NCBI RefSeq assembly: GCF_056712565.1
Contig: NZ_CM160072.1
Length of the DNA stretch: 64,000 bases
Direction: 5' to 3' (one strand)
Part shown: one piece after another, positions 1 through 64,000 of the stretch
Layout of the letters: the number at the start of each line of letters is the position of its first letter
Numbering within the stretch: the stretch's first letter is position 1
Made by a program: the position numbers and the translations under genes
The notes under the pieces: model-generated
Told to the model about the DNA's origin: nothing
What the model saw: only the letters and a program-made list of their open reading frames with translations
Databases searched by the model: none

Positions 1-632
1 ATCGCCTGAGTCATGTCGATAATGAATCGACCTGTATTGTCTGTGGCACTCTTCGGCTGCAACATTCGGCGCGTTATTTTTTAACGTCTTTGCCGGAAAC
101 GCTGTTTGTAGCACCAGTGAACCATAGCGTGGAATATAACTGGCTGAGGGAGGCGATCCCGTTTTTACAACAGGAATCCAGATCGGCAATGCCGGGAGTG
201 GATGCTCTGTGTAGCCAGATCTGCGCTACATTCTTTACCCTCGCGGTGCGTGAGTGGATTGCACAGGTTAATACAGAGAAAAACATTCTCAGTTTGCTTC
301 TGCATCCACGTCTTGGTGCGGTAATACAGCAAATGATGGAAATGCCTGGACACGCCTGGACCGTCGAATCGCTGGCCAGCATCGCCCACATGTCCCGGGC
401 AAGTTTTGCCCAGCTTTTCCGTGATGTTTCCGGAACCACGCCGCTGGCTGTATTAACAAAGTTGCGTCTACAAATAGCGGCCCAGATGTTTTCCCGGGAA
501 ATGCTCCCTGTTGTGGTGATCGCTGAGTCAGTAGGCTATGCCAGCGAATCATCTTTTCACAAGGCGTTTGTCCGCGAGTTTGGTTGTACTCCGGGAGAAT
601 ATCGGGAAAGGGTCAGACAGCTTGCACCCTGA
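1..632 (+). CDS. rclR: AraC/XylS-family transcriptional regulator, C-terminal part; 5' end lies upstream of the window. Position fits RclR (YkgD)
   Basis: Frame is open from window position 3 to the stop at 630-632; translation is an AraC-type HTH domain; sits directly upstream of ykgEFG as in K-12. Symbol assigned by synteny, not alignment. Confidence 0.6.
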   Translation, partial: RLSHVDNESTCIVCGTLRLQHSARYFLTSLPETLFVAPVNHSVEYNWLREAIPFLQQESRSAMPGVDALCSQICATFFTLAVREWIAQVNTEKNILSLLLHPRLGAVIQQMMEMPGHAWTVESLASIAHMSRASFAQLFRDVSGTTPLAVLTKLRLQIAAQMFSREMLPVVVIAESVGYASESSFHKAFVREFGCTPGEYRERVRQLAP

Positions 633-1157
633 ATAAAACCGCCAGAAATCAGGGCAAAGATAATCCGCATTCCGGGAGTTGTGAGCCTTTCAACTATTTC
701 TATTTCCAACGGTAGTTTTGGGCTTTATATATTTTTTTGATGGACTCTAGCTCAGTTTTTAAATAAAAATGCAAACTAAATTGCTTCAATTAAATAAAAT
801 CCCGACTATTACTTGATACGTGATTATTGTCGGTGATTTTTTTGTGCACCATCAGTGTATATCTCAATAACCCCTGAATAAGTAGCTCTGAATAGGTATA
901 AGGGGTGTAGCCTTTTTAAATGGATTTCTTATGCCAAAAATGATCGTCGATTTCCCCATAAAATGTGAGCGATGCCGAAAGAAATAAAATTAGTTATTGC
1001 ATTTGAAGTTTAGATGAAAGATTATTATTTGTCATACAAATGAGGGGTGGTATGTTGCTAGCCAATTAAAAAAGAACGCCATATTTATTGATGATTGATC
1101 CCCCGGAAGGGGGGAACCATCGGGCATAAATGGGCATGAAGTAATGGAGTATTAGTT

Positions 1158-1877
1158 GTGAATGTCAATTTCTTTGTCACCTGCATTGGTGACGCCCTGA
1201 AATCAAGAATGGCACGAGACTCCGTGCTGCTACTGGAAAAACTCGGCTGTCGCGTAAATTTCCCGGAGAAACAAGGATGCTGCGGTCAGCCTGCGATCAA
1301 TAGTGGTTATATCAAAGAAGCGATTCCAGGGATGAAAAATCTGATCGCCGCACTGGAGGATAACGACGATCCCATTATTTCACCGGCTGGCTCTTGCACC
1401 TATGCCGTAAAAAGTTACCCGACGTATCTGGCGGATGAACCTGAATGGGCATCACGTGCCGAAAAGGTTGCCGCGCGTATGCAGGATCTCACCTCTTTTA
1501 TTGTTAATACATTAGGGGTAGTCGATGTAGGTGCCAGTTTGCAAGGGAGAGCGGTGTATCACCCATCTTGTAGCCTGGCCCGTAAGCTGGGGGTGAAGGA
1601 CGAACCACTTACGCTGCTGAAAAATGTGCGTGGACTGGAGCTGTTGACCTTTGCTGAACAGGATACCTGCTGCGGATTTGGCGGCACGTTCTCGGTCAAA
1701 ATGGCCGAAATATCCGGCGAGATGGTGAAAGAAAAGGTTGCGCACCTGATGGAAGTCCGCCCTGAGTATTTAATTGGTGCTGACGTGAGTTGCCTGCTGA
1801 ACATCAGTGGACGATTACAACGGGAAGGGCAGAAAGTCAAAGTGATGCATATTGCTGAAGTGCTGATGAGCCGCTGA
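1158..1877 (+). CDS. ykgE: LutA-like cysteine-rich Fe-S oxidoreductase subunit (YkgE)
   Basis: 239-aa ORF with GTG start after a GGAG motif; cysteine-rich CCG-type motifs; first gene of the ykgEFG gene order. Confidence 0.9.
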   Translation: MNVNFFVTCIGDALKSRMARDSVLLLEKLGCRVNFPEKQGCCGQPAINSGYIKEAIPGMKNLIAALEDNDDPIISPAGSCTYAVKSYPTYLADEPEWASRAEKVAARMQDLTSFIVNTLGVVDVGASLQGRAVYHPSCSLARKLGVKDEPLTLLKNVRGLELLTFAEQDTCCGFGGTFSVKMAEISGEMVKEKVAHLMEVRPEYLIGADVSCLLNISGRLQREGQKVKVMHIAEVLMSR

Positions 1878-1887
1878 GGATATAAAG

Positions 1888-3315
1888 ATGTCGATCAAAA
1901 CCAGTAATACAGATTTTAAGACACGCATTCGTCAGCAAATTGAAGATCCGATCATGCGCAAAGCGGTGGCAAACGCGCAGCAGCGTATTGGGGCAAATCG
2001 GCAAAAAATGGTCGATGAATTGGGGCACTGGGAGGAGTGGCGCGATCGGGCCGCCCAGATACGTGATCATGTTCTGAGTAATCTCGACGCTTATCTGTAC
2101 CAGCTCTCAGAAAAAGTGACGCAAAACGGAGGTCACGTCTATTTTGCAAAAACCAAAGAAGACGCCACCCGCTACATTTTACAGGTTGCCCAACGCAAAA
2201 ATGCCCGGAAGGTGGTGAAATCTAAATCGATGGTGACCGAAGAGATTGGTGTCAATCATGTGTTGCAGGATGCCGGGATTCAGGTGATTGAAACCGATCT
2301 GGGTGAATACATTCTCCAGCTGGATCAAGATCCGCCCTCTCATGTTGTGGTCCCGGCAATTCATAAAGATCGCCATCAGATCCGTCGAGTGCTACACGAA
2401 CATCTGGGCTATGAGGGGCCGGAAACGCCTGAAGCGATGACCTTATTCATTCGGCAAAAAATCCGCGAAGATTTCCTCAGTGCTGAAATAGGTATTACCG
2501 GCTGTAATTTCGCGGTGGCAGAGACCGGTTCGGTATGCCTGGTGACCAATGAAGGTAATGCGCGAATGTGTACCACGCTGCCTAAAACGCATATTGCAGT
2601 GATGGGAATGGAGCGTATTGCTCCCACGTTTGCAGAGGTAGATGTATTGATCACCATGCTGGCGCGCAGTGCCGTTGGTGCACGTTTGACGGGATACAAC
2701 ACCTGGCTGACAGGACCGCGCGAAGCGGGGCACGTTGATGGTCCTGAAGAGTTTCATCTGGTTATTGTCGATAACGGGCGTTCTGAGGTGCTGGCCTCTG
2801 AATTTCGGGATGTGCTGCGCTGTATTCGTTGCGGGGCTTGTATGAATACTTGTCCGGCATATCGCCATATTGGCGGTCATGGATATGGCTCTATTTATCC
2901 AGGGCCAATTGGTGCGGTGATTTCCCCGTTACTTGGCGGCTATAAAGATTTTAAAGATTTACCCTACGCCTGCTCTTTATGCACCGCTTGTGACAGCGTG
3001 TGTCCGGTGCGTATTCCGCTGTCAAAACTGATTTTGCGTCATCGTCGGGTGATGGCTGAAAAAGGGATCACCGCAAAAGCAGAGCAACGGGCGATAAAAA
3101 TGTTCGCTTATGCCAATAGTCATCCAGGATTGTGGAAAGTTGGGATGATGGCTGGTGCTCATGCGGCAAGCTGGTTTATCAATGGCGGCAAAACACCACT
3201 CAAATTTGGCGCGATTAGCGACTGGATGGAAGCACGCGATCTTCCTGAAGCTGACGGAGAGAGTTTCCGTAGTTGGTTTAAGAAACATCAGGCGCAGGAG
3301 AAAAAGAATGGATAA
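1888..3315 (+). CDS. ykgF: LutB-like iron-sulfur protein (YkgF)
   Basis: 475-aa ORF; two ferredoxin-type cysteine motifs visible (CIRCGACMNTCP and CSLCTACDSVCP); 10 bp after ykgE. Confidence 0.9.
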   Translation: MSIKTSNTDFKTRIRQQIEDPIMRKAVANAQQRIGANRQKMVDELGHWEEWRDRAAQIRDHVLSNLDAYLYQLSEKVTQNGGHVYFAKTKEDATRYILQVAQRKNARKVVKSKSMVTEEIGVNHVLQDAGIQVIETDLGEYILQLDQDPPSHVVVPAIHKDRHQIRRVLHEHLGYEGPETPEAMTLFIRQKIREDFLSAEIGITGCNFAVAETGSVCLVTNEGNARMCTTLPKTHIAVMGMERIAPTFAEVDVLITMLARSAVGARLTGYNTWLTGPREAGHVDGPEEFHLVIVDNGRSEVLASEFRDVLRCIRCGACMNTCPAYRHIGGHGYGSIYPGPIGAVISPLLGGYKDFKDLPYACSLCTACDSVCPVRIPLSKLILRHRRVMAEKGITAKAEQRAIKMFAYANSHPGLWKVGMMAGAHAASWFINGGKTPLKFGAISDWMEARDLPEADGESFRSWFKKHQAQEKKNG

Positions 3316-4003
3316 TCGGAGCAAATTTTTGAATAACGTTGCTCAGGCACTGGGGCGCCCGCTGCGACTTGAACCGCAAGCAGAAGATGCGCCGCTTAAC
3401 AACTATGCTAACGAGCGGCTTACCCAACTTACCCAACAGCAGCGCTGTGACGCGTTTATCCAGTTTGCCAGCGATGTTATGTTGACGCGCTGTGAACTGA
3501 CCAGCGAGGCGAAGGCGGCAGAAGCTGCAATACGTCTGTGTAAAGAGCTGGGAGATCAGTCGGTCGTGATTAGTGGTGACACGAGGCTGGAGGAATTGGG
3601 GATTAGCGAACGTTTGCAGCAGGAATGCAATGCCGTTGTTTGGGATCCGGCGAAAGGTATTGAGAACATATCACAAGCAGAGCAGGCTAAAGTGGGCGTC
3701 GTATATGCTGAATATGGTTTAACCGAATCGGGAGGCGTGGTTCTTTTTTCCGCCGCCGGGCGCGGGCGTTCATTGAGCCTGCTCCCGGAATCTTCTCTTT
3801 TTATCCTGCGTAAAAGCACAATCCTGCCGCGTGTAGCGCAACTCGCAGAAAAATTGCATCAGAAAGCGCAGGCCGGTGAACGAATGCCGTCATGTATTAA
3901 CATCATCAGTGGTCCCAGTTCAACGGCGGACATTGAGCTTATCAAAGTCGTCGGGGTTCATGGTCCGGTGAAAGCGGTGTATCTGATTATTGAGGATTGC
4001 TGA
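3308..4003 (+). CDS. ykgG: LutC-like protein (YkgG)
   Basis: In-frame ATG at 3308 overlapping the ykgF stop gives 231 aa (MDNRSKF...), the expected size; the longer ORF from 3155 is an upstream extension inside ykgF. Confidence 0.85.
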   Translation: MDNRSKFLNNVAQALGRPLRLEPQAEDAPLNNYANERLTQLTQQQRCDAFIQFASDVMLTRCELTSEAKAAEAAIRLCKELGDQSVVISGDTRLEELGISERLQQECNAVVWDPAKGIENISQAEQAKVGVVYAEYGLTESGGVVLFSAAGRGRSLSLLPESSLFILRKSTILPRVAQLAEKLHQKAQAGERMPSCINIISGPSSTADIELIKVVGVHGPVKAVYLIIEDC

Positions 4004-4245
4004 GAGAGATATGTAGTCTGGACATAAACCTGAAGGCGGTATACGAGGTTGTGAATAGCGTTAAGGACAACCTGACTTAACCCCGTTCCGTCATGGTTAT
4101 GCAGCTCTTCTGTAAATATCCTGACATTAATAATGCCAGGATATTTACAGTTAAAAAGACAGGAATCCATTCCTGAAGACGGGCTCCCTTCCCGGTCACT
4201 GTCACTATAGTTTTATACAGGCACTCTCTGTCAGAATGCTGTTTA

Positions 4246-4914
4246 TTACTGCCCAGAGTTTTGTTGGTATTCATCTACCATTTTTTTGACAAGGCAAAAC
4301 ATCACAGAAATCACAATACTTAGAAAAAATCCCAGAGCCAGGCAAATGGCAGCAGGGTATTTATTTTTTATTTCTGGTGAGCTTATAGTGACACAGCCAT
4401 CACCGTTCGGATACAGTGACCAGTTCCTGGTCAGGTATATCATTTTTGTATAAAGCTCACTGTTAATTGCTGAAGGCGTTTGTATCTCATCGAGAACTTG
4501 CCTGCCATTATGGTATTCTGACGCATACCATTTGATGATAGACGCCTGCACGCGAGATATTTCCGCTTCAGCAGTTGGTAAATCTCTCTTATTTCCTGAC
4601 CATTCCAGCTTTATTTCTCTGTTCTTGACATCTGGGCTGGTCTGAAAAAATGTAGTAATTCGCTGAATAACATCTTCAGTCATTGTGGTCTGACAGGCAA
4701 AGTTATTATTGCTATCACAGCTAACAAGTATGCCTGGTGTTGTCTGGTTTATTTTTAGACTGTAAGTCACTTTTATATTATCTTTATTGATATACAGAAA
4801 CAACAGCACCATTACCATACAGATAGCTATAATAAAAAGGATAACACGAATCTTTTTCTTCAGATAAAATAAAATCTCAATCAGATCGATATCCTGTTTG
4901 ATTTGTTCATTCAT
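4246..4914 (-). CDS. ykgH: Predicted inner-membrane protein YkgH
   Basis: 222-aa ORF with an N-terminal hydrophobic segment; position after ykgG matches K-12. Confidence 0.85.
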   Translation of the reverse strand: MNEQIKQDIDLIEILFYLKKKIRVILFIIAICMVMVLLFLYINKDNIKVTYSLKINQTTPGILVSCDSNNNFACQTTMTEDVIQRITTFFQTSPDVKNREIKLEWSGNKRDLPTAEAEISRVQASIIKWYASEYHNGRQVLDEIQTPSAINSELYTKMIYLTRNWSLYPNGDGCVTISSPEIKNKYPAAICLALGFFLSIVISVMFCLVKKMVDEYQQNSGQ

Positions 4915-5097
4915 AATATATCCAGAAAATGAAATCTGTCGCAGATAAGATTGTATTAATAGTCTGTATCAGGAATGTTCAGGGTAAATATCAGCAAAAA
5001 GCCAGCATCATGAATACTGGATATTTATAGCCTGCAGGCAGCATACTGCTGCCTGCAGGGGGTATAACAGTCGACAGGGGAACCGACTGCTTTATTC

Positions 5098-7395
5098 TTA
5101 CCAGGTCACATTGATACCAACTACACCCTGTAGCGGGTTCTCAATGTCGTCACCTTTGGTGTAGTCAAGGCTTGCATATGCTCCCATGTTTTTGGTGATA
5201 TCAGCCTGTACACCTGCACCCACGCGGAATGCTGCACCGTCAATGCTGGCATTGACAGACTCATCACCCAGACGGACTTTGTTGCCATCAGAGAATTCGT
5301 TCAGTGCGGCCAGATTCAGATAAGGTTTAACGGTCGCGTTGCCCACAGCGAAGTCATAACCCACGCGCGTACCGGCCTCACCCAGCACAGAGTTATAGCT
5401 GTCAGAATGAACGTCCACGCCGTTGAGTTGATAATCCACACCTTCCAGAGTCAGAGCAGACAGTTTGGCATATGGCTGAATAAACAGGCCATTACCGTCT
5501 TTCCATGTGTAACCGCCTTTAACCATCGCACCAAAACCATTGGTGTTAAAGTCAGCTTTGATGGTACCGCCACCATTCATCAGGCGAACATCTGCCGTGT
5601 TGCTGTAGTGACCAAACTGTGCAGCAGTATCAATGAAGATACCGTTGTTATACTGGCGGCTCAGGTAAGCGTGGAAGCTGTAACCTTCAGTGTCACCTTT
5701 GCTCTGCATGGTAGTCATGTCACCTTTCGCAGAAGACATCGCCACACCGGCCAGCCAGCTACCATCTTCAGTCATGAAGCGGGTATCACCACCCAGCATT
5801 ACACCATTTACATCCAGGTCATAGGATGCATTTCCCGCGGTGGTATGTTTCTGTTTACCGCCAAAGTACTGAATCCATACGCCACCCTTGTCATTTTCGC
5901 TCAGACGGACAGCATCCTGACGGGCGGAGAGCGTGTCAGCCTGCAGATTAGCGACGTTAGCCGGAGCAGCTGCCATTGCCTGAATCACGGAGCTGGCGTT
6001 GGATGCTTTATGCGTGTTTTTTACGAAATAAAAGTTACCATCAGCTCCCTGTGTCAGGTCATATTGATACAGACCACCTTCCGTTGTGCCTGTGGCTTTT
6101 AGAGTGCTGTCTTTGCCGGTAGAAATAAATGCCGTTTGTTCATTGATAAGATCCAATGAACCCGCACTGTAAACACGCAAGTCACCGCTCGCTTTACCGC
6201 TGATATCCAGAGTGTTTTCAGAAGAGGCATCAACAATCAGAGTGCCGTTTTGAGAAGCAAACGTGCCAGTATTGACTGTAGCCTTCGTGATATTAACCGT
6301 ACTGTCTTTTACTGCCAGAGCATCAACAGTTGAGGAACCCGTAACATTCCAGACAGACCCGTTTTGCAGAGATACACTGGCATCTCCTGCCCCTGAAACT
6401 TTGCCTTTCCAGACTGAACTATCGGAAAGATTTATATCCAGATCACTACCCGCTTTATCGCCGCTATTGAAGGTATAAGCATTACCTTCCCAGTAAGAGC
6501 GGGCAACGTTCATATTTACATTTGTTGTGGTACTGGCTGAATTCTCGCTTTCAGAAAGGGCCAGGACATCAGAGTAGATGGTTGAATCAGCAACAGACAA
6601 ATTTAAATTTTGCGTTGCTGAACCTGCGCCTTGTGCCGAAGCAGAGGCATAAATTGTTTGTTTATTATTAGCCGCCCCAATTACTGAGCCATCCTTAATA
6701 TTCAGGTTGACTGTATGAATTCCCGTCTTATTCCCGGCAGTAACTATTGTTTCAATCCCGCCATTAATAATATTTGAGTCAGCAAGGGTGATGTTGTCGG
6801 TTGCATCACCGTCAAAACCCTGCAACAAATTACCCTTTTGAGCAAAAATTGCCGTAGAGCCGTTGCTGTAACTCTTATTACCTTGAGCATTTATGGTTGT
6901 ACCATTGAGCGTTAAATTATTTCCCGTGGTCGCTTCCAGAGATATCCCTGTCGCACTACCTTTTTCATTTTTTGCAACGAAATTACCGCCATTAACAACA
7001 ACATCGCCAGTTGAATCAATGACCATTGCAGTCCGGACATAGGTGCCTTCACCTTGAGCTGTGATGGTGGAGTCTGTAGCATTAATCACAACATTTTTGT
7101 TACCACTAACTTTTACACCTTCAACGAAATCTTGGTTTACCGTTGATGCGGCGGTAATATCGTGACCGCCAAAAGTAACATTAAGGTCTTTATCTGAATC
7201 TGACGTTTCAATTGTTACGGCTGTAATCTTGTTATCACCGTTAATAACAACATCTTGATCCAGAGTCGTCTTCTCTGTATTCAGCGTAACCGGATCAGTT
7301 GATACCGTGCTATCAGTAGCGAATGCTGGTGCAGAAAGAGCCATAACAATAGCTGTCGCTAATGCGCTGCGGTAAAATGCCTTACTGTTTTTCAT
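5098..7395 (-). CDS. upaE: Type Va autotransporter: signal peptide, N/T/G/S-rich beta-helix-like passenger, C-terminal beta-barrel ending in W. Possibly UpaE
   Basis: Long ORF; start chosen at MKNSKAF (7395), which has a GGAG motif 9 nt upstream and a classical signal peptide; passenger is rich in short N/T/G repeats; C-terminal roughly 280 aa is barrel-like and ends GINVTW. Symbol by locus architecture from memory, not alignment. Confidence 0.7.
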   Translation of the reverse strand: MKNSKAFYRSALATAIVMALSAPAFATDSTVSTDPVTLNTEKTTLDQDVVINGDNKITAVTIETSDSDKDLNVTFGGHDITAASTVNQDFVEGVKVSGNKNVVINATDSTITAQGEGTYVRTAMVIDSTGDVVVNGGNFVAKNEKGSATGISLEATTGNNLTLNGTTINAQGNKSYSNGSTAIFAQKGNLLQGFDGDATDNITLADSNIINGGIETIVTAGNKTGIHTVNLNIKDGSVIGAANNKQTIYASASAQGAGSATQNLNLSVADSTIYSDVLALSESENSASTTTNVNMNVARSYWEGNAYTFNSGDKAGSDLDINLSDSSVWKGKVSGAGDASVSLQNGSVWNVTGSSTVDALAVKDSTVNITKATVNTGTFASQNGTLIVDASSENTLDISGKASGDLRVYSAGSLDLINEQTAFISTGKDSTLKATGTTEGGLYQYDLTQGADGNFYFVKNTHKASNASSVIQAMAAAPANVANLQADTLSARQDAVRLSENDKGGVWIQYFGGKQKHTTAGNASYDLDVNGVMLGGDTRFMTEDGSWLAGVAMSSAKGDMTTMQSKGDTEGYSFHAYLSRQYNNGIFIDTAAQFGHYSNTADVRLMNGGGTIKADFNTNGFGAMVKGGYTWKDGNGLFIQPYAKLSALTLEGVDYQLNGVDVHSDSYNSVLGEAGTRVGYDFAVGNATVKPYLNLAALNEFSDGNKVRLGDESVNASIDGAAFRVGAGVQADITKNMGAYASLDYTKGDDIENPLQGVVGINVTW

Positions 7396-7436
7396 GAAGA
7401 AATTCTCCATTCTGGTAACTAATTTCAATTTCCCAC

Positions 7437-8198
7437 TTATTTATATTTATGCAGAGATAAAGCCTGCGTCCCTGCATTTACCACCACGGAATACCTGTTG
7501 GTATTTCCGTTTTCACGCAATGTCATGGCATTCGTTGTTTCCAATGCATTTCCATCACCGTGAAAATTATTGCTGCTCAGCAGCAGGGCTTCCCGCAATG
7601 ACATGCTGTCCGGTATTCCCCAACGCTTTTTTAGCGACTGCTCGGCAAGCCATATCTGTCTTATCCCCGTTTTGAGAAACTGCGCACTGTATTCCCAGCT
7701 GTGTCCGGCAAGAAGTAACGACAACACCTTCTTTTGCTTTTCCGGGAAGCGTTCTGACATGACGATTGTCTTTGTGCGGTTATTCACCTCTTTCATAAAG
7801 ACAGAGTAACTGTCCATAACTGGCAAAATTTCTGCATGCTTCAGCCCTGAAAACCCACCAGAGGCATTTGCAATACTGATGACACGCTCTACTGACATTC
7901 CTGGTTTCAGTAACCTCAGGTTTTTGAGAACGCCAGAAATACTCACATCCGGTGGCAGAAAAAAGGGCGTGACGCACAACACCACCACGAATGAGTGATC
8001 CCGATAAAATCGGAACCACATTTCAGCGCATTCGGCAGGTCGCCCTGCCGATATCACGACACTCTGTGGCCTGTGCCGCAATTTATTGCGTAACTCCTCT
8101 TCTGTTCTGATGCAGGTAACATTGCCGACAGAACCGGTTGATAGAGCTGCGAACTGCGCTGGTACAATTCCTGAGGGACAGAAAAGAACGAAACGCAT
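7437..8198 (-). CDS. Hypothetical regulator with a degenerate LuxR/GerE-type HTH region
   Basis: 253-aa ORF directly upstream of the autotransporter (8-bp gap); segment LSLLLAGHSWEYSAQFLKTGIRQIWLAEQSLKKRWGI loosely resembles a LuxR HTH. Confidence 0.5.
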   Translation of the reverse strand: MRFVLFCPSGIVPAQFAALSTGSVGNVTCIRTEEELRNKLRHRPQSVVISAGRPAECAEMWFRFYRDHSFVVVLCVTPFFLPPDVSISGVLKNLRLLKPGMSVERVISIANASGGFSGLKHAEILPVMDSYSVFMKEVNNRTKTIVMSERFPEKQKKVLSLLLAGHSWEYSAQFLKTGIRQIWLAEQSLKKRWGIPDSMSLREALLLSSNNFHGDGNALETTNAMTLRENGNTNRYSVVVNAGTQALSLHKYK

Positions 8199-8351
8199 CC
8201 TTCCCTCACAGATGTCAGTACGCCAGCACGCTGTACAGGCTGTACAGCGTGCCTCCCAATCCTGCAGCCCAGAACAGTAGAAATATTTTGGCTCCTACAC
8301 TGTAGCGAGTCCGTATGCGCCGCAGTGGGTGGTAGTAACAACGCTGCTGTG

Positions 8352-9146
8352 TCATAACAATCCTGGTCTTTTTTTAGATATATTTTTTCTTTGTCCGGAA
8401 AGTACTTTTCCGGAAATGGCGTCAGAATTTATTGATTCACCAACGGCAACTTTCTCTGGATAAAGGATTCCGGATACCATGTTCTGCACATACTGAGTGA
8501 GTCGATGAGCGGAATGTTGTCCGATATATTTTGCATGTAGCCGTATATTCCGTTTCACTCTGCTGTCACCGCATCCCGTATAGAGCAGCCTGAAATCGCT
8601 CAGTGTTCCCAGTCCAAGTTTCATTAAAGCCCGTGTGGCAATCGCATGCAGGGTCTTTGAACTGCGTTGTTCATAACGGGCAATCTCACTGAAACTCATG
8701 CCCTGCATCAGAATCTTAAGCACGCTCAACTCCCGTGCAGTCAGGAGCCAGAAATCGCTCATATCGCCGGGCAAAGGACGTAGTAACCAGCGGATAATTT
8801 GATTCTGATAACGACTCGCTGTCAGCATGGTGCCGATGCGTGGGAAGCCGTTATACAGACTTGCAGCAGGAGCATTATCGAACCAGTCGGAGTCACCGGT
8901 CAGGCAGACCTGCCATTGCCCGGCATCACTCCGCAAACGGGCGAGACAAGCCAGAAGAACCAACTCCCCCGAAGGAAGCGAAGGGATATCAGCTAACAGG
9001 TAGCCACAGGAGGTCTTTAAAACGAATTCAACCTCTGTAGTGACGTTGCTGTACACCCGCACGATATACCTGTCCGTTGGGATGAGAGACTCCAGTGCCA
9101 GCCTGGTGAACTGACAGGCACTGATAATAACCAGAGGCTTCTTCAT
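8352..9146 (-). CDS. ipuR: LuxR/GerE-family transcriptional regulator, possibly IpuR
   Basis: 264-aa ORF; clear LuxR-type HTH (LTARELSVLKILMQGMSFSEIARYEQRSSKTLHAIATRALMKLGL); first gene downstream of the candidate invertible element. Symbol by architecture only. Confidence 0.65.
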   Translation of the reverse strand: MKKPLVIISACQFTRLALESLIPTDRYIVRVYSNVTTEVEFVLKTSCGYLLADIPSLPSGELVLLACLARLRSDAGQWQVCLTGDSDWFDNAPAASLYNGFPRIGTMLTASRYQNQIIRWLLRPLPGDMSDFWLLTARELSVLKILMQGMSFSEIARYEQRSSKTLHAIATRALMKLGLGTLSDFRLLYTGCGDSRVKRNIRLHAKYIGQHSAHRLTQYVQNMVSGILYPEKVAVGESINSDAISGKVLSGQRKNISKKRPGLL

Positions 9147-9172
9147 TCAGACTCGTCCACGCCATTGCTACA

Positions 9173-9465
9173 AAACCTGACATTTTGATTCAAAATGTCA
9201 GGTTTGGTTTAATAGCCTGAATATTTAATTTTCTTGGAATATAAATCTGATTTGTTTGATTTTTATTGTTTTTAATTTTGTATTATTTAACAATATGGGC
9301 GAAAGTTAATCACTGGTATGACCTTTGTGATTAATCATTTCAAATCATGGGGTTATTTTACTTTAGCTAGAAATATCAACATGTTATGTGTTTTATTTAA
9401 TTGAATGGGCTGTTTTTTTATGGAAGAATTGAGGAAAACGTAGGAATCTGACATTTTGAATCAGA
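9173..9465. promoter_or_regulatory. Candidate invertible promoter switch: 12-bp perfect inverted repeats (tcaaaatgtcag at 9190-9201, ctgacattttga at 9448-9459) flank a 246-bp AT-rich segment; a 33-bp perfect palindrome spans 9173-9205
   Basis: Repeats read directly from the sequence; element sits between the recombinase stop (9476) and the LuxR gene start (9146), the same layout as fimE-fimS-fimA. Confidence 0.6.
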
Positions 9466-9475
9466 AGGTACTGTT

Positions 9476-10039
9476 TTAACGAGGCTTTTTTTTCCACACC
9501 CCTTTAAAACGAGCAGCATTACTGGCTGTGTATCTGACAGTATGCTGAATATTTCGATGACCCAGGTAATCCTGAAGTAGTCGGGTATCGACACCATTGT
9601 CAGCCAGAGCAAAACCACAGGCATGACGTAACATATGAGGATGTGCTTTTACAGCTAATCCTGCACGTTTTCCAGCCTCACGAATGATAGAAAAAAAATG
9701 TTGTCTGCTGATAGGGCGGCGTTTCCGGGAGAGAAAAAGCCAGTCTCCTTCAACTCCGTTTTCAATTAACTTCCTCTGCTTAAGCCACAACTTGATCAAA
9801 TTATATTCATCAGGAAGAAGAGGATGTGTTGTCGAGAAACCATTTTTAATACGCCGAATATTAAGTTGTTTTCCAGATGCATCAATATCGGATAAACGTA
9901 AATCAAGAAGTTCACTGGCCCTAAAACCGTGAATGAAAGCCATCATAATCAGACAGCGATTTCTTTCAGGAAAGGACATGCTCTGGGCTGCATCCATCAG
10001 CCTGTAGACTTCATCCTGTGTGAGATATTTTCTCGTCAT
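9476..10039 (-). CDS. ipuA: FimB/FimE-family tyrosine site-specific recombinase, possibly IpuA
   Basis: About 187-200 aa with FimB-like motifs (HGFRASE, GFSTTHPLL, HPHMLRH, CGFALA, DTRLLQDYLGHRNIQHTVRYTASNA); no fimbrial genes adjacent. ATG at 10039 preferred; alternative GTG at 10078. Confidence 0.8.
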   Translation of the reverse strand: MTRKYLTQDEVYRLMDAAQSMSFPERNRCLIMMAFIHGFRASELLDLRLSDIDASGKQLNIRRIKNGFSTTHPLLPDEYNLIKLWLKQRKLIENGVEGDWLFLSRKRRPISRQHFFSIIREAGKRAGLAVKAHPHMLRHACGFALADNGVDTRLLQDYLGHRNIQHTVRYTASNAARFKGVWKKKPR

Positions 10040-11108
10040 ACGCCACCGTGTACAGTTGTAAAAAAAAGAGAGGCACACCCAGATAAGTATGCCTGCAATC
10101 AGAACGTTATCGATGTAATCTCATTATCTCATTAATAAGATTTTTTGAATAGTAGTTCTACGCAACAGATTAAATATGAACTATTTATTGTGCAGCTTTT
10201 CTACAAGTCATTTTTAATGCGTGTTTTTATCTACTATAATGTGAAAAAAATAAATATTAAAACTATGAGTGACAGGTCGTGTGGGATGTGTATTACGTCT
10301 AATGCTTTAGTAATTTTTTATTATTTCTGAGATATTTAACATCATTTCCTGTGAGATTGTCTTGTTGTGTATCTAATTGATTTTAATTTTGTTTTTTTTG
10401 ATGCATAAATTTGGATGATAGAAAGTAAGATTAGCTTAATATCAATGATATGAATTTATAAATACATATTGTTGCAAGGTGTTCTTTACTTTTTTGGTCG
10501 TTAGTAAATCATTGTTAATGGGTTCTGTTCATAAATTAAAAATATTCATTTAAATGATTTTTACTTTTTGTATATCTCAATTTGTTTATTTTGCATTCAT
10601 TTGATGGAGAGTATTCCAACACTTTTTATTTTTCGCAAAAAACTTATTAACAACTTTTTATTATCAATTGAAAATTAATGTAAACTAAAATGTTAGCGAA
10701 GCGATAATCTTGTGCTAAAAAATATTTAAGCATGATGATTAATTAAAGAAGAGTAAAAATAAATCGCTGCTAATAAATTATACGAACCGTGTTTAAAGCT
10801 CCATGTGGTTTTGGTCTGACTTATTTTTGTACTCGTTACAAGAACCCTTTTCGTACATGCTAACCGTGAGCGGGAATGAACAGGTAACCATAGCCAGGAA
10901 CATTAGCGGCGTAATTCTTAAGCTGAGTGGTATTTCATCTGTAGTTTATCTGTGTATGCATAGCACCTTCATCAGCCAGATTGAGCAAGTCAGCTTAGAA
11001 TTTGCTGGTGAGATTGTCACGATGAAGCATGAGAGTTACCTCAGTGTTTTATATAAGGATTCGGTCCTCATAGTAGAACGGTAACTCTCAATCTGATAGG
11101 TTCCTGAG

Positions 11109-12797
11109 TCAGTTCACATCACGACTCATTTTTTTCGCTCTCACCGGCATCCCATTTGCCACAAAATATCTTGCCGTGCTCCTCGGCAACGCATCCTTCC
11201 CGCGAATCATATCCGCCATTTTCTCGCCAATCATAATCGTCGTGGCGTTCAAATTGCCGGTGATAATCTGCGGCATAATTGACGCATCCACCACGCGCAG
11301 GCCTTCCAGCCCGTGTACGCGGCCTTCGGCGTCAACCACTGCCATCTCGTCATAACCCATTTTGCAGGTACCGCACGGGTGGAAGGCGGTTTCGGCGTGG
11401 TTACGCACGAACTCATCGAGCTGCTCATCCGTCTGGCATTCGACACCGGGGCTGATTTCGCGGCCACGATACTGATCCAGCGCCGGTTGATGCATGATCT
11501 CCCGGGTGATGCGAATTGCGTCGCGGAACTCCTGCCAGTCCTGCTCGTGCGACATGTAGTTAAACAGAATCGCCGGATGCTGGTGCGGGTCGCGGGATTT
11601 AATCCGCACATGCCCACGGCTTGGCGAGCGCATCGATCCGACGTGGCACTGGAAGCCGTGCTCTTTCACTGCGTTCGAGCCGTTATAGTTAATCGCCACT
11701 GGCAGGAAATGGTACTGAATATTCGGCCACGCAAATTCCTCACGGCTGCGAATAAATCCGCCTGCTTCAAAGTGGTTGCTGGCACCAACGCCGGTGCCGC
11801 CAAACAGCCACTCCGCACCGATTTTCGGCTGATTCCACCACTGCAGGGCAGGGTAGAGGGAAACCGGTTCTTTGCACTCATATTGCAGATACATCTCCAG
11901 GTGATCCTGAAGATTTTCGCCGACGCCAGGTAATTCATGCACCAGCGGAATATCAAACTCCGCCAGCAGTTCAGCGTTGCCGACGCCGGAGCGTTGCAGG
12001 ATCTGCGGTGAAGCAATCGCGCCTGCACATAACAGCACTTCTTTATTCGCCGCCGCGCGGGTCGGAATGGTGCTGTCGCCTTCCAGCCACTCGACGCCCA
12101 CCGCGCGTTTGCCGTCAAAAAAGATGTGATCGGTCATGGCGTGAGTACGAATGGTCAGGTTAGGGCGCGATTTGGCCTGATCGAGATAGCCACGCGCGGT
12201 GCTGGCGCGACGGCCATGCGGCGTGACGGTGCGATCCATCGGGCCAAAACCTTCCTGCTGATAGCCGTTGAGATCGTCCGTGCGCGGGTAGCCCGCCTGC
12301 ACGCCCGCTTCAATCATCGCTTCAAACAGCGGATTGACGCCGGGTTTGGAGGTGGTGACGCTCACCGGGCCATCACCGCCGTGGTAGTCGTTCTCGCCCA
12401 CATCGCGAGTCTCGGCCTTGCGATAGTAGGGCAGGCAGTCGAGATAACTCCAGTTCTCCAGACCAGGTGCTTGTGCCCAGTTATCGAGATCCAGCGCATT
12501 GCCACGGATGTAGCACATACCGTTGATCAGCGATGAACCGCCCAGACCTTTGCCGCGTCCGCACTCCATGCGGCGGTTGTTCATAAACGGTTCGGGTTCC
12601 GTCTCATAGGCCCAGTTGTAGCGTTTGCCCTGTAGCGGGAACGCCAGCGCGGCGGGCATCTGGGTGCGGAAGTCAAAGCGATAGTCCGGGCCGCCTGCTT
12701 CAAGCAGCAGCACGGTTGTGTTCGGATCTTCAGTCAGACGGGTAGCGAGAACGTTGCCGGCTGAGCCGGCACCAATAATGATGTAGTCAAATTGCAA
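11109..12797 (-). CDS. betA: Choline dehydrogenase BetA (GMC oxidoreductase, FAD-binding)
   Basis: N-terminal GAGSAG FAD motif; apparent TTG start at 12797 with AGGAGG 5 nt upstream; the ORF-track ATG at 12842 would lie inside betB. Confidence 0.9.
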
Positions 12798-12810
12798 ATA
12801 AACCTCCTGG

Positions 12811-14283
12811 TTAGAATATGGACTGGAATTTAGCCATCTCAACCTGGATGGACTTCACCTGGGTGTAACTCTGGAGCGTCATCACTCCGTTCTCGCGACC
12901 AATGCCGGAGTGTTTGTAGCCGCCAACGGGCATCTCTGCCGGGGATTCGCCCCAGGTGTTGATCCAGCAAATACCCGCTTCCAGCTGATGAATGACGCGA
13001 TGCGCGAGGTTCAGGTCCGCCGTCACGATACCCGCCGCCAGACCGTAGTCGGTATCGTTAGCGCGGCGAATGACTTCGTCTTCCGACTCGTAGGTCAGAA
13101 TGGACATCACCGGCCCGAAAATCTCTTCTCGCACAATGGTCATATCGTCGCTGCAATCGGTGAACACGGTCGGTGCAACCCATGCGCCGTTATCGAAGCT
13201 ATCCCCCTTCAGTACATCGCCGCCGCACAGTACGCGCGCGCCTTCCTCTATGCCTTTGGCGATATAGCGCAGCACGTTATCGCGATGCGGGAAGCTGACC
13301 AGCGGGCCGAAGTTAGTTTGCGGATCGAAAACGTCGCCCGCGCGAATGCGCTCAACGCGCGCCAGAATCTTTTGTTCAAATGCGGCTTTGCATTTCGTCG
13401 GAACGAAGACGCGAGTGCCGTTGGTACACACCTGACCGGAGCTGAAGAAATTCGCCATCATGGTGATATCGGCGGCGAGATCGAGATCCGCATCGTCGAA
13501 AACGATCAGCGGTGATTTACCGCCCAGCTCCATGGTCACTTCTTTCAGGGAGGAAGCTGCCGAGTTAGCCATCACTTTTTTGCCGCTGGCGACACCCCCG
13601 GTAAATGACACTTTGGCAATGCCCGGATGATCGGTCAGATATTGCCCGGTCTCCGCGCCCACGCCCGGCAACACGTTAAATACACCGTCCGGCAGGCCCG
13701 CTTCGCTGTAAATTTCAGCCAGCTTTAACGCGGTAAGCGGGGTGACTTCGCTCGGTTTGAAGATCATCGCGTTACCCGCCGCCAGCGCGGGGGCGGATTT
13801 CCACAAAGCAATCTGGATCGGGTAGTTCCATGCGCCAATCCCCGCCACCACACCCAGCGGTTCGCGGCGGGTATAAACAAATGACGTCTCACGCAACGGG
13901 ATCTGGCTGCCTTCCAGCGCCGGGATCAGCCCGGCATAGTACTCCAGCACGTCCGCACCGGTAACGATATCGACGGTTGAGGTTTCCGAATATGCTTTTC
14001 CGGTGTCGAGGGTTTCCAGTTTTGCGAGTTCGTCATTGCGTTCACGCAGAATATCAACGGCCCGACGCAGAATACGCGAGCGTTCCATAGCGGTCATCGC
14101 CGCCCAGATTTTTTGCCCTTGTTGGGCACTCTTCACGGCGCGATCGACATCCTCACGCCCGGCGGCCTGCACGGTCGCCAGCACGTTACCGTTGGCCGGG
14201 TTAATGGTCTCGAAGGTGCGACCGCTGGTGGCGGAGGTATAACCACCATGTATATAAAGCTGCTGTTCTGCCATTCGGGACAT
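12811..14283 (-). CDS. betB: Betaine aldehyde dehydrogenase BetB
   Basis: 490-aa aldehyde dehydrogenase starting [14 protein letters not shown]; immediately upstream of betA. Confidence 0.95.
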
Positions 14284-14296
14284 CACGTTTCCTCGG

Positions 14297-14884
14297 TTAA
14301 TCGGTGGGTAAATGCTGAGTAATAAAGTGACGGGTCAGCGAGTGTGCGAGAGGTTTATCCAGCGCTTTGCCGCTCAGTGCCGCGCGCAGCCATAATCCGT
14401 CAATTAGCGCGGCAAGGCCGTAGCCCGCTTCCTGTGCCTGTTGGCGCGGTAACTCGCGGCGAAATTCGCTCACCAGATTCGACAATAAGCGGCGGCTACT
14501 GACCTGCTGCAAGCGATAGAGCATCGGCTGATGCATACTGCTGGCCCAGAAGGCCAGCCAGGCTTTCATCGCCGCACTGCTCACCTGGGTTTCATCGAAG
14601 TTTCCGCCAACAATCGCCTGTAATCGCAGCTCTGCACTGCCCTGCGGAAGTGCATGTAATCGATTCAAAACCGCGTCACGCAGCTGACTGGTGATATCGC
14701 GCATGGTTGCTTCCAGCAGACCATTTTTGTCCCTGAAATAGTGGCTGATGATCCCCGTAGAAACGCCTGCACGGCGGGCGATCTGCGCGATCGTTGCATC
14801 GTGCATGCCCACTTCATTTATTGCTTCCAGCGTGGCGTCGATCAGTTGTCTGCGCCGGATCGACTGCATCCCCAATTTGGGCAT
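14297..14884 (-). CDS. betI: TetR-family repressor BetI
   Basis: 195 aa from MPKLGMQS; TetR-type HTH; first gene of betIBA, divergent from betT. Confidence 0.9.
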
Positions 14885-15012
14885 TTTCGCCACTCCATTA
14901 ATCAGCGTTGTTTATCTATTAAAGCGGTTATTGATTGGACGTTCAATATAAAATGTGTCTTAATTGTTACTAATTTGATTTTAAATGGTAACAATAACAG
15001 TGGGGATACTGG
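14885..15012. promoter_or_regulatory. Divergent betI / betT promoter-operator region
   Basis: 128-bp AT-rich gap between divergently oriented betI and betT; operator not pinpointed. Confidence 0.5.
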
Positions 15013-17046
15013 ATGACAGACCTTTCACACAGCAGGGAAAAGGACAAAATCAATCCGGTGGTGTTTTACACTTCCGCCGGACTGATTTTGTTGTTTTCCC
15101 TGACAACGATCCTGTTTCGCGACTTCTCGGCCCTGTGGATTGGCCGCACGCTGGACTGGGTCTCTAAAACCTTCGGTTGGTACTATCTGCTGGCGGCAAC
15201 GCTCTATATTGTCTTTGTAGTCTGTATCGCTTGTTCGCGTTTTGGTTCGGTGAAGCTCGGGCCAGAACAATCAAAACCGGAATTCAGTCTGCTGAGTTGG
15301 GCGGCGATGCTGTTTGCTGCCGGGATCGGTATCGACCTGATGTTCTTCTCCGTAGCCGAACCGGTAACGCAGTATATGCAGCCGCCGGAAGGCGCGGGAC
15401 AGACGATTGAGGCCGCGCGTCAGGCGATGGTCTGGACGCTGTTTCACTACGGCTTAACCGGCTGGTCGATGTATGCGCTGATGGGCATGGCGCTCGGATA
15501 CTTTAGCTATCGTTATAATTTGCCGCTCACTATCCGCTCGGCGCTGTACCCGATCTTCGGTAAACGGATTAACGGGCCGATAGGTCACTCAGTGGATATT
15601 GCTGCGGTGATCGGCACCATCTTCGGTATTGCCACTACGCTCGGTATCGGTGTGGTACAGCTTAACTATGGCTTGAGCGTGCTGTTTGATATTCCCGATT
15701 CGATGGCGGCGAAAGCGGCACTGATCGCCTTGTCGGTGATCATCGCCACTATCTCGGTGACATCCGGTGTCGATAAGGGCATTCGCGTGTTATCGGAACT
15801 CAACGTTGCGCTGGCGCTGGGATTGATCCTGTTCGTGTTGTTTATGGGCGACACCTCGTTCCTGCTTAATGCACTGGTGCTGAATGTTGGCGACTATGTG
15901 AATCGCTTTATGGGCATGACGCTCAACAGTTTTGCCTTCGACCGTCCGGTTGAGTGGATGAATAACTGGACGCTCTTCTTCTGGGCATGGTGGGTGGCAT
16001 GGTCGCCGTTTGTCGGCTTGTTCCTGGCGCGTATCTCGCGTGGGCGTACCATTCGCCAGTTCGTGCTGGGCACGTTGATTATTCCGTTTACCTTCACGCT
16101 GTTATGGCTCTCGGTATTCGGCAATAGCGCGCTGTATGAAATCATCCACGGCGGCGCTGCATTTGCCGAGGAAGCGATGGTCCATCCGGAGCGCGGCTTC
16201 TACAGCCTGCTGGCGCAGTATCCGGCGTTTACCTTTAGCGCCTCCGTCGCCACCATTACTGGCCTGCTGTTTTATGTGACCTCGGCGGACTCCGGTGCGT
16301 TGGTGCTGGGGAATTTCACCTCGCAGCTTAAAGATATCAACAGCGACGCACCCGGCTGGCTGCGCGTCTTCTGGTCGGTGGCGATTGGCCTGCTGACGCT
16401 AGGCATGCTGATGACCAACGGGATATCCGCGCTGCAAAACACCACGGTGATTATGGGCCTGCCGTTCAGCTTTGTGATCTTCTTCGTGATGGCGGGGTTG
16501 TATAAATCTCTGAAGGTAGAAGATTACCGCCGTGAAAGTGCCAACCGCGATACCGCGCCGCGACCGCTGGGGCTTCAGGATCGCCTGAGCTGGAAAAAAC
16601 GTCTCTCGCGCCTGATGAATTATCCGGGCACGCGTTACACTAAACAGATGATGGAGACGGTCTGTTATCCTGCAATGGAAGAAGTGGCGCAGGAACTGCG
16701 GTTGCGCGGCGCGTACGTGGAGCTAAAAAACCTGCCGCCGGAAGAGGGACAACAGTTGGGGCATCTGGATTTGTTGGTGCATATGGGCGAAGAGCAGAAC
16801 TTTGTCTATCAGATTTGGCCGCAGCAATATTCAGTGCCGGGCTTTACCTACCGCGCACGTAGCGGGAAATCGACCTACTACCGGCTGGAAACCTTCCTGT
16901 TAGAAGGCAGCCAGGGCAACGACCTGATGGACTACAGCAAAGAGCAGGTGATCACCGATATTCTCGACCAGTACGAGCGGCACCTTAACTTTATCCATCT
17001 CCATCGTGAAGCGCCGGGCCATAGCGTGATGTTCCCGGACTCGTGA
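15013..17046 (+). CDS. betT: Choline transporter BetT (BCCT family)
   Basis: 677-aa polytopic membrane protein; divergent from betIBA. Confidence 0.95.
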   Translation: MTDLSHSREKDKINPVVFYTSAGLILLFSLTTILFRDFSALWIGRTLDWVSKTFGWYYLLAATLYIVFVVCIACSRFGSVKLGPEQSKPEFSLLSWAAMLFAAGIGIDLMFFSVAEPVTQYMQPPEGAGQTIEAARQAMVWTLFHYGLTGWSMYALMGMALGYFSYRYNLPLTIRSALYPIFGKRINGPIGHSVDIAAVIGTIFGIATTLGIGVVQLNYGLSVLFDIPDSMAAKAALIALSVIIATISVTSGVDKGIRVLSELNVALALGLILFVLFMGDTSFLLNALVLNVGDYVNRFMGMTLNSFAFDRPVEWMNNWTLFFWAWWVAWSPFVGLFLARISRGRTIRQFVLGTLIIPFTFTLLWLSVFGNSALYEIIHGGAAFAEEAMVHPERGFYSLLAQYPAFTFSASVATITGLLFYVTSADSGALVLGNFTSQLKDINSDAPGWLRVFWSVAIGLLTLGMLMTNGISALQNTTVIMGLPFSFVIFFVMAGLYKSLKVEDYRRESANRDTAPRPLGLQDRLSWKKRLSRLMNYPGTRYTKQMMETVCYPAMEEVAQELRLRGAYVELKNLPPEEGQQLGHLDLLVHMGEEQNFVYQIWPQQYSVPGFTYRARSGKSTYYRLETFLLEGSQGNDLMDYSKEQVITDILDQYERHLNFIHLHREAPGHSVMFPDS

Positions 17047-17060
17047 TTGTTATTGCATAA

Positions 17061-17096
17061 AACCGCGCCATGTCTGCATATGGCGCGGTTTCTCTT
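17061..17096 (+). terminator. Intrinsic terminator candidate after betT
   Basis: 11-bp stem aaccgcgccat / atggcgcggtt with 8-nt loop, followed by a T-rich tract, 15 bp after the betT stop. Confidence 0.6.
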
Positions 17097-17923
17097 ACCT
17101 CTTGATACGTTATATCTGTGTACAGTTAAGCCCTTAGTATCGATTGATGATTGCCAGGCAACAGATAATAAAAAAGAAAAGAACTATTGAAGCCCAAAAC
17201 CTACGTTTGGACTGTTGTGAATGTTCAATAAGCTTAGTCTTATTTAATGTAAATATTGGTGCTAATTTGAAATGACGCTTTATTCATGGGGAACGCGTAG
17301 CGCAAATCAACTAAAATCAATGTAACTGTTTGTTGTTTAAGGTTTAATTGTCTGTGTCTGATATTTTATCGATTGTTTTAAATATTGTTTTTATTGTCAT
17401 TGTTATAATGTTGGCTATCTATTGCTGAATGGATTCAGTCTTAAGAAGCAGGTTGTTAAGGGATAGGCATAGAGTAATGACGTGTATGCATAACCAACAT
17501 CTTTACTCATTATGTCATTGAATGTTGACGCTATGTGTTTATGAGGTTGAGGTATTTTCAGTTGATCTGGATTGTTAAATTCATATAATGCGCCTTTACT
17601 CATGAATGGGCGTCAATACGTAGTGGGAAATTATAAATATCGAAATAGTCCAACTACTTCTTTATTACCAAAAATGAGTATCTGAATTTTAATATTGCAT
17701 TATTGCGTGATTATCTCCTGAGTTTGACTTGTGATTACCTTTTTAAGGTATTTAGCGTAACTGTTTTTGAGCGAGCATCAGAGGTAAAGATAATCTTCTT
17801 GATAGTGATGTGGGATGTTATACGTATGGCATCGCTAATGTTTATGGTTACCCCTTATGTGTGCTCAGGAATCCACAGGTAATCACTCATACTGAACAGC
17901 GATAAAAGATAAAAGGTGTGTTC

Positions 17924-19012
17924 ATGAATTCATGTGATTTTCGTGTTTTTCTGCAAGAGTTCGGTACAACGGTTCATTTGTCATTGCCTGGTAGCGTATC
18001 CGAGAAAGAACGACTGCTACTCAAGCTGCTGATGCAGGGAATGTCTGTAACAGAAATATCACAGTACAGAAATCGCAGTGCAAAGACCATTTCACATCAA
18101 AAGAAACAGCTCTTTGAGAAACTGGGGATTCAGAGCGATATTACTTTCTGGCGGGATATTTTCTTTCAGTACAATCCGGAGATCATATCCGCCACGGGTA
18201 ATAATAGTCACAAATATATTAATGATAATCACTATCACCATATCGTCACGCCTGAAGCCATCAGTCTGGCGTTGGAAAACCACGAGTTTAAACCGTGGAT
18301 CCAACCGGTTTTCTGCGCGCAGACTGGGGTACTGACGGGCTGTGAAGTGCTTGTCCGCTGGGAACATCCACAAACGGGAATGATCCCACCGGATCAGTTT
18401 ATTCCTCTGGCGGAGTCATCCGGTCTTATTGTCATAATGACTCGCCAGCTGATGAAACAGACTGCGGATATTCTGATGCCGGTAAAACATTTGCTGCCGG
18501 ACAATTTCCATATTGGTATCAACGTCTCGGCGGGCTGTTTTTTGGCTGCGGGATTTGAAAAAGAGTGTCTGAACCTGGTTAAGAAATTAGGTAACGATAA
18601 AATCAAGCTGGTTCTTGAGCTGACGGAACGTAATCCTATTCCGGTAACGCCAGAAGCCAGAGCGATATTTGACAGCCTTCATCAGCACAATATTACTTTT
18701 GCGCTGGATGACTTTGGTACGGGTTATGCGACCTATCGTTACTTGCAGGCGTTCCCGGTCGATTTTATTAAAATTGACAAGTCGTTTGTGCAAATGGCGA
18801 GTGTCGATGAAATCTCCGGTCATATTGTGGACAATATTGTCGAACTGGCGCGTAAGCCTGGTCTGAGTATCGTGGCGGAAGGGGTAGAAACCCAGGAGCA
18901 GGCGGATTTAATGATCGGTAAAGGCGTTCACTTTTTACAGGGCTATTTGTACTCTCCGCCAGTACCGGGTAATAAATTTATCTCTGAATGGGTAATGAAA
19001 GCAGGTGGTTGA
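17924..19012 (+). CDS. pdeL: c-di-GMP phosphodiesterase PdeL (YahA): LuxR-type HTH plus EAL domain
   Basis: N-terminal LuxR HTH and C-terminal EAL-domain region; long AT-rich upstream region as at K-12 pdeL. Start taken at MNSCDF. Confidence 0.9.
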   Translation: MNSCDFRVFLQEFGTTVHLSLPGSVSEKERLLLKLLMQGMSVTEISQYRNRSAKTISHQKKQLFEKLGIQSDITFWRDIFFQYNPEIISATGNNSHKYINDNHYHHIVTPEAISLALENHEFKPWIQPVFCAQTGVLTGCEVLVRWEHPQTGMIPPDQFIPLAESSGLIVIMTRQLMKQTADILMPVKHLLPDNFHIGINVSAGCFLAAGFEKECLNLVKKLGNDKIKLVLELTERNPIPVTPEARAIFDSLHQHNITFALDDFGTGYATYRYLQAFPVDFIKIDKSFVQMASVDEISGHIVDNIVELARKPGLSIVAEGVETQEQADLMIGKGVHFLQGYLYSPPVPGNKFISEWVMKAGG

Positions 19013-19053
19013 TGTAAACCGCTATTCACAGCGCATCGGGAGGTTGGCAGCGA

Positions 19054-19986
19054 TTAATTCTCCCGATGCAGTAAATCCTGATAGATCCCCGTTAATATGC
19101 CATTTGGCGCAAATTGTTTTTTAATCCACTGCGTCACCTGACCGGTGGCAGAGTGCTGGGTTGCGAGTAACATGCGTGAATCCTGGCGCGGGTTATGGAT
19201 TTGTCGGGTAACCAGCAAGGATTGCGCCATCGCCTCACGGACCATGTAATCCGGCAAAAAACCAATTCCTTCACCTAAAATCTGGCACTGACATTTGGTG
19301 TTGAAATCTGGCACCAGAATTGACTCCTGCCCATGCAGCAACCAGCCCACTTTTTTATTAATCGTATGCGCGGTGTCCTCCACCATGATATTAGGGTAGA
19401 GACGCAGCTGGCTTTCGGCGATCGGCTCCGGCACAAAGGCTAATGGGTGATCCGGGGCGATGGCAAAAGCCCAGCGAATCGCGCCAATCTCCGTGTAATC
19501 AATGCCGCCGCCGTCCAGCAGCGTGTCGGGCGCGCCGATGGCGATATTTGCCTGATTATTAATAATCGCATCCCAGACGCCGTTATACACTTCGGTCGTC
19601 ACGGTAATCTGGCAGGTAGGAAACTGCTTTTTCAGCACCTGTAATAAGCGCGCGGTGTGTTTGGGCGTATAAAGCAGCTGATTAATACAAATGCGCACAC
19701 GCGCTTCTATGCCCTGCGAAATAGTATCGATACTGCGTTTAATGGCGTGAAAATCATTCAGCAGGTCGGTAGCTTTGCGGAAAAAATAACGCCCGGACTC
19801 CGTTAACTCAATGCTGCGGGTACTGCGAGTGAACAGCACCACATCCAGCCCTGTTTCCATACGTTTAATGGTGTAGCTAATGGCGGAAGTGGTTAAACCC
19901 AACTCTTCTGCGGCTTTACTGAAGCTGCCAAAACGCGCAGCGGTAGTAAATGCCAACAGATTCTCTTCGGTAAAAATTGAGTTCAT
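19054..19986 (-). CDS. yahB: LysR-family transcriptional regulator YahB
   Basis: 310 aa with N-terminal LysR-type HTH. Confidence 0.85.
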   Translation of the reverse strand: MNSIFTEENLLAFTTAARFGSFSKAAEELGLTTSAISYTIKRMETGLDVVLFTRSTRSIELTESGRYFFRKATDLLNDFHAIKRSIDTISQGIEARVRICINQLLYTPKHTARLLQVLKKQFPTCQITVTTEVYNGVWDAIINNQANIAIGAPDTLLDGGGIDYTEIGAIRWAFAIAPDHPLAFVPEPIAESQLRLYPNIMVEDTAHTINKKVGWLLHGQESILVPDFNTKCQCQILGEGIGFLPDYMVREAMAQSLLVTRQIHNPRQDSRMLLATQHSATGQVTQWIKKQFAPNGILTGIYQDLLHREN

Positions 19987-20077
19987 CGACTCGCTCCCGC
20001 CATTTTCGATTCTGAATTTCTCCAGCCATGACTGTAGAGGTATCCATTAAAGATGGATAATCATTTTTGAATAACTT

Positions 20078-20575
20078 TTAATACCCGTCGCTTTTGGTCG
20101 TCGCTTCGCTTAATTTTTGTCCGCCGTATTCTGAAATTATCCCCACGCAGTTACCCGCCAGAAAACCCAGTAATGTCACCGTCCAGTTCATCCCGCTGGC
20201 AAAAAATAGCGTCATGCCGAGAAAGCCTCCGGGAATAAAAGACAGTAACCAGAAACGCCCTTGCCAGACCACCACCGCCGAGAAGGGTACAGTCGTAATC
20301 ACGCTCGCCCAGAACGCGGACAGTCCACTCACCGGGGCCAGCCAACCGGCAGCCAGCGCGGCGAAAAACGCCCACACCATCCCGGAATAATTAACCGCCA
20401 GGCTTTTGATAAACCCCGATTTACCGCCGCCTGCGGCATAAAAACTGCAAAAGGCGACGAAGCCAATGGTTCCTAATAATTCCCATCCCTGAGAGAGCCC
20501 GACATGTGAAGACACTAACTGCCAAAGCCCTGCACAAATACCGACGGTGACACCCGTTGCCGTGAGTCCGTTCAT
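20078..20575 (-). CDS. yahC: Inner-membrane protein YahC
   Basis: 165-aa strongly hydrophobic ORF in the K-12 position. Confidence 0.8.
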   Translation of the reverse strand: MNGLTATGVTVGICAGLWQLVSSHVGLSQGWELLGTIGFVAFCSFYAAGGGKSGFIKSLAVNYSGMVWAFFAALAAGWLAPVSGLSAFWASVITTVPFSAVVVWQGRFWLLSFIPGGFLGMTLFFASGMNWTVTLLGFLAGNCVGIISEYGGQKLSEATTKSDGY

Positions 20576-20832
20576 CTTGTTCCCCTCTGGTTAGACATGG
20601 ACGAAAGCTACTCTTACATGTGCAGACTATAGAGAAATAAAACCTGATTGAGTGAAAGGGTATCGGGTCAAAGAAACAAATATTGCACTACCGCACACGG
20701 CGAAAAGATTGTTGAACATCATTCAACAAAAAGGCGAAATACGGCGAATTAAATTTAAGCGGGTTCTTTTATCAGATTATCGTTGCTATTCTCAATTCAT
20801 CGAAAACAGCCACAAAAACCAGGTGAATGTGA

Positions 20833-21438
20833 ATGACTATAAAAAATCTACCTGCAGACTATTTATTGGCTGCGCAACAGGGGGATATCGATAAAGTAAA
20901 AATCTGCCTTGCGCTGGGTGTCGATATTAATACCTGCGATCGTCAGGGGAAAACGGCAATTACGCTGGCAAGTTTATATCAGCAATATGCTTGCGTTCAG
21001 GCATTAATTGACGCCGGAGCGAATATTAATAAACAAGATCATACCTGTTTAAATCCTTTTTTAATTAGCTGTCTGAACGATGATTTAACGCTACTACGAA
21101 TTATTTTACCGGCTAAACCCGATCTTAATTGCGTAACCCGTTTTGGCGGTGTCGGCCTGACGCCTGCCTGTGAAAAAGGCCATTTAAGTATTGTAAAAGA
21201 GCTTTTGGCGCATACGGAGATTAACGTTAACCAGACCAACCATGTTGGCTGGACGCCGCTACTGGAAGCGATTGTGCTTAATGATGGCGGGATTAAACAG
21301 CAGGCGATTGTCCAGTTATTACTGGAACACGGTGCCAGCCCGCATCTGACGGATAAATATGGCAAAACACCGCTGGAACTGGCGCGAGAACGGGGCTTTG
21401 AAGAGATTGCGCAGTTACTGATTGCCGCAGGCGCATAA
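20833..21438 (+). CDS. yahD: Ankyrin-repeat protein YahD
   Basis: 201 aa with tandem ankyrin-like repeats. Confidence 0.85.
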   Translation: MTIKNLPADYLLAAQQGDIDKVKICLALGVDINTCDRQGKTAITLASLYQQYACVQALIDAGANINKQDHTCLNPFLISCLNDDLTLLRIILPAKPDLNCVTRFGGVGLTPACEKGHLSIVKELLAHTEINVNQTNHVGWTPLLEAIVLNDGGIKQQAIVQLLLEHGASPHLTDKYGKTPLELARERGFEEIAQLLIAAGA

Positions 21439-21477
21439 ACCGGGAGGCTTGCTATCAACACACCAGAAAGACGGTGT

Positions 21478-22341
21478 GTGTGGGCGCTAACTGCGGATGC
21501 TGATTTTCTGGCGCAGCGGGGGCAAGGACAGGTTGAACAGGTCTTTGCCAGAGCGGTAAATATCGCACTCCCGGCTCGCCAGCAGTTGCTGACGCTGCTT
21601 TGTGAAGAGTACGACAATGCGCCAAACAGTTGTCGGTTGGCACTCACTCACTTTAATGGTCTGTTCCGGCATGGTGATAAGGTTCAGTTTGACGATCAAG
21701 GCATTACGGTTGGTCAACATCTTCATATAGAGATGAGTCATTGCCAGCGTTGGCTGTCCCCAACCTTGCAAATGACCGCTCTGAATTTTCACCTTATCGC
21801 CTGGCAACAGTGGCACGACATTATTCATCAGCACCTGGGGGAAAATGAAACCCTGTTTAATTATCGCGGCGATAATCCGTTTTATCAGGCGTTAAATAAA
21901 GAACTACATATTAAACGACGGGCAGTTATTCAGGCCGTAAACGATAAACAAAATATCGCCGTAGCGGTCGCCAGTATGATGGGCTTAGGGATTGGCCTTA
22001 CGCCATCAGCCGACGATTATTTAACAGGTCTGGCGCTTATTTTATTTCTTCCCGGACATCCGGCGGAAAAATACAAAGAGGAATTTTATCTCGGTCTGCA
22101 ACGCGGCAGAAATAATACCACGTTATTAAGTGCCATCACGCTGGAAGCCGCATTACAACAACGCTGCCGGGAAAATATTCATCGTTTTATTCACAACATT
22201 ATTTATGACATCCCTGGGAACGCAACTCAGGCAATAGAAAAAATTAAACATATTGGCTCCAGTTCCGGCTGCGACATGCTGTATGGCATGGCCGATGGTT
22301 GTGCGCTGAGTCAAACCTACGGAGGGAATTATGTCAGTTAA
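21478..22341 (+). CDS. yahE: DUF2877-family protein YahE
   Basis: 287-aa ORF; stop overlaps the yahF start. Confidence 0.8.
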   Translation: MWALTADADFLAQRGQGQVEQVFARAVNIALPARQQLLTLLCEEYDNAPNSCRLALTHFNGLFRHGDKVQFDDQGITVGQHLHIEMSHCQRWLSPTLQMTALNFHLIAWQQWHDIIHQHLGENETLFNYRGDNPFYQALNKELHIKRRAVIQAVNDKQNIAVAVASMMGLGIGLTPSADDYLTGLALILFLPGHPAEKYKEEFYLGLQRGRNNTTLLSAITLEAALQQRCRENIHRFIHNIIYDIPGNATQAIEKIKHIGSSSGCDMLYGMADGCALSQTYGGNYVS

Positions 22342-23878
22342 AATAGTCATTAAACCGAATACCTATTTTGATTCTGTCTCGCTGATGTCTATCTCCACGC
22401 GTGCAAATAAACTCGACGGCGTCGAGCAGGCATTTGTGGCGATGGCGACCGAAATGAACAAAGGCGTGTTGAAGAATTTAGGACTGCTGACGCCGGAGCT
22501 GGAGCAGGCGAAAAACGGCGACCTGATGATTGTCATCAATGGTAAATCGGGTGTGGACAACGAGCAGTTGCTGGCGGAGATTGAAGAACTGTTCAACACC
22601 AAAGCGCAAAGCGGCTCGCACGAGGCGCGTTACGCCACTATTGCCAGCGCCAAAAAGCATATCCCGGAAAGTAACCTGGCAGTGATTTCGGTCAACGGTC
22701 TGTTTGCCGCTCGCGAAGCGCGTCAGGCGCTGCAAAATGACCTCAACGTGATGCTGTTTTCCGATAATGTCTCAGTTGAAGATGAACTGGCGCTCAAACA
22801 GTTGGCCCATGAAAAAGGGCTGCTGATGATGGGGCCAGACTGCGGCACGGCGATTATCAACGGCGCGGCGCTCTGCTTTGGTAACGCCGTGCGTCGCGGC
22901 AACATCGGTATTGTTGGCGCATCTGGCACCGGCAGCCAGGAATTGAGCGTCCGTATCCATGAATTTGGTGGCGGCGTTTCACAACTGATCGGCACCGGCG
23001 GGCGCGACCTGAGCGAGAAAATCGGTGGCCTGATGATGCTCGATGCCATCGGGATGCTGGAAAACGATCCGCAAACTGAAATCATTGTGCTTATCTCCAA
23101 ACCGCCTGCGCCTGCGGTGGCCCGCAAAGTGCTGGAACGCGCACGCGCCTGCCGCAAGCCAGTGGTGGCCTGCTTCCTCGGTCGTGGCGAAACGCCAGTG
23201 GATGAGCAGGGGCTACAGTTTGCTCGCGGCAGCAAAGAGGCGGCATTGAAAGCGGTGATGCTCTCCGGCGTGAAACAAGAACATCTCGACCTGCATACGC
23301 TTAACCAGCCGTTGATTGCGGATGTGCGTGCGCGTCTGCAACCGCAGCAGAAATACATTCGTGGTCTGTTCTGCGGCGGTACGCTGTGTGACGAAACCCT
23401 GTTCGCGGTGATGGAAAAACATGGCGATGTCTACAGCAATATCCAGCCCGATCCTGAATTCCGCCTGCAAGATATCAACCGCAGCATCAAACATACCTTC
23501 CTCGACTTTGGCGATGATGACTTCACCAACGGCAAGCCGCATCCAATGATTGACCCGACCAACCGTATCAGCCGCGTGATCGAAGAAGCGCGCGATCCAG
23601 AAGTGGCGGTGATCGTGATGGATTTTGTTCTCGGATTTGGATCGCATGAAGATCCGGTCGGTTCCACCATCGAGGCGATCAAAGAAGCGAAAGCGATCGC
23701 CGCTGCCGAAGGACGCGAGTTGATCATTCTCGCCTATGTGCTGGGCACCGATCTCGATACGCCATCATTAGAACAACAAAGCCAGATGCTGCTTGATGCC
23801 GGAGTGATTCTGGCGAGCAGCAGCACCAATACCGGATTGCTGGCGCGTGAATTTATCTGCAAAGGGGAGGAAGCCTGA
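22331..23878 (+). CDS. yahF: FdrA-like acyl-CoA synthetase / succinyl-CoA ligase alpha-like protein YahF
   Basis: 515 aa with a CoA-binding-like region; start overlaps yahE, stop overlaps the yahG start (ATGA). Confidence 0.85.
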   Translation: MSVKIVIKPNTYFDSVSLMSISTRANKLDGVEQAFVAMATEMNKGVLKNLGLLTPELEQAKNGDLMIVINGKSGVDNEQLLAEIEELFNTKAQSGSHEARYATIASAKKHIPESNLAVISVNGLFAAREARQALQNDLNVMLFSDNVSVEDELALKQLAHEKGLLMMGPDCGTAIINGAALCFGNAVRRGNIGIVGASGTGSQELSVRIHEFGGGVSQLIGTGGRDLSEKIGGLMMLDAIGMLENDPQTEIIVLISKPPAPAVARKVLERARACRKPVVACFLGRGETPVDEQGLQFARGSKEAALKAVMLSGVKQEHLDLHTLNQPLIADVRARLQPQQKYIRGLFCGGTLCDETLFAVMEKHGDVYSNIQPDPEFRLQDINRSIKHTFLDFGDDDFTNGKPHPMIDPTNRISRVIEEARDPEVAVIVMDFVLGFGSHEDPVGSTIEAIKEAKAIAAAEGRELIILAYVLGTDLDTPSLEQQSQMLLDAGVILASSSTNTGLLAREFICKGEEA

Positions 23879-25296
23879 TGAGCCAGTCACTGTTTAGCCA
23901 ACCGTTGAACGTTATTAACGTCGGTATCGCCATGTTTAGCGATGATCTGAAAAAGCAGCATGTAGAAGTGACCCAACTCGACTGGACGCCGCCGGGGCAG
24001 GGCAATATGCAGGTGGTGCAGGCACTGGACAACATTGCCGATTCGCCACTGGCGGACAAAATCGCCTCCGCGAATCAGCAGGCGCTGGAGCGCATTATCC
24101 AGTCGCATCCGGTGCTGATTGGTTTTGATCAGGCGATTAACGTGGTGCCGGGCATGACGGCGAAAACCATTCTTCACGCCGGGCCGCCGGTCACCTGGGA
24201 AAAAATGTGCGGCGCGATGAAGGGCGCGGTCACCGGAGCGCTGGTGTTTGAAGGACTGGCGAAAGATCTCGACGAGGCGGCTGAGCTGGCGGCTTCCGGG
24301 GAGATCACCTTCTCGCCGTGCCACGAACACGACTGTGTGGGATCGATGGCGGGCGTCACCTCGGCCTCGATGTTTATGCACATCGTGAAAAACAAAACCT
24401 ATGGCAACATCGCTTATACCAACATGAGCGAGCAGATGGCGAAGATTTTGCGTATGGGCGCTAACGACCAGAGCGTGATCGACCGCCTCAACTGGATGCG
24501 CGATGTGCAGGGACCCATGCTGCGCGACGCGATGAAAATTATCGGCGAAATCGATCTGCGCTTAATGCTGGCGCAGGCGCTGCATATGGGCGATGAATGC
24601 CATAACCGCAATAACGCCGGGACGACGTTGCTGATTCAGGCGCTGACGCCAGGGATTATTCAGGCGGGCTATTCCGTCGAACAACAGCGGGAAGTGTTTG
24701 AGTTTGTCGCCAGCTGCGACTACTTCTCCGGCCCGACGTGGATGGCGATGTGTAAAGCGGCGATGGATGCGGCGCACGGCATTGAATACAGCACTGTGGT
24801 CACCACCATGGCGCGTAACGGCGTCGAGTTCGGCCTGCGGGTCAGCGGATTACCGGGGCAATGGTTTACCGGTCCGGCGCAGCAGGTGATCGGGCCGATG
24901 TTTGCCGGTTATAAGCCGGAAGATTCGGGGCTGGATATCGGCGACAGCGCCATCACTGAAACCTACGGCATTGGCGGATTTGCCATGGCGACCGCGCCTG
25001 CAATCGTCGCGCTGGTGGGCGGTACGGTGGAAGAGGCTATCGATTTCTCCCGCCAGATGCGTGAAATCACTCTCGGTGAAAACCCCAACGTCACCATTCC
25101 GCTGCTCGGTTTTATGGGCGTGCCGTCGGCAATCGACATCACCCGCGTGGGCAGCAGCGGCATTCTGCCGGTGATCAACACCGCCATTGCCCATAAAGAT
25201 GCGGGCATCGGCATGATTGGCGCGGGCATTGTGCATCCACCCTTCGCCTGCTTCGAGAAAGCCATTTTTGGCTGGTGCGAACGTTACGGCGTCTGA
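23878..25296 (+). CDS. yahG: DUF1116-family protein YahG
   Basis: 472-aa ORF translationally coupled to yahF. Confidence 0.85.
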   Translation: MSQSLFSQPLNVINVGIAMFSDDLKKQHVEVTQLDWTPPGQGNMQVVQALDNIADSPLADKIASANQQALERIIQSHPVLIGFDQAINVVPGMTAKTILHAGPPVTWEKMCGAMKGAVTGALVFEGLAKDLDEAAELAASGEITFSPCHEHDCVGSMAGVTSASMFMHIVKNKTYGNIAYTNMSEQMAKILRMGANDQSVIDRLNWMRDVQGPMLRDAMKIIGEIDLRLMLAQALHMGDECHNRNNAGTTLLIQALTPGIIQAGYSVEQQREVFEFVASCDYFSGPTWMAMCKAAMDAAHGIEYSTVVTTMARNGVEFGLRVSGLPGQWFTGPAQQVIGPMFAGYKPEDSGLDIGDSAITETYGIGGFAMATAPAIVALVGGTVEEAIDFSRQMREITLGENPNVTIPLLGFMGVPSAIDITRVGSSGILPVINTAIAHKDAGIGMIGAGIVHPPFACFEKAIFGWCERYGV

Positions 25297-25314
25297 TCTG
25301 TAAAGTGCGCGTTG

Positions 25315-25405
25315 TTTCTGCCGGATGCGGCGTGAACGCCTTATCCGGCCTACGAGTGGCGCAAGAATCTGTAGGCCTGATAAGCGTAGCGCATCAGGCA
25401 GTCTG
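25315..25405. repeat. REP (repetitive extragenic palindromic) elements
   Basis: gccggatgcggcgtgaacgccttatccggcctac and the inverted tgtaggcctgataagcg...catcaggc motifs between yahG and yahI. Confidence 0.8.
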
Positions 25406-25449
25406 GCGTTGGTCATAACCCCATCACCCTCTGTCGCGGACATAACAAC

Positions 25450-26400
25450 ATGAAAGAACTTGTGGTCGTTGCCATTGGTGGCAACAGCATTATCAAAGAT
25501 AACGCCAGCCAGTCGATTGAGCATCAGGCGGAGGCGGTGAAAGCCGTGGCCGATACGGTGCTGGAAATGCTGGCTTCCGATTACGACATTGTGCTGACCC
25601 ATGGCAACGGGCCGCAGGTCGGGCTGGATTTACGCCGCGCGGAGATTGCCCACGAGCGCGAAGGGCTGCCCTTAACGCCGCTGGCGAACTGTGTGGCGGA
25701 TACGCAAGGTGGCATTGGCTATCTGATCCAGCAGGCGCTGAACAACCGACTGGCGCGTCACGGCGAGAAAAAAGCCGTCACCGTGGTGACTCAGGTAGAA
25801 GTGGATAAAAACGATCCGGGGTTTGCCCATCCCATCAAACCCATTGGCGCATTCTTTAGTGAAAGCCAGCGTGACGAACTACAAAAGGCAAACCCTGACT
25901 GGCGTTTTGTTGAAGATGCCGGACGGGGCTATCGCCGCGTGGTCGCCTCGCCGGAACCGAAACGTATTGTCGAAGCACCTGCCATTAAGGCGCTGATCCA
26001 ACAAGGCTTTGTGGTGATTGGCGCGGGCGGCGGCGGAATTCCGGTAGTGCGTACTGACGCGGGGGATTACCAAAGCGTGGACGCGGTTATCGACAAAGAT
26101 CTCTCTACCGCGCTACTGGCTCGCGAAATTCACGCCGACATTCTGGTGATCACCACTGGCGTCGAAAAAGTGTGTATTCACTTTGGCAAACCGCAGCAGC
26201 AGGCGCTGGATCGCGTAGATATTGCCACCATGACCCGCTATATGCAGGAAGGGCATTTCCCACCTGGCAGCATGTTGCCAAAAATCATCGCCAGCCTGAC
26301 GTTCCTGGAACAAGGCAGCAAAGAAGTGATTATCACCACGCCGGAATGCCTGCCTGCGGCGCTACGCGGCGAAACGGGCACCCATATTATTAAAACCTAA
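25450..26400 (+). CDS. yahI: Carbamate kinase-like protein YahI
   Basis: 316 aa; amino-acid kinase family features at the N-terminus. Confidence 0.85.
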   Translation: MKELVVVAIGGNSIIKDNASQSIEHQAEAVKAVADTVLEMLASDYDIVLTHGNGPQVGLDLRRAEIAHEREGLPLTPLANCVADTQGGIGYLIQQALNNRLARHGEKKAVTVVTQVEVDKNDPGFAHPIKPIGAFFSESQRDELQKANPDWRFVEDAGRGYRRVVASPEPKRIVEAPAIKALIQQGFVVIGAGGGGIPVVRTDAGDYQSVDAVIDKDLSTALLAREIHADILVITTGVEKVCIHFGKPQQQALDRVDIATMTRYMQEGHFPPGSMLPKIIASLTFLEQGSKEVIITTPECLPAALRGETGTHIIKT

Positions 26401-26409
26401 GGACGTAAG

Positions 26410-27792
26410 ATGAAAGAAAACAATAGCCGCCGTGAATTTCTGAGCCAGAGCGGTAAGATGGTCACCGCCGCCGCGCTGTTTGGTCCCTCAGTGCCGCTCG
26501 CCCATGCGGGGGTAGCTGGCACCCTAAACTGCGAAGCGAACAACACCATGAAAATCACTGACCCGTATTACTATCTCGATAACGTGCTGCTGGAAACCGG
26601 TTTTGACTACGAAAATGGCGTGGCGGTGCAGACCCGCACGGCGCGCCAGACTGTGGAAATTCAGAACGGTAAAATTGTTGCCCTGCGCGAGAACAAGCAG
26701 CATCCGGACGCCACGCTGCCGCACTATGACGCTGGCGGTAAGCTTATGTTGCCCACTACTCGCGACATGCATATTCATCTCGACAAAACCTTTTACGGCG
26801 GACCGTGGCGCTCACTCAATCGCCCTGCAGGCACCACCATCCAGGACATGATTAAGCTCGAGCAAAAAATGCTGCCGGAACTGCAACCCTACACTCAGGA
26901 GCGGGCAGAAAAACTGATCGATTTATTGCAGTCGAAAGGCACCACCATTGCCCGCAGCCACTGCAATATCGAACCGGTTTCCGGCCTGAAAAATCTGCAA
27001 AATTTGCAGGCGGTGCTGGCGCGACGTCAGGCGGGCTTCGAGTGTGAAATCGTCGCCTTCCCGCAGCACGGTTTGCTGCTGTCGAAATCGGAACCCTTAA
27101 TGCGCGAAGCGATGCAGGCGGGGGCGCATTACGTCGGCGGGCTGGACCCGACCAGTGTTGATGGCGCGATGGAAAAATCCCTCGACACCATGTTCCAGAT
27201 TGCACTGGACTACGACAAAGGCGTCGATATTCACCTGCACGAAACCACTCCGGCAGGCGTAGCGGCCATCAATTATATGGTTGAAACAGTGGAGAAAACG
27301 CCGCAACTGAAGGGCAAGCTGACCATCAGCCACGCCTTTGCGCTGGCAACGCTCAATGAGCAACAGGTAGATGAACTGGCGCACCGGATGGCGGCGCAGC
27401 AAATTTCTATCGCCTCGACGGTGCCGATTGGCACGTTGCATATGCCGCTCAAACAACTGCACGACAAAGGCGTAAAAGTGATGACCGGCACCGACAGCGT
27501 TATCGACCACTGGTCGCCTTACGGCCTGGGCGACATGCTGGAAAAAGCCAATCTCTACGCGCAGCTCTATATTCGTCCTAACGAACAGAATTTGTCCCGT
27601 TCGCTGTTTTTAGCCACTGGCGATGTATTGCCGCTCAACGAAAAAGGCGAGCGTGTGTGGCCTAAAGCGCAGGATGACGCCAGCTTTGTGCTGGTGGACG
27701 CCTCCTGTTCCGCCGAGGCGGTGGCGCGTATCTCGCCGAGAACGGCGACGTTCCATAAAGGGCAACTGGTGTGGGGGAGTGTGGCAGGTTGA
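26410..27792 (+). CDS. yahJ: Metal-dependent amidohydrolase/deaminase YahJ with Tat-type signal
   Basis: 460 aa; N-terminal SRREFL twin-arginine motif. Confidence 0.85.
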   Translation: MKENNSRREFLSQSGKMVTAAALFGPSVPLAHAGVAGTLNCEANNTMKITDPYYYLDNVLLETGFDYENGVAVQTRTARQTVEIQNGKIVALRENKQHPDATLPHYDAGGKLMLPTTRDMHIHLDKTFYGGPWRSLNRPAGTTIQDMIKLEQKMLPELQPYTQERAEKLIDLLQSKGTTIARSHCNIEPVSGLKNLQNLQAVLARRQAGFECEIVAFPQHGLLLSKSEPLMREAMQAGAHYVGGLDPTSVDGAMEKSLDTMFQIALDYDKGVDIHLHETTPAGVAAINYMVETVEKTPQLKGKLTISHAFALATLNEQQVDELAHRMAAQQISIASTVPIGTLHMPLKQLHDKGVKVMTGTDSVIDHWSPYGLGDMLEKANLYAQLYIRPNEQNLSRSLFLATGDVLPLNEKGERVWPKAQDDASFVLVDASCSAEAVARISPRTATFHKGQLVWGSVAG

Positions 27793-28089
27793 TACGAACT
27801 TGATATGTCTGCAACGGTGAACAGTAAGAGATTTAAGCCCCAGGGAGTGGGGCATCAATGGTTTGCTAATGAATGATCCTGAACTTTATAATCTCCGGGC
27901 ATAATTTCCAGGGGATTATTTGAGAGAAATACACAAAAGTGAGTTTTAACAAAGGTATTTATCAAGCCATAAATGTGACCTGCTTCGGATAAAAAGATTA
28001 AACATAGAAAAACCAATGATCCTCTTGCTGATGGTTATCAACAGTAATTAAGATGTGATTTGTTTTTCCGTAATCGCGAAAATATTCTC

Positions 28090-28500
28090 ATGACCATAAA
28101 AGAAAAAATCTCACAAAAATATCCCCATGCTTCCTTTTGTACTTTTGGCGATTCAGCAGCGTTGGCCGATCACCTCGCAACGTTGATTGCGACTGGTGTT
28201 AAAACAGCTTCCTGTGGTTCGCTGGCGGGATGTATTGAAGACAACGCATTTCCGATGATTGGGGAGTATAAGATTGTAGAAAATAGCCGTGGTGAGCCTG
28301 TCTGTGTTATCAGAGTAATTGGCCTGCATTTACTGCGCTTTTCTGATGTCACCGCGGAGCTTGCCCGTAAGGAAGGTGAAGGTGACCTCAGTCTTGAATA
28401 TTGGCGTAATGAACACCGTCGTTTTTTCCAGGCAGAAGGATGCTATTCACCCGAAATGGACGTTATCTTTGAAGAATATGCCCTTATTGACGTTGTGTAG
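28090..28500 (+). CDS. Hypothetical protein; weak, unverified resemblance to ASCH-type small proteins. Start uncertain (TTG at 28060 or ATG at 28090)
   Basis: 136-146 aa ORF in an AT-rich stretch upstream of the ABC transporter; not in the K-12 gene order as I recall it. Confidence 0.45.
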   Translation: MTIKEKISQKYPHASFCTFGDSAALADHLATLIATGVKTASCGSLAGCIEDNAFPMIGEYKIVENSRGEPVCVIRVIGLHLLRFSDVTAELARKEGEGDLSLEYWRNEHRRFFQAEGCYSPEMDVIFEEYALIDVV

Positions 28501-28750
28501 ATAACTATTTTTCTACGCGAAATAAGCTCACAAACATAAAGTATCGCTAATTTTGTTTATTTTGCTATTTTTTACGTGATGATTGTCACACTTATTGTTA
28601 CTGCCCGTTTTGTCCATATTTATAACCAAATTTTTAATAGCTGCCTGAAATAGGGCTGTTTATTCTGCATAAAAATATTCGAAAATTCTTATTCTCTCCA
28701 GCGCGCTAATTTGGGCGAACACTTCCTGACTACCCTGCAATGAGGCTGAA

Positions 28751-29737
28751 ATGATGAATAAACGTTTTGTTATCAATATGGTGTCTTCGCTGTTATTAGG
28801 CGCTGCGCTAATTTCTGCGCCGCTCCAGGCCGCGGAAAAAGTCGTGGTGAATATCTCTAAAGTCGATGGTATGCCGTGGTTTAATCGCATGGGCGAAGGT
28901 GTGGTTGAGGCGGGTAAAGCCTTTGGTGTTAATGCGTCACAGGTGGGGCCTTCAAGTACTGATGCTCCACAACAAGTTAAAATTATTGAGGATTTAATCG
29001 CCCGTAAGGTTAATGCAATTACAATTGTGCCAAACGATGCCAACGTGCTGGAACCGGTATTCAAAAAAGCGCGAGATGCCGGAATTGTGGTTCTGACCAA
29101 CGAATCCCCCGGTCAGCCAAGTGCTAACTGGGATATCGAAATCATTGATAACGAAAAATTTGCCGCTGAATATGTTGAGCATATGGCGAAACGCATGGGT
29201 GGCAAGGGCGGCTATGTGATTTACGTGGGTAGTTTGACCGTGCCGCAGCATAACTTATGGGCTGACTTGCTGGTGAAATACCAGAAAGAGCATTACCCGG
29301 ATATGCATGAAGTTACCCGCCGCATGCCGGTTGCCGAGAGTGTGGATGACTCACGTCGTACTACACTGGACCTGATGAAAACCTATCCTGACTTGAAAGC
29401 GGTTGTCTCCTTTGGTTCAAACGGTCCGATTGGCGCGGGACGTGCAGTGAAAGAGAAACGGGCGAAAAATAAAGTCGCAGTCTATGGCATGATGATCCCT
29501 TCACAGGCGGCATCACTGATTAAAAGTGGTGATATCACCGAAGGGATTACTTACGATCCGGCCTCTGCAGGTTACGCACTCGCGGCCGTCGCCAGCACGT
29601 TGCTGAAGGGTGAAGAGATCAAACCTGGATTAGAAATGCAGAATCTGGGTAAGGCCGACGTAGATATGGATAAGCGAATTATCCGTTTCCATAAGGTATT
29701 ACTGGTCAACAAAGACAATATCGACTCACTTTATTAA
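28751..29737 (+). CDS. Periplasmic sugar-binding protein of a CUT2-family ABC transporter, LsrB-like
   Basis: 328 aa with signal peptide; C-terminus KVLLVNKDNIDSLY resembles the LsrB C-terminus as I recall it; GAGG motif upstream. Confidence 0.8.
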   Translation: MMNKRFVINMVSSLLLGAALISAPLQAAEKVVVNISKVDGMPWFNRMGEGVVEAGKAFGVNASQVGPSSTDAPQQVKIIEDLIARKVNAITIVPNDANVLEPVFKKARDAGIVVLTNESPGQPSANWDIEIIDNEKFAAEYVEHMAKRMGGKGGYVIYVGSLTVPQHNLWADLLVKYQKEHYPDMHEVTRRMPVAESVDDSRRTTLDLMKTYPDLKAVVSFGSNGPIGAGRAVKEKRAKNKVAVYGMMIPSQAASLIKSGDITEGITYDPASAGYALAAVASTLLKGEEIKPGLEMQNLGKADVDMDKRIIRFHKVLLVNKDNIDSLY

Positions 29738-29785
29738 TCCATTTCTTCGGGGCGAAAGCCCCGATTCTTATTGCCAGGGGATGTT

Positions 29786-31270
29786 ATGGAAACCTTCCTT
29801 TCCCTTCGTCATATCAACAAAACGTTTCATGCCACGCGAGCGCTGCGCGATGTTTCTCTCGACTTTATGTCGGGTGAAGTGCACTGTCTTGCCGGGCAAA
29901 ACGGCTGTGGTAAATCGACGTTGATTAAAATTATGTCCGGTGTTTATCGCCCGGATGAGGGAGCGGAAATTACGCTTGGTGGGAAAAACTGGTCAAAGCT
30001 GACACCCGCCGCTTCGGTGGCGCAGGGGATTCAGGTGATTTATCAGGACCTCTCTTTATTTCCTAACCTGAGTGTCTGGGAGAATATCGCCGTGAATCAC
30101 TATCACCACGGTCTGTTTGTTAACCGACGTCGTCTGCGTGAGGTGGCGCAGGCGGCAATGACCAGTATTAACGTCACATTGCCACTGGATACGCTCGTTT
30201 CTGAGCTTTCAATTGCCCGCTGTCAGCTGGTGGCAATTTGCCGTGCACTGGCGCAGGACGCACGGTTGATCGTGATGGATGAACCAACCGCTTCGCTGAC
30301 CCATCAGGAAGTGCAAGGGTTATTACAGGTGGTGCATCAATTGCGGGAACGCGGGATCTGCGTGGTCTTCGTCAGTCATCGTCTGGAAGAAGTGATGGAA
30401 GTTTCCGACCGTATTTCAGTGCTGAAAGATGGTGAGCTGGTCGGGACCTTTCCGGCCGCAGAGATGACCACAAAACAACTCGGTTTTCTGATGACCGGCC
30501 AGGAGTTTGAATATCAGGTGCGAGAGTTGTGGCAGGGAAAATCCAGCACCCCGGTGCTGGAGGTGCGTAATTTAAGTCGTCATGGGGAATATCTAAATAT
30601 TAACTTGCGGGTGGAAGCGGGCGAAGTGGTATCGATTGTTGGCCTGCTTGGTGCGGGGCGCACGGAATTATGTCTGAGTCTGTTTGGTATGACCCGACCG
30701 GATGCTGGCGAGATCCTCATCAACGGCCAGCTGGTTACACTGCATAGTAACCAGGACGCCATCCGCCACGGTATTGGTTATGTTTCGGAAGATCGCATGT
30801 CGCGCGGTTTGGTGATGGCGCAATCTATTGAAGACAACATCATTAGCACTGTTTTTCACAAGGTAAAAGATCGCTTCGGCTTTCTGAGTGAAGCTAAAGT
30901 GTGTGACCTGGTGGACAGGCTAATCAAGGCATTGACCATCAAAGTCTCTGATCCTCATCTCCCGGTGAATACGCTTTCTGGTGGTAACGCGCAGCGAGTA
31001 TCGATCGCCAAATGGCTGGCGATTGGGCCACGACTGTTGATTCTCGATAGCCCGACAGTCGGTGTTGATATCGCCAACAAAGCAGGAATATACGGCATTA
31101 TCAGCGATCTGGCGGCTCATGGCATTGCGGTATTGATGATCTGCGATGAAATTGAAGAAGCGTGGTATCAAAGCCACCGGATTTTGGTAATGCAAAAAGG
31201 TCAGATCACCCATAGCTTCCTGCCTGACAGCAGTTCTCAGGCCAGGATTGCGGAGGTGGTAAATGGCTGA
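29786..31270 (+). CDS. ABC transporter ATP-binding protein with duplicated ATPase domains (RbsA/LsrA-like)
   Basis: Two nucleotide-binding domains (GQNGCGKST; GLLGAGRTE); start at METFLSL with AGGGGA upstream. Confidence 0.85.
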   Translation: METFLSLRHINKTFHATRALRDVSLDFMSGEVHCLAGQNGCGKSTLIKIMSGVYRPDEGAEITLGGKNWSKLTPAASVAQGIQVIYQDLSLFPNLSVWENIAVNHYHHGLFVNRRRLREVAQAAMTSINVTLPLDTLVSELSIARCQLVAICRALAQDARLIVMDEPTASLTHQEVQGLLQVVHQLRERGICVVFVSHRLEEVMEVSDRISVLKDGELVGTFPAAEMTTKQLGFLMTGQEFEYQVRELWQGKSSTPVLEVRNLSRHGEYLNINLRVEAGEVVSIVGLLGAGRTELCLSLFGMTRPDAGEILINGQLVTLHSNQDAIRHGIGYVSEDRMSRGLVMAQSIEDNIISTVFHKVKDRFGFLSEAKVCDLVDRLIKALTIKVSDPHLPVNTLSGGNAQRVSIAKWLAIGPRLLILDSPTVGVDIANKAGIYGIISDLAAHGIAVLMICDEIEEAWYQSHRILVMQKGQITHSFLPDSSSQARIAEVVNG

Positions 31271-32234
31271 ACTGAAAAAACGCCATGAATTCTGGCTGGC
31301 ATTACTGATTGTGGTGCTGTTTGTTGGCCTTGCCTGGCGCAGCGACGAGTTTCTGACATTCGGTAATTTGTACGATCTCGCCAATAACTATGCCATGTTG
31401 ACTATTCTCGCCTGTGGTTTGTTTGTGGTGTTAATTTCCGGTGGGATTGATATTTCGTTTCCGGCAATGACCATCATTGCGCAATACGGCATGGTGCTGC
31501 TGCTGCAAAAAATTGGTGGCAACTTTGCTGTCGCGTTTGCCCTGGCGGGCGGCATCGGCATTTTACTTGGCTTAATTAACGCCTTACTGGTTAATCGCCT
31601 ACGGGTGCCTTCTATCATCATCACTATCTCGACGCTGAATATTTTTTATGGCCTGCTGTTATGGTTGAGTAAAGGTGTGTGGCTGTACGACTTTCCGCCG
31701 TGGTTTGAGCAGGGGGTAATGTTGTTCAAGTACACCGATGCTGATGGCTATGACTATGGCCTTGGTCTGCCGCTGATCGCCATGATTACGGTGGTGCTGC
31801 TGACAGCGTTTATCATGAATTTCACCAGTGTAGGGCGCAAAATTTATGCCCTTGGCGGGAACCGCGAATCAGCCAGTCGCATCGGCTTTAGTGTGCTGAA
31901 ACTGCAACTTTTCGTCTATGGCTATATGGGATTGATGTCTGGTGCTGCGGGTGTAGTGCAGTCGTGGACGGTGATGACTGTCGCCCCCGATTCTCTTCTG
32001 GGTTATGAGCTGACAGTACTGGCTGCGGTGGTGCTTGGCGGCACTAGTTTGCTCGGCGGGCGCGGCACGTTAACCGGTACTTTGCTCGGCGTGGTGTTGT
32101 TGGCAGTGATGCAAAACGGGCTAAATTTATTGGGAGTCTCGTCTTACTGGCAAACATTGATCACCGGCATCATCATCGTTGCCAGCATTAGCGCCACGGC
32201 GTGGAGTCAGCATCAGAACCGGAGTCTGCTATGA
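31263..32234 (+). CDS. ABC transporter permease (RbsC/LsrC-like)
   Basis: 323-aa polytopic membrane protein; start overlaps the ATPase stop. Confidence 0.85.
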   Translation: MAELKKRHEFWLALLIVVLFVGLAWRSDEFLTFGNLYDLANNYAMLTILACGLFVVLISGGIDISFPAMTIIAQYGMVLLLQKIGGNFAVAFALAGGIGILLGLINALLVNRLRVPSIIITISTLNIFYGLLLWLSKGVWLYDFPPWFEQGVMLFKYTDADGYDYGLGLPLIAMITVVLLTAFIMNFTSVGRKIYALGGNRESASRIGFSVLKLQLFVYGYMGLMSGAAGVVQSWTVMTVAPDSLLGYELTVLAAVVLGGTSLLGGRGTLTGTLLGVVLLAVMQNGLNLLGVSSYWQTLITGIIIVASISATAWSQHQNRSLL

Positions 32235-33187
32235 AAAAATCGTGGCGTAATAACGTTGAGTTTTACTTGATCGGCCTGCTGGTGCTAACTGTTGCCGCCT
32301 TCAGCATTACTATGCCGGAGATTTTCTGGTCGATAAGTAATTTCCAGTCCGTCGCTTCGCAAATGCCCGTGCTGGGCATTCTGGCGTTGGCTATGGCGGT
32401 GACCATGCTTTGCGGTGGCATTAACTTGTCAATTATAGCCACTGCTAACGCCTGTTCACTGGTGATGGCGTGGGTGGCGACTCAGTATCCACCAGGTATT
32501 GCTACGGTTGTCGCTACGCTGCTGGCGGGCGCTGGCGCGGCGGTGATAATCGGTTTATGTAACGGCGTATTGATTGCTGGTATTCGAGTGTCGCCAATTC
32601 TTGCAACACTTGGGATGATGACGTTGCTCAAAGGGGTTAATATTCTGGTGACAGGCGGTAGCGCCATTGCCAATTATCCCTCATGGGTGCTGTGGTTGAA
32701 TCATGCACAGTGGTTCGGTATTCCGCTACCGATGTGGTTGTTTACCGCAGTGGCGCTGGGGCTGTGGATATTGCTGGAGAAAACGCCGCTCGGTAAATCC
32801 ATTTATCTGATTGGTTCTAACGAACGAGCAACACTTTACTCCGGTATTAACACTCGTCGGGTGCTGATATGGGTGTATGTCATTTCCGCCTTGCTTTGTG
32901 CGGTAGCGGCATTTTTGATGATGTCGAAACTCAACTCGGCTAAGGCCTCTTATGGCGAATCTTACTTGCTGGTGTCAATCCTCGCGGCAGTACTCGGCGG
33001 GGTTAATCCGGACGGCGGCAGCGGGCGGATAATTGGTATGGTGCTGGCGCTGTTTCTTCTGCAAATTATTGAAAGCGGCTTCAATATTCTCGGTATAAGC
33101 CCCTACCTGACGATGGCCTTATGGGGAACGTTGCTGCTCTGTTTCATTCAGGCTCGCGGCATGTTAGGGCTGGATCGGGTGGTTTAA
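32231..33187 (+). CDS. ABC transporter permease (RbsC/LsrD-like)
   Basis: About 318-aa membrane protein; ATGA overlap with the upstream permease. Confidence 0.85.
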   Translation: MKKSWRNNVEFYLIGLLVLTVAAFSITMPEIFWSISNFQSVASQMPVLGILALAMAVTMLCGGINLSIIATANACSLVMAWVATQYPPGIATVVATLLAGAGAAVIIGLCNGVLIAGIRVSPILATLGMMTLLKGVNILVTGGSAIANYPSWVLWLNHAQWFGIPLPMWLFTAVALGLWILLEKTPLGKSIYLIGSNERATLYSGINTRRVLIWVYVISALLCAVAAFLMMSKLNSAKASYGESYLLVSILAAVLGGVNPDGGSGRIIGMVLALFLLQIIESGFNILGISPYLTMALWGTLLLCFIQARGMLGLDRVV

Positions 33188-33273
33188 ATATTGGCTATAT
33201 TCAATGGACGCGTTTTGCCGCGATGACATATCAGGCATCGCCAAATACACATAGCTAATCAGGAGTAAACACA

Positions 33274-34323
33274 ATGAAGATCAAAGCTGTTGGTGCATAT
33301 TCCGCTAAACAACCGCTTGAACCGATGGATATCACCCGGCGTGAACCGGGACCGCATGATGTCAAAATTGAAATCGCTTACTGTGGCGTCTGCCATTCCG
33401 ATATCCACCAGGTCCGTTCCGAGTGGGCGGGGACGGTTTATCCCTGCGTGCCGGGCCATGAAATTGTAGGGCGCGTGGTAGCCGTTGGTGATCAGGTAGA
33501 AAAATATGCGCCGGGCGATCTGGTTGGTGTCGGCTGCATTGTCGACAGTTGTAAACATTGCGAAGAGTGTGAAGATGGGCTGGAAAACTACTGTGATCAC
33601 ATGACCGGAACCTATAACTCGCCGACACCGGATGAACCGGGCCATACTCTGGGCGGCTACTCACAACAGATCGTCGTTCATGAGCGATATGTTCTGCGTA
33701 TTCGTCACCCGCAAGAGCAGCTGGCGGCGGTGGCTCCTTTATTGTGTGCAGGAATCACCACGTACTCGCCGCTACGCCACTGGCTGGCCGGGCCGGGTAA
33801 AAAAGTGGGCGTGGTCGGCATCGGCGGTCTGGGACATATGGGGATTAAACTGGCCCACGCGATGGGGGCGCATGTGGTGGCATTTACCACTTCTGAGTCA
33901 AAACGCGAAGCGGCAAAAGCCCTGGGGGCCGATGAAGTTGTTAACTCACGCAATGCCGATGAGATGGTGGCTCATGTGAAGAGTTTCGATTTCATTTTGA
34001 ATACAGTAGCTGCGCCACATAATCTCGACGATTTTACCACCTTGCTGAAGCGCGATGGCACCATAACGCTGGTTGGTGCGCCTGCGACACCGCATAAATC
34101 GCCGGAAGTTTTCAACCTGATCATGAAACGCCGCGCGATAGCTGGTTCTATGATTGGCGGCATTCCAGAAACTCAGGAGATGCTCGATTTTTGCGCCGAA
34201 CATGGCATCGTGGCTGATATAGAGATGATTCGGGCCGATCAAATTAATGAAGCCTATGAGCGAATGCTGCGTGGTGATGTGAAATATCGTTTTGTTATCG
34301 ATAATCGCACACTAACAGACTGA
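33274..34323 (+). CDS. yahK: NADPH-dependent aldehyde reductase YahK (zinc-dependent alcohol dehydrogenase family)
   Basis: 349 aa; GHE..G zinc motif and GxGxxG cofactor motif. Confidence 0.9.
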   Translation: MKIKAVGAYSAKQPLEPMDITRREPGPHDVKIEIAYCGVCHSDIHQVRSEWAGTVYPCVPGHEIVGRVVAVGDQVEKYAPGDLVGVGCIVDSCKHCEECEDGLENYCDHMTGTYNSPTPDEPGHTLGGYSQQIVVHERYVLRIRHPQEQLAAVAPLLCAGITTYSPLRHWLAGPGKKVGVVGIGGLGHMGIKLAHAMGAHVVAFTTSESKREAAKALGADEVVNSRNADEMVAHVKSFDFILNTVAAPHNLDDFTTLLKRDGTITLVGAPATPHKSPEVFNLIMKRRAIAGSMIGGIPETQEMLDFCAEHGIVADIEMIRADQINEAYERMLRGDVKYRFVIDNRTLTD

Positions 34324-34758
34324 AAAAATTAATAAACATCCTGTGGTTTAACATATTAACTTCGCTCCACTTAACTTTTTAGTTAAGGAGAGCGAAATAA
34401 TATCAAAGTAGTGGTAAACCTATAGCGTAAATTCAGATTGTTAAATTAACTCCACTACTTTACACGTTAGTTATGAGCGATTTCTGATAGTGTCTGGTTT
34501 AATCAGAGCTTTATTATCTGCGACGTTTATTTTTATTTAAGAGAGCCACCTGCAAGTTGTTATTCCACCAGAGAGTGAATCGCAAAGCAGGTCATCATTT
34601 CATCTGTATATCTGTATGCCAAATGGCATTCCCCCTCCTTTTTCGCCGATATTTTGTTGTGAACGGCGGAGTTTCGCTTAAAAAAGCACCAGTAGTGGTT
34701 TCGCAGCTATATGGTGTATAAAAAATGTTCTCATACAGATGTTTTGTGAATGTGTGGG

Positions 34759-34787
34759 TTGACATTCATATGAAAAAAATCATAATT
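34759..34787 (+). promoter_or_regulatory. Near-consensus sigma70 promoter candidate (TTGACA, 16-17 bp spacer, CATAAT/ATAATT) with no annotated gene downstream
   Basis: ttgacattcatatgaaaaaaatcataatt read directly; lies in the 880-bp yahK-yahN gap. Confidence 0.4.
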
Positions 34788-35206
34788 CCATCATGTTTGT
34801 GTGGGGTCTTTTCTGTATCTTACGCATCGCACTCAAGCCTGACAGAAAATATGCTGTAAGGCTCATATCAAAAACCGCCATTAGCTCATCAGGAAGAGCA
34901 GACGACAACCAGGATTGTTGTATGGTACGGGGTTCGAGGCCTCGATGGCGGTCCAACTTTTCAAAACTCTTCTGAATCAGATCCCCTTATTTTCATCCCT
35001 GCAAAGTGGAACATTGCCATTGTTTGGCTATTCAGGACGGGTCAGAGCAATGAAAAAAGCCCACACAGGGGAGAGTGGGCTGAAATGGGAAGCTAAAGAC
35101 TCAAGTAAACTTATCGGAAATAAGGACCACGCATTACGGGGGCTATCATCGCCGATGGTCGGGATTCGGCAAATCAGGTTGATTACGTAGAGAGTAAATT
35201 ATCTGC

Positions 35207-35878
35207 TCACCGCTGCGTCACCCCTTCGTAAATCAGGCGTAGCGCGAATACACCAATAATTGCACCAATAACCCGACTGGCAACGCGTTGCATACGCCCA
35301 TAAGCACGACGCACTGCGGGCAAAGAAAACGCCTGACTAAGAAAGACTCGCCAGATAATTGATGCGAGCACAATCCCCGCCCAGGCCATTAAACGTGCCC
35401 ATGTTGGTGTTTCGGCATTTAATGTTACTGAGAAAATACTGATAAAAAATAAAACGGTTTGCGGGTTAGAGAGATCGGTAATTAATCCACGGCGGAAAAA
35501 GACATACCAGGGGGCACTAATCGGTTGTTGTAGTGTGCTCATCTGCGGTGTTGACTGGCGGCGCATGCTACACCACGCAAACCATAAGAGATAAGCGCCG
35601 CCGACGATTCTGATAAGCGAAAAAATCTCCTCACACTGCGTAATTAGCGTTGCAAGACCAAACAAACCCAACCCGGAATAAAACGCATCGCCCAGCGCCA
35701 CGCCCAGTCCGGTCAGCACCCCTGCGCGTCGACCGGAAGCCAGGCTGGTTTGTACTACCACAAAGAGATTGGCTCCCGGATTAAAAAAAGTAATCACGAA
35801 CAGTCCTACGGTCAGATAAACGGCGTGCAAAGGATCCATAGTGATTTCATCCATAAATAAGTGAAGTAACTTCATCAT
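35207..35878 (-). CDS. yahN: LysE/RhtB-family amino-acid exporter YahN
   Basis: 223-aa hydrophobic ORF. Confidence 0.85.
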   Translation of the reverse strand: MMKLLHLFMDEITMDPLHAVYLTVGLFVITFFNPGANLFVVVQTSLASGRRAGVLTGLGVALGDAFYSGLGLFGLATLITQCEEIFSLIRIVGGAYLLWFAWCSMRRQSTPQMSTLQQPISAPWYVFFRRGLITDLSNPQTVLFFISIFSVTLNAETPTWARLMAWAGIVLASIIWRVFLSQAFSLPAVRRAYGRMQRVASRVIGAIIGVFALRLIYEGVTQR

Positions 35879-36024
35879 ATTTCTACCAAAAATAATCGGG
35901 TGCGAGAGAGATCACAAAGTGTCTTATTTCCGGTTACTGGCGTTTATGCCCTGACTGAACTAATTATTAATCAACCCAATAATGTGGGTGGGTGATAGTG
36001 TGATAACAACTCTGGAGCCGTAAT

Positions 36025-36300
36025 ATGAAAATAATCTCTAAAATGTTAGTCGGTGCGTTAGCGTTTGCCGTTACCAATGTCTATGCCGCAGAATTAATGA
36101 CCAAAGCGGAATTTGAAAAGGTTGAATCGCAATATGAAAAAATAGGTGATATTTCAACCAGCAATGAAATGTCGACCGCAGATGCGAAAGAAGATTTGAT
36201 CAAAAAAGCGGATGAAAAAGGGGCTGATGTGTTGGTGCTGACCTCTGGTCAAACTGACAATAAGATTCACGGCACGGCAAATATTTATAAGAAGAAGTAA
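36025..36300 (+). CDS. yahO: Periplasmic DUF1471-family protein YahO
   Basis: 91 aa with signal peptide; ends NIYKKK. Confidence 0.85.
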
Positions 36301-36400
36301 TTCTGAAACCTATGTAAACATCCCCGATGCGTAAGTTTATCGGTGATCATCATCTATTGAAATTTATGCCGGATAAAGCGTTCGCGCTGCATTCGGCAGT

Positions 36401-37987
36401 TCAGTTTTTCAGCCGCCGCCAGAAGGTCGTCCGGCTTATGCCTAAATAATTCGCCGCTGCTGTTTTATCGCCTTTAAATTTCTCCAGTGCCTGTTGTGGT
36501 GTCAGCAAGCGTGGAGCGGGAGTTTTCGCTGACTCGCGCGCCAGCTCCGGCAGTAGCAGCTGCAAAAATTGCGGCGTTAAATCCGGCGTCGGTTCCACAC
36601 TTAAAAACAGCGCCAGTCGCTCCATCATATTGCGCAGTTCACGAATATTGCCCGGCCAGTCGTAGTGCACCAGCACGGTTTCGCTTGCCTGTAATCCCTG
36701 GCGTAATGCGGCAGAAAACGGGGCGGAGAGCGCCGCCAGAGACACTTTCAAAAAGCTTTCCGCCAGCGGCAGAATATCCGTCACCCGCTCGCGCAGTGGT
36801 GGCAATTGCAGACGCAAAATACTCAGCCGATAAAACAGATCACGGCGAAACTGCCCTTGCCGCATATCTTCTTCCAGATTGCAGTGAGTGGCGCTAATGA
36901 CTCGCACATCCACCGGAACAGGCTGATGCCCGCCGACGCGGGTGACCTCTTTTTCTTCCAGCACCCGCAGCAGCCGAGTCTGCAACGGCAGCGGCATTTC
37001 GCCTATCTCGTCAAGAAACAGCGTGCCACCGTGGGCGATTTCGAACAGCCCGGCGCGACCTCCGCGTCGCGAGCCGGTGAACGCCCCTTCCTCATAGCCA
37101 AACAGCTCTGCTTCCAGCAACGATTCGGCAATCGCCCCGCAGTTGACGGCAACAAACGGATGCGACTTTTTGCCCTGTCGCGCATCGTGGCGGGCAAAAT
37201 ATTCCCGATGAATCGCCTGGGCCGCCAGCTCTTTGCCCGTCCCCGTTTCCCCCTCAATCAACACCGCTGCACTGGAGCGGGCATACAGCAAAATAGTCTG
37301 CCGCACCTGTTCCATCTGTGGTGATTGACCGAGCATATCGCCCAGCACGTAACGAGTACGCAGGGCGTTACGGGTGGCATCGTGAGTGTTATGGCGTAAC
37401 GACATGCGCGTCATATCCAGCGCATCGCTGAATGCCTGGCGCACGGTGGCGGCGGAATAGATAAAAATTCCGGTCATTCCGGCTTCTTCTGCCAGATCGG
37501 TAATCAGCCCCGCACCGACCACCGCTTCGGTGCCGTTAGCTTTTAGCTCGTTAATCTGCCCGCGTGCGTCTTCCTCGGTAATGTAGCTACGTTGATCGAG
37601 GCGCAAATTAAAGGTTTTTTGAAACGCCACCAGTGCCGGAATAGTTTCCTGATAAGTGACAACGCCGATAGAAGAGGTGAGTTTTCCGGCTTTTGCCAGT
37701 GCCTGTAACACATCGTAGCCGCTCGGTTTAATCAAAATAACTGGCACTGACAGGCGGCTTTTCAGATACGCGCCGTTAGAGCCAGCGGCAATGATGGCGT
37801 CACAGCGTTCGCTTGCCAGTTTCTTGCGGATGTAGGTCACCGCTTTTTCAAAGCCAAGCTGAATAGGGGTGATATTCGCCAGGTGATCAAACTCGAGACT
37901 GATATCGCGAAACAGCTCGAACAGGCGCGTTACCGATACCGTCCAGATAACCGGTTTGTCGTCATTAAGCCGTGGTGGATGTGCCAT
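36401..37987 (-). CDS. prpR: Sigma54-dependent propionate operon activator PrpR
   Basis: AAA+ sigma54-activator motifs ([13 protein letters not shown]) and C-terminal HTH; start at MAHPPRL; divergent from prpBCDE. Confidence 0.95.
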
Positions 37988-38163
37988 AGCGCACCGCAAA
38001 GTTAAGAAACCGAATATTGGGTTTAGCCTTGTTTCATAATTGTTGCAATGAAACGCGGTGAAACATTGCCTGAAACGTTAACTGAAACGCATTTTTGCGG
38101 ATTACTTCATGACTTTATCTCTAACAAATTGAAATTAAACATTTAATTTTATTCAGTCAATTG

Positions 38164-38178
38164 TGGCACACCCCTTGC
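38164..38178 (+). promoter_or_regulatory. Sigma54 (-24/-12) promoter of prpBCDE
   Basis: TGGCAC-N5-TTGC (tggcacaccccttgc) about 50 bp upstream of prpB. Confidence 0.8.
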
Positions 38179-38225
38179 TTTGTCTTTATCAACGCAAATA
38201 ACAAGTTGATAACAAAGGATGGGCT

Positions 38226-39116
38226 ATGTCTCTACACTCTCCAGGTAAAGCGTTTCGCGCTGCACTGTCTAAAGAAAATCCATTGCAGATTGTTGGCACC
38301 ATTAACGCCAACCATGCGCTGTTGGCGCAGCGTGCCGGATATCAGGCAATTTATCTCTCCGGCGGTGGCGTGGCGGCAGGGTCGCTGGGGCTGCCCGATC
38401 TCGGTATTTCTACTCTTGATGACGTGCTGACAGATATTCGCCGTATCACCGACGTTTGTTCGCTGCCGCTGCTGGTGGATGCGGATATCGGTTTTGGTTC
38501 TTCTGCTTTTAACGTGGCGCGCACCGTGAAATCGATGATTAAAGCCGGTGCGGCAGGATTGCATATTGAAGATCAGGTTGGTGCGAAACGCTGCGGTCAT
38601 CGCCCGAACAAAGCGATCGTCTCGAAAGAGGAGATGGTGGATCGGATCCGCGCGGCGGTGGATGCGAAAACCGATCCTGATTTTGTGATCATGGCGCGCA
38701 CCGATGCGCTGGCGGTAGAGGGGCTGGACGCCGCGATCGAGCGTGCGCAGGCCTATGTTGAAGCGGGTGCCGAGATGTTGTTCCCGGAGGCGATTACCGA
38801 ACTCGCCATGTACCGCCAGTTTGCCGATGCGGTGCAGGTGCCGATCCTCGCTAACATTACCGAATTTGGTGCCACGCCGCTGTTTACTACCGATGAATTA
38901 CGCAGTGCCCATGTTGCAATGGCGCTGTACCCGCTTTCAGCGTTCCGTGCCATGAACCGCGCCGCTGAACATGTCTACAACGTCCTGCGTCAGGAAGGCA
39001 CGCAGAAAAGCGTCATCGACACCATGCAGACCCGCAACGAGCTGTACGAAAGCATCAACTACTACCAGTACGAAGAGAAGCTCGACGACCTGTTTGCCCG
39101 TAACCAGGCGAAATAA
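38226..39116 (+). CDS. prpB: 2-methylisocitrate lyase PrpB
   Basis: 296 aa, PEP mutase/isocitrate lyase family. Confidence 0.95.
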
Positions 39117-39160
39117 AACACAACGAAAAATATCTCGACCCTACAAATGACGAGGACAAC

Positions 39161-40330
39161 ATGAGCGACACAACGATCCTGCAAAACAGTACCCATGTCA
39201 TTAAACCGAAAAAATCGGTGGCGCTTTCTGGCGTTCCGGCGGGCAATACGGCGCTCTGCACCGTGGGTAAAAGTGGCAATGACTTGCATTACCGTGGCTA
39301 CGATATTCTTGATCTGGCGGCACATTGCGAATTTGAAGAAGTGGCGCATCTGCTGATCCACGGCAAACTGCCGACCCGTGACGAACTTGCCGCCTACAAA
39401 ACGAAACTGAAAGCCCTGCGCGGTTTACCGGCTAACGTGCGTACTGTGCTGGAAGCCTTACCAGCGGCGTCGCACCCGATGGATGTTATGCGCACCGGCG
39501 TTTCCGCGCTCGGCTGCACACTGCCGGAAAAAGAGGGGCACACTGTATCTGGTGCGCGGGATATTGCCGACAAACTGCTGGCGTCACTTAGCTCGATTCT
39601 TCTCTACTGGTATCACTACAGCCATAACGGCGAACGCATCCAGCCGGAAACTGATGACGACTCTATCGGCGGTCACTTCCTGCATCTGCTGCACGGCGAA
39701 AAGCCGTCGCCAAGCTGGGAAAAGGCGATGCATATCTCGCTGGTGCTGTACGCCGAACACGAGTTTAACGCTTCCACCTTTACCAGCCGGGTGATTGCGG
39801 GCACTGGCTCTGATATGTATTCCGCGATTATTGGCGCGATTGGCGCACTGCGCGGACCGAAACACGGCGGGGCGAATGAAGTGTCGCTGGAGATCCAGCA
39901 ACGCTACGAAACGCCGGACGAAGCCGAAGCAGATATCCGCAAGCGGGTGGAAAACAAAGAAGTGGTCATTGGTTTTGGGCATCCGGTTTATACCATCGCC
40001 GACCCGCGCCACCAGGTGATCAAACGCGTGGCAAAGCAGCTCTCGCAGGAAGGCGGCTCGCTGAAGATGTACAACATCGCCGATCGCCTGGAAACAGTGA
40101 TGTGGGAGAGCAAAAAGATGTTCCCCAATCTCGACTGGTTCTCCGCTGTTTCCTACAACATGATGGGTGTTCCCACCGAGATGTTCACACCACTGTTTGT
40201 TATCGCCCGCGTCACCGGCTGGGCGGCGCACATTATCGAACAACGTCAGGACAACAAAATTATCCGTCCTTCCGCCAATTATGTTGGACCGGAAGACCGC
40301 CAGTTTGTCGCGCTGGATAAGCGCCAGTAA
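39161..40330 (+). CDS. prpC: 2-methylcitrate synthase PrpC
   Basis: 389 aa, citrate synthase family. Confidence 0.95.
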
Positions 40331-40363
40331 ACCTCTACGAATAACAATAAGGAAACGTACCCA

Positions 40364-41815
40364 ATGTCAGCTCAAATCAACAACATTCGCCCGGAATTTG
40401 ATCGTGAAATCGTTGATATCGTCGATTACGTGATGAACTACGAAATCAGCTCCAGAGTAGCCTACGACACCGCACATTACTGCCTGCTCGACACGCTCGG
40501 CTGCGGTCTTGAAGCTCTCGAATACCCAGCCTGTAAAAAACTGCTGGGGCCAATTGTCCCCGGCACCGTCGTCCCCAACGGCGTGCGCGTCCCCGGAACT
40601 CAGTTCCAGCTCGACCCCGTCCAGGCGGCATTTAACATCGGCGCGATGATCCGCTGGCTCGATTTCAACGATACCTGGCTGGCGGCGGAGTGGGGGCATC
40701 CTTCCGACAACCTCGGCGGCATTCTGGCAACGGCGGACTGGCTTTCGCGCAACGCGATCGCCAGCGGCAAAGCGCCGTTGACCATGAAACAGGTGCTGAC
40801 CGGAATGATCAAAGCCCATGAAATTCAGGGCTGCATCGCGCTGGAAAACTCCTTTAACCGCGTTGGTCTCGACCACGTTCTGTTAGTGAAAGTGGCTTCC
40901 ACCGCCGTGGTCGCCGAAATGCTCGGCCTGACCCGCGAGGAAATTCTCAACGCCGTTTCGCTGGCATGGGTAGACGGACAGTCGCTGCGCACTTATCGTC
41001 ATGCACCGAACACCGGTACGCGTAAATCCTGGGCGGCGGGCGATGCCACGTCCCGCGCGGTACGTCTGGCGCTGATGGCGAAAACGGGCGAAATGGGTTA
41101 CCCGTCAGCTCTGACCGCGCCGGTGTGGGGTTTCTACGACGTCTCCTTTAAAGGTGAGTCGTTCCGCTTCCAGCGCCCGTACGGTTCTTACGTCATGGAA
41201 AATGTGCTGTTCAAAATCTCCTTTCCGGCGGAGTTCCACTCCCAGACGGCAGTTGAAGCAGCGATGACGCTCTATGAACAGATGCAGGCAGCAGGCAAAA
41301 CGGCGGCGGATATCGAAAAAGTGACCATTCGCACCCACGAAGCCTGTATTCGCATCATCGACAAAAAAGGGCCGCTCAATAACCCGGCTGACCGCGACCA
41401 CTGCATTCAGTACATGGTGGCGATCCCGCTGCTGTTCGGGCGCTTAACGGCGGCAGATTACGAGGACAACGTTGCGCAAGATAAACGCATTGACGCCCTG
41501 CGCGAGAAGATCAATTGCTTTGAAGATCCGGCATTTACTGCTGACTACCACGACCCGGAAAAACGCGCCATCGCCAATGCCATTACCCTTGAGTTCACCG
41601 ACGGCACGCGCTTTGAAGAAGTGGTGGTGGAGTACCCCATTGGTCATGCTCGCCGCCGTCAGGATGGCATTCCGAAACTGGTCGATAAATTCAAAATCAA
41701 TCTCGCGCGCCAGTTCCCGACTCGCCAGCAGCAGCGCATTCTGGAGGTTTCTCTCGACAGAACTCGCCTGGAACAGATGCCGGTCAATGAGTATCTCGAC
41801 CTGTACGTCATTTAA
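40364..41815 (+). CDS. prpD: 2-methylcitrate dehydratase PrpD
   Basis: 483 aa, MmgE/PrpD family. Confidence 0.95.
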
Positions 41816-41854
41816 GTAAACGGCGGTAAGGCGTAAGTTCAACAGGAGAGCATT

Positions 41855-43741
41855 ATGTCTTTTAGCGAATTTTATCAGCGTTCGATTAACGAACCGGAGC
41901 AGTTCTGGGCCGAGCAGGCCCGGCGTATTGACTGGCAGACGCCCTTTACGCAAACGCTCGACCACAGCAACCCGCCGTTTGCCCGTTGGTTTTGTGAAGG
42001 CCGAACCAACTTGTGTCACAACGCTATCGATCGCTGGCTGGAGAAACAGCCAGAGGCGCTGGCATTGATTGCCGTCTCTTCGGAAACAGAGGAAGAGCGT
42101 ACCTTTACCTTTCGTCAGCTGCATGACGAAGTGAACGCGGTGGCCTCAATGTTGCGTTCATTGGGGGTGCAGCGTGGCGATCGGGTGCTGGTGTATATGC
42201 CGATGATTGCCGAAGCGCATATTACTCTGCTGGCCTGCGCGCGTATTGGCGCTATTCACTCGGTGGTGTTTGGTGGATTTGCCTCGCACAGCGTGGCGGC
42301 GCGAATTGATGATGCTAAACCGGTGCTGATTGTCTCGGCTGATGCCGGAGCGCGCGGTGGCAAAATCATTCCCTATAAAAAATTACTCGACGATGCGATA
42401 AGTCAGGCGCAGCATCAGCCGCGCCACGTTTTACTGGTGGATCGCGGACTGGCGAAAATGGCGCGCGTCAGCGGGCGGGATGTCGATTTCGCGTCGTTGC
42501 GCCATCAACACATCGGTGCGCGGGTGCCGGTGGCGTGGCTGGAATCCAACGAAACCTCCTGCATTCTCTACACCTCCGGCACGACCGGCAAACCTAAAGG
42601 TGTGCAGCGTGATGTCGGCGGATATGCGGTGGCGCTGGCGACCTCGATGGACACCATTTTTGGCGGCAAAGCGGGCGGCGTGTTCTTTTGTGCTTCGGAT
42701 ATCGGCTGGGTGGTAGGGCATTCGTATATCGTTTACGCGCCGCTGCTGGCGGGGATGGCGACTATCGTTTACGAAGGATTGCCGACCTGGCCGGACTGCG
42801 GCGTGTGGTGGAAAATTGTCGAGAAATATCAGGTTAGCCGCATGTTCTCAGCGCCGACCGCCATTCGCGTGCTGAAAAAATTCCCTACCGCTGAAATTCG
42901 CAAACACGATCTTTCGTCGCTGGAAGTGCTCTATCTGGCTGGAGAACCGCTGGATGAGCCGACCGCCAGTTGGGTGAGCAATACGCTGGATGTGCCGGTC
43001 ATCGACAACTACTGGCAGACCGAATCCGGCTGGCCGATTATGGCGATTGCTCGCGGTCTGGATGACAGGCCGACGCGTCTGGGAAGCCCCGGCGTGCCGA
43101 TGTATGGCTATAACGTGCAGTTGCTCAATGAAGTCACCGGCGAACCGTGTGGCGTCAATGAGAAAGGGATGCTGGTAGTGGAGGGGCCATTGCCGCCAGG
43201 CTGTATTCAGACCATCTGGGGCGACGACGACCGCTTTGTGAAGACGTACTGGTCGCTGTTTTCCCGTCCGGTGTACGCCACTTTTGACTGGGGCATCCGC
43301 GATGCTGACGGTTATCACTTTATTCTCGGGCGCACTGACGATGTGATTAACGTTGCCGGACATCGGCTGGGTACGCGTGAGATTGAAGAGAGTATCTCCA
43401 GTCATCCGGGCGTTGCCGAAGTGGCGGTGGTTGGGGTGAAAGATGCGCTGAAAGGGCAGGTGGCGGTGGCGTTTGTCATTCCGAAAGAGAGCGACAGTCT
43501 GGAAGACCGTGAGGTGGCGCACTTGCAAGAGAAGGCAATTATGGCGCTGGTAGACAGCCAGATTGGCAACTTTGGCCGCCCGGCGCACGTCTGGTTTGTC
43601 TCGCAATTGCCAAAAACGCGATCCGGAAAAATGCTGCGCCGCACGATCCAGGCGATTTGCGAAGGACGCGATCCTGGGGATCTGACGACCATTGATGATC
43701 CGGCGTCGTTGGATCAGATCCGCCAGGCGATGGAAGAGTAG
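41855..43741 (+). CDS. prpE: Propionyl-CoA synthetase PrpE
   Basis: 628 aa acyl-CoA synthetase with AMP-binding motif YTSGTTGKPKG. Confidence 0.95.
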   Translation: MSFSEFYQRSINEPEQFWAEQARRIDWQTPFTQTLDHSNPPFARWFCEGRTNLCHNAIDRWLEKQPEALALIAVSSETEEERTFTFRQLHDEVNAVASMLRSLGVQRGDRVLVYMPMIAEAHITLLACARIGAIHSVVFGGFASHSVAARIDDAKPVLIVSADAGARGGKIIPYKKLLDDAISQAQHQPRHVLLVDRGLAKMARVSGRDVDFASLRHQHIGARVPVAWLESNETSCILYTSGTTGKPKGVQRDVGGYAVALATSMDTIFGGKAGGVFFCASDIGWVVGHSYIVYAPLLAGMATIVYEGLPTWPDCGVWWKIVEKYQVSRMFSAPTAIRVLKKFPTAEIRKHDLSSLEVLYLAGEPLDEPTASWVSNTLDVPVIDNYWQTESGWPIMAIARGLDDRPTRLGSPGVPMYGYNVQLLNEVTGEPCGVNEKGMLVVEGPLPPGCIQTIWGDDDRFVKTYWSLFSRPVYATFDWGIRDADGYHFILGRTDDVINVAGHRLGTREIEESISSHPGVAEVAVVGVKDALKGQVAVAFVIPKESDSLEDREVAHLQEKAIMALVDSQIGNFGRPAHVWFVSQLPKTRSGKMLRRTIQAICEGRDPGDLTTIDDPASLDQIRQAMEE

Positions 43742-43914
43742 GTCGGATAAGGCGCTCGCGCCGCATCCGACACCGTGCGCAGATGCCTGATGCGACGCTG
43801 ACGCGTCTTATCATGCCTACAGGCCTGAACCGTAGGTCGGATAAGGCGCTCGCGCCGCATCCGACACCATGCGCAGATGCCTGATGCGACGCTGACGCGT
43901 CTTATCATGCCTAC
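43738..43914. repeat. Two tandem ~83-bp REP-containing units (BIME-like) after prpE
   Basis: Near-identical units at 43738-43820 and 43832-43914, each built from inverted REP motifs. Confidence 0.85.
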
Positions 43915-44065
43915 CCACTGTTTTTACACAGATAAGTTTCCCCCGCCTTTTTGCACTCATTCATATAAAAAATATATCCCCCTACGAAAACGATTGCTTT
44001 TTATCTTCAGATGAATAGAATGCGGCGGATTTTTTGGGTTTCAAACAGCAAAAAGGGGGAATTTC

Positions 44066-45325
44066 GTGTCGCAAGATAACAACTTTAGCCAGGGGCCAGT
44101 CCCGCAGTCGGCGCGGAAAGGGGTATTGGCATTGACGTTCGTCATGCTGGGATTAACCTTCTTTTCCGCCAGTATGTGGACCGGCGGCACTCTCGGAACC
44201 GGTCTTAGCTATCATGATTTCTTCCTCGCAGTTCTCATCGGTAATCTTCTCCTCGGTATTTACACTTCATTTCTTGGTTACATTGGCGCAAAAACCGGCC
44301 TGACCACCCATCTTCTTGCTCGCTTCTCGTTTGGTGTTAAAGGCTCATGGTTGCCTTCACTGCTGCTGGGCGGCACCCAGGTTGGCTGGTTTGGCGTTGG
44401 CGTGGCGATGTTTTCTATTCCGGTGGGCAAGGCAACCGGGCTGGATATTAATTTGCTGATTGCCGTCTCCGGTTTACTGATGACCGTCACCGTCTTCTTT
44501 GGCATTTCGGCGCTGACGGTTCTTTCGGTGATTGCGGTTCCGGCTATCGCCTGCCTTGGCGGTTATTCCGTGTGGCTGGCCGTTAACGGCATGGGCGGCC
44601 TGGACGTATTAAAAGCGGTCGTTCCCGCACAACCGTTAGATTTCAATGTCGCGCTGGCGCTGGTTGTGGGGTCATTCATCAGTGCGGGTACGCTCACCGC
44701 TGACTTTGTCCGGTTTGGTCGCAATGCCAAACTGGCGGTGCTGGTGGCGATGGTGGCCTTTTTCCTCGGCAACTCGTTGATGTTTATTTTCGGTGCAGCG
44801 GGCGCTGCGGCACTGGGGATGGCGGATATCTCTGATGTGATGATTGCTCAGGGCCTGCTGCTGCCTGCGATTGTGGTGCTGGGGCTGAATATCTGGACCA
44901 CCAACGATAACGCGCTCTATGCGTCGGGTTTAGGTTTCGCCAACATTACCGGTATGTCGAGCAAAACCCTTTCGGTGATTAACGGTATTATCGGTACGGT
45001 CTGCGCATTATGGCTGTATAACAATTTTGTCGGCTGGTTGACCTTCCTTTCGGCAGCTATTCCTCCAGTGGGCGGCGTGATCATCGCTGATTATCTGATG
45101 AACCGTCGCCGCTATGAGCACTTTGCGACCACGCGTATGATGAGTGTCAATTGGGTGGCGATTCTGGCGGTCGCGCTGGGGATTGCCGCAGGCCACTGGT
45201 TACCGGGAATTGTTCCGGTCAACGCGGTATTAGGTGGCGCGCTGAGCTATCTGATCCTTAACCCGATTTTGAATCGTAAAACGACAGCAGCAATGACGCA
45301 TGTGGAGGCTAACAGTGTCGAATAA
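44066..45325 (+). CDS. codB: Cytosine permease CodB
   Basis: 419 aa; GTG start after a G-rich Shine-Dalgarno; NCS1-family membrane protein. Confidence 0.95.
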
Positions 45326-46598
45326 TGCTTTACAAACAATTATTAACGCCCAGTTACCCGGCAAAGAGGGGCTGTGGCAGATTCATCTTCACGACGGAAA
45401 AATCAGCGCCATTGATGCGCAATCCGGGGTGATGCCCGTAACTGAAAACAGCCTGGATGCCGAACAAGGTTTAGTTTTACCGCCGTTTGTGGAGCCGCAT
45501 ATTCACCTGGACACCACGCAAACCGCCGGACAACCGAACTGGAATCAGTCCGGCACGCTGTTTGAAGGCATTGAACGCTGGGCCGAGCGCAAAGCGTTAT
45601 TAACTCATGACGATGTGAAACAACGCGCATGGCAAACGCTGAAATGGCAGATTGCCAACGGCATTCAGCATGTGCGTACCCATGTCGATGTCTCCGACGC
45701 AACGCTGACTGCGTTGAAAGCGATGCTGGAAGTGAAACAGGAAGTTGCGCCGTGGATTGATCTGCAAATCGTCGCCTTCCCGCAGGAAGGGATTTTGTCG
45801 TATCCCAACGGTGAAGCGTTGCTGGAAGAGGCGCTACGCTTAGGGGCAGATGTTGTTGGGGCGATTCCGCATTTTGAATTTACCCGTGAATACGGCGTGG
45901 AGTCGCTGCATAAAACCTTCGCCCTGGCGCAAAAATACGACCGTCTCATCGACGTTCACTGTGATGAGATCGATGACGAGCAGTCGCGCTTTGTCGAAAC
46001 CGTTGCTGCCCTGGCGCACCGTGAAGGCATGGGCGCGCGAGTCACCGCTAGCCATACTACGGCAATGCACTCCTATAACGGGGCGTATACTTCGCGCCTG
46101 TTCCGTTTGCTGAAAATGTCCGGTATTAACTTTGTCGCCAACCCGTTGGTCAATATTCATCTGCAAGGACGTTTCGATACGTATCCAAAACGTCGCGGCA
46201 TCACGCGCGTTAAAGAGATGCTGGAGTCCGGCATTAACGTCTGCTTTGGTCACGATGATGTCTTCGATCCGTGGTATCCGCTGGGAACGGCGAATATGCT
46301 GCAAGTGCTGCATATGGGGCTGCATGTTTGCCAGCTGATGGGCTACGGGCAGATTAACGACGGCCTGAATTTAATCACCCACCACAGCGCCAGGACGTTG
46401 AATTTGCAGGATTACGGCATTGCCGCCGGAAACAGCGCCAACCTGATTATCCTGCCGGCTGAAAATGGGTTTGATGCGCTGCGCCGTCAGGTTCCGGTAC
46501 GTTATTCGGTACGTGGCGGCAAGGTGATTGCCAGCACACAACCGGCACAAACCACCGTATATCTGGAGCAGCCAGAAGCCATCGATTACAAACGGTAA
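45315..46598 (+). CDS. codA: Cytosine deaminase CodA
   Basis: 427 aa from a GTG start (MSNNALQ) overlapping the codB 3' end; amidohydrolase HxH motif. Confidence 0.95.
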
Positions 46599-46627
46599 TC
46601 GGCTGGGTTACCGCGAGCGTAGTTTAT

Positions 46628-46705
46628 GCCGGATGCGGCGTGAACACCTTATCCGGCCTACGTAGATCTCTGAAATTGTAGGCCTGATAAGCGGAGCGCA
46701 TCAGG
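46628..46705. repeat. REP elements in the codA-lacA gap
   Basis: gccggatgcggcgtgaacaccttatccggcctac and inverted tgtaggcctgataagcggagcgcatcaggc. Confidence 0.8.
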
Positions 46706-46718
46706 CAATTTTGCTTAT

Positions 46719-47330
46719 TTAAACTGAAGACTCAACTTTAAAATCTTTGAAATAATATTGCTTATCCCGGTCGTTTATTTCGCGAATAACCCGACAAGGA
46801 ACGCCAGCAGCCACGACGTTTGGTGGAATGTCTTTTGTGACGACACTACCCGCGCCAATAACAGAATTATCCCCGATGGTGACGCCTGGATTAATAACCA
46901 CATGACTTCCGATCCAGACGTTATTGCCAATCGTTATCGGAAAAGAGTACATCTCTCCGTTTTTTCTCAATTCATGGTGTACCGGGTGTCCCGTAACGGA
47001 AAGAGTAACGTTGGGTGCAATCAGTACGTTATCACCGATCGTTACCGTGTAGTCGTCGACAATGGTTAAATTGAAATTTGCATAAAAATTGCGGCCTATA
47101 TAGATGTTGGAACCGTAAGAGAAATAGACGGGGGGTTCTACCCAGGCGTTTTCCCCTACCGTGGCAAACATTTCTTTAATCAGACTTTCTCTTTTATCAA
47201 CTTCTGATGGATGCGAGTGATTAAACTCATACATTAACGTTTTTCCACGAAGTCTTTTTTCAGGTAAGCCTTCGCACATATCGGTAAATAGCTTGCCTGC
47301 TTTTATTCTTTCTGTCATCGACATGTTCAT
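46719..47330 (-). CDS. lacA: Galactoside O-acetyltransferase LacA
   Basis: 203 aa from MNMSMTERIKAGK; hexapeptide-repeat acetyltransferase. Confidence 0.95.
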   Translation of the reverse strand: MNMSMTERIKAGKLFTDMCEGLPEKRLRGKTLMYEFNHSHPSEVDKRESLIKEMFATVGENAWVEPPVYFSYGSNIYIGRNFYANFNLTIVDDYTVTIGDNVLIAPNVTLSVTGHPVHHELRKNGEMYSFPITIGNNVWIGSHVVINPGVTIGDNSVIGAGSVVTKDIPPNVVAAGVPCRVIREINDRDKQYYFKDFKVESSV

Positions 47331-47339
47331 TGCGATCAT

Positions 47340-47395
47340 TCCGCCCTGATATGTTGGTCGGATAAGGCGCTCGCGCCGCATCCGACATTGATTGC
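47340..47395. repeat. REP element between lacA and lacY
   Basis: ggtcggataaggcgctcgcgccgcatccgac motif; its translation explains the spurious MRRERLIRPT N-terminal extension of the lacA ORF. Confidence 0.75.
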
Positions 47396-48694
<1,299 letters not shown>

Positions 48695-48700
48695 TTATTA

Positions 48701-51813
<3,113 letters not shown>

Positions 51814-51819
51814 TCACAC

Positions 51820-51849
51820 AACATACGAGCCGGACACATAGAGTGTAAA
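51820..51849 (-). promoter_or_regulatory. lac promoter (-35 TTTACA, 18-bp spacer, -10 TATGTT)
   Basis: Reverse complement reads tttacactctatgtgtccggctcgtatgtt immediately upstream of O1. Confidence 0.85.
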
Positions 51850-51862
51850 GACTGGGGTGCCT

Positions 51863-51884
51863 AATGAGTGAGCTGACTCACATT
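51863..51884 (-). promoter_or_regulatory. CRP (CAP) binding site of the lac promoter
   Basis: aatgtgagtcagctcactcatt palindrome (TGTGA ... TCACT). Confidence 0.8.
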
Positions 51885-51905
51885 AATTGTGTTGCGCTCA
51901 CTGCC
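51885..51905 (-). promoter_or_regulatory. lac auxiliary operator O3
   Basis: ggcagtgagcgcaacacaatt overlapping the lacI 3' end. Confidence 0.7.
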
Positions 51906-52980
51906 CGCTTTCCAGTCGGGAAACTTGTCGTGCCAGCTGCATTAATGAATCGGCCAACGCGCGGGGAGAGGCGGTTTGCGTATTGGGCGGAAGGGTGGTT
52001 TTTCTTTTCACCAGTGAGACGGGCAACAGCTGATTGCCCTTCACCGCCTGGCCCTGAGAGAGTTGCAGCAAGCGGTCCACGCTGGTTTGCCCCAGCAGGC
52101 GAAAATCCTGTTTGATGGTGGTTAACGGCGGGATATAACACGAGCTGTCTTCGGTATCGTCGTATCCCACTACCGAGATATCCGCACCAACGCGCAGCCC
52201 GGACTCGGTAATGGCGCGCATTGCGCCCAGCGCCATCTGATCGTTGGCAACCAGCATCGCAGTGGGAACGATGCCCTCATTTAGCATTTGCATGGTTTGT
52301 TGAAAACCGGACATGGCACTCCAGTCGCCTTCCCGTTCCGCTATCGGCTGAATTTGATTGCGTGTGAGATATTTATGCCAGCCTGCCAGACGCAGACGCG
52401 CCGAGACAGAACTTAATGGGCCTGCTAACAGCGCGATTTGCTGGTGACCCAATGCGACCAGGTGCTCCACGCCCAGTCGCGTACCGTCTTCATGGGAGAA
52501 AATAATACTGTTGATGGGAGTCTGGTCAGAGACATCAAGAAATAACGCCGGAACATTAGCGCAGGCAGCTTCCACAGCAATGGCATCCTGGTCATCCAGC
52601 GGATAGTTAATGATCAGCCCACTGACGCGTTGCGCGAGAAGATTGTGCACCGCCGCTTTACAGGCTTCGACGCCGCTTCGTTCTACCATCGACACCACCA
52701 CGCTGGCACCCAGTTGATCGGCGCGAGATTTTATCGCCGCAACAATTTGCGACGGCGCGTGCAGGGCCAGACTGGAGGTGGCAACGCCAATCAGCAACGA
52801 CTGTTTGCCCGCCAGTTGTTGTGCCACGCGGTTGGGAATGTAATTCAGCTCCGCCATCGCCGCTTCCACTTTTTCCCGCGTTTTCGCAGAAACGTGGCAG
52901 GCCTGGTTCACCACGCGGGAAACGGTCTGATAAGAGACACCGGCATACTCTGCGACATCGTATAGCGTTACTGGTTTCAC
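51898..52980 (-). CDS. lacI: Lactose repressor LacI
   Basis: 360 aa from the classic GTG start (GTGAAACCAGTAACG, MKPVTLYDVAEYAGVSYQTVSRVV). Confidence 0.97.
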   Translation of the reverse strand: MKPVTLYDVAEYAGVSYQTVSRVVNQACHVSAKTREKVEAAMAELNYIPNRVAQQLAGKQSLLIGVATSSLALHAPSQIVAAIKSRADQLGASVVVSMVERSGVEACKAAVHNLLAQRVSGLIINYPLDDQDAIAVEAACANVPALFLDVSDQTPINSIIFSHEDGTRLGVEHLVALGHQQIALLAGPLSSVSARLRLAGWHKYLTRNQIQPIAEREGDWSAMSGFQQTMQMLNEGIVPTAMLVANDQMALGAMRAITESGLRVGADISVVGYDDTEDSSCYIPPLTTIKQDFRLLGQTSVDRLLQLSQGQAVKGNQLLPVSLVKRKTTLPPNTQTASPRALADSLMQLARQVSRLESGQ

Positions 52981-53181
52981 ATTCACCACCCTGAATTGAC
53001 TCTCTTCCGGGCGCTATCATGCCATACCGCGAAAGGTTTTGCGCCATTCGGCGAGGCTGACGCCGAAGTGAGATTTAAAATGCTGACGCCAGGTCACAGG
53101 TGAGAGAAAACCCACGCCAATACACCTACGGCGTTTACAGGTATACTCGCTAAAAATTATTCAGCGGGTTTGGAAACAAAG

Positions 53182-53721
53182 ATGGCAAAACTTACCTTAC
53201 AAGAGCAGTTGCTCAAAGCGGGACTAGTCACCAGCAAAAAAGCGGCGAAGGTGGAGAGAACGGCGAAAAAATCGCGCGTTCAGGCGCGTGAAGCTCGGGC
53301 TGCGGTAGAAGAAAATAAAAAGGCACAGCTTGAGCGTGATAAACAGCTTAGCGAACAGCAAAAACAAGCGGCGTTGGCGAAAGAATATAAAGCCCAGGTG
53401 AAGCAGCTCATTGAAATGAACCGAATCACCATTGCCAATGGCGATATTGGTTTTAACTTCACTGACGGCAATCTGATTAAGAAGATTTTTGTCGATAAGC
53501 TCACACAGGCGCAGTTGATTAATGGTCGTCTGGCGATTGCTCGCTTGTTGGTCGATAACAATAGCGAAGGTGAATACGCCATTATTCCCGCCAGCGTTGC
53601 CGATAAAATTGCTCAGCGTGATGCCAGCAGTATTGTGTTGCACAGCGCGCTCAGCGCCGAAGAGCAGGATGAAGACGATCCGTATGCCGACTTCAAAGTG
53701 CCTGATGATTTGATGTGGTAA
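53182..53721 (+). CDS. yaiL: DUF2058-family protein YaiL
   Basis: 179 aa from MAKLTLQEQLLKAG; lysine- and alanine-rich N-terminal half. Confidence 0.85.
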   Translation: MAKLTLQEQLLKAGLVTSKKAAKVERTAKKSRVQAREARAAVEENKKAQLERDKQLSEQQKQAALAKEYKAQVKQLIEMNRITIANGDIGFNFTDGNLIKKIFVDKLTQAQLINGRLAIARLLVDNNSEGEYAIIPASVADKIAQRDASSIVLHSALSAEEQDEDDPYADFKVPDDLMW

Positions 53722-53946
<225 letters not shown>

Positions 53947-54780
53947 TCAACGCATATTCAGTTTATTGGCGTGGTACGCAATATGCTCGCCAATAAAACT
54001 GGAGACAAAATAATAGCTGTGATCATAACCCTCGTGATAACGGATTAACGTCTTGATATTCATCTCCTGGCAGATCTTTTCAAGATTTGGAGTCCGCAGC
54101 TGTTCTGCGTAAAAATCATCACTCAATCCCTGATCAACCATGATTTCCGCAACGCGTTGACCTTGTGAAATAAGACTCACCGGGTCGTAATCCAACCAGG
54201 CATCTTTATTTTCACCAAGATATGCGGCAAAGGCTTGCTGTCCCCACGGTACTTGCGATGGGGAGACAATGGGCGAAAACGCCGAGACGCTGACATATTC
54301 ATCTGGGTTACGTAACGCCAGCACCAGCGCGCCCAGCCCGCCCATAGAATGACCTGAGATAGACTTTCTGGCCGTTGCTGGAAAATGATGCATCACTAAA
54401 TTCGGCAGCTCGTTGCGGATATAGTCATACATTTTGTAATGTTCATTCCACGGCGCTTGCGTCGCGTTCAGGTAAAACCCGGCACCTTGCCCGAGATCGT
54501 AACGGTCAGCATCTGCGACATGACTGCCTCGCGGACTGGTGTCCGGCGCAACAACAATAATGTTGTGCTCAGCCGCGTAACGCTGCATCCCCGATTTAGT
54601 AATGAAATTCTGCTCGTTGCAGGTCAGGCCTGAAAGCCAGTACAACACCGGCAATTTTTCATTCTCGGCTTTTGGTGGGAGATAGACGCCGACATTCATT
54701 TCACATTTCAGTGATTGGGAATAATGCCGATACACATTTTGCCAGCCGCCAAAGCTGGCATGTTTTTCAATGAGTTCCAT
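53947..54780 (-). CDS. frmB: S-formylglutathione hydrolase FrmB
   Basis: 277 aa esterase with GHSMGG serine motif. Confidence 0.95.
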   Translation of the reverse strand: MELIEKHASFGGWQNVYRHYSQSLKCEMNVGVYLPPKAENEKLPVLYWLSGLTCNEQNFITKSGMQRYAAEHNIIVVAPDTSPRGSHVADADRYDLGQGAGFYLNATQAPWNEHYKMYDYIRNELPNLVMHHFPATARKSISGHSMGGLGALVLALRNPDEYVSVSAFSPIVSPSQVPWGQQAFAAYLGENKDAWLDYDPVSLISQGQRVAEIMVDQGLSDDFYAEQLRTPNLEKICQEMNIKTLIRYHEGYDHSYYFVSSFIGEHIAYHANKLNMR

Positions 54781-54872
54781 CAGTCATTATCTCACGGTTA
54801 ATCCCCCGGACGGCTGCCCGGGGAGAGTATTAAGAACCCCATCTGAACTGGACGGGGTAAACCAGCGGGAAA

Positions 54873-56012
<1,140 letters not shown>

Positions 56013-56016
56013 TCAG

Positions 56017-56292
56017 CTATTTAAGATAGGCACGAACCAGTTCAATAGTGTCGTCAACGGATTGGCTGACTTCGCGGCTGTAGCAGTCATTTCGGTCAAA
56101 CGTTTCCCGGATATGGCTTTCAAGCACTTCTGCCATCAGTCCGTTAGCCGCGCCCCGAACGGCAGCGATCTGTTGGAGTATGGCACGGCATTCGGCATCA
56201 CCCTCCAGCGACCGTTCCAGAGCATCAATCTGCCCCCGAATACGACGAACTCGAGTAAGGACCTTTTTCTTCTCTTCCGGAGTACTGGGCAT
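56017..56292 (-). CDS. frmR: Formaldehyde-responsive repressor FrmR (CsoR/RcnR family)
   Basis: 91 aa from [29 protein letters not shown]. Confidence 0.95.
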
Positions 56293-56316
56293 TTCGCACC
56301 TCATCATCTGCACGCA

Positions 56317-56369
56317 ATATACTATAGGGGGGTATGCTATATGTCAATGCATACCCCCCTATAGTATAT
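56317..56369. promoter_or_regulatory. frmRAB operator: perfect 21-bp inverted repeats carrying G6/C6 tracts
   Basis: atatactataggggggtatgc (56317-56337) and its exact reverse complement (56349-56369), 25 bp upstream of the frmR start. Confidence 0.8.
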
Positions 56370-56480
56370 AACACTGGAGAATAAAATTTATCCGGTGAAT
56401 GTAGTCGGAAAACAAAGAGGAAAGGGGATAGGGGCTAATCGGCAGGGAAGGCCGCCCCGGATAGCGGGCGGCAGAAGGAA

Positions 56481-57254
56481 TCAGAATTTCCAGGTCAGAT
56501 GGGCTGCAAGTTGCAGACCGTTATAATCATCGGTTGGGGTGTCGTACCACACTTTACCTGCCGTCAACCCGAGATTAAGTTGCTCAGTCAGCGGTTGAAT
56601 ACGTTGCAAACTGATGCTCTTCATGCTGCCGTAGCGTGTTTCTGGCGTCCAGTCGTAGGTGTAAGCACCTGTTCCGCGGCTTAGCCATAGTTGCGTGTAA
56701 CCAGTGCCGCGCGGGTCATTCAGACGCACGGAAATCATATTGCTGTAACTACCACCTGCATCGCTGGAGTCATAATGGGTATAGCGATAGCTGGTGATCA
56801 CCGGGCCAGTATAGAGTGATATGCCACCTTGCCAGGCATCGACTTCGACATCATCGTAATATTTAGTGTAGCGATAACCGGTCGTGAAAAGCGTTTTTGG
56901 CAACAGGGCCAGGTTAATATCCTGACGAAAATCCTGGCGGGCAAAGACCGGCGTATTATCCGCAAAGGCAATACCCGTTCGGGTTGTCAGCCAGTTATTC
57001 CATTTGTACCAGACTGCACCCTGGCCGCGAGTGGCATTGAAATGTTCAGTTTCATAATCACGACGCCCCTGGGAAAGATTAAAAAGCAGCGTTGCGTTTT
57101 CAACTTTCGCCACCAGTTCAGCATACGCTAAATTACGGTTGCCATGATCGCCAGAATAATCGGTAAAATCGTAGCCCGCGGTAATGGAAGTTAACCCGGC
57201 ATAAACGGGTAATGCGCTAAAAATTGCCGCCGCTAATAACGTCCGTTTTATCAT
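56481..57254 (-). CDS. yaiO: Outer-membrane beta-barrel protein YaiO
   Basis: 257 aa with signal peptide; ends with aromatic residue (WKF). Confidence 0.9.
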   Translation of the reverse strand: MIKRTLLAAAIFSALPVYAGLTSITAGYDFTDYSGDHGNRNLAYAELVAKVENATLLFNLSQGRRDYETEHFNATRGQGAVWYKWNNWLTTRTGIAFADNTPVFARQDFRQDINLALLPKTLFTTGYRYTKYYDDVEVDAWQGGISLYTGPVITSYRYTHYDSSDAGGSYSNMISVRLNDPRGTGYTQLWLSRGTGAYTYDWTPETRYGSMKSISLQRIQPLTEQLNLGLTAGKVWYDTPTDDYNGLQLAAHLTWKF

Positions 57255-57255
57255 T

Positions 57256-57948
57256 TTAATCTCCTGTACGGATAAGTTCTTGTCGGAGTGAATAAGTTCC
57301 GGTAGGTAAATTACGTTCTACAATCACGCGCGGGCCAAGTTGCGTGTTCGGGGAAATAATTCGCCCAGGCAAAATAATAACTTGTACGCCAAGGCGTGAA
57401 CGCTGCCCGATATAACAACCTAATTTATCGCATCCGGTAGCGATAATTCCATCTGGAGTTCGAACAGACACGGGCTGTTCATCCAGACGATGATTACTGG
57501 TTCGTACTTGTGCGCCCAAATATGCCTGGTTTGCAACTACCGAGTCGGCAATAAAGCATTGCGGACCAATCGTGGCTTCCGCTTCAATAACCGCATTTTT
57601 AATTTCGGTGGCAAAACCAATTCTTACGCCATTGCTGATTATTGTGCCAGGACGAATAAACGCATAATTACCTATTAGGCAGTTTGCGCCAATCACTACC
57701 GGACCCTGAATAACGGCACCGTGGCAAATACGGGTATTCGCGCCGATAACAACCTCACCGGCACTTTCATCAATAATCACCTGGTCTGCAATCTGAATAT
57801 TTTTCTCTTTAACATTAAGCTTCAGATAGTTTTTCAGTTCCTGTGACAGAAGGGTGGGAATAAGCGGTTGACACTTCCACCAGTGCGGAATAGCGGGTGG
57901 GTTTGTCGCGCTGAGGTTCGCGTCCAGTAAAAAAGGCAATAAGTCCAT
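57256..57948 (-). CDS. yaiX: Hexapeptide-repeat acyl/acetyltransferase YaiX, apparently intact; start uncertain
   Basis: Left-handed beta-helix repeats; any ATG start (57948 or 57966) overlaps the yaiP 3' end by more than 130 bp. Confidence 0.65.
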   Translation of the reverse strand: MDLLPFLLDANLSATNPPAIPHWWKCQPLIPTLLSQELKNYLKLNVKEKNIQIADQVIIDESAGEVVIGANTRICHGAVIQGPVVIGANCLIGNYAFIRPGTIISNGVRIGFATEIKNAVIEAEATIGPQCFIADSVVANQAYLGAQVRTSNHRLDEQPVSVRTPDGIIATGCDKLGCYIGQRSRLGVQVIILPGRIISPNTQLGPRVIVERNLPTGTYSLRQELIRTGD

Positions 57949-59071
57949 AAATAATCCAGATGGCATAAGCTAATAATACATACACAACGGAAAGCGGTGC
58001 TAAAGGCACCAACAACCAGCAACGATGAAACCAGGCGCTAAATGCACCAATAACACAAACTACGCCGACCCAGATAAGCGGGAACATTGCCAACACCACA
58101 CCATGTGGCCCGGTGGTGATGAATTCATTAAACCAGGTAGTGAGATAAATACCAACGCCATAAAGCACAACCAACAGCATAGGAAATATACTGAAGATAC
58201 CGAAGCGGCTAAATAAAAGTCTTTTATGCAGGCGCATACAGACCGCGTAGCCCACAATCCAACGCCGCCAGCGGCGCCACTCCTCACGCGGACTGTTACA
58301 TTCCTGTGGGTATACGATGCAGCGATTCGCCTGCCGAATACGGTAGCCGTTTGCCACCAATGTCCAGGTGAGATCAAGGTCTTCGACTTTAGTACGATCC
58401 GAGAAACCGAACTTACGCAATACATCAGTACGGAACATCCCGCAGGCACCGCTGATGATAAACGGTGCGCCGCCCAGAAGCTGCTGTAGCGTGCGCTTCA
58501 TAACAATCATCGGCAACTTTACGGTCGCGCGGATGTGTAGCTGCTGTAGCGTGCGCTTCATAACAATCATCGGCAACTTTACGGTCGCGCGGATGTGTGG
58601 TAACAGACCCGCGCCTTTCAACGCAGTAGAGGGAATGCCGCCTACGGCATCAGCGCCACGCTCAATTTCCGCCAGCATATAGCCCATTCCGTCTTGATCG
58701 GGCGGAACATAGGTGTCGGCATCACTTAAAAAAACCTGATCGCAGGTGGCGTAATTGAGGCCATTCATCAGCGCACCACCTTTACCGGTATTTTTTTGCG
58801 TGACGGCAACAAAGCGGTCGCCCCATTTGCGTTTGACTTCCGCCATGACCGCTTCGGTATTGTCCATGGAGCCGTCGTTAACGCAAATTACCCGGCAAAA
58901 ATAAGGGTTACGCAGCAGATTATCCAGTGACTGCGCCAGACACGGGCCTTCGTTATAAGCAGGTATAATGGCGTCAATACAGCCTTTCTTTTGGCTGGGC
59001 TTACGCCTTAACGTACTCAGAAACCATAGCAATATTGCTACGGCCATACATATAAAGATCCAGGTTTTCAT
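57815..59071 (-). CDS. yaiP: Family-2 glycosyltransferase YaiP, carrying an in-frame 20-aa tandem duplication
   Basis: 418 aa (398 expected without the duplication); glycosyltransferase-like N-terminus, C-terminal membrane segments. Confidence 0.85.
   Translation of the reverse strand: MKTWIFICMAVAILLWFLSTLRRKPSQKKGCIDAIIPAYNEGPCLAQSLDNLLRNPYFCRVICVNDGSMDNTEAVMAEVKRKWGDRFVAVTQKNTGKGGALMNGLNYATCDQVFLSDADTYVPPDQDGMGYMLAEIERGADAVGGIPSTALKGAGLLPHIRATVKLPMIVMKRTLQQLHIRATVKLPMIVMKRTLQQLLGGAPFIISGACGMFRTDVLRKFGFSDRTKVEDLDLTWTLVANGYRIRQANRCIVYPQECNSPREEWRRWRRWIVGYAVCMRLHKRLLFSRFGIFSIFPMLLVVLYGVGIYLTTWFNEFITTGPHGVVLAMFPLIWVGVVCVIGAFSAWFHRCWLLVPLAPLSVVYVLLAYAIWIIYGLIAFFTGREPQRDKPTRYSALVEVSTAYSHPSVTGTEKLSEA
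58481..58600. repeat. Tandem duplication of a 60-bp unit (units differ at 1 position) inside yaiP
   Basis: ctgctgtagcgtgcgcttcataacaatcatcggcaactttacggtcgcgcggatgtgt occurs twice consecutively. Confidence 0.9.
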
Positions 59072-59080
59072 GCAATTTGC

Positions 59081-59767
59081 TCAAAGAATCATTTTATGAA
59101 TAACAAAACCTTCACCCAGATCGCTATTGACCTGTTGCCCGCGAAATTGAGCAACTGCACGCAGACGCTCCGGGCGCATATAATCTCGCTGGCTCTGACT
59201 TTTATGTTTTTTTAACGCAGTCAGTTTAAGAGAAAAATATTCTTCTTTCACGGATTCAAAAACCTGAGGCATAAATGAAAGCCAGGTACTTGGTGTTTCA
59301 TAGCCGAGAATTTGCGGAATAGCGCGACAGGCAACCATTGAGGCTTGATAGACTGCAAGATGATCCTGATGGCGGTCAGCATCATGCATGGTATATACAC
59401 GTATAATTTCAACATCAGAGGGAATTTGATTTTTTATGATGTTTTCCAGGGCAGAAATCATATCATTGAGCTGTAAATGAGCGCGGGTGTCAGCAAAATT
59501 AAGATGAATAGTTTGGTGGCACCCTAATATCTTTAGAGCGTTGCGTGATTCTTCGTGGCGATCGATTATTCCATCTACGCCAGAATTACCGGTAGTCATC
59601 ACTACGGTAGCAATATAAATTCCTTTTTGCGCAAGGCGAGCTAGCGATGCGCCACAGCCTAATTCTATATCGTCAGGATGCGCGCCAATGGCAAGGATAC
59701 CCTTTCTTTTATTTGCCGAAGAAAGGATCGCTGAATCTAAAACCTTATCCACTTTATGACACTCCAT
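59081..59767 (-). CDS. yaiS: PIG-L/LmbE-family deacetylase YaiS
   Basis: AIGAHPDDIELGCG motif near the N-terminus; start may lie further in. Confidence 0.8.
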   Translation of the reverse strand: MECHKVDKVLDSAILSSANKRKGILAIGAHPDDIELGCGASLARLAQKGIYIATVVMTTGNSGVDGIIDRHEESRNALKILGCHQTIHLNFADTRAHLQLNDMISALENIIKNQIPSDVEIIRVYTMHDADRHQDHLAVYQASMVACRAIPQILGYETPSTWLSFMPQVFESVKEEYFSLKLTALKKHKSQSQRDYMRPERLRAVAQFRGQQVNSDLGEGFVIHKMIL

Positions 59768-60359
59768 TTTATTTATTATACTACAAGCACAACGACGCCC
59801 CCAGAGACGTAACCTCTGACGCAGACAGATGCTAATTTTTAAGTGTTAAAAATAGCTGATAGCTGAAAAACAAGGGGCTGTCAGGTACGGGGGTAAGAGT
59901 GTGTAATCTTTTATGTAGTTCATATGTTAAGTGTTTGTGTGTTTGGTTTGTATGGTTATTTTATTTTATATATTGTATTTAAATGTGATTTAGTTTGTCA
60001 ATTAATTGCATATTAAAAATATGTTCTATGCACAAATATTGATTATATACATTATGTGAATACATTATGTGGTTGATTGAGAATGATACATTTATATATG
60101 CAATGTGAATATAATGGTTTCATTATATGTGTTGCTGTTAATAAAATAACAGACATTAGAACCTGCTTGTTTATGCATTAATAAAATGAAGTGCAGTAAT
60201 TTACTGAGTTATCAGAGTGGGCGTAATTGCATATTTAATCTTTCCTTTGCCGCTTTTTTGCTAAGAATAAAATCATCTGTACGATAACGACTAATTCTTT
60301 TAATGAATGTTTTTATTCCTGAATACTGCTCCCATAACAAGACGGGGGAGCAGACAATC

Positions 60360-61322
60360 ATGGTAATTTCATCGCGTAACACATTTCTTGCCGCACTGGC
60401 ATTCATCGCTTTTCAGGCGCAGGCGGTGAACGTCACCGTGGCGTATCAAACCTCCGCCGAACCGGCGAAAGTGGCTCAGGCCGACAACACCTTTGCTAAA
60501 GAAAGCGGAGCAACCGTGGACTGGCGTAAGTTTGACAGTGGAGCCAGCATCGTGCGGGCGCTGGCTTCGGGCGATGTGCAAATCGGCAACCTCGGTTCCA
60601 GCCCGTTAGCGGTTGCAACCAGCCAACAGGTGCCGATTGAAGTCTTCTTGCTGGCGTCAAAACTGGGTAACTCCGAAGCGCTGGTGGTAAAGAAAACTAT
60701 CAGTAAACCGGAAGACTTGATTGGTAAACGCATCGCCGTACCGTTTATCTCCACCACCCACTACAGCCTGCTGGCGGCGCTGAAACACTGGGGTATTAAA
60801 CCTGGGCAAGTTGAGATTGTGAACCTGCAGCCGCCCGCAATTATCGCCGCATGGCAGCGGGGAGATATTGATGGTGCTTATGTCTGGGCACCGGCGGTTA
60901 ACGCCCTGGAAAAAGATGGCAAGGTGCTGACCGATTCTGAACAGGTCGGGCAGTGGGGCGCGCCGACACTGGACGTCTGGGTCGTGCGGAAAGATTTTGC
61001 CGAGAAACATCCAGAGGTCGTGAAAGCGTTCGCTAAAAGCGCCATCGATGCTCAGCAACCGTACATTGCTAACCCAGACGCGTGGCTGAAACAGCCGGAA
61101 AACATCAGCAAACTGGCGCGGTTAAGCGGCGTGCCGGAAGGTGACGTTCCGGGGCTGGTGAAGGGAAATACCTATCTGACGCCGCAGCAACAAACGGCAG
61201 AACTGACCGGACCGGTGAACAAAGCGATCATCGACACCGCGCAGTTTTTGAAAGAGCAGGGCAAAGTCCCGGCTGTAGCGAATGATTACAGCCAGTACGT
61301 TACCTCGCGCTTCGTGCAATAA
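60360..61322 (+). CDS. tauA: Taurine ABC transporter periplasmic binding protein TauA
   Basis: 320 aa from MVISSRN with GGGGAG upstream and a signal peptide; long AT-rich upstream region. Confidence 0.95.
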   Translation: MVISSRNTFLAALAFIAFQAQAVNVTVAYQTSAEPAKVAQADNTFAKESGATVDWRKFDSGASIVRALASGDVQIGNLGSSPLAVATSQQVPIEVFLLASKLGNSEALVVKKTISKPEDLIGKRIAVPFISTTHYSLLAALKHWGIKPGQVEIVNLQPPAIIAAWQRGDIDGAYVWAPAVNALEKDGKVLTDSEQVGQWGAPTLDVWVVRKDFAEKHPEVVKAFAKSAIDAQQPYIANPDAWLKQPENISKLARLSGVPEGDVPGLVKGNTYLTPQQQTAELTGPVNKAIIDTAQFLKEQGKVPAVANDYSQYVTSRFVQ

Positions 61323-61334
61323 AAGGAGGCGCAG

Positions 61335-62102
61335 ATGCTGCAAATTTCTCATCTTTACGCCGATTATGGCGGCAAACCGGCACTGGAAGATATCAACCTG
61401 ACGCTGGAAAGCGGCGAGCTTCTGGTAGTTCTGGGGCCGTCTGGCTGCGGCAAAACTACGTTGCTGAATTTGATTGCTGGTTTTGTGCCTTATCAGCATG
61501 GCAGCATTCAACTGGCGGGTAAGGGTATTCAGGGACCGGGAGCAGAGCGTGGCGTAGTTTTTCAGAATGAAGGGCTGTTACCGTGGCGCAATGTACAGGA
61601 CAACGTGGCGTTCGGCCTGCAACTGGCAGGTGTAGAGAAAATGCAGCGACTGGAAATCGCACACCAGATGGTGAAAAAAGTCGGGCTGGAAGGCGCAGAA
61701 AAACGCTACATCTGGCAGCTTTCCGGTGGTCAACGTCAGCGGGTGGGGATTGCCCGCGCGTTGGCGGCAAATCCCCAGCTGTTATTACTCGACGAACCGT
61801 TTGGTGCGCTGGACGCCTTCACCCGCGACCAGATGCAAACTCTGCTGCTGAAACTCTGGCAGGAGACGGGAAAGCAGGTGCTGTTGATTACCCACGATAT
61901 AGAAGAAGCGGTGTTTATGGCGACTGAACTGGTTCTGCTTTCACCCGGCCCAGGCCGTGTGCTGGAGCGGCTGCCGCTCAACTTTGCTCGCCGCTTTGTT
62001 GCGGGAGAGTCGAGCCGCAGCATCAAGTCCGATCCACAATTCATCGCCATGCGCGAATATGTTTTAAGCCGCGTATTTGAGCAACGGGAGGCGTTCTCAT
62101 GA
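61335..62102 (+). CDS. tauB: Taurine ABC transporter ATPase TauB
   Basis: 255 aa with Walker [10 protein letters not shown] and signature LSGGQRQR. Confidence 0.95.
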
Positions 62103-62926
62103 GTGTGCTCATTAATGAAAAACTGCATTCGCATCGGCTGAAATGGCGCTGGCCGCTCTCGCGTCAGGTGACCTTAAGCATTGGTACGTTAGCGGTTTTG
62201 CTCACTGTATGGTGGGCAGTCGCGGCGCTGCAACTGATTAGCCCGCTGTTTTTGCCGCCACCGCAACAGGTACTGGCAAAACTGCTCACCATTGCCGGGC
62301 CGCAGGGATTTATGGACGCCACGCTGTGGCAGCATCTGGCAGCCAGCCTGACGCGCATTGTGCTGGCGCTACTCGCGGCGGTGTTGATCGGTATTCCGGT
62401 CGGGATCGCCATGGGGCTAAGCCCGACGGTGCGCGGCATTCTGGATCCGATAATCGAGCTTTATCGTCCGGTGCCGCCGCTGGCTTATTTGCCGCTGATG
62501 GTGATCTGGTTTGGTATTGGCGAAACCTCGAAGATCTTACTGATCTATCTAGCGATTTTTGCGCCGGTGGCGATGTCGGCGCTGGCGGGGGTGAAAAGCG
62601 CGCAGCAGGTTCGCATTCGTGCCGCCCAGTCGCTGGGTGCCAGCCGTGCGCAGGTGCTGTGGTTTGTCATTTTGCCCGGCGCGCTGCCGGAAATCCTCAC
62701 CGGATTACGCATTGGTCTGGGTGTGGGCTGGTCTACGCTGGTGGCGGCGGAGCTGATTGCCGCAACGCGCGGTTTAGGATTTATGGTTCAGTCAGCGGGT
62801 GAATTTCTCGCGACTGACGTGGTGCTGGCGGGGATCGCGGTGATTGCGATTATCGCCTTTCTTTTAGAACTGGGTCTGCGCGCGTTACAGCGCCGCCTGA
62901 CGTCCTGGCATGGAGAAGTACAATGA
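62099..62926 (+). CDS. tauC: Taurine ABC transporter permease TauC
   Basis: 275-aa membrane protein overlapping the tauB stop. Confidence 0.95.
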
Positions 62927-63774
62927 GTGAACGTCTGAGCATTACCCCGCTGGGGCCGTATATTGGCGCACAAATTACGGGGGCCGACTTAACGCGCCCG
63001 TTAAGCGATAATCAGTTTGAACAGCTTTACCATGCGGTGCTGCGCCATCATGTGGTGTTTCTGCGCGATCAAGCTATTACGCCGCAGCAGCAACGCGCGC
63101 TGGCCCAGCGTTTTGGCGAGCTGCATATTCACCCTGTTTACCCTCATGCTGAAGGGGTTGACGAGATCATCGTCCTGGATACCCATAACGATAATCCGCC
63201 GGATAACGACAACTGGCACACCGATGTGACATTTATTCAAACGCCACCCGCAGGGGCGATTCTGGCGGCGAAAGAGTTACCCTCGACCGGCGGCGATACG
63301 CTCTGGGCCAGTGGTATTGCCGCATATGAGGCGCTCTCTGTTCCCTTCCGCCAGCTGTTGAGCGGGTTGCGTGCGGAGCATGATTTCCGTAAATCGTTCC
63401 CGGAATACAAGTACCGCAAAACCGAGGCTGAGCATCAACGCTGGCGTGAGGCGGTCGCGAAAAATCCACCGTTGCTACATCCGGTGGTGCGAACGCATCC
63501 GGTGACCGGTAAACAGGCGCTGTTTGTGAACGAAGGTTTTACCACACGAATTGTTGATGTCAGCGAGAAAGAGAGCGAAGCCTTGTTAGGTTTTTTGTTT
63601 GCCCATATCACTAAACCGGAGTTTCAGGTGCGCTGGCGCTGGCAACCGAATGATATTGCGATTTGGGATAACCGCGTGACTCAGCACTATGCCAATGCGG
63701 ATTACCTGCCACAGCGGCGGATTATGCATCGGGCGACGATTCTTGGGGATATTCCGTTTTATCGGGCGGGGTAA
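62923..63774 (+). CDS. tauD: Taurine dioxygenase TauD (alpha-ketoglutarate-dependent)
   Basis: 283 aa; HxD...H motif. Confidence 0.95.
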
Positions 63775-63781
63775 GGGGGAA

Positions 63782-63805
63782 ATGCCGGGTTGGATAACCC
63801 GGCAT
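63782..63805. terminator. Hairpin between convergent tauD and hemB (bidirectional terminator candidate)
   Basis: atgccgggtt / aacccggcat 10-bp stem with 4-nt loop. Confidence 0.55.
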
Positions 63806-63813
63806 AATGATCA

Positions 63814-64000
63814 TTAACGCAGAATCTTCTTCTCAGCCAAATCCAGCGCAAAGTAGCTGAAAATCAGATCCGCACCCGCACGCTTAATCGAACCTAAGCT
63901 TTCGAGCACGACTTTCTCTTCATCTATAGCACCCGCCAGCGCGGCGAACTTAATCATCGCGTACTCACCGCTCACCTGATACGCGCCAATCGGCAATTCA
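63814..64000 (-). CDS. hemB: Porphobilinogen synthase HemB, C-terminal part; 5' end lies beyond the window
   Basis: Translation ends ...[19 protein letters not shown]; frame open to the window end. Confidence 0.85.

Follow-up and report, generated by a model that had tools for sequence, protein, structure and literature searches.

The yah operon of Escherichia coli encodes a relative of the oxalurate-splitting enzyme and its carbamate kinase

In the 64,000-nucleotide stretch of contig NZ_CM160072.1 analyzed here (the window), the open reading frame (ORF) list placed yahE, yahF, yahG, a REP-filled gap, yahI, and yahJ at positions 21478–27792. This segment was 100% identical to that of E. coli APEC O1 and related B2 strains, in which RefSeq names the genes yahE (DUF2877), fdrA-like, yahG (DUF1116), yahI (carbamate kinase family), and yahJ (amidohydrolase). 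The ORF positions matched the original prediction exactly, and all reading frames were intact. As that prediction had stated, yahE, yahF, and yahG overlapped tightly (11 nt for yahE/yahF and 1 nt for yahF/yahG); yahI and yahJ were separated by 9 nt. The protein families it had named for the five genes were confirmed by the ORFs, RefSeq names, Pfam, and NCBIfam. The features of the locus are as follows.

19054–19986, minus strand: yahB, LysR-type regulator; nearest curated families AllS and PunR, neither cutoff reached
20078–20575, minus strand: yahC, small polytopic membrane protein (DUF1097); candidate stand-in for the absent permease
20576–20832, no strand: yahC/yahD divergent intergenic region, presumed YahB control region from its position
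20833–21438, plus strand: yahD, cytoplasmic ankyrin-repeat protein; first gene of the operon
21478–22341, plus strand: yahE, AllH-like (DUF2877) subunit
22331–23878, plus strand: yahF, AllF/FdrA-like subunit with a succinyl-CoA-synthetase-alpha-like fold
23878–25296, plus strand: yahG, AllG-like (DUF1116) subunit
25297–25449, no strand: REP/BIME elements with REP palindromes in the sequence ('yahH' site of K-12)
25450–26400, plus strand: yahI, carbamate kinase family protein
26410–27792, plus strand: yahJ, Tat-exported metal amidohydrolase of the cytosine deaminase/AtzC clade; signal peptide at about 26410–26508

The cluster had been likened to fdrA-ylbE-ylbF-ybcF of the allantoin region, and all four pairings (YahF/FdrA, YahG/YlbE, YahE/YlbF, and YahI/YbcF) aligned significantly with 24–46% identity. 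The identities of YahF to AllF, YahG to AllG, YahE to AllH, and YahI to AllK were 39%, 46%, 24%, and 38%, with E values of 1e-102, 2e-119, 9e-10, and 1e-56, respectively. YahE matched Pfam AllH (PF11392) at 3.7e-28 and YahG matched Pfam AllG (PF06545) at 1.8e-88. YahF exceeded the cutoff of the NCBIfam FdrA subfamily (493 bits against 433) and matched the FdrA structure 3dmy at 3.8e-83. YahG was 70% identical to PDB entry 3CLQ and 75–78% identical to proteins of Bacilli and Janthinobacterium. The C-terminal tail of AllF corresponded to the N-terminal 55 residues of YahG, with scores of 67–79 that were reached by none of 500 shuffles (mean 23, sd 4.8). The fastest-evolving gene of the cluster was yahE, with 29–64% identity in other genera (93% in E. 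albertii) compared with 70–98% for its neighbors, and it was missing from 17 of the 57 complete loci (17 species). The link of the allantoin-region genes to oxamate carbamoyltransferase and carbamate kinase is experimentally established (PMC11326118, PMC9843812). Because AllFGH was demonstrated to be an oxamate transcarbamylase in 2024 (PMC11326118), the carbamoyl-transfer reading of the cluster holds. The yah cluster is a genuine, intact relative of the oxalurate-splitting enzyme and its carbamate kinase. The AllFGH study does not mention the yah genes (PMC11326118), and a 2024 y-ome survey placed yahC, yahE, yahG, yahI, and yahJ among uncharacterized genes (PMC11551758).

YahI scored 647 bits with the carbamate kinase subfamily PRK12352 of NCBIfam (cutoff 266), fell narrowly under the cutoff of the arcC equivalog (342.5 versus 358.25), and matched solved carbamate kinase structures at up to 3.5e-81. 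It was nearer to YqeA, its closest E. coli paralogue (45%, E 3e-88), than to AllK. The N-terminus of YahJ, MKENNSRREFLSQSGKMVTAAALFGPSVPLAHA, contained a twin-arginine motif, a hydrophobic stretch, and an AxA site, bearing out the Tat signal assigned earlier, and the RRxF[LIVM] motif was kept in 82 of 84 YahJ orthologues. YahJ exceeded the cutoff of NCBIfam PRK06846 (715 bits against 447), and its best PDB matches were the AtzC-named 6nbo (4e-44), AtzC 2qt3 (3e-30), and cytosine deaminases (7e-20 to 4e-14). H121, H123, Q219, H275, E278, H308, and D362 of YahJ were invariant in the alignment with CodA, where they align with the metal ligands and the catalytic Glu and Gln. By sequence, YahJ looks like a working deaminase.

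The gap between yahG and yahI consists of 153 nt of REP/BIME sequence, which explains the approximately 33 scattered matches per genome in the nucleotide search; in K-12 it is 421 nt long and holds the yahH ORF. At this site, 46 of the 57 complete loci, from 46 other species, carried a gene for a 516-aa permease. Escherichia had REP elements in place of this gene, and tblastn detected no remnant of the permease in the window. yahC was confined to the 11 complete loci without the permease and occurred in none of the 46 with it, a mutual exclusion that probably reflects one evolutionary event. YahC, with a hydrophobic sequence that matched Pfam DUF1097 at 2.5e-27, is the only candidate permease substitute in Escherichia.

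The suggestion that yahB, yahC, and yahD belong to the same unit held for yahB and yahD, both of which flanked 63 of 80 YahJ-orthologue species loci; yahC belonged only to the Escherichia-type variant. YahB scored 268 bits for AllS (cutoff 372) and 239 bits for PunR (cutoff 345). Its orthologues beside the cluster in these 63 loci were 66–97% identical; Janthinobacterium had a 70% identical orthologue. A consensus promoter scan of the yahC/yahD intergenic region (20576–20832) gave nothing above chance. YahD lacked a signal peptide in its sequence, and its orthologues in clusters of Janthinobacterium and Brevibacillus were 68% and 53% identical, respectively; longer Ank/TPR relatives occurred in other Bacilli clusters. 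In minimal yahB-yahD-yahJ loci, yahD still adjoined yahJ.

YahG-type proteins from Enterobacterales, Aeromonas, Janthinobacterium, and six Bacilli genera were 64–92% identical to YahG and 44–48% identical to AllG. E. coli AllG paired with AllG of Enterococcus gilvus (59% identity), which lies in an allantoin cluster, allD-allC-allE-allD-F-G-H-arcC. These sequence comparisons indicate that Yah is a widely conserved clade of its own and not a duplicate of All. Most Yah-clade loci contained most of the following partners: an orthologous YahD ankyrin protein, a carbamate kinase, a transporter, a deaminase-type hydrolase, and a regulator. The transporters were of four unrelated kinds, the hydrolase belonged to the YahJ family or was a guanine-deaminase-like enzyme, and the regulator was PucR or an AllS/PunR-like LysR protein. 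The order was LysR / Ank-(H)-F-G-permease516-CK-YahJ in Enterobacterales and PucR / Ank-H-F-G-NCS1 permease-CK-small zinc deaminase in Brevibacillus (CK, carbamate kinase). Paenibacillus had the latter order, but with only a 95-aa remnant of Ank and with PucR not adjacent; Psychrobacillus had a longer Ank after G and the 516-aa permease. The small Bacilli deaminase was nearest to guanine deaminase of B. subtilis (1.5e-31), and the NCS1 permease was nearest to allantoin permeases. In Trichococcus, Oceanobacillus, and Peribacillus, two or three YahJ-family amidohydrolases with 36–40% identity to YahJ lay beside H-F-G, and the three that were scanned (two of Trichococcus and one of Peribacillus) exceeded the NCBIfam cutoff of YahJ. 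The same module of F/G/H and kinase also adjoined other ureide hydrolases. On Aminobacter pSR8 its neighbor was AtzD, a cyanuric acid amidohydrolase; in the APEC O1 tkt1 island and on plasmid p135-1 it lay beside a cysteine hydrolase and a protein related to allophanate hydrolase.

Among 5426 complete E. coli genomes, yahEFG and yahIJ were found at a coverage of at least 80% in 5020 and 5035 genomes, respectively; the yah genes were thus present in about 93%, at 90–100% nucleotide identity. The displayed E. coli records carried no pseudogene flag on these genes, and YahF, YahG, YahI, and YahJ were 95–98% identical to their Pseudocitrobacter counterparts. Occasional IS1 insertions, truncations, and absences were seen among E. 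coli, and the copy of Leclercia adecarboxylata NCTC13032 was visibly degraded. A literature search for expression or phenotype data on yahEFGI found none; in mice infected with ExPEC, the yahJ deletion had a competitive index of 0.70 (p = 0.022; PMC7549933). The yah operon is maintained in E. coli.

On the observed homologies, catalytic-residue conservation of YahJ, Tat signal, clade separation, and conserved gene neighborhoods, we propose, at about even confidence, that yahD-E-F-G-(REP)-I-J and the divergent yahC-yahB form a self-contained catabolic cassette, paralogous to allFGHK yet distinct, that obtains ATP and ammonia from a ureido (N-acyl-urea) group carried by some nitrogen heterocycle or acyl-guanidine. 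The catalytic steps, their order, and the substrate class are inferred; the putative substrate is most likely related to purines or pyrimidines. YahJ would fold with its metal in the cytoplasm before Tat export and, in the periplasm, would hydrolytically deaminate the compound, possibly opening its ring, to convert an amidine or guanidine function to a urea function. The ureide product would be imported by the 516-aa permease in most genera and perhaps by YahC in Escherichia. The YahE-YahF-YahG complex would then use phosphate to cut the N-carbamoyl bond, releasing carbamoyl phosphate and an amide, and YahI would move the phosphate to ADP, yielding ATP, ammonia, and CO2. Control of the operon would lie with YahB, which is related to AllS and PunR, and YahD may be a conserved accessory protein. 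Homology to the characterized AllFGH enzyme and kinase, the separate clade, and the recurring neighborhood with non-homologous replacements argue for this cassette. Further support comes from the deaminase-like residues kept in YahJ, from the F/G/H and kinase modules next to other ureide hydrolases, and from the maintenance of the operon in E. coli, including the effect of yahJ deletion in mice. Against it, the E. coli cluster contains no obvious ring-opening hydrolase, so a heterocyclic substrate would need YahJ, YahEFG, or spontaneous chemistry for opening. YahJ is periplasmic whereas YahEFGI is cytoplasmic, solo YahJ orthologues occur in Xenorhabdus, Photorhabdus, Shewanella, Labrys, and others, cassettes of Janthinobacterium and the APEC plasmid lack yahJ, and yahE is absent from 17 species. 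In addition, Escherichia lacks a dedicated permease, and the link to yahC probably represents one evolutionary event.

An alternative that we regard as unlikely, but worth keeping in view, is that YahEFG, as a second oxamate transcarbamylase, simply uses oxalurate from a non-allantoin source, such as parabanic acid or another oxalyl-ureide converted by YahJ-type hydrolases. Its fold and subunit set are shared with AllFGH, and the similarity of YahG to 3CLQ, which we take to be from Enterococcus faecalis, points the same way; a contig with a protein 100% identical to 3CLQ carries PucR / H-F-G-membrane protein. As summarized in PMC11326118 from its refs 22 and 23, extracts of Streptococcus faecalis were reported to have oxamate transcarbamylase activity, and parabanic acid induced this activity in a Streptococcus. 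However, deletion of allF, allG, or allFGH in K-12, which carries intact yahEFG, completely abolished oxamate formation from allantoin (PMC11326118), and Yah is therefore no backup for All under those conditions. The sharp separation of the Yah clade from AllG and the All-type cluster beside allantoin genes in Enterococcus also argue against this alternative, and oxalurate needs neither deaminase nor nucleobase-type permease partners. The assignment of YahF as an acyl-CoA synthetase (its RefSeq name), with the cluster activating a carboxylic acid with CoA, is almost certainly wrong. Pfam CoA_binding and Ligase_CoA domains do match YahF homologues, and YahF is similar to succinyl-CoA synthetase alpha (up to 5.5e-18), but the purified AllF-AllG-AllH transcarbamylase was active on oxamate plus carbamoyl phosphate in an assay mixture free of CoA (PMC11326118), and the constant partner is carbamate kinase rather than thioesterase, transferase, or beta-oxidation genes.

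The loci with yahB-yahD-yahJ only (six species) or yahJ alone (about nine), the D-E-F-G-permease-I loci without yahJ in Janthinobacterium and the APEC plasmid, and the different cell compartments would fit two unrelated functions: a stand-alone periplasmic deaminase module made up of YahJ together with YahD and YahB, and a distinct yahEFG-yahI module that was inserted between yahD and yahJ. We consider this quite improbable, since in 58 species the inserted genes fall within a single transcription unit, and the recurrence of H-F-G beside YahJ-family amidohydrolases or an analogous deaminase in unrelated Bacilli is hard to ascribe to chance. Decay of the Escherichia cluster, with the pathway stalled without its permease and the genes kept by inertia, would account for the REP elements at the permease site with no detectable remnant, the rapid divergence of yahE, the occasional disruptions in E. 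coli, the degraded Leclercia copy, and the lack of a known laboratory phenotype. This explanation is very improbable given the intact frames here, the displayed records without pseudogene flags, the prevalence and identity in E. coli and Pseudocitrobacter, and the small in vivo cost of yahJ deletion (PMC7549933).

Compared with AllF-AllG-AllH and AllK of the E. coli anaerobic allantoin pathway (Kim & Kim 2022, 2024), the proposed Yah cassette has the same three families and a carbamate kinase encoded by adjacent genes, with an AllS-type LysR regulator near both. The gene order is F-G-H in All and H-F-G in Yah, and a module of about 45 residues is at the C-terminus of AllF in All and at the N-terminus of YahG in Yah. 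Yah differs in its separate clade (G proteins 46% identical) without allantoin genes nearby, in its added ankyrin protein, Tat-exported amidohydrolase, and, outside Escherichia, its own permease, and in that it does not replace AllFGH in vivo. We regard yah as a separate, widely conserved pathway, distinct from All, that probably makes ATP from a urea-like group of a nitrogen-ring compound.

In the arginine and agmatine deiminase pathways, deamination of a guanidino or amidino group produces a ureido group, which is split with phosphate to carbamoyl phosphate, and carbamate kinase then produces ATP. The logic proposed for Yah and its gene set (hydrolase, transcarbamylase, kinase, and transporter) are alike. 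However, the Yah transcarbamylase does not have the OTC/ATC fold, its deaminating enzyme is a member of either the amidohydrolase or the cytidine-deaminase superfamily rather than having the guanidino-modifying fold, its hydrolase is periplasmic in Proteobacteria, and no antiporter was identified in Yah. Within the amidohydrolase superfamily, YahJ shares with CodA and AtzC the fold and the aligned CodA metal ligands and catalytic Glu and Gln. It is only about 25% identical to CodA, far misses the cytosine deaminase cutoffs (best 103 bits versus 438), and has a Tat signal and a PRK06846 match, whereas CodA is cytoplasmic. In the window, codA is encoded with codB at 44066–46598. In the purine-related E. 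coli cluster ygeW-ygeX-ygeY-hyuA-yqeA, YqeA is encoded, like YahI, beside a putative carbamoyltransferase; YgeW is a classical transcarbamylase-family protein, whereas Yah uses the F/G/H enzyme. The APEC O1 tkt1 island, p135-1, and pSR8 of Aminobacter sp. SR38 contain the same four-protein core, each with its own hydrolase, transporter, and regulator: a cysteine hydrolase in the tkt1 island and p135-1 (with an allophanate-hydrolase-related protein so named in the tkt1 island), and AtzD with a CodA-like amidohydrolase in pSR8. The G proteins of these cassettes share 46% identity with YahG and lie on separate branches.

The window was assigned to an E. coli chromosome of the APEC O1/phylogroup B2 type, and the interval 21478-27792, where the original prediction had placed the cluster, was 100% identical to NC_008563.1 363486-369800. 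ORF analysis located the predicted genes exactly there, and the genes of the cluster and of the region upstream of it were as follows.

yahB, 19054-19986, upstream, divergent from yahD: LysR regulator
yahC, 20078-20575, upstream, divergent from yahD: membrane protein
yahD, 20833-21438, upstream, same strand as yahE to yahJ: ankyrin protein
yahE, 21478-22341, same strand as yahD: DUF2877 (AllH-type) protein
yahF, 22331-23878, same strand as yahD: FdrA-like (AllF-type) protein
yahG, 23878-25296, same strand as yahD: DUF1116 (AllG-type) protein
yahI, 25450-26400, same strand as yahD: carbamate kinase-like protein
yahJ, 26410-27792, same strand as yahD: Tat-signal amidohydrolase

The yahE/yahF and yahF/yahG pairs overlapped by 11 and 1 nt, respectively, and yahI and yahJ were separated by a 9-nt spacer. 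The gap between yahG and yahI was 153 nt and carried REP/BIME sequence; in K-12 this gap is 421 nt and bears the doubtful ORF yahH. In a scan of 19900-28300, no plus-strand terminator-like sites were detected within yahD-yahJ, and promoter consensus sites were fewer than in shuffled sequence. When used as separate queries, yahEFG and yahIJ were each found in approximately 93% of 5426 complete E. coli genomes. The low prevalence obtained with the whole interval as a query (3074/5426 at a coverage of at least 80%) was rejected as an artefact, because the match was broken up by the variable REP array. Between yahJ and yahK, the window contained an ASCH-domain gene and a four-gene sugar or "autoinducer 2"-type ABC transporter (28090-33187); in K-12, yahJ is directly followed by yahK, and yahL is present instead of these genes. 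Elsewhere in the window, codB-codA, encoding cytosine permease and cytosine/isoguanine deaminase, was located 16-19 kb downstream of yahJ (44066-46598), and ykgF, encoding a LutB-type iron-sulfur protein of lactate oxidation (1887-3315), was frameshifted according to the annotation of the identical APEC O1 record.

The yah genes are among the E. coli K-12 genes that are still uncharacterised, and a 2024 survey still counted yahC, yahE, yahG, yahI, and yahJ as such (PMC11551758). In a literature search on yahB to yahJ, DUF1116, and DUF2877, the yah genes turned up only in a y-ome list, in genome announcements, and in a virulence screen of Tat substrates, and no study of their function was found. 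They are also unmentioned in the AllFGH paper (PMC11326118).

The domain composition agreed with that proposed. YahE and YahG belonged to the Pfam families AllH (PF11392, formerly DUF2877) and AllG (PF06545, formerly DUF1116), and YahF and YahI to the FdrA and carbamate kinase subfamilies of NCBIfam, respectively; the three adjacent genes yahEFG encode AllF-, AllG-, and AllH-like proteins, the set of the AllFGH family. Pairwise alignments of YahF/AllF, YahG/AllG, YahE/AllH, and YahI/AllK were all significant, with identities of 39%, 46%, 24%, and 38% and E-values of 1e-102, 2e-119, 9e-10, and 1e-56, respectively. Purified AllF-AllG-AllH is an oxamate transcarbamylase and AllK (YbcF) a catabolic carbamate kinase (Kim and Kim; PMC11326118, PMC9843812), and AllFGH was recognised only in 2024, as a transcarbamylase of a wholly new type (PMC11326118). 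The cluster itself was confirmed, and its proposed resemblance to a carbamoyl-transfer pathway is supported, as judged from sequence similarity, because all four alignments were significant and the functions of AllFGH and AllK have been demonstrated.

Orthology with AllFGH, in the sense of a common clade and linkage to allantoin genes, was not observed. YahG showed 75-79% identity to proteins of Brevibacillus, Paenibacillus, Peribacillus, Psychrobacillus, and Janthinobacterium, and 64-70% identity to proteins of Trichococcus, Oceanobacillus, and Jeotgalibaca and to the protein of PDB structure 3CLQ, whereas these Yah-type G proteins shared only 44-48% identity with AllG. In a neighbour-joining tree, the Yah-type G proteins formed one clade, and E. 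coli AllG paired with a G protein of Enterococcus gilvus (59% identity) encoded in an allantoin cluster, allD-allC-allE-allD-fdrA-G-H-arcC-PucR. No all genes were annotated near yah in the identical APEC O1 region. By these relationships, Yah is a lineage distinct from All and not a mere copy of it. The genes also run in different orders, H-F-G in the Yah lineage and F-G-H in the All lineage. The first approximately 55 residues of YahG (23878-24045) matched the last approximately 45 residues of AllF (E. coli AllF locus L002, 14130-14345, and E. gilvus) with local alignment scores of 67-79, compared to a shuffle mean of 23 (sd 4.8), and none of 500 shuffles reached these scores. The boundary between the F and G genes is therefore placed differently in the two lineages, and the presence of a small module on either side of it hints that F and G are physically joined.

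To compare gene content, 80 species loci around YahJ orthologues were fetched and scored with the window proteins. The layouts were as follows, the remaining loci being degraded or cut by contig ends.

yahB / yahD-E-F-G-permease-I-J: 29 species loci
yahB / yahD-F-G-permease-I-J, without yahE: 17 species loci
Escherichia-type, with yahC and without the permease: 11 species loci
yahB-yahD-yahJ only: 6 species loci
yahJ alone: approximately 9 species loci

The dispensability of yahE in 17 species fits published data in which allFG alone, lacking allH, restored 7% of oxamate production (PMC11326118). It was also the least conserved gene of the cluster, with 29-64% identity in other genera compared to 70-98% for its neighbours, and no relative of solved structure was found for YahE.

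The permease encoded between yahG and yahI outside Escherichia (hereafter permease516) was a polytopic protein of 516 aa with 84-100% identity across the Enterobacterales loci. Its gene occupied the exact place of the REP elements in Escherichia, and no remnant of it was found in the window. Among the 57 complete loci, permease516 and yahC were perfectly exclusive (46 and 11 loci, respectively); this is only a lead, and it probably represents one event, because the 11 yahC loci came from related genera. YahC showed no similarity at E <1e-3 to the other cluster-linked membrane proteins. When permease516 was compared with the AzgA/NCS2 nucleobase permeases, sequence searches of Pfam, NCBIfam, and PDB yielded no match, and similarity to GhxQ was not significant (BLAST E-value of 0.4, hhalign probability of 2%); the label "xanthine permease / AGZA family" came from database records only. 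The low-confidence AlphaFold model (mean pLDDT of 52) gave SLC26/BicA, UraA, AZG2, and SLC4 transporters as the best folds, with TM-scores of about 0.3, which is only suggestive of a transporter fold of this group. In Leclercia adecarboxylata NCTC13032 (L081), the matches to yahB, yahF, yahI, and the permease were partial or far more diverged than in neighbouring species, suggesting that this copy is decaying. In two Pseudocitrobacter loci (L007 and L008), YahF, YahG, YahI, and YahJ showed 95-99% identity to those of E. coli and YahC, YahD, and YahE only 54-75%, a mosaic suggestive of a recent exchange between genera, by recombination or transfer, of part of the cluster.

Outside Enterobacterales, Yah-type clusters had the following gene contents, where Ank, H, F, G, and CK denote the ankyrin protein, the YahE-, YahF-, and YahG-type proteins, and carbamate kinase, respectively.

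Janthinobacterium: Ank-H-F-G-permease516-CK-LysR; yahJ absent
Brevibacillus: PucR / Ank-H-F-G-NCS1 permease-CK-150-aa zinc deaminase
Paenibacillus: gene order of Brevibacillus; Ank only a 95-aa remnant, PucR not adjacent
Psychrobacillus: PucR / H-F-G-Ank (387 aa)-CK-NCS1 permease-deaminase, then permease516
Trichococcus: PucR / amidohydrolase-amidohydrolase-Ank-H-F-G-membrane protein-triple RidA
Oceanobacillus and Peribacillus: two or three YahJ-family amidohydrolases near PucR / H-F-G-...-CK
Jeotgalibaca: PucR / permease516-Ank-F-G
Contig encoding a protein 100% identical to 3CLQ: PucR / H-F-G-393-aa membrane protein

In the Bacilli loci, the NCS1 permease was nearest to allantoin permeases (434 bits, under the cutoff), and the small deaminase was nearest to B. 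subtilis guanine deaminase (1.5e-31). The amidohydrolases of Trichococcus, Oceanobacillus, and Peribacillus showed 36-40% identity to YahJ, and all three of those scanned (two from Trichococcus and one from Peribacillus) passed the cutoff of NCBIfam PRK06846. YahD had true orthologues across phyla (68% and 53% identity). The recurring set thus comprised the ankyrin protein, H/F/G, carbamate kinase, transporters of four mutually unrelated kinds, deaminase-type hydrolases with either of two unrelated folds, and a regulator of purine type, although not all of these were present at every locus. The replacement of a component by unrelated proteins of like general activity is the strongest argument that these components act in one pathway. 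The comparisons indicate that the Yah lineage is a distinct one, very strongly conserved across phyla, with its own putative deaminase, transporter, ankyrin protein, and regulator.

The Tat signal predicted for YahJ was recovered in its N-terminus (SRREFLS ... AHA), in which a twin-arginine motif, a hydrophobic region, and an AxA site were recognised, and the twin-arginine motif was kept in 82 of the 84 orthologues. Tat substrates predicted in the literature include YahJ (PMC7549933). YahJ is thus predicted to be Tat-exported. In an alignment with CodA, a cytoplasmic relative with approximately 25% identity and the same catalytic residues, H121, H123, H275, E278, H308, and D362 of YahJ were invariant, as was Q219, which aligned with the substrate-binding Gln of CodA. 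In CodA, such residues serve as metal ligands, the catalytic Glu, and the substrate-binding Gln. YahJ accordingly carried the signature of the cytosine deaminase/AtzC clade, consisting of HxH, two more His, Asp, and the Glu of HxxE. Its scores on the curated cytosine deaminase models of NCBIfam were 103, 82, and 69 bits, below the cutoffs of 438, 483, and 403 bits, respectively, and its score on PRK06846 "amidohydrolase" was 715 bits. The best relatives of solved structure in PDB were AtzC-type triazine hydrolases and cytosine deaminases. SsnA was ruled out as a relative, the similarity being negligible (E-value of 0.005 over 75 residues). Small ORFs upstream of stand-alone yahJ in Xenorhabdus and Shewanella showed no likeness to YahD or to anything informative.

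YahI passed the curated carbamate kinase cutoff (NCBIfam PRK12352, 647 bits compared to 266) and matched the solved carbamate kinases 1e19 and 1b7b with E-values of 3.5e-81 and 2.7e-72, respectively. It narrowly missed the cutoff of the ArcC equivalog TIGR00746 (342.5 bits compared to 358.25), and its specificity may therefore be shifted; it was nearer to YqeA (45% identity) than to AllK. YahB scored below the AllS equivalog cutoff (268 bits compared to 372), with PunR next (239 compared to 345; NCBIfam), and by these scores is a paralogue and not AllS itself. A few database entries (P0001, P0003, P0004, and P0008) were fused YahI-YahJ proteins of 677-780 aa with AA_kinase and amidohydrolase domains, which may reflect either stop-codon loss across the 9-nt spacer or an assembly or gene-calling error.

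Cassettes of F/G/H and carbamate kinase were also found in other settings. On the Aminobacter plasmid pSR8, the core lay beside the cyanuric acid amidohydrolase AtzD (551 bits, cutoff of 360) and also adjoined a CodA-like amidohydrolase. The tkt1 island of APEC O1 (NC_008563.1 4319796-4327992, outside the window) carried a cysteine hydrolase, DUF2877, FdrA, DUF1116, carbamate kinase, an "allophanate hydrolase-related protein", a cytosine permease, and a LysR regulator, and the IncK plasmid p135-1 had the same layout; the substrate of this type may be biuret or allophanate-type compounds. In every such cassette, the partner was a hydrolase making or handling an open-chain ureide. The F/G/H and kinase module is a reusable cassette, which would draw ATP from urea-type groups. 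The tkt1 island cassette was the third F/G/H copy of APEC O1 besides all and yah, the presence of all being inferred from matches to it in 5425 of 5426 E. coli genomes, and related APEC strains had a fourth, plasmid-borne copy. Approximately 64 plasmid records contained a YahG relative of 80-90% identity, and most of these plasmids were from E. coli and other Enterobacteriaceae. The IncF conjugative plasmid pEND_Eco 18055 of APEC E18055 (NZ_CP126941.1 137352-145785) carried a second, Citrobacter-like yah cluster, yahB-yahD-yahE-yahF-yahG-permease516-yahI, without yahJ and with IS100 adjacent. The chromosome of this strain was 100% identical to the window over 21478-27792, and the plasmid therefore supplies the permease missing from the chromosome, and the chromosome the yahJ missing from the plasmid.

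Deaminases acting on cytosine, guanine, and creatinine turn an amidine or acyl-guanidine into an N-acyl-urea, and the bond of an N-acyl-urea is of the type split by AllFGH in oxalurate. Because YahJ also keeps CodA-like catalytic residues, we propose that YahJ would deaminate a compound in the periplasm, the product would be taken up, YahEFG would phosphorolyse it to carbamoyl phosphate and an amide, and YahI would form ATP. In Trichococcus and Brevibacillus, RidA-family (enamine/imine deaminase) genes were observed within the Yah-type clusters or close to them (comparison loci L094, 12971-14236 and 1533-1910, and L090, 2297-2677), one encoding a 422-aa protein with three Rid domains; from these neighbours, the amide may be an unstable enamine or imine. 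The weak points of the proposal are that the E. coli cluster contains no evident ring-opening enzyme, that YahJ and YahEFGI are in different compartments, that some genera have yahJ alone and other cassettes lack it, and that the dedicated permease is missing from Escherichia. The main alternative is that Yah acts on oxalurate of non-allantoin origin, with which an oxamate transcarbamylase activity reported for Streptococcus faecalis and induced by parabanic acid, according to references cited in PMC11326118, would be consistent. In K-12, oxamate was no longer formed from allantoin once allF, allG, or allFGH had been deleted (PMC11326118), and since yahEFG is intact in this strain, Yah does not take over the role of All under the conditions used. 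Indirectly, this speaks against catalysis of oxalurate + phosphate = oxamate + carbamoyl phosphate by YahEFG.

In a more specific reading, Yah could conserve energy from an acyl-guanidine or amino-heterocycle that is abundant and derived from the host. Deamination would give an N-acyl-urea, either cyclic or linear, which YahEFG would cleave with phosphate, and YahI would form ATP; the ankyrin protein YahD would perhaps be a fourth component of YahEFG, and the ring would possibly be opened in the same cleavage step. The candidates would include creatinine or glycocyamidine, isocytosine or triazine-type bases, and oxidised guanine or urate products, such as guanidinohydantoin or a parabanate-type ring. 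We consider this combination, taken as a whole, improbable. If true, it would be an ATP-yielding catabolic pathway not described before, common to gut and urinary Enterobacterales and soil Bacilli, and a substrate range would be available for the first time for a new transcarbamylase superfamily. Because E. coli lacks the permease, it may be ill suited to the search for a Yah phenotype; the full set is retained in Citrobacter, Enterobacter, and Providencia.

The analysis turns a vague "carbamate kinase-like cluster" into a defined, testable pathway with a few chemical classes as candidates, and adds the separation of Yah from All, a gene set recurring across phyla, and a permease absent in Escherichia. 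The proposed Yah route would have its logic in common with the arginine and agmatine deiminase pathways, although its parts are unrelated to theirs.

Follow-up and report, generated by a model that had tools for sequence, protein, structure and literature searches.

The sugar transporter between yahJ and yahK of Escherichia coli ATCC 11775 corresponds to AauABCD of EHEC and appears to have been lost from K-12

As judged from its sequence, the ABC transporter encoded between yahJ and yahK in the window (the whole stretch of 64,000 nucleotides that was analysed) is AauABCD of EHEC O-island 17, the function of which has already been published. We are highly confident of a combined account in which aauABCD imports D-ribulose under the control of AraC, AraB acts as kinase in trans, and the locus is old and was lost in K-12. 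The identical genome in RefSeq is that of E. coli ATCC 11775, and all described open reading frames were confirmed on the + strand. AauA was identical to PDB entry 9I1M at 327 of 328 positions (E = 3.8e-214), and the whole 5.7 kb region aligned with O157:H7 in one piece over 100% of the query, with 98.2% DNA identity and the same flanking genes. AauABCD of EHEC O157:H7 (O-island 17, Z0415–Z0419; PDB 9I1M; Cottam et al., Nat Commun 2024, 2025) shares with the present system the locus, the yahJ, ASCH and yahK flanks and all ligand contacts. In contrast, the host here is a non-EHEC type strain, aauB is intact whereas in TUV93-0, which derives from EDL933, it is interrupted by a premature stop codon (PMC11127945), and the scars found in K-12 argue for loss in K-12 whereas the EHEC literature calls the locus 'horizontally acquired'. 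In the literature, the EDL933 locus tags led only to the two papers of the Connolly laboratory, and no literature was found by search on the Klebsiella structure 3D02. The questions of substrate, kinase and regulator were all settled experimentally in 2024–2025, and the locus offers no new biology in these respects. Beyond the published work are the predicted CRP and AraC module, the araC linkage in 26 other species and the invariant D-ribulose contacts.

Positions 28090–33187 of the window contain, on the + strand, an ASCH-domain gene followed by the four genes, all intact, of a CUT2 ABC transporter:

26410–27792: yahJ, left flank of the locus
28090–28500, + strand: ASCH-domain gene, product of 136 amino acids (Pfam PF04266, E = 8.4e-22)
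28751–29737, + strand: aauA, periplasmic binding protein for D-ribulose and, weakly, L-arabinose (Pfam Peripla_BP_4)
29747–29764, + strand: aauA–aauB hairpin, GC-rich, terminator-like match
29786–31270, + strand: aauB, two fused ABC domains, 494 amino acids, intact
31263–32234, + strand: aauC, permease (NCBIfam AraH, RbsC and AlsC matches below cut-offs; RefSeq annotation)
32231–33187, + strand: aauD, permease (NCBIfam RbsC and LsrD matches below cut-offs)
33274–34323: yahK, right flank of the locus

A preliminary description of this DNA had reported a complete CUT2 transporter and a small gene in the yahJ–yahK interval, and both were borne out by the open reading frames and the RefSeq annotation. 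The small gene is real, but the start given for it, 28060, is an upstream TTG and the ASCH gene starts at 28090. The AT-rich leader of about 250 bp noted ahead of the operon was likewise found, the spacer before the binding-protein gene measuring 253 bp with 34% G+C compared with 50.7% in the whole window. The last three transporter genes overlap by 8 and 4 nucleotides. The signal peptide of AauA ends in LQA, followed by AE, and the protein matched Peripla_BP_4 (PF13407) with an E-value of 5.6e-63. AauB gave full-length NCBIfam matches to AraG, XylG, YtfR and RbsA (E from 1e-125 to 1e-111, none reaching its equivalog cut-off), with residues 6–492 aligned to the AraG, XylG and RbsA models. The two-ABC-domain polypeptide, the Peripla_BP_4 binder and the RbsC/AraH-type permeases place the system in CUT2 (TC 3.A.1.2). 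No kinase or regulator gene adjoins the transporter among the open reading frames and RefSeq annotations of the yahJ–yahK interval, because AraB and AraC would act in trans.

The name Aau stands for 'Accessory L-arabinose uptake', and the system was first described in EHEC (PMC11127945, PMC12307932). AauA binds D-ribulose with a Kd of 1.98 µM and L-arabinose with a Kd of 598 µM, its thermal shift is 16 °C with D-ribulose versus 2 °C with L-arabinose, and its crystal structure contains bound α-D-ribulose (PMC12307932). The substrate, which the preliminary description regarded as open, had thus been settled in print, and the thermal shift assay that it proposed had already been run by the Aau authors. 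Its suggestion of a furanosyl compound as an alternative to a simple pentose was chemically close to the bound α-D-ribulose, but did not hold for AI-2 itself. In EHEC, activity of Paau is lost in a ΔaraC strain and regained on complementation, and a Δaau mutant is 10–100-fold less fit in mice (PMC11127945). D-ribulose does not induce aau, and its use requires AraB (PMC12307932). We infer the function of aau in ATCC 11775 from the 98–100% identity to the EHEC orthologue. L-arabinose-bound AraC, probably together with cAMP-CRP, would activate the aau promoter; periplasmic AauA would capture α-D-ribulofuranose with an affinity in the micromolar range, about 300-fold above that for L-arabinose; and AauBCD would import the sugar in an ATP-driven reaction. 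The co-induced L-ribulokinase AraB would then phosphorylate D-ribulose to D-ribulose-5-phosphate, which would enter the pentose phosphate pathway. The genome annotation of this strain lists intact araC and araBAD genes, its AraC being without the last 11 residues.

Upstream of aauA, a putative control region was recognized:

28575–28590, unstranded: predicted CRP site CGTGATGATTGTCACA, 9/10 to TGTGA-N6-TCACA
28602–28639, + strand: predicted AraC operator TGCCCGTTTTGTCCATA-ttta-TAACCAAATTTTTAATA, two direct 17-bp half-sites, 21 bp apart, araI1/araI2-like
28661–28666, + strand: candidate −10 hexamer TATTCT, proposed from the sequence by comparison with PBAD

Only three matches to the CRP consensus of 9/10 quality occur in 64 kb, the one at 28575–28590 among them. 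Scored against two copies of TAGC-N7-TCCATA, the predicted AraC operator reached 15 of 20, compared with 17 for araI of K-12 PBAD and 15 for araO1 by the same scoring, and a tandem site with a score of at least 15 was found only twice in 128 kb. In the first half-site, the TAGC box is poorly matched (TGCC). The combined module at 28575–28639 is unique in the window and has a PBAD-like geometry, the candidate −10 hexamer lying 21 nucleotides past the second half-site versus 20 in PBAD. A generic sigma-70 scan did not call this hexamer, as expected because the promoter would be activator dependent with a weak −35 region; the generic promoter and terminator scan returned no more sites than in shuffled sequence. 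Among orthologous loci, a fixed spacing of 27 or 28 bp separates the best CRP match from the best AraC tandem site downstream of it in 46 of 60 Aau-clade loci and in none of 20 Rbl-type loci. By this sequence comparison, the predicted control by AraC and CRP is conserved in the Aau transporter clade of Enterobacterales and Pasteurellaceae. Footprint or ChIP data for the predicted sites are reported neither in PMC11127945 nor in PMC12307932, and a concrete predicted AraC/CRP operator is now proposed that is open to a mutational test.

The araC gene adjoins the cassette in 26 species loci (AraC equivalogs with 491 and 372 bits, cut-off 208), and in Providencia and Budvicia, among others, it has araB and araA as neighbours. 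The homologous transporter of Citrobacter rodentium, encoded with RblK and RblI as RblABCD, is about 60% identical, as also stated in its paper, and has the same six D-ribulose contacts. Unlike Aau, which is without a local kinase, the Rbl locus encodes an FGGY pentulose kinase of its own (TIGR01315, 695 bits) as well as a KpsF-like isomerase, and Rbl is induced by D-ribulose whereas Aau is induced by L-arabinose through AraC. According to the Rbl paper, Rbl is induced by D-ribulose and needed for growth on it, while L-arabinose and L-ribulose give no response. The contacts K37, W43, E118, H167, E196 and S223, taken from PMC12307932, are all present in AauA of ATCC 11775 and identical in 77 of 77 Aau and Rbl orthologues, including 19 of 19 Rbl-type binding proteins.

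Comparison with sugar-binding families also set AauA apart from known receptors. The RhaS, AlsB, RbsB and XylF equivalogs scored 136.7, 49.3, 45.8 and 37.1 bits against cut-offs of 342, 335, 337 and 390, respectively, and a ribose, xylose or rhamnose binder was rejected. RhaS of the Rhizobium RhaSTPQ system (TIGR02637) is thus the best NCBIfam model, far below its cut-off; RhaSTPQ differs from Aau in permease gene number and regulator, and rhamnose binding by AauA has not been reported. AraFGH and YtfQRT-YjfF are CUT2 importers like Aau and are co-induced with it by L-arabinose in RNA-seq (PMC11127945). The closest similarity of AauB is to AraG and YtfR, but AauA is not AraF-like or YtfQ-like, its best families being RhaS and LsrB, both below cut-off, and Aau has high affinity for D-ribulose, not for L-arabinose or galactofuranose.

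That the system is an LsrB-type importer of autoinducer-2 is very improbable. RefSeq/PGAP names AauA 'autoinducer 2 ABC transporter substrate-binding protein', and LsrACDB has the same CUT2 architecture and a binding protein of the same superfamily. AI-2 (as R-THMF) and ribulofuranose are both substituted tetrahydrofurans, so that on chemical reasoning both ligands are furanose-like. The likeness to LsrB, which the preliminary description placed at the C-terminus, is real but remote (27–29% identity; PDB LsrB chains at E of about 1e-24, 5GTA at 8e-24) and extends over nearly the full length. Its AI-2 option fails at the pocket: of K35, D116, D166, Q167, P220 and A222, K35 alone is kept in AauA, the other five reading E, Q, H, F and S. 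In the passage of PMC3386761 that recounts Pereira et al. (2009), LsrB-type AI-2 receptors combine all six contacts with high identity to LsrB, and the group of non-receptors has 36% identity, which is above the 29% of AauA. The LsrB equivalog NF011937 gave 111.4 bits against a cut-off of 384, less than the RhaS model. As the preliminary description had stated, lsrK, lsrR, lsrF and lsrG are not adjacent between yahJ and yahK, and the authentic lsr genes lie elsewhere in K-12. Binding of AI-2 to AauA is not reported as tested in the literature, but the crystal holds D-ribulose (PMC12307932) and the inducer is L-arabinose, acting via AraC (PMC11127945). The RefSeq name therefore misleads and should be replaced by D-ribulose/L-arabinose binding protein AauA.

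A more serious, though still unlikely, alternative is that the true cargo is L-arabinose or a related sugar such as L-ribulose, with D-ribulose as a fortuitous high-affinity ligand. It would account for induction solely by L-arabinose through AraC and for the partial rescue of ΔaraE on L-arabinose by constitutive aau (both PMC11127945), and it would suit the conserved predicted operator and the linkage to araC, araB and araA in many genera; binding of L-ribulose to AauA has not been reported in the literature. Against it stand the roughly 300-fold higher affinity and the far larger thermal shift with D-ribulose (PMC12307932), and the unimpaired growth of EHEC Δaau on L-arabinose in vitro (PMC11127945). 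The six contacts are, moreover, identical in the Rbl clade, which is induced by D-ribulose, is required for growth on it and gives no response to L-arabinose or L-ribulose. D-ribulose thus remains our preferred cargo.

The absence of the transporter from K-12, suspected in the preliminary description, was confirmed: the K-12 derivative MFDpir is without the genes, its yahJ–yahK gap being 376 bp. The locus had been called inserted, however, and the K-12 interval holds deletion scars of both end genes, ASCH and the last permease. Compared with K-12, the window shows:

27855–28452, unstranded: deletion 1, about 0.6 kb missing in K-12, most of the yahJ–ASCH spacer and the first 363 nucleotides of ASCH
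28453–28522, + strand: 3′ end of ASCH with stop codon, kept as a scar in K-12, 66/70 identical (94%; K-12 locus L002, 3179–3248)
28595–33112, unstranded: deletion 2, about 4.5 kb missing in K-12, with the AraC operator, promoter, aauA, aauB, aauC and most of aauD

In a BLAST search of the K-12 interval against the window, the match ended at 27854 and restarted at 28453, and K-12 has 23 unrelated bases in place of 27855–28452. In a global alignment, K-12 homology continues through the right half-site for CRP (..TCACACTTA) and then jumps to about 33113. The last 72 nucleotides of aauD (33116–33187) are kept in K-12 as a 75-bp pseudogene annotated as 'missing N-terminus', and the match from 33116 onwards, which includes this remnant, is identical at 186 of 189 positions (98%). 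Because K-12 keeps these 3′ scars of ASCH and aauD, its lack of the locus points to loss and not to gain in ATCC 11775. Among 5426 complete E. coli genomes, 2210 have the intact locus and 2803 the same scar as K-12. On these alignments, the locus has long been at this chromosomal position, and a single two-part deletion, shared by K-12 and about half of E. coli, removed it.

We consider it most unlikely that a genomic island was recently inserted at a K-12-like yahJ–yahK site, the 'horizontally acquired' O-island of the published papers. Roughly half of E. coli, as well as K-12, is indeed without the locus, the ASCH gene and the spacers at the flanks are rich in A+T, the context of the cassette differs in other genera, and no other named Escherichia species is represented among the best 80 loci. 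A clean empty site, mobility genes or repeats and atypical composition, by which a genomic island is recognized, were not found. The 'empty' site of K-12 consists of the cut-off 3′ ends of ASCH and aauD and a degenerate copy of the region ahead of aau; the open reading frames at the locus include no integrase, transposase, tRNA or flanking repeat genes; and the aau genes have 48–51% G+C, near the value of the window, the AT-rich DNA being confined to ASCH and the spacers. A genome only about 90% identical also carries aau adjoining yahK. A mobile island was therefore rejected. An earlier horizontal transfer, into the ancestor of E. coli, may nevertheless have taken place, in view of the lack of other named Escherichia species among the best 80 loci. 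The locus is thus better viewed as ancestral, with a loss in K-12, than as gained with a pathogenicity island, and this alters the reading of its link to EHEC virulence. With somewhat better than even confidence, we further propose that Aau has belonged to the AraC/CRP regulon from early on, as the conserved predicted operator module and the proximity of araC, araB and araA in several families suggest, and is not a recent gain specific to pathogens that hijacks the arabinose system, and that Aau and Rbl are divergent, not convergent, rewirings of one ancestral ribulose transporter, since their D-ribulose pocket is identical; Aau would later have been lost in about half of E. coli, including K-12.

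The ASCH gene has 45% G+C and a GC3 of 39%. Its product matched no NCBIfam family, and the nearest PDB entries, 1T62 and 3S9X, are both without a functional name. No ASCH match with at least 60% query coverage lies beside the cassette in the best 80 orthologous loci of other genomes. The gene thus seems to accompany aau only in Escherichia, and, not being beside the cassette in any other genus, it was rejected as part of the transporter unit. Between aauA and aauB, the 56-nucleotide stretch at 29735–29790 folds at −18.6 kcal/mol, which is not significant compared with shuffled sequences (z = −1.6); its hairpin might possibly serve as an mRNA stabiliser or partial terminator.

E. coli ATCC 11775 is 100% identical to the window, and five genes in the same orientation fill the interval from yahJ (26410-27792) to yahK (33274-34323):

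28090-28500, + strand, ASCH-domain gene (Pfam PF04266, E = 8e-22)
28751-29737, + strand, aauA, periplasmic binding protein (Peripla_BP_4, E = 6e-63)
29786-31270, + strand, aauB, ATPase of 494 aa with two fused ABC domains
31263-32234, + strand, aauC, permease
32231-33187, + strand, aauD, permease

The ATPase gene overlaps the first permease gene by 8 nt, and the two permease genes overlap by 4 nt. A spacer of 253 bp with 34% G+C precedes aauA, and no kinase or regulator gene was found in the yahJ-yahK interval. In these points (the ORFs, the AT-rich spacer and the local absence of kinase and regulator) the preliminary description was accurate, and its reading of the locus as a transporter lacking both genes stands.

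The transporter is already known and well characterised. AauA of the window shares 327 of 328 residues with PDB 9I1M, the AauA protein of the 'Accessory L-arabinose uptake' (Aau) transporter of EHEC (Z0415-Z0419, O-island 17; PMC11127945; PMC12307932), and the whole 5.7-kb interval with its flanks shows a 98.2% match to O157:H7 genomes. L-arabinose is the sole inducer of the aau promoter, which is dead in a ΔaraC strain, and a Δaau mutant loses 10-100-fold in fitness in the mouse gut (PMC11127945). AauA binds D-ribulose with a Kd of 1.98 µM and L-arabinose with a Kd of 598 µM; its crystal structure contains α-D-ribulose, contacted by K37, W43, E118, H167, E196 and S223 (PMC12307932). All six contacts are present in the window's AauA. 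D-ribulose does not induce aau, and its use by EHEC needs the presence of L-arabinose, under which condition AraB phosphorylates it (PMC12307932). Because the regulator AraC and the kinase AraB would both serve aau in trans, the missing local kinase and regulator are already explained; araC and araBAD are annotated intact in the source genome. The residual value of the locus lies in the misannotation of AauA, the deletion scars in K-12 and a predicted conserved operator.

The binding protein had been described as LsrB-like, with autoinducer-2 (AI-2) as a candidate ligand. According to PMC3386761, which summarises Pereira et al. (2009), functional LsrB receptors are defined by the six AI-2 contacts K35, D116, D166, Q167, P220 and A222, and these positions were confirmed in K-12 LsrB. 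In pairwise and multiple alignments AauA kept the lysine alone, the other five being E, Q, H, F and S, and overall identity to LsrB was 27-29%. The LsrB equivalog model scored 111 bits on AauA (cut-off 384). The RhaS model scored higher, 137 bits, still below its own cut-off, and the RbsB and XylF models scored far lower than either. No lsr genes were found in the yahJ-yahK interval. With five of six contacts replaced, a score below the equivalog cut-off and lsr genes unlinked, we rejected AauA as an LsrB-type AI-2 receptor. AI-2 may nevertheless be bound as a weak side activity; neither PMC11127945 nor PMC12307932 reports an AI-2 binding test on AauA. In every aau-positive genome listed, RefSeq/PGAP names AauA (WP_001042107.1) 'autoinducer 2 ABC transporter substrate-binding protein'. 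On the grounds of the model score, the contact residues and the unlinked lsr genes, and also of the D-ribulose co-crystal, this name is a misnomer and likely a propagated misannotation.

The genes had also been taken as inserted relative to K-12. The corresponding interval in the K-12 derivative MFDpir, 376 bp long, is not an empty site and contains gene remnants, in this order:

yahJ-proximal sequence shared with the window, up to window 27854
23 unrelated bases, immediately following
70 bp from the 3′ end of the ASCH gene (window 28453-28522; identity 94%)
degenerate version of the aau upstream sequence, continuing across the right half of the predicted CRP site
last 72 nt of aauD and the aauD-yahK spacer, 98% identical from window 33116 onward

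The aauD remnant is annotated by RefSeq as a pseudogene 'missing N-terminus'. As judged from these remnants of the ASCH gene and aauD, K-12 descends from an aau-positive ancestor, two deletions having removed about 0.6 and 4.5 kb. The interval is intact in 2210 of 5426 complete E. coli genomes and replaced by a K-12-type scar (match over at least 80% of the scar length, identity 95.8-100%) in 2803. Essentially, E. coli exists in two forms that differ by one old deletion. Since, in addition, the aau genes have a G+C content of 48-51% against 50.7% for the window and no mobility genes were found around them, an insertion is disfavoured and the term 'horizontally acquired' used in the two EHEC papers has to be qualified. 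The ancestor of E. coli may still have acquired the locus at an earlier time, given that the best 80 cassette loci (one genome per species) included no other named Escherichia species. A genome that serves as species representative under the title E. coli SCPM-O-B-8794, with DNA only 84-90% identical to the window, probably belongs to a cryptic Escherichia lineage that has been given the E. coli name. Here aau lies directly upstream of yahK, yahE-yahJ are missing and the last 100 bp of the ASCH gene are left, sequence matching window 17110-19112 being joined directly to window 28401.

Upstream of aauA we predict the following promoter elements:

28575-28590, CRP-like site, CGTGATGATTGTCACA
28602-28639, AraC tandem of two 17-bp half-sites in direct orientation (28602-28618 and 28623-28639) with a 21-bp period, TGCCCGTTTTGTCCATA-ttta-TAACCAAATTTTTAATA
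21 nt after the second predicted half-site, TATTCT hexamer

The tandem begins 27 bp past the start of the CRP-like site. The arrangement resembles the K-12 araBAD promoter, in which araI1/araI2 are followed by TACTGT 20 nt on. When AraC sites were scored as two copies of TAGC-N7-TCCATA (maximum 20), the predicted aau site reached 15, compared with 17 for araI and 15 for araO1; a score of 15 was reached at just two positions when both strands of the window were counted together, and the combined CRP and AraC module only once. The aau operator is mapped in neither PMC11127945 nor PMC12307932.

The four-gene cassette was found in 80 loci, one genome per species being scanned, with the transporter gene order kept in nearly all. 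Sixty loci form the Aau clade (binding protein at least 68% identical to AauA), and the other 20 a clade of about 60% identity. The best CRP match preceded the best AraC tandem by exactly 27 or 28 bp in 46 of the 60 Aau-clade loci, including those of Klebsiella, Franconibacter, Mangrovibacter, Yersinia, Sodalis, Leclercia and Pasteurellaceae, and in none of the other 20. In 26 loci the cassette has an AraC-equivalog gene as its neighbour (491 and 372 bits; cut-off 208), joined in Providencia, Budvicia, Limnobaculum and others by araB and araA equivalogs. These data suggest that the link between AraC and aau is old and not an EHEC-specific hijack. In the clade of about 60% identity the accompanying genes encode an FGGY pentulose kinase (TIGR01315, 695 bits) as well as a KpsF-like isomerase, the published layout of Rbl, the D-ribulose transporter of Citrobacter rodentium. 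The six D-ribulose contacts read KWEHES in every binding protein of the Aau clade (58) and of the Rbl clade (19), whereas LsrB has KFDQNA. Aau and Rbl would accordingly owe D-ribulose recognition to a common ancestor and differ in wiring, with AraC and AraB in trans for the former and a dedicated kinase for the latter. This is a refinement of the 'convergent evolution' view in print; the published mechanism stands.

In 13 Pasteurellaceae loci an FGGY-type kinase of about 532 aa lies just 3′ of the cassette, with araC upstream. Its sole match, to XylB, is weak (99.6 bits; cut-off 380). This uncharacterised enzyme might act specifically on ribulose and be controlled by AraC. Several cassette genes are fragmented into short ORFs in two Candidatus Symbiopectobacterium loci (the ATPase gene in one, the binding-protein and last permease genes in the other) and in Actinobacillus seminis (the ATPase and one permease gene). 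This suggests pseudogenisation, which in insect symbionts fits genome decay. About 10 matches to the interval on records classed as plasmids, such as a 40.5-kb 'plasmid' whose first 57 bp come from the yahJ end, are probably artefacts of assembly or classification. The 4.7-kb contig SFEK01000152.1 ('MAG: Bacteroidales bacterium') encodes AauABCD at 99% identity to the E. coli proteins and was almost certainly mis-binned, its true source being E. coli.

The ASCH gene is a separate unit, aauA starting 253 bp downstream, and was treated as a neighbour of aau, not a component. It is AT-rich (45% G+C, GC3 39%), belongs to no named NCBIfam family, has PDB relatives solely among entries without known function, and stood beside the cassette in no other genus among the orthologous loci. 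The best sigma-70-like match of the region (TTGCTA-18-TATAAT, 10/12, window 27863-27892), about 200 bp upstream and inside the segment deleted in K-12, may be its promoter.

Other differences from K-12 lie nearby. The yahG-yahI spacer measures 153 bp (25297-25449) without yahH; in K-12 it has 421 bp, with the small gene yahH annotated inside. Right beside aau, a second presence/absence change affects the yahK-yahM gap, which is AT-rich (36-38% G+C) and spans about 620 bp in the window versus about 1470 bp in K-12; yahL, located there in K-12, is not annotated at 34324-34944. Outside the window, AraC of ATCC 11775 is identical to K-12 AraC at 280 of 281 aligned residues and lacks the last 11. 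Its araC gene has 281 codons (locus NZ_CP033092.2 3935842-3938479), and because two hypothetical genes and an IS630 transposase remnant separate it from yabI, an insertion probably clipped its 3′ end.

Follow-up and report, generated by a model that had tools for sequence, protein, structure and literature searches.

A conserved promoter, a candidate phage-derived tRNA-like RNA and a yahL deletion scar in the yahK–yahN interval of Escherichia coli

Introduction

Among the tRNA-like RNAs matured by RNase P are mascRNA, which is derived from MALAT1, and the tRNA-like domains of tmRNA and YrlA. On the phage side, three tRNAs have been described around stx2a (PMC7946995); in the Stx2 phage compared here, ileZ, argN and argO lie between Q and stx2, with argN as the middle gene. 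Literature searches on ileZ/argN and on tRNA-like elements returned nothing specific to degenerate phage copies.

For yahM of E. coli, a Reg-Seq preprint takes up a start site from a genome-wide promoter screen, reports that it was confirmed, offset by about 15 bases, and names IHF, recovered by mass spectrometry, as a repressor of the K-12 yahM promoter (10.1101/2025.05.13.653802). Transcripts of yahM rise as STEC strains adhere to epithelial cells, and yahM has been detected in a small-RNA-enriched library of a clinical E. coli and listed in a multi-stress 'core perturbome'. In RNA-seq of MG1655 (K-12), yahM and yahN are listed as a convergent excludon. These expression studies do not mention a tRNA-like element, and no proteomic or ribosome-profiling statement on a yahM product was found in the literature mentioning the gene. 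In this study, the interval between yahK and yahN was analysed in a window of 64,000 nucleotides, the whole stretch of DNA considered, and compared with K-12, with other E. coli genomes and with phage and plasmid records.

Results

Organization of the interval

The gap between the two flanking genes measures 883 bp, because yahK terminates at 34323 and yahN, on the minus strand, at 35207; the preliminary description of this region had put it at 880 bp, in good agreement. Both short ORFs listed there are present, one of 60 aa (34793-34975) and one of 91 aa (34915-35190). The complete genome of strain ZJ3920 is 100% identical to the window across 34224-35306 and carries yahM annotated at 34945-35190. 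The 91-aa ORF is therefore the RefSeq-annotated yahM (81 aa, ATG at 34945) read from an upstream TTG. The earlier statement that the promoter in this gap drives no annotated gene was not confirmed, and its premise that yahL and yahM are both missing is wrong. K-12 does carry the two genes within the same interval, as had been stated, and yahL is the sole gene absent from the window relative to K-12. Beyond yahN lie yahO and then prpR. The features of the interval are as follows, with the evidence for each in brackets.

33274-34323, plus strand: yahK coding sequence, NADPH-dependent aldehyde reductase (ORF list; annotation of the record identical over 34224-35306; pN/pS 0.06)
34361-34396, plus strand: inverted repeat (hairpin) without a U-tract directly after yahK, a possible yahK 3' stem-loop (fold of -21 kcal/mol; in K-12 too, with small indels)
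34545-34546, no strand: yahL deletion junction, blunt and without microhomology (blastn against K-12; 120-nt junction probe; junction sequences)
34759-34786, plus strand: predicted sigma-70 promoter TTGACA-16-CATAAT, 11/12 positions, with a predicted start near 34793 (hexamer match; conservation)
34793-34874, plus strand: putative leader of 82 nt, from the predicted start to the tRNA-like element (diverges about like the flanking genes, 12.2% from outgroup lineage L005)
34793-34975, plus strand: 60-aa ORF spanning the leader and the whole tRNA-like element, unsupported as coding (nonsense alleles; sporadic PGAP 'hypothetical protein')
34875-34955, plus strand: tRNA-like element of 81 nt with encoded CCA (ARAGORN; phage homology; covariance model R1; conservation)
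34945-35190, plus strand: annotated yahM ORF, 81 aa, probably non-functional as a coding sequence (annotation; pN/pS 1.25; broken alleles)
34956-35052, plus strand: variable trailer past the CCA (12.4% segregating sites; 15.5% divergence from L005)
35053-35080, minus strand: intrinsic yahN terminator GCCCAC-N10-GUGGGC followed by U6, inside the yahM ORF (minus-strand fold; 0 substitutions relative to L005)
35081-35206, minus strand: yahN 3' UTR (alignment)
35207-35878, minus strand: yahN coding sequence, LysE-family transporter, convergent with the promoter (ORF list, annotation; pN/pS 0.16)

An Rfam scan of 33800-35800 at E<=1 returned no family except a chance match on the terminator hairpin.

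Deletion of yahL

By blastn, positions 34224-34545 of the window correspond to 1501-1836 of the K-12 locus (L002), and 34546-35306 to 2672-3432 of the same locus. The segment found only in K-12 is 835 bp long and consists of the yahL coding sequence with 6 nt upstream of its ATG and 13 nt past its stop. Alignment with the K-12 interval, which had been proposed as a check, thus resolved a clean 835-bp deletion between 34545 and 34546. The absence of yahL, noted earlier from the letters alone, was confirmed by this alignment and by the annotation of the identical record, and the idea of a remnant left by a deletion is correct as far as yahL is concerned, the scar being present in some 20% of the complete genomes. 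Of 5,426 complete E. coli genomes, 1,072, ST131 strain EC958 among them, matched a 120-nt probe with the junction at its centre without a break; in the others the probe split exactly between its positions 60 and 61, and yahL itself was found in 4,076 of the 5,426. A published proposal uses the gene as a qPCR marker said to occur throughout E. coli and Shigella (PMC11057252), yet it is absent from about a quarter of the complete genomes, including ST131-type strains.

Where it is present, yahL is a real coding gene, with a pN/pS of 0.13, 18 synonymous to 9 nonsynonymous changes and 6, 3 and 18 variable sites at the three codon positions, while nothing meaningful was found for YahL in Pfam, NCBIfam, PHROGs, PADLOC or PDB. 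An ancestral empty site, into which yahL was inserted in the other lineages, was considered instead of a deletion here. Such an insertion would fit an indel whose limits nearly coincide with those of one gene (-6 to +13 nt), the GC content of the yahL segment (39%, against 53% for yahK) and the imperfect 14-nt direct repeat (11/14) found at both its ends in K-12. However, yahL lies at the same site in a lineage diverged by 12-13% in yahK and yahN (L005, L050-L052) and in one diverged by 3-5% (L049), and it is also carried by SMS-3-5 (phylogroup F) and by A0 34/86, which we take to belong to phylogroup B2. Its divergence is in step with that of its neighbours (78% amino-acid identity), and the strains lacking it form a single cluster by their flanking genes. 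We consider the insertion very unlikely; a single deletion, in one E. coli lineage, took out precisely the orphan gene yahL.

The yahM and 60-aa reading frames

The reading frame of yahM shows no purifying selection. Its pN/pS is 1.25 (0.98 with the outgroup included), with 4 synonymous to 16 nonsynonymous changes and a flat distribution of variable sites over the codon positions (8/6/6). The corresponding values for yahK are 0.06, 30:6 and 3/3/30, and for yahN 0.16, 28:14 and 12/3/27, so that these two genes, like yahL, show the third-position bias that yahM lacks. The ORF is not maintained either, being disrupted in O157:H7, in ST131-type strains and in the L005 lineage. In O157:H7, codon 12 has changed from CAG to TAG (Q12*) and PGAP calls a shorter ORF; EC958, JKHS006 and NE88 carry a -1 frameshift in an A6 run and are marked 'frameshifted' by PGAP; in the L005 lineage, three independent assemblies agree on indels of +4, -1 and -1 and on a stop at codon 12. 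For ED1a and 83972, truncated and frame-shifted YahM products were seen in the protein sequences only. Sequencing errors as the source of the outgroup indels were rejected, L005, L050 and L052 being independent assemblies that are identical over the region; L006, L007 and L054, which have fragmented neighbouring genes, were left out because their assemblies are error-prone. Apparently divergent YahM proteins at 58-65% identity turned out to be the same DNA in shifted frames. No YahM homologues were found outside Escherichia, and YahM had no match of meaning in Pfam, NCBIfam, PHROGs, PADLOC or PDB. The yahM ORF evolves neutrally and has been disrupted repeatedly.

Conservation in the 3' part of yahM is explained by the yahN terminator on the opposite strand. 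This site has the GC-rich hairpin and U-tract of an intrinsic terminator on its transcribed strand, and it was missed by a simple terminator scan because its loop measures 10 nt. In ST131-type strains the variant G35077A still allows a G.U pair on the minus strand, where the plus strand would have a C.A mismatch. In the yahN 3' UTR, a block of 72 nt (35087-35158) is free of substitutions in every genome compared. Apart from the terminator, no significant RNA structure was found on either strand in 34956-35210.

A genuine small-protein gene would require yahM to be translated behind a structured 5' UTR of about 150 nt, in which the tRNA-like relic would at most modulate translation, its fold hiding the Shine-Dalgarno sequence and the AUG. 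In favour of this, yahM is annotated by RefSeq in most genomes, its frame is open in most E. coli with many 81-aa variants, a GAGG stands 5 nt upstream of the ATG, and transcript levels change with conditions. These points are set against the selection values, the broken alleles, the missing homologues and families, and the terminator and 3' UTR beneath the 3' part of the frame. Moreover, the start codon lies inside the acceptor stem, the ATG being the first three bases of the 3' acceptor strand and the GAGG part of the T-loop. With every coding test applied having failed, yahM is probably not a functional protein gene, and we rate the contrary as distinctly unlikely.

The 60-aa ORF has no coding signature and nothing meaningful in Pfam, NCBIfam, PHROGs, PADLOC or PDB. 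In the preliminary description it was read as the product of a leaderless mRNA starting at 34793, in keeping with the position of the ATG 7 nt past the -10 hexamer; PGAP calls the ORF in a few genomes, and it is mostly intact within E. coli. Nonsense alleles, however, occur at 34964 in GPEC859 and SMS-3-5 (codon 58) and at 34803 and 34962 in L005 (codons 4 and 57), and the conserved part of the frame coincides exactly with the tRNA-like element. A leaderless message is extremely improbable on these grounds. The small protein suggested for this locus has no support in either frame: premature stops interrupt the 60-aa ORF both within E. coli and in the outgroup, and the 91-aa ORF is the neutrally evolving yahM.

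Promoter and leader

The near-consensus sigma70 promoter reported earlier stands, with 11 of 12 hexamer positions and a 16-nt spacer at 34759-34786. Judged by shuffled sequence, chance alone would give a match of this quality about 1.1 times in every 64 kb, and 0.04 times within the gap, so the sequence match alone is weak evidence. Support for the promoter comes from its invariance across 16 genomes and from the published reporter data. Variation was determined in the window and 14 complete E. coli genomes, with a single well-diverged lineage, L005, as outgroup. The values for each segment, given as segregating sites and then as divergence from L005, are as follows.

yahK coding sequence: 4.2%; 11.8%
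spacer upstream of the promoter: 15.5%; 29.8%
promoter: 0%; 2.9%
leader: 4.9%; 12.2%
tRNA-like element: 1.2% (1/81); 0% (0/81)
trailer: 12.4%; 15.5%
yahN terminator: 2.9%; 0%
yahN 3' UTR: 5.0%; 8.5%
yahN coding sequence: 6.2%; 12.9%

Positions 34759-34792 thus hold no segregating site and differ in the outgroup at 1 of 34, directly beside a spacer with about 30% divergence. The IHF-repressed yahM promoter reported for K-12 would correspond to this promoter. The IHF consensus WATCAANNNNTTR had no match with at most one mismatch within 34650-34900.

The leader diverges about as much as the flanking genes. When 34740-34874 was aligned locally with the sequences that precede the element in mEp460, phiP27 and the Stx2 phage, no phage counterpart of promoter or leader emerged in the regions compared; a decayed ileZ as the source of the leader and a phage late promoter as the source of the promoter were both rejected (alignment z about -0.5 to -0.8). 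The fold of the whole leader reached z = -2.8, mostly owing to the tRNA-like part, and a second leader hairpin is broken by changes in the outgroup, so a structured leader was dropped as an explanation.

The tRNA-like element

An alignment of the window with K-12 and the outgroup gave the first hint of the element, as an invariant block of more than 90 nt that reads as T-arm, 3' acceptor strand, discriminator and CCA. ARAGORN placed its only call in the 64-kb window at 34875-34955 on the plus strand, and made no call on 9.6 Mb of dinucleotide shuffles. The Rfam tRNA model (RF00005, gathering score 29 bits) gave no match to a 111-nt query holding the element even at E<=10, and the element is therefore not a canonical tRNA.

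By sequence and by the structure that ARAGORN predicts, acceptor stem, D-arm, T-arm and 3' NCCA are those of a canonical tRNA. The acceptor stem has 7 bp (CCGCCAU/AUGGCGG) and is followed by U8 and A9, the D-arm carries A14, G18, G19 and A21, and the T-arm CGGGG-UUCGAGG-CCUCG, with T54, T55, C56 and A58, leads to a discriminator U and an encoded CCA. The anticodon arm departs from the canonical form: the loop reads CAGGAUU, with A33 and U37, or alternatively has 6 nt on a 7-bp stem, and the D and anticodon stems are separated by 3-5 nt, where a canonical tRNA has position 26 only. The architecture of an RNase P substrate is present, with coaxial helices of 7 and 5 bp (12 bp in all), the T-loop UUCGAGG and UCCA. 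In the window the element is solitary, with no flanking tRNA, and the terminator scan found no plus-strand terminator after the CCA.

At a divergence of about 13%, 0 substitutions in 81 nt have a probability of about 2e-5, calculated from the segment rates. The sole variant within E. coli, T34942C in O157:H7, turns a T-stem G.U pair into G-C. The exact 81-mer occurs in 4,821 of 5,170 matching records (93%), the identical leader in only 2,963 of 5,168. A recombination tract was rejected as the cause of this conservation, because conserved pieces and pieces diverged by 12-15% alternate within 450 nt.

The small RNA locus that had been offered as an alternative to a small protein is supported by these results in an unforeseen form, namely a promoter followed 82 nt downstream by a conserved tRNA-like element. 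To judge from the sequence, the promoter most likely drives an unannotated, almost invariant, phage-derived tRNA-like RNA under yahM and not a small protein.

Relationship to phage tRNAs

Comparison with phage records by blastn gave matches restricted to about 34867-34955 of the window, at 74-85% identity, in lambdoid and Stx phages. The match in the Stx2 phage is argN, while those in phiP27 and mEp460 are unannotated degenerate argN copies with the aberrant arm of the window element. In 23 IMG/VR contigs the same scaffold was listed as 'tRNA-???' with a 6-nt loop, placed between tRNA-Met(CAT) and tRNA-Gly, Arg or Thr. Plasmid copies were found too, including one on an IncY plasmid and one that stands alone beside blaSED with its own terminator. 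The canonical argN scored 53.6 bits with the Rfam tRNA model and the copy beside blaSED barely passed (32.9 bits); no other degenerate copy scored reached the threshold.

A covariance model, R1, was built from 12 phage and plasmid copies only, with the window element excluded. It recovered the element as its sole match in the window, at 88.2 bits (E 1.4e-19), which falls in the range of the training members (77-97 bits); canonical argN scored 71 and ordinary tRNAs 31-46 bits. Over 15 family members the three helices were 99% paired, against 33-51% in slid controls. Covariation was minimal, with one compensatory pair and the remaining pairs invariant in the 15 members, and it is uninformative because the stems of the family are nearly invariant. 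In phage, plasmid and chromosomal copies the anticodon arm varies while the acceptor, D and T arms are kept. By homology and model score, the element belongs to a degenerate argN-type family from the tRNA clusters of lambdoid and Stx phages. It does not itself sit in such a cluster, being chromosomal, between yahK and yahN, with neither phage-like flanks nor an adjacent tRNA.

Discussion

In the explanation that we favour, and hold with somewhat better than even confidence as a whole, the interval contains two separate things: the scar of the yahL deletion, which the comparison with other genomes establishes, and a small transcription unit, made up of promoter, leader and tRNA-like RNA, that the yahM annotation would mis-describe. 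The conserved sigma-70 promoter would transcribe the 82-nt leader and then the 81-nt tRNA-like RNA. The tRNA-like element descends from an argN-type tRNA of the lambdoid/Stx phage clusters, with acceptor, D-arm, T-arm, discriminator and CCA kept and with an anticodon arm that appears non-decoding. RNase P is predicted to cut between 34874 and 34875, because the 12-bp helix of acceptor and T-arm with NCCA is its minimal substrate, and 3' exonucleases would then trim the transcript to the encoded CCA, leaving a stable tRNA mimic unused in decoding. Polymerases that read through may run antisense into the 3' UTR and terminator of yahN. The yahM and 60-aa ORFs would both be by-products of constrained non-coding elements. 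The main product of the promoter would be a processed, stable, non-decoding tRNA mimic.

The element could instead be an inert pseudogene from an old phage-derived insertion, with a promoter that matters, if at all, through convergent interference with yahN, and with an invariance that is otherwise caused. The failed Rfam tRNA model and the non-decoding anticodon arm agree with this, as do the excludon listing of yahM and yahN in K-12, the missing dedicated plus-strand terminator and the fact that degenerate copies go unannotated in the phage clusters too. An inert sequence should, however, have diverged like the leader and trailer (12-15%), yet the element shows none; conserved and diverged pieces alternate on a scale below 100 nt, too finely for a recombination tract; the single variant within E. 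coli improves a stem pair; and the copies on phages, plasmids and the chromosome keep the same three arms while the anticodon arm varies. We regard an inert pseudogene as unlikely, though less so than a yahM protein.

Beyond the processed tRNA mimic that we favour, a further step can be imagined: in E. coli and its relatives, a non-decoding tRNA mimic acquired from phages would have been domesticated and become part of the core genome, as an RNA gene with its own regulated promoter that works through the tRNA-binding machinery. This step is speculative and, for the present, doubtful. If it were true, possible roles would include that of a decoy or antidote against toxins or nucleases that attack tRNAs, and that of a regulator binding the enzymes that handle tRNAs; the lambdoid scaffold with its variable anticodon hairpins would be an unrecognised functional RNA family, and yahM a mis-annotated RNA gene. 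K-12 is the most heavily annotated bacterial genome, and a near-invariant tRNA-like gene beneath yahM, with a promoter of its own, would correct its annotation. As a candidate for a new stable RNA, the element is concrete and easy to test. It also links a chromosomal locus to the widespread degenerate 'tRNAs' of lambdoid/Stx phage late regions, which are unannotated in the phage records examined.

Comparison with known systems

The closest described gene is argN, the tRNA-Arg(UCG) of Stx2-converting phages. It shares with the element an identical 7-bp acceptor stem, the discriminator U and the encoded CCA, and its D-arm and T-arm are near-identical. The anticodon arm of argN is canonical and its Rfam score high (see above), whereas the element has 3-4 extra nt and the A33/U37 loop and fails the model. 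In addition, argN belongs to a late-operon tRNA cluster, while the element is chromosomal and solitary, with a promoter that appears to be its own.

The copies in phiP27, mEp460, the IncY plasmid and the IMG/VR contigs are built on the scaffold of the element, with an anticodon hairpin that is aberrant in the same way, and phiP27 and mEp460 even have its GAGCAGACGACA...TTGTTG arm. The degenerate phage copies directly follow tRNA-Met/Ile(CAT) in their clusters; the window copy is preceded instead by a promoter and an 82-nt leader, both unrelated, and is fixed in the species. Like the element, the copy beside blaSED, on an Enterobacter IncC plasmid (L046), is solitary outside a phage cluster, and its 'anticodon' loop has 4 nt. 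A strong terminator follows 6 nt past its CCA and it has no clear sigma-70 promoter, while no plus-strand terminator was found for the element.

With mascRNA, tmRNA and YrlA the element has no relationship in sequence, and the Rfam scan found none of these families. The likeness is one of architecture: they are tRNA mimics that keep acceptor and T-arm without decoding, as the element, whose processing is predicted, appears to do. Because this architecture is kept, the tRNA processing enzymes that act on such mimics have probably been kept for the element too.

Structural polymorphisms and the distribution of yahL

As a 'conserved signature protein', yahL was proposed in print as a qPCR marker covering the whole of E. 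coli and Shigella (PMC11057252). It is carried by only 4,076 of the 5,426 complete genomes, and the precise deletion found in the window is present in 1,072 of the 5,426, including that of the ST131 strain EC958. The position of yahL in K-12 is as follows:

K-12 locus (L002) 1843-2658: yahL, absent at the window junction 34545|34546

In Genomic SELEX, the RpoF, RpoE and RpoH holoenzymes were reported to bind strongly within yahL, at K-12 coordinate ~343,660 (PMC5493296), and this site has been lost from the window together with the deleted gene.

The locus is structurally polymorphic at a second place, upstream of yahK. In the window, in strain ZJ3920 and in both diverged lineages, yahK is adjoined upstream by ABC-transporter permease genes (window 32201-33187), while in K-12 and SMS-3-5 this region is reduced to a 75-nt C-terminal remnant (390-464 of the K-12 locus), which in K-12 is adjoined by yahJ.

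The 3' region of yahN

In ST131-type strains the A6 run at window 35053-35058 has lost one A (A5); this constitutes the 'frameshift' of yahM. Since the same run, read on the other strand, forms the U-tract of the yahN terminator, the A5 allele may weaken yahN termination. Directly upstream of this terminator, in the yahN 3' UTR (minus strand), lies a 72-nt block (window 35087-35158) with no substitutions among the E. coli compared and the 13%-diverged outgroup, where the changes consist of two 1-nt deletions only. Folding of the block gave nothing significant; it might correspond to a binding site or to an sRNA derived from the 3' UTR.

A promoter-like site (9/12, extended -10; minus strand, 35283-35256) was also observed upstream of the block. 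Apart from the promoter in the yahK-yahN gap, the window matches the sigma-70 consensus at 11/12 positions in a single place only, TTGACA-18-TACAAT at ~60001 (minus strand).

Related tRNA-like elements in phages and plasmids

In one sample of the outgroup lineage (L051 4282-4362), the tRNA-like element carries a G-to-T change at position 70, by which the closing T-stem pair is broken. Because this sequence is a single-run assembly, the change may be real or an error.

In many lambdoid phage tRNA clusters, a tRNA-like element occupies the argN slot. Its acceptor, D and T scaffold is perfectly conserved, but the place of the anticodon arm is taken by a hairpin that varies and has a loop of 3-12 nt. 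These elements score under the Rfam tRNA threshold and carried no annotation in the phage records examined:

L009-L030 (IMG/VR contigs): argN-slot tRNA-like elements
L032 2502-2582: the same
L033 2509-2588: the same
L048 2009-2089: the same

The phage and plasmid tRNA clusters are followed on their downstream side, after roughly 0.8-1.5 kb, by the sRNA family STnc100 (RF02076), which has no counterpart in the window:

L031 4082-4293: STnc100
L033 3375-3565: STnc100
L047 3084-3288: STnc100

In the plasmid collection, the tRNA-like segment is matched by 146 conjugative Salmonella plasmids with 60-80% identity.

Follow-up and report, generated by a model that had tools for sequence, protein, structure and literature searches.

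What are the two near-identical tandem units that begin at the very end of prpE, do the short peptides that recur in their six-frame translation correspond to genes, and what might the repeats do to a transcript that runs through them? We addressed these questions in a 64,000-nt stretch of DNA (the window) from an ATCC 11775-like E. coli strain of phylogroup B2. Considered as a whole, the reading to which we give high confidence is that of a BIME-2 array, likely acting locally in the prpE 3'UTR by analogy with studied REPs, evolving by gain and loss of units, and generating ORFs that are by-products. The features discussed below are listed in Table 1.

Table 1. Features of the prpE-codB array, ORFs lying in it, and other REP sites of the 64-kb window
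Feature	Position	Strand	Description
Y-type REP copy 1	43738..43771	-	30/35 to published Y reference; nhmmer E = 1.7e-10
prpE stop codon TAG	43739..43741	+	inside the GTAG of REP copy 1; hairpin stem starts at 43742, the next base
Head-to-head linker copy 1	43772..43784		13 nt, ACCGTGCGCAGAT; same length as REP325 Y-Z2 linker
Z2-type REP copy 1	43785..43820	+	GCCTGATGCGACGCTGACGCGTCTTATCATGCCTAC; 34/37 ungapped to published Z2 reference; one mismatch to REP pattern
Tail-to-tail inter-unit linker	43821..43831		11 nt, AGGCCTGAACC; from sequence
Y-type REP copy 2	43832..43865	-	half-site scan, published Y reference, nhmmer
Head-to-head linker copy 2	43866..43878		13 nt, ACCATGCGCAGAT; holds the single inter-unit difference
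Z2-type REP copy 2	43879..43914	+	REP pattern, Z2 reference, hairpin fold
Rfam RF02564 (naRNA4, REP325 unit) match, unit 1	43741..43817	+	70.2 bits, model 1-77 of 77
Rfam RF02564 (naRNA4) match, unit 2	43835..43911	+	68.3 bits, full-length
Spurious 64-aa ORF	43714..43908	-	contains MIRRVSVASGICA and MRRERLIRPT; starts in unit 2, ends antisense to last prpE codons
Spurious 91-aa ORF	43539..43814	-	starts in unit 1, extends antisense into prpE
Spurious 33-aa ORF	43783..43884	+	MPDATLTRLIMPTGLNRRSDKALAPHPTPCADA; deposited in NCBI as 'mannitol-1-phosphate 5-dehydrogenase', a wrong name
yahG-yahI REP pair	25319..25399		Y(+) 25319-25353, 17-nt linker, Z1(-) 25371-25399
Degenerate truncated Y-like REP, yahO-prpR	36368..36397	-	nhmmer E = 7e-4; without CCTAC tail
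codA-lacA REP pair	46627..46706		Y(+) 46627-46661, 16-nt linker, Z1(-) 46678-46706
Lone Y-type REP, lacY-lacA	47353..47386	-	9 nt past lacY stop; identical in K-12
yaiL-frmB BIME-2 array	53745..53932		Z2(+) Y(-) Z2(+) Y(-); period 101; conserved in K-12

Tandem Repeats Finder (TRF) reports a single tandem array at 43738-43914 (period 94, 1.9 copies, 98% matches, score 347). Its two 83-bp cores (43738-43820 and 43832-43914) are one base apart (82/83 identical, 98.8%), so that the original prediction of two near-identical 83-bp units in tandem after prpE holds, the period being however 94 bp, which is the 83-bp unit plus the 11-nt linker. Within each unit, an inverted Y-type REP is joined through a 13-nt linker to a Z2-type REP, which is the BIME-2 layout, and the order along the array is Y(-) Z2(+) Y(-) Z2(+). 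The intergenic region runs from the prpE stop (43741) to the codB start (44066), and the array takes up its first 177 bp. The prpE ORF (41855-43741) ends with a TAG that lies within the GTAG of REP copy 1; apart from this tetranucleotide of the first unit, the array is extragenic, as REPs are. All four REP units carry GTAG or CTAC. Y REP copy 1 begins with GTAG on the + strand, which is the prpE mRNA strand, and reads GTCGGATGCGGCGCGAGCGCCTTATCCGACCTAC on the - strand, the classical orientation. The inter-unit linker also separates every pair of neighbouring units in the O157, NRG 857C and K-12 alleles, and a T5 run starts 8 nt past the end of Z2 copy 2 (CCCACTGTTTTT).

The prpE-codB array is a REP/BIME-2 cluster, of a kind well known in E. 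coli, and no new type of element or mechanism is indicated. In BIME-1 (RIB-RIP) elements, Y and Z1 are set apart by a long L motif with an IHF site in it. This identity was rejected for the prpE array, which has Z2 and not Z1, and the Y-Z1 pairs present at yahG-yahI and codA-lacA are not of that class either, their linkers being just 16-17 nt long. The original prediction hinged on a match of the units to the REP consensus, and they align both to published Y and Z2 references and to an Rfam model based on REP325. With the Y, Z1 and Z2 reference sequences as quoted in PMC11208160, identity in the prpE array is 30/35 for Y and 34/37 for Z2; the remaining sites of the window give 33-35/35 for Y and 28-29/30 for Z1. 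The REP consensus pattern occurs three times in the window and not once in 100 dinucleotide-preserving shuffles. Both units exceed the gathering score of the Rfam family RF02564 (59.5), a match which means family membership and not function, as the naRNA4 model in effect detects any Y-Z2 doublet. Like other REPs these are dispersed in many copies, 13 clear ones and a degenerate one within the 64-kb window; the median number of places hit per genome is 11 for a query that contains the array and one for its flanks alone. The alternation of inverted Y and Z2 in tandem, with one to eight units among strains, is that of BIME-2, for which DNA gyrase binding and cleavage is a property attributed to Espeli & Boccard (1997) by PMC12306157.

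REPs are defined as imperfect palindromes about 30-40 nt long, flanked by GTAG/CTAC, in which an internal mismatch or bulge is conserved (PMC8266576), and the folds predicted here are of this form, with two stems parted by an AA/GC internal loop. The calculated energies are -17.4 kcal/mol for the Y hairpin of copy 1 (z = -3.9) and -14.8 kcal/mol for its Z2 hairpin (z = -5.2), and the fold of the whole array has a z of -6.7. Across 24 units from eight loci, 97.4% of the cells are paired and five pairs are changed on both sides; none of 500 shuffles matched the observed values, and slid controls were at most 41% paired. The Z2 copies of the window carry a G-to-T change (ATCATGCC) that disrupts one stem pair. 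The minimum-free-energy fold of the entire array is one long hairpin between units 1 and 2, which we took to be a thermodynamic artefact of the palindromes; in these models the local hairpins are the more likely candidates for structures formed during transcription.

Half-site scans and an nhmmer profile placed the 13 clear REPs of the 64-kb window in exactly five intergenic regions, which are the five junctions named in the original prediction, and the degenerate yahO-prpR copy comes in addition. The statement that such repeats mark operon boundaries does not apply to the lacY-lacA REP, which is inside the lacZYA operon. At yaiL-frmB, the TRF range is 53731-53941 and an naRNA4 match covers 53800-53878 (81 bits). 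It had also been proposed that several of the repeats coincide with junctions where gene content differs from K-12, and this is true of two of the five sites. At yahG-yahI, K-12 has four Y-Z1 units bearing the annotated ORF yahH, where the window has one pair. At codA-lacA, cynRTSX is absent from the window and the presence/absence breakpoint falls inside the BIME, window positions 46651-46710 aligning to both K-12 357507-357566 and K-12 361181-361240. The prpE-codB, lacY-lacA and yaiL-frmB sites are, on the contrary, syntenic with K-12. Over the about 41 kb in which REP positions were compared with K-12 indels, REPs are involved in 3-4 of the seven structural differences; no REP was found on either side of the breakpoints at yahJ-yahK (27854-33116), yahL (34545) and mhp (53050-53113), which are the three largest indels other than cyn. 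The link between REPs and indels is therefore real but partial. In E. coli, REP/BIME arrays are hotspots of structural variation, and these loci are a compact local example: unit numbers change, an entire array is lost, a cyn segment of 3.6 kb is flanked by BIME copies, and IS621 or IS1 has inserted.

The prpE-codB array itself is polymorphic in unit number. Alleles were read in a spread sample of 60 genomes out of 5426 complete ones, and those with one, two, three and eight units were found in 17, 25, 5 and 7 of the sampled genomes, respectively. Two strains have IS621 and IS1 insertions in the array; in strain 22-245, IS621 lies inside the last Z2, after ...ATCAGGCCT. Expansion and contraction would proceed through unequal recombination or slippage between units, and the array serves as a target for IS621.

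By analogy with other REPs, the array is likely to work as a stabiliser of mRNA in the 3'UTR and as a partial terminator. On the prpBCDE transcript, each unit would fold into two stable bulged hairpins, which would block 3'-to-5' exonucleases and thereby stabilise the upstream prp mRNA, as proposed from REP325 and other studied REPs; by the same analogy, the hairpins would attenuate read-through into codBA, partly via Rho. At REP325, yjdM mRNA is stabilised and transcription of yjdN is attenuated with partial Rho dependence, and the effects of REPs are described as strongly context-dependent (bioRxiv 10.64898/2026.03.23.713779). Translation of PrpE might also be lowered, because the first hairpin abuts the stop codon and REPs at 15 nt or less from a stop codon stall ribosomes, according to the summary of Liang et al. 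(2015) in PMC12306157. We infer every functional step for the prpE array by such analogies. A literature search on the prpE-codB REP specifically returned nothing relevant. No particular unit number seems to be required, since strains with one to eight units all exist, and this range also fits a near-neutral element.

The array may thus have no selected function at the prpE-codB site, side-effects on the RNA being still possible. Besides the spread of unit numbers, such a reading is in keeping with the fact that whole arrays come and go between strains (K-12 has a prpB-prpC array and the window has none), and with the conservation in all units of the GTAG tetranucleotide, which is needed by TnpA-REP (PMC8266576). 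However, almost every E. coli genome has an array at this locus (its flanks are present in 5229/5426 genomes), at least one doublet is kept in every sampled allele, and the compensatory changes maintain the hairpins, so that we regard the absence of a selected function as a tentative reading and a rather unlikely one. That the prp operon has its Rho-independent terminator in the last Z2 hairpin and the downstream T run is doubtful to a greater degree: a T5 run (TGTTTTT) does lie 8 nt past the last hairpin, and a few REPs are known as coincidental intrinsic terminators, but CCTACCCACTG separates the T run from the stem, a distance too great for a canonical terminator, and a terminator scan of 43400-44200, which includes the stretch between prpE and codB, gave no + strand site, which led us to drop this reading. 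More improbable still is a role of the units as genes for small nucleoid-associated RNAs of the naRNA4 type that condense the chromosome with HU. On the strand that is transcribed from prpE, each unit matches the Rfam model over its full length and exceeds the gathering score, and naRNA4 was reported to bind HU and to condense DNA (Qian et al., 2015; PMC4550694); a re-examination in 2026, however, found that nucleoid size is unaffected by deletion or overexpression of REP325, and detected neither a stable HU-RNA-DNA ternary complex nor REP-REP contacts in Hi-C (bioRxiv 10.64898/2026.03.23.713779), and a covariance match speaks for the sequence family only. Local action on the prp transcript is the reading that we prefer to these three.

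The short ORFs of the array are annotation artefacts, by-products of the palindromes and not genes, as originally predicted for the recurring peptides. MRRERLIRPT occurs five times, at four of the five REP loci, and MIRRVSVASGICA twice, only in the prpE-codB array; all these occurrences are translated REP DNA, and the same REP peptides arise at unrelated loci, on both strands and in both orientations. Because the period, at 94 nt, is not divisible by 3, the ORF sequence changes with unit number, and the set of ORFs differs among alleles with one, two, three and eight units. None of the array ORFs has a Pfam match and none is called in the RefSeq annotation of ATCC 11775. Sequences identical to the 64-aa ORF are deposited as 'hypothetical protein', including WP_267648546.1; the 91-aa ORF has no identical entry in the protein collection searched. 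It is extremely unlikely that the array ORFs (64, 91, 47, 45 and 33 aa) represent genuine genes for small proteins: deposited NCBI proteins of identical sequence, one with a WP_ accession, and the survival in K-12 listings of yahH, an ORF wholly within a REP array, weigh little against ORFs read from the two strands of the same palindromes, a frame that rotates with each unit, and variation that preserves base pairing, and the exact-sequence records are uninformatively or wrongly named, so that the coding reading was abandoned. The main value of this case is for quality control, as REP arrays keep producing false protein records and should be masked ahead of ORF calling.

Several known systems can be compared with this array. 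The ORF yahH (b0322) of K-12 likewise arises from translation of tandem REPs alone, with the difference that its array repeats every 93 bp, which is divisible by 3, and therefore gives an in-frame repeated peptide, whereas the 94-bp period of the prpE array gives rotating frames; the window has no yahH and just one Y-Z1 pair at that site. The prpE-codB REP element of K-12 MG1655 (about 354593-354770) shares its intergenic position with the array of the window; its second unit is 95% identical, and neither the linker nor the codB leader downstream differs from the window. The two differ at the prpE end: in K-12, O157 and other non-B2 alleles a degenerate palindrome, GTCGGATGCGTCGCGYGGYGCATCCGRC, comes first, 6 nt past the stop, whereas the window has a canonical Y REP directly at the stop (0 nt). 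IS621, an element of the IS110 family with a bridge-RNA recombinase, is inserted in strain 22-245 in agreement with its published natural target ATCAGGCCTAC; the window is without any IS, and the sequence of its Z2 copies, ATCATGCCTAC, departs from this target by one mismatch. It is conceivable, although we think it improbable, that a unit-level rearrangement in B2 dropped the degenerate palindrome and that this, with the polymorphism from one to eight units, could make the array a lineage-specific dial for tmRNA tagging and translation termination of PrpE, for the stability of prp mRNA and for read-through into codBA, the Z2 G-to-T change perhaps protecting it from IS621 insertion.

The doublets mobilised by TnpA-REP (REPIN/RAYT; the E. 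coli REPtron) are likewise made of two inverted REPs with a short spacer, and their conserved GTAG guide tetranucleotide and bulged imperfect stem are also present in the prpE array. No RAYT gene lies within the window, and the copy-number changes of the prpE array look like gain and loss of tandem units rather than dispersal as in REPIN/RAYT. The nearest model for the proposed action on the prp transcript is REP325 (naRNA1-6; Rfam RF02564), the BIME-2 array between yjdM and yjdN in K-12, with which the prpE array shares the 83-bp GTAGG-Y-13 nt-Z2-CCTAC doublet and the orientation relative to the upstream co-directional gene, both arrays being located between two tandem genes. The differences are in number and in sequence. 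REP325 has six units where the prpE array of the window has two; the inter-unit, tail-to-tail spacer is 17 nt in REP325 against 11 nt here, and the head-to-head linkers are equal in length but different in sequence; the linker motifs catalogued for BIME-2 (Bachellier et al.) are S for head-to-head and l, r or s for tail-to-tail junctions. Unit identity between the two arrays is just 79-87%. Compared with REP325, the Y REPs of the window have a compensated U-A pair instead of C-G at the base of the stem, and the Z2 copies have one pair broken.

The repeats that follow prpE form a BIME-2 array, in which Y and Z2 palindromes alternate in inverted orientation; it occupies the 3' region of prpE on the strand that is transcribed, and its hairpins are conserved. 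This confirms the repeat array noted in the original prediction, and supports its interpretation as REP sequences. The window corresponds to the reverse strand of the E. coli ATCC 11775 chromosome (DSM 30083, NZ_CP033092.2), with 100% identity over 43400-44300 and about 99.98% in a base-by-base comparison of 23400-64000, where the two differ only by a handful of SNPs and a single 60-bp duplication. In yaiP (glycosyltransferase, - strand) we observed a perfect, in-frame 60-bp tandem duplication (20 codons, 58479-58598); the segment is single-copy in the ATCC 11775 record and in all 12 best-matching complete genomes listed, where the region matches over 261 bp compared with 321 bp in the window. 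Tandem Repeats Finder detected a single array after prpE (period 94, 1.9 copies, 98% matches, score 347). The prpE-codB intergenic region measures 324 bp, and the array takes up its initial 177 bp. The two cores differ by one base and are separated by an 11-nt linker, AGGCCTGAACC; the predicted unit length of 83 bp was thus correct, the repeat period however is 94.

Positions and composition of the prpE array, neighbouring genes and other REP sites of the window
Feature	Location	Length	Strand	Remark
prpE	41855-43741		+	NZ_CP033092.2 annotation
REP/BIME-2 array	43738-43914	177 bp
First core	43738-43820	83 bp
Second core	43832-43914	83 bp
Y-type REP, unit part 1		34 nt		classical orientation on - strand; + strand begins GTAGG
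Linker, unit part 2		13 nt		between Y and Z2
Z2-type REP, unit part 3		36 nt	+	ends CCTAC
Array ORF	43783-43884	33 aa	+
codB	44066-45325		+	NZ_CP033092.2 annotation
Y-Z1 pair	yahG-yahI			REP reference comparison
Y-Z1 pair	codA-lacA			REP reference comparison
Lone Y	lacY-lacA			REP reference comparison
Second Y-Z2 array	yaiL-frmB			REP reference comparison

The Y copies match the reference sequences quoted in PMC11208160 at 30/35 positions and the Z2 copies at 34/37, and the layout is the alternating one described for E. coli BIMEs (PMC8266576, PMC4550694). The Rfam model naRNA4 (RF02564), which derives from units of the K-12 BIME-2 element REP325, covers both units of the prpE array over 77/77 model positions, with 70.2 and 68.3 bits for a gathering score of 59.5, and scores higher on the transcribed (+) strand than on the - strand. 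The array is a textbook REP/BIME-2 element with a K-12 ortholog. Single REPs fold into bulged hairpins (-17.4 and -14.8 kcal/mol, z = -3.9 and -5.2), and the stability of the complete array is well above that of shuffled sequences (z = -6.7). We aligned 24 different Y-Z2 units, taken at eight loci of K-12, O157:H7, strain 22-245 and the window. In this alignment 97.4% of cells are paired in the two-hairpin structure, and at five pairs both partners have changed, most clearly at the basal pair of the Y stem, where 12 units have C-G and 12 have U-A. All 500 shuffles fell short of these values, and slid controls were at most 41% paired. Both Z2 copies of the prpE array carry a G-to-T change (43812 and 43906, ATCATGCC) that breaks one stem pair; the O157 and NRG 857C alleles share it, but the final Z2 of K-12 and that of strain 22-245 lack it.

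The array is polymorphic in copy number. Its flanks are present in 5229/5426 complete E. coli genomes, and flank-to-flank insert length, read in 60 of them spread across the ranking, corresponds to one unit in 17 (88-95 bp), two in 25 (177-191 bp), three in 5 (276-284 bp) and eight in 7 (745-753 bp); the other six comprise one IS1-carrying allele and five split or partial matches. IS1 occupies the prpE-codB intergenic region of strain MS20673. Among five loci read directly, elppa4 has one unit, K-12 two, NRG 857C three and O157:H7 Z1813 eight, while in strain 22-245 (prpE-codB intergenic region, 3521-4900 of locus L007) the final Z2 of the orthologous array is interrupted immediately after ...ATCAGGCCT by IS621, an element of the IS110 family with a bridge-RNA recombinase. 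This site matches the published natural IS621 target, ATCAGGCCTAC (PMC11208160), from which both Z2 copies of the window's prpE array depart by reading ATCATGCCTAC. Non-B2 alleles, including K-12, start with a degenerate palindrome 6 nt past the stop codon, whereas in the window and NRG 857C a canonical Y begins at the prpE stop codon itself (TAG within GTAG); a deletion between two GTAGGT motifs would account for this difference. The variation in copy number is also compatible with a reading of the array as a near-neutral, RAYT-related selfish element.

A degenerate REP pattern matched the window three times and none of 100 dinucleotide-preserving shuffles. Half-site scans, together with an nhmmer profile made from the copies, yielded 13 clear REPs, which sit in exactly the five intergenic regions named in the original prediction; none was found in 1-15550. 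A sixth REP site, unlisted there, is a degenerate, truncated, tail-less Y-like sequence at 36368-36397 (-), just past the stop codon of prpR, in the interval where this gene and yahO converge. The proposal that several REPs coincide with gene-content junctions relative to K-12 holds only in part, for two of the five listed sites. At yahG-yahI the window has one Y-Z1 pair and K-12 four, in an array that carries yahH, and at codA-lacA the 3.6-kb cynRTSX segment is missing from the window with a breakpoint inside the BIME, 46651-46710 aligning to both K-12 flanks of the segment. The REPs at lacY-lacA and at yaiL-frmB lie in synteny with near-identical copies in K-12. The list also omits one site where the window retains no REP: at prpB-prpC, a four-unit K-12 array of 389 bp is wholly missing (39121-39124), and the 44-bp intergenic region holds no REP remnant of an array loss or gain. 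REPs were found on neither side of the 5.3-kb yahJ-yahK insertion (27854-33116; ASCH and an AI-2-type ABC transporter), of the 0.8-kb yahL indel (34545; yahL is absent from the window), or of the 9.1-kb mhp deletion (junction 53050-53113), where about 62 bp with a GlxA-family pseudogene remnant replace the cluster. An island with hyxR-hyxA-hyxB and ipbA (fimX-type invertase) lies at about 6000-10000, upstream of betA, and is presumably absent from K-12 at that position.

Reading both strands gives six ORFs, of 32-91 aa, that overlap the array. Their dismissal as artefacts is well supported: every occurrence of MRRERLIRPT (five) and MIRRVSVASGICA (two) is translated REP DNA, a Pfam search with four of them (64, 91, 47 and 45 aa) gave no match, none of the six is called in the ATCC 11775 RefSeq annotation, and the frame shifts with each added unit because a period of 94 nt is not divisible by three. 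In the eight-unit O157 allele, 61-aa ORFs overlap one another in a tiled series, and K-12 yahH, whose array has a 93-bp period, is the same phenomenon. Of five ORF translations compared with the public protein collection, four have identical entries there: the 64-aa ORF appears as "hypothetical protein" (WP_267648546.1 among others), the 47- and 45-aa ORFs as "hypothetical", and the 33-aa ORF is named "mannitol-1-phosphate 5-dehydrogenase" in many NCBI records, a propagated misannotation. The practical value of the array is as a warning for annotation and as a local case of structural variation associated with REPs.

The best-supported mechanism is that the array would stabilise the upstream mRNA and attenuate expression of the downstream gene, since it shares its architecture and tandem-gene context with REP325, the K-12 model BIME-2 array between yjdM and yjdN. 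In the yjdMN operon, REP325 makes the mRNA upstream of it more stable and lowers expression of the gene downstream roughly ten-fold, in part through Rho; a role with HU in the nucleoid, proposed for it before, could not be reproduced (bioRxiv 10.64898/2026.03.23.713779). A terminator scan of the + strand over 43400-44200 found no canonical intrinsic terminator at the prpE array. A second effect may be lower PrpE translation, as the first hairpin starts immediately past the stop codon and ribosome stalling is reported for REPs within 15 nt of a stop codon (Liang et al., 2015, as cited in PMC12306157); gyrase binding by BIME-2 is likewise among the literature cited there. Counted from GTAGG through CCTAC, the units of REP325 are exactly 83 bp long, as are those of the prpE array; in both, Y and Z2 are linked by 13 nt and the units are oriented alike with respect to the gene upstream. 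The two arrays differ in their inter-unit spacer, which is 17 nt in REP325 and 11 nt after prpE.

Follow-up and report, generated by a model that had tools for sequence, protein, structure and literature searches.

The window analysed here is a stretch of 64,000 nucleotides from contig NZ_CM160072.1 of NCBI RefSeq assembly GCF_056712565.1. Within it, the convergent codA and lacA genes are separated by a short extragenic spacer that contains a pair of REPs (Table 1). The codA reading frame ends with the TAA codon at 46596-46598. The longest lacA reading frame runs from 46719 to 47381 on the minus strand and its stop codon occupies 46719-46721. The CodA and LacA proteins of the window share 99% and 96% amino acid identity, respectively, with those of K-12. 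The 701 bp from 46300 to 47000 are 100% identical to the chromosome of Escherichia coli DSM 30083 (= ATCC 11775), the type strain, which belongs to phylogroup B2, and in that chromosome codA and lacA are annotated with nothing between them. Across the junction, the B2 reference strains UM146, E2348/69 and APEC O1:K1:H7 show 99.9-100% identity to the window.

Table 1. Features of the codA-lacA junction (positions in the window)
Feature	Position	Strand	Remarks
codA (cytosine/isoguanine deaminase)	45315..46598	+	intact ORF, 427 aa; annotated in identical record NZ_CP033092.2
codA-lacA intergenic spacer	46599..46718		120 bp; position held by cynR-cynTSX in K-12
Y-type REP (palindromic unit), full length	46628..46661	+	1 mismatch to GCCGGATGCGGCGTGAACGCCTTATCCGGCCTAC; chance expectation 0
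linker between the REPs	46662..46677	.	16 nt (GTAGATCTCTGAAATT)
Z2-type REP, opposite in orientation to the Y unit	46678..46706	-	1 mismatch to GCCTGATGCGCTACGCTTATCAGGCCTAC; chance expectation 0
lacA (galactoside O-acetyltransferase)	46719..47330	-	annotated gene of 612 nt in identical record (NZ_CP033092.2)
lacY and lacZ, remainder of the lac operon beside the junction	47396..51775	-	

In K-12 MG1655, the codA-lacA interval holds cynR-cynTSX (about 3.5 kb), with cynR on the minus strand and cynT, cynS and cynX on the plus strand. An earlier note on this DNA had placed the codA stop at 46598 and the lacA stop at 46719, with 120 bp between them, and had claimed that the cyanate operon, which sits between these two genes in K-12, is missing here. 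The coordinates of the reading frames agree with these positions, the comparison with MG1655 bears out the location of the cyn genes in K-12, and the DSM 30083 annotation, identical across the junction, has no cynRTSX in the interval. A copy of the operon elsewhere on the same chromosome had been named in the note as the other thing to look for. The search outside the locus was made with cynS on the DSM 30083 chromosome and gave no second site, the junction being the sole match.

That search was part of one covering all complete E. coli genomes, with the junction (701 nt) joined to K-12 cynS (471 nt) as the query at E<=1e-60. In separate comparisons with the 5,426 complete genomes, the contiguous codA-lacA junction was present in 985 and cynRTSX DNA in 4,262; fewer than 200 had neither and carry other rearrangements. 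With the joined query, no cynS was found anywhere in the record in any of the 40 junction holders listed, which include DSM 30083, UM146, E2348/69 and APEC O1:K1:H7. Other strains with the junction are UTI89, S88, IHE3034, NU14 and APEC O1. It is close to certain that the absence of cyn here is a real difference in gene content. The haplotype of the window, without cynR and cynTSX and with a single Y-linker-Z2 BIME between the convergent codA and lacA genes, is typical of phylogroup B2 E. coli.

Other match patterns were also seen. Approximately one sixth of a spread sample of the junction matches covered the codA part only. E. coli HN68 (H141, NZ_CP141844.1, 3835787-3837100) has an incomplete cynR, which places codA and cynS near enough to be joined as one match.

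REPs are imperfect palindromes of about 30-35 nt, and in a bacterial interspersed mosaic element (BIME) consecutive REPs alternate in orientation across short linkers; such elements are extragenic, usually close to gene 3' ends, and are scattered through the genome in many copies. Y and Z2 palindromic units in a BIME-2-like arrangement belong to the classification of Gilson, Bachellier and Hofnung. It is close to certain that the spacer at 46599-46718 is one such BIME, composed of the Y unit, the linker and the inverted Z2 unit. The same Y(+)-linker-Z2(-) architecture is repeated in the window at 25320-25399, and more REPs lie at 53797-53931. The spacer folds more stably than shuffled controls on both strands (z -2.8 and -3.6), and hairpins are predicted. 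A scan of the spacer for promoter-like or intrinsic-terminator-like sites found none. The Rfam family naRNA4, a family of REP-derived sRNAs, gave a weak sub-threshold match at 46601-46658. This match was not accepted as a sign of an sRNA gene in the spacer. The spacer also has an 11-nt match (GGTTACCGCGA) to the 3' end of cynR in O157 and in locus L085, which was considered as a footprint of cynR. It was rejected as a deletion scar because K-12, which carries cyn, has a near-identical sequence at the same place.

The strains that carry cyn differ in the repeats that flank it. In O157:H7 and K-12, a BIME lies on either side of the cyn genes; the two are direct repeats of 65-67 nt with 83-84% identity and are 3461-3474 bp apart. 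The locus is highly variable, however. Three versions of the codA-cynR spacer were seen, namely one of 39 bp that lacks a BIME, one of 132 bp that has a BIME, and the 336-bp version of K-12, in which the BIME is accompanied by a 200-bp tandem duplication. The spacer between cynX and lacA is either 102 bp long, with a BIME, or 87 bp long, with an unrelated hairpin. The lacA-side BIME is present in 3,062 and the codA-side BIME in 2,464 of the 4,262 genomes with cyn. From these two counts it follows that at least 1,264 of them carry both BIMEs, and thus the substrate for a deletion. BIMEs on both sides are therefore not universal among cyn-bearing haplotypes; the haplotypes of the phylogroup F type have no lacA-side BIME, and some of them have no codA-side BIME as well.

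Several spacer variants of these cyn-bearing strains are recorded here in their own right. The K-12 duplication in the codA-cynR spacer (L001, 6321-6719) repeats the BIME and the 3' end of cynR with 97% identity, so that this spacer contains a pseudogene fragment of the cynR 3' end and the BIME is present in three copies. It is not confined to laboratory K-12, since many other genomes give an identical 85.7% match. E. coli 504211 (L083, 11696-11773) has cyn without lacA, with a cynX-lacY gap of 78 bp and a codA-cynR gap of 39 bp that lacks a BIME. In O157 (L087, 6384-6400) and K-12 (L001, 10021-10037), the lacA-side BIME has an internally shortened Y unit, with CTAC or TAAT immediately after GCCGGATGCGGC, which would fit a slip deletion between the two copies of CGGC in this unit. 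Unlike the lacA-side BIME of O157 and K-12, the B2 junction keeps a full-length Y unit.

The flanks of the BIME in the window are of two different types. On its left, CGCGAGCGTAGTTTA and the full Y unit are of the codA-cynR type; by alignment, this flank is homologous to that of the codA-cynR BIME in K-12, O157 and L085. On its right, the Z2 unit is followed by GGCAATTTT, a hexamer and TTAAAC, a boundary of the cynX-lacA type that the window shares with K-12, O157 and L003, a cyn-less Escherichia locus described below. Hybrid flanks of this kind are the expected product of a crossover between the two BIMEs that bracket cyn, and that origin is supported structurally by the sequences compared. 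The earlier note had described the spacer as REP-containing and had suggested REPs as plausible recombination sites. The matches to the Y and Z2 consensus sequences establish the REP pair, and the direct BIME repeats of K-12 and O157, together with the hybrid flanks, lend support to the second idea, with the event itself deduced from these comparisons.

We propose that cyn was deleted on the B2 lineage by recombination between the flanking BIMEs, and we consider this the probable course of events, with both the mechanism and the direction being read from sequence comparison. The ancestor would have had the order codA-BIME-cynR-cynTSX-BIME-lacA, an arrangement still found in K-12 and O157. Homologous recombination between the direct repeats would excise about 3.47 kb and leave one hybrid BIME, in which the left flank of the codA-side copy is joined to the right flank of the lacA-side copy. 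Such a deletion would leave the cell with no cyanase, no cyn-linked carbonic anhydrase and no cyanate transporter, and the convergent codA and lacA transcripts would now end in the same REP hairpins.

The details within the BIME are less simple than its flanks. The 16-nt linker aligns more closely with the linker of the cynX-lacA BIME of O157 and K-12 (GATC..TTGTAGG) than with that of the codA-cynR BIME (GAGC..CTCGTAGG), while one diagnostic site in the Z2 unit is of the left type. With the diagnostic sites forming a mosaic in this way, a single clean crossover is unreadable when K-12 and O157 are used as stand-ins for the parents. In addition, a REP-REP deletion would be impossible if the B2 ancestor had been F-like, because the F-type haplotypes do not have the lacA-side BIME and some do not have the codA-side one.

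A loss on the B2 lineage is favoured by two observations. First, strain IAI39 of phylogroup F, which is usually placed near B2, has cyn at the codA-lacA locus. Second, cyn divergence among non-B2 strains reaches 3.9% in cynX, 3.1% in cynR and 2.8% in cynTS, values as large as those that separate the codB, codA and lacA flanks of B2 from the flanks of other strains. This match indicates that cyn is about as old at the locus as the species. Furthermore, the distances between the flanks do not set B2 apart as an outgroup.

These same observations weigh against the alternative that the cyn-less junction with a single BIME is the ancestral Escherichia state, kept by B2, and that cyn was gained in the ancestor of the other phylogroups. 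In that case, cynR-cynTSX would have been inserted in or beside the BIME, for example by Campbell-type integration of a BIME-bearing circle, which would duplicate the BIME; cyn may then have passed from one phylogroup to another, with homologous recombination taking place in the codA and lac flanks. We regard this alternative as possible but rather unlikely. The main point in its favour is L003, a divergent Escherichia lineage with about 92% DNA identity to the window and no more than 92.5% identity to any of the complete E. coli genomes. L003 has codA, a 95-bp BIME and lacA without cyn, and with the GGCAATTTT boundary noted above; it was the only other Escherichia locus among the matches listed in the CodA scan. 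Because L003 is cyn-less, the absence may be ancestral, or else the loss occurred at least twice. B2 and L003 agree at two of the three clean left/right BIME sites, as expected of retained pre-duplication states. Moreover, the closest cyn cassettes outside Escherichia (CynS with 90% amino acid identity) are located elsewhere in the chromosome and include an additional gene for a deaminase, indicating that the codA-lacA position is specific to Escherichia. On the other hand, one outgroup genome carries little weight, and direct repeats such as these could easily give rise to the deletion more than once.

A related and more doubtful idea is that the codA-lacA BIME is an ancient reusable point of integration and excision, whose empty form has been kept by B2 and the outgroup Escherichia. 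The cyn cassette, which has a different location in Citrobacter and Trabulsiella, would have been brought in by recombination at the BIME, with duplication of the latter, and could leave by the reverse reaction. If this were true, REP clusters would serve a metabolic cassette the size of an operon much as attachment sites do.

Deletion without REP homology appears quite improbable. It could have been an illegitimate or microhomology-mediated event in an F-like haplotype, or could have taken place between IS1397 copies in the flanking BIMEs. An F-type B2 ancestor would need such a route, since F-type haplotypes do not have the lacA-side BIME, and IS1397 is indeed inserted at the BIME of this locus in IAI39 and GABEEC10. 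However, the junction GGCAATTTTGCTTAT is, by inspection, not obtainable by simple deletion from the F-type sequences, and the window shares its BIME-lacA boundary with the haplotypes that have two BIMEs and with L003. The spacer of the window contains no IS or IS remnant, and for this reason IS-mediated deletion was rejected. An assembly or reading artefact in which cyn was collapsed or missed can practically be dismissed, as 985 complete genomes that were assembled independently share this junction, and the sampled records contain no cynS.

The BIME-specific element IS1397 was found at this locus in two unrelated strains. In IAI39 (L088, 14373-15721), it is inserted in the orthologous BIME and splits the Y unit. 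In GABEEC10 (L084, 6606-7949), it adjoins lacA, and the region beyond it is yphB-yphG, not codA. The GABEEC10 arrangement suggests that the IS mediated an inversion or translocation, one breakpoint of which was the codA-lacA BIME.

The spacer shares with other REP/BIME elements of E. coli its Y and Z2 units, their inverted orientation, the short linker and the extragenic site between convergent genes. The same BIME is also an IS1397 target in relatives; it is an ordinary two-unit BIME with nothing unusual. Functions ascribed to REP/BIME elements include mRNA 3'-end stabilisation and the binding of gyrase, IHF and Pol I; what this spacer offers in that respect is predicted hairpins. REP-REP recombination reportedly yields duplications in Salmonella, as Shyamala et al. 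are said to have described in 1990. As in other REP-mediated rearrangements, direct REP clusters flank the variable segment in the cyn-bearing allele, and one hybrid copy is found in the cyn-less allele. In contrast to the rearrangements selected in the laboratory, the codA-lacA case is a natural, fixed and lineage-wide polymorphism, whose event and direction are deduced from comparison.

The presence/absence polymorphism of cyn in B2 has been known since 2009. Table 5 of Touchon et al. 2009 (PLoS Genet 5:e1000344, PMC2617782) gives cynRTSX, for cyanate degradation, among the functions specifically absent in B2. Fang et al. 2018 predicted B2 strains to be without growth on cyanate, and Touchon et al. 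2020 found a negative association of B2 with cyanate degradation genes. Our results concern the same missing gene set and the same phylogroup as in these three papers, and the junction is common to the B2 genomes UTI89, S88, APEC O1 and E2348/69. The passages of these papers considered here deal with gene presence and absence only, whereas the single hybrid BIME and the flanking direct BIME repeats are described here. There is one disagreement. Table 5 of Touchon et al. 2009 gives codA as absent in B2, but codA is intact in the window and is also annotated in many B2 genomes; the entry in that table may be a product of the orthology criteria.

The junction anatomy adds mechanistic detail to this polymorphism and is an ordinary example of a REP-associated rearrangement; current understanding is unchanged by it. 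It is a concrete natural case of REP/BIME repeats around an operon-sized presence/absence polymorphism. The cyn genes are among the metabolic genes whose loss defines B2, the group holding most extraintestinal pathogenic E. coli. Absence of cyn predicts an inability to detoxify cyanate or to use it as a nitrogen source. As a typing marker, PCR across codA-lacA would tell B2-type strains from others.

Other differences in gene content were seen in the neighbourhood. Between yahK and yahJ, the window has a four-gene cluster for a sugar/AI-2-like ABC transporter together with an ASCH-domain gene (about 30230-33670; 3647824-3652921 in the record), and IAI39 has the same. In K-12, yahJ and yahK are presumably adjacent. 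On the other side of the lac operon, at 52981-53181 of the window (lacI-yaiL), there is no mhp cluster; lacI is followed by a 99-nt pseudogene fragment of a GlxA-family regulator (53017-53115) and then by yaiL. In K-12, the mhpR-mhpABCDFE-mhpT cluster follows lacI. In IAI39, mhpR-mhpABC adjoins lacI. With both mhp and cyn missing, the lac operon of the window is flanked on both sides by missing catabolic clusters. Touchon et al. 2009 (PMC2617782) noted the absence of mhp from mouse-virulent B2 strains.

Relatives outside Escherichia have their own arrangements of these genes. In Citrobacter farmeri and Trabulsiella guamensis (L091, 7305-11169, and L092, 7283-11120), the cyn cassette consists of genes for a LysR regulator, a carbonic anhydrase, a cyanase and an MFS transporter. 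It has an extra gene of the cytidine/deoxycytidylate-deaminase family between cynS and cynX, and it adjoins ypdK-alaC-ypdAB, not lac or cod. The different site of cyn in C. farmeri and Trabulsiella indicates that the cassette moved during enterobacterial evolution. In Hafnia paralvei ATCC 29927 (L004, 8740-11281), CodB and CodA are 94% and 90% identical, respectively, to the E. coli proteins, as compared to 82-84% in Salmonella and Citrobacter. These identities suggest horizontal transfer of codBA between Escherichia and Hafnia.

Follow-up and report, generated by a model that had tools for sequence, protein, structure and literature searches.

A published study reports that the mhp genes are absent from Escherichia coli phylogroup B2, except in ST131, ST452 and rare sequence types, and proposes that the loss took place in the B2 ancestor (PMC11728103, ISME J 2024). 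The same text sets out many independent deletions as an alternative scenario, describes the genomic position of mhp as conserved, and relates the view of Diaz et al. 2001 that the species acquired these genes horizontally and that BIME sequences flank them. Likewise, an analysis of the pangenomes of ten B2 sequence types found mhpA in ST131 alone (PMC9836092, Microb Genom 2022).

A second system that bears on this locus is O-island 19 (OI-19) of EHEC O157:H7 EDL933, which includes z0442 (ovrA) and z0443. The product of ovrA is an AraC-type activator of ler and the LEE in EHEC (PMC10877973). Newer RefSeq annotations give the intact gene the name ovrA and the description 'OI-19-encoded virulence regulator', and in EDL933 this gene directly adjoins lacI. 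OI-19 is usually described as specific to O157 relative to K-12.

Here we describe the interval between lacI and yaiL in a stretch of 64,000 nucleotides (hereafter the window), where an earlier note made from the sequence had claimed that the mhp cluster is missing. The finding correctly recovers a lineage marker that had already been published, and it leaves the current understanding of E. coli biology unchanged. The small additions to the published picture are the breakpoints at base level, a remnant of ovrA beside lacI, a junction common to 486 genomes, and the polarity provided by a Citrobacter outgroup.

The lacI-yaiL interval and its source strain

A 601-bp probe that spans the interval matches the E. 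coli DSM 30083 (= ATCC 11775) chromosome at 100% identity, and the window as a whole is 99.98% identical to that chromosome (NZ_CP033092.2) over 64 kb. Nine substitutions, two 1-nt deletions in T runs and a tandem duplication of 60 bp set the two apart, with the eleven small differences located at positions 732, 7970, 9249, 10392, 12469, 17702, 26317, 35126, 45809, 46049 and 62903. We conclude that the window represents the type strain in another assembly, or a near-clone of it, and that it is not the exact NZ_CP033092.2 record. DSM 30083 is a urine isolate obtained in 1941 from a patient with cystitis; its serovar is O1:K1:H7 and its phylogroup is B2 (PMC4334874), and it is through near-identity to this strain that the window is classed as B2. 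The suspicion in the earlier note of a non-K-12, possibly extraintestinal pathogenic background is supported by this match to a B2 cystitis strain, and by a junction shared with classic B2 strains (see below).

In K-12 DH1 the gene order is lacI-mhpR-mhpABCDFE-mhpT-yaiL, as the earlier note had stated. In the window, the starts of lacI and yaiL are 201 bp apart, according to the list of open reading frames and to the RefSeq annotation mapped from the near-identical ATCC 11775 record. These same two sources place the intact lac repressor gene lacI at 51898-52980 on the minus strand, with a GTG start at 52978-52980. Its leader and promoter region (52981-53050, minus strand) is identical at 70 of 70 positions to both K-12 DH1 and EDL933. 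On the plus strand, 65 bp of native yaiL upstream sequence (53117-53181), which are 100% identical in K-12 and ST131, precede an intact yaiL gene (53182-53721). This gene encodes a DUF2058 protein of 179 aa (Pfam DUF2058, E = 7e-59; RefSeq WP_001096705.1) that is the same protein in K-12.

When the window is compared by megablast to the EDL933 locus, only the flanks align. Specifically, no mhp genes are present in the lacI-yaiL interval or in the rest of the 64-kb window, and no part of the window matches EDL933 locus positions 12336-22818. The claim that the cluster is missing between lacI and yaiL is thus borne out. The further statement that the lacI promoter region is followed by yaiL within about 200 bp holds for the distance, but not for direct abutment, since 99 bp derived from ovrA intervene.

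This ovrA 3' remnant (53017-53115, minus strand) comprises codons 286-317 and the stop codon, as indicated by RefSeq annotation and by a translation match to the EDL933 protein. Its minus-strand translation, VGFLSPVTWRQHFKSHFGVSLAEWRKTFRGMA followed by the stop, corresponds in frame to the C-terminus of the 317-aa EDL933 protein, and RefSeq already lists it as the pseudogene EAS44_RS18875 ('GlxA family transcriptional regulator, incomplete, missing N-terminus'). Pfam assigns a DJ-1/PfpI domain to aa 6-171 and an HTH_18 domain to aa 233-311 of the intact EDL933 protein. The window remnant, in which aa 286-317 alone are kept, has no DJ-1/PfpI domain, and a complete HTH_18/AraC DNA-binding domain is not present in it because the sequence begins at aa 286, inside that domain. 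In addition, Leu takes the place of the conserved Pro in the GVSPAEW motif. Because the remnant begins within HTH_18 and is devoid of DJ-1/PfpI, it cannot encode a regulator and is a pseudogene only.

The lacI promoter hexamers that we take to be those of Calos 1978, a -10 element CATGAT at 53016-53021 and a -35 element GCGCAA at 53039-53044, sit in the 3' coding end of ovrA. A strict consensus scan for promoters and terminators over positions 52900-53300 returned no promoter, a miss that is expected because the lacI promoter is weak.

Breakpoints and direction of change

Alignment with EDL933 places the deletion junction at 53115-53117 (no strand). Homology on the left stops at window position 53115, which corresponds to EDL933 locus position 12335, and homology on the right restarts at window position 53117, which corresponds to locus position 22819. 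Relative to EDL933, the window therefore lacks locus positions 12336-22818, or 10,483 bp. The lost content consists of ovrA codons 1-285, the MBL-fold hydrolase gene z0443, mhpR, mhpABCDFE, mhpT, and 36 bp past the mhpT stop codon, such that in mhp-positive genomes the first retained base of the yaiL upstream segment is found 37 bp past the mhpT stop. The deletion leaves lacI and its promoter untouched, as well as yaiL and its 65 proximal upstream bases. The G at 53116 matches neither flank of the deletion, and may have been added as filler or substituted later. In one genome this junction base is a C, which yields a seamless join with a 2-nt CC overlap. Microhomology at the junction thus amounts to 0-2 nt.

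No direct repeats that pair the two endpoints were found in the intact EDL933 locus, and no mobile-element features, such as bordering IS ends, a tRNA or an integrase, are annotated in the loci compared. Excision of an island by an integrase or an IS element is not supported, given the lack of flanking direct repeats and mobile-element features and the minimal microhomology. Deletion of mhp through REP/BIME sequences is likewise not supported, because the left end is in the coding sequence of ovrA and the right end comes after a short hairpin past mhpT. An Rfam scan of positions 52700-53900 gave no REP/naRNA4 match in 52981-53181. The same class of element is found between yaiL and fghA (53718-53878), where there are two REP-type elements of the Rfam family naRNA4 (RF02564), one of which exceeds the gathering score at 81 bits. 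Nowhere else in the locus do strains diverge as much as in this intergenic region (86-93% identity).

We consider it very probable that the interval is the scar of one ancient 10.5-kb deletion that was later inherited by most of phylogroup B2. The ancestor would have had the order lacZ-lacI-ovrA-(MBL hydrolase)-mhpR-mhpABCDFE-mhpT-yaiL. An illegitimate join, involving neither a repeat nor a mobile element, would then have linked ovrA codon 285/286 to a site that lies 36 bp beyond mhpT. The regulator and the hydrolase would have been lost in this way, along with the transporter and all of the catabolic cluster for 3-(3-hydroxyphenyl)propionate / 3-hydroxycinnamate. The resulting deletion allele would have passed to most of B2, and the type-strain lineage would be among its heirs.

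Which of the known arrangements is the oldest? A degenerate pattern for the HTH region of ovrA was scanned over a collection of reference genomes with one genome per species, and it matched eight Citrobacter species. No Escherichia record was returned, although the pattern matches window positions 53060-53091; the scan may be incomplete, or the E. coli representative may be of the K-12 type. In all eight Citrobacter loci, tblastn places an intact OvrA homologue between the hydrolase and LacI, and the OvrA homologues are 317 aa in length with about 77-80% amino-acid identity. LacZ comes after LacI wherever the retrieved locus reaches that far, and in the three loci long enough to show it, mhpR (with mhpA/mhpB) is found at the opposite end. 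For C. sedlakii the order of open reading frames is mhpFDCBA, mhpR, MBL, the 317-aa OvrA, LacI and LacZ. In one Citrobacter locus taken as an example, the arrangement spans locus positions 3584-13431 and its order is as in E. coli O157:H7. Because Citrobacter shares the full order, the full arrangement is the older one, and the OI-19 genes would, by the evidence of gene order, be the ancestral neighbors of lacI.

The K-12 locus is not the ancestral reference state. In the K-12-type allele, EDL933 locus positions 12271-14102 (1,832 bp) are replaced by the 8-bp filler ATGGTGTC, and this deletion takes the MBL hydrolase gene and all of ovrA except its last 34 bp. The junction that ST131 and K-12 have in common reads CATTCG, ATGGTGTC and A.CGTAAATG in succession. 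Because this K-12-type junction is devoid of the 65 bp of ovrA that are kept in the window, it cannot be the precursor of the window allele. The K-12 deletion is a second, independent event. The scar also sets the direction of change, in that an ancestor that carried ovrA gave rise by deletion to both the K-12 and the B2 states. The -35 and -10 hexamers of lacI, which presumably fall in the last ovrA codons, were spared by both deletions.

Distribution of the junction and rival explanations

An 80-bp junction probe was compared to 5426 complete E. coli genomes, and only full-length matches were considered. The junction is found in 486 of these genomes, with exactly one copy in each, and in 395 cases it is identical to that of the window. 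The mhpA-mhpB genes are present in 4900 of the 5426 complete genomes, whereas intact ovrA plus the hydrolase gene are present in 436. The 486 genomes with the junction and the 4900 with mhpAB sum to 5386 of 5426, which is consistent with mutually exclusive sets. Carriers include UTI89, NU14, ABU 83972, Nissle 1917, ATCC 25922, F11, APEC O18, IMT5155 and EPEC E2348/69, and the probe is 100% identical in UTI89, ABU 83972, ATCC 25922, Nissle 1917, F11 and E2348/69. We take the named carriers to be B2 strains, and presumably they include reference strains of ST73, ST95, ST127 and EPEC-1; the assignment of the 486 carriers to B2 is based on these named strains and on the literature.

One carrier, Z1323CEC0015 (NZ_CP148423.1, assembly GCF_037565025.1), departs from this pattern. 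It has the mhp-less junction and also a cyn-less junction between codA and lacA, at retrieved-locus positions 7977-8039 and 1525-1586, respectively, and its variant bases at the equivalents of 53051, 53116 and 53127 are A, C and C. Its flanks are not B2-like, with a lacZ gene that is 96.8% identical to that of the window. Rather, they are 100% identical over 6.4 kb and 1.5 kb to those of PS1Thumoskin9, a cyn-positive, mhp-positive genome with a K-12-type junction, and the two genomes differ only in the 62-64 bp that are unique to the deletion alleles. This pattern cannot result from a new deletion, and it could hardly result from ordinary homologous recombination with a B2 donor. Z1323CEC0015 is not explained by simple single inheritance; it may be an artefact of reference-guided assembly or polishing, which is our leading suspicion, or a very unusual recombinant.

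Several other explanations for the interval must be weighed. The earlier note had itself named, beforehand, a misassembly in which mhp is really present and the assembly collapsed at this site. The chance of this is practically nil, and the reading can be set aside as excluded, because the same junction occurs once per genome in 486 complete genomes that were assembled independently, the finished ATCC 11775 chromosome reads the same as the window at this site, and there are no repeats able to cause a collapse. It is also highly improbable that B2 never had mhp, and that mhp and OI-19 were instead inserted beside lacI in other lineages. The account of mhp as horizontally acquired and BIME-flanked, which the relevant part of PMC11728103 attributes to Diaz et al. 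2001, would agree with such a primary absence. However, an in-frame, 32-codon C-terminal fragment of ovrA that is cut inside HTH_18 is not expected in an insertion target and is therefore read as a deletion remnant rather than a primary state, and Citrobacter species share the lacZ-lacI-ovrA-MBL-mhpR-mhpAB order.

Slightly less remote, though still improbable, is the possibility that the deletion recurred at the same breakpoints because they form a hotspot, or that the deletion allele spread by homologous recombination and not by descent. The junction of Z1323CEC0015, on a background identical over 6.4 kb to a strain that is positive for mhp and cyn and has the K-12-type junction, speaks for such an event, but this is the only case of its kind among the 486 junction genomes. 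Moreover, a K-12-type locus that is missing the 65 bp of ovrA could not have formed the junction de novo in Z1323CEC0015, the right-hand homology available there is at most 10 bp, and the switches between donor-like and recipient-like sequence fall exactly at the edges of heterology in both the cyn and mhp loci. Likewise, 0-2 nt of microhomology offers no basis for a hotspot. We therefore favor a single origin of the deletion, which is most simply one inherited event.

If most of B2 inherited this scar, then how does ST131 come to carry mhp? An O25:H4 ST131 genome has B2-like lac genes that are 99.0-99.5% identical to those of the window, its fghA/frmA genes are B2-like, and its cyn-less codA-lacA junction is the same as in the window. 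Its mhp cluster lies behind a junction that is structurally identical to that of K-12, and the mhp genes exhibit 96.8-99.3% identity to both K-12 and EDL933. Because the K-12-type junction cannot precede the B2 scar, and the reverse change needs a gain of 9 kb, allelic replacement is simplest. Specifically, the simplest link between the two states is that ST131 regained mhp via homologous recombination with a K-12-type allele.

Neither a recombination donor nor a tract boundary in ST131 is assignable from per-gene identities. The genome FHI_NMBU_03 was considered as the partner of ST131 in a before/after pair, but its flanking genes are only 98.2-99.4% identical and it is too distant; the two genomes have one promoter SNP and the YaiL protein in common. 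A chimeric probe did not find a B2-like genome with the full ancestral state, and its best match, EC1515, is not B2-like. The ST131 junction fits the scenario favored in the discussion of mhp history in PMC11728103, namely loss in the B2 ancestor and later re-acquisitions, and argues against the many independent deletions given there as the alternative.

Together, these observations lead us to a reading that we consider likely as a whole. OI-19 would not be an acquisition of O157 but an ancestral segment that was lost twice, once in the K-12 type and once in the B2 type, and the lacI promoter would be formed by the last codons of ovrA. All mhp-negative B2 genomes would derive from one deletion, and ST131 would have regained mhp by homologous replacement, which would settle the choice between the two scenarios that PMC11728103 leaves undecided.

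Neighboring features and comparison with known systems

The earlier note had also pointed to missing cyn genes, an islet and an extra transporter as signs of a non-K-12 lineage, and each of these remarks holds. The cyn operon (cynR, cynT, cynS, cynX) is absent from the codA-lacA intergenic region at 46599-46718. In EDL933, REP/BIME copies stand on both sides of this operon. The window has a single hybrid copy, similar on its left to the codA-side copy and on its right to the lacA-side copy, which suggests that cyn was lost when the flanking repeats recombined. Direct joining of codA to lacA is seen in 985 of the 5426 complete genomes, or about twice as many as carry the mhp scar, and these include ST131. 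The islet, which is annotated in the ATCC 11775 record, is located between ykgH and betA (~5098-10078) and carries ipbA (fimX/hbiF tyrosine invertase), hyxR, hyxA and hyxB (autotransporter). Upstream of the lac region, a four-gene ABC transporter of the sugar / autoinducer-2 type and an ASCH-domain gene occupy ~28090-33190 between yahJ and yahK, an arrangement that we take to be outside the K-12 gene order.

A further feature of the window was observed in yaiP (ORF 57815-59071, minus strand), where a perfect in-frame 60-bp tandem duplication (58479-58598) adds 20 aa to the YaiP glycosyltransferase. Neither the ATCC 11775 record nor any of the 12 best-matching complete genomes has the duplication, and each of these 12 spans 261 bp where the window has 321 bp. 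The duplication may be a polymorphism private to this genome or a difference between assemblies.

The compounds 3-hydroxyphenylpropionate and 3-hydroxycinnamate are gut products of plant phenolics. Based on the role of mhp as presented in the corresponding part of PMC11728103, the strain is predicted not to grow on 3-(3-hydroxyphenyl)propionate or 3-hydroxycinnamate. The junction itself provides a clean lineage marker: as judged from named strains and the literature, a single 80-bp sequence splits most B2 genomes of the ExPEC type from ST131 and from all other phylogroups.

As noted above, the mhp-negative genotype of B2 has been described previously (PMC11728103, PMC9836092), and the window corresponds to it in locus, gene content and lineage. 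The difference is that these papers, in the portions that treat mhp, score gene presence and phylogeny rather than the junction. The cyn absence in the same window is similar in being another lineage-typical loss in B2 that flanks the lac operon, and differs from the mhp scar in having a hybrid REP at its junction and a wider occurrence in the population.

Similarly, the 99 bp beside lacI match the 3' end of ovrA in O-island 19 of EDL933, whose intact z0442 and z0443 are represented in the window only by 32 codons, with no DJ-1/PfpI domain and a partial HTH. The K-12-type lacI-mhpR junction is also a deletion derivative with its left breakpoint in the 3' end of ovrA and with the lacI promoter spared. 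In contrast to the window allele, its left breakpoint is displaced by 65 bp and the whole mhp cluster is kept.
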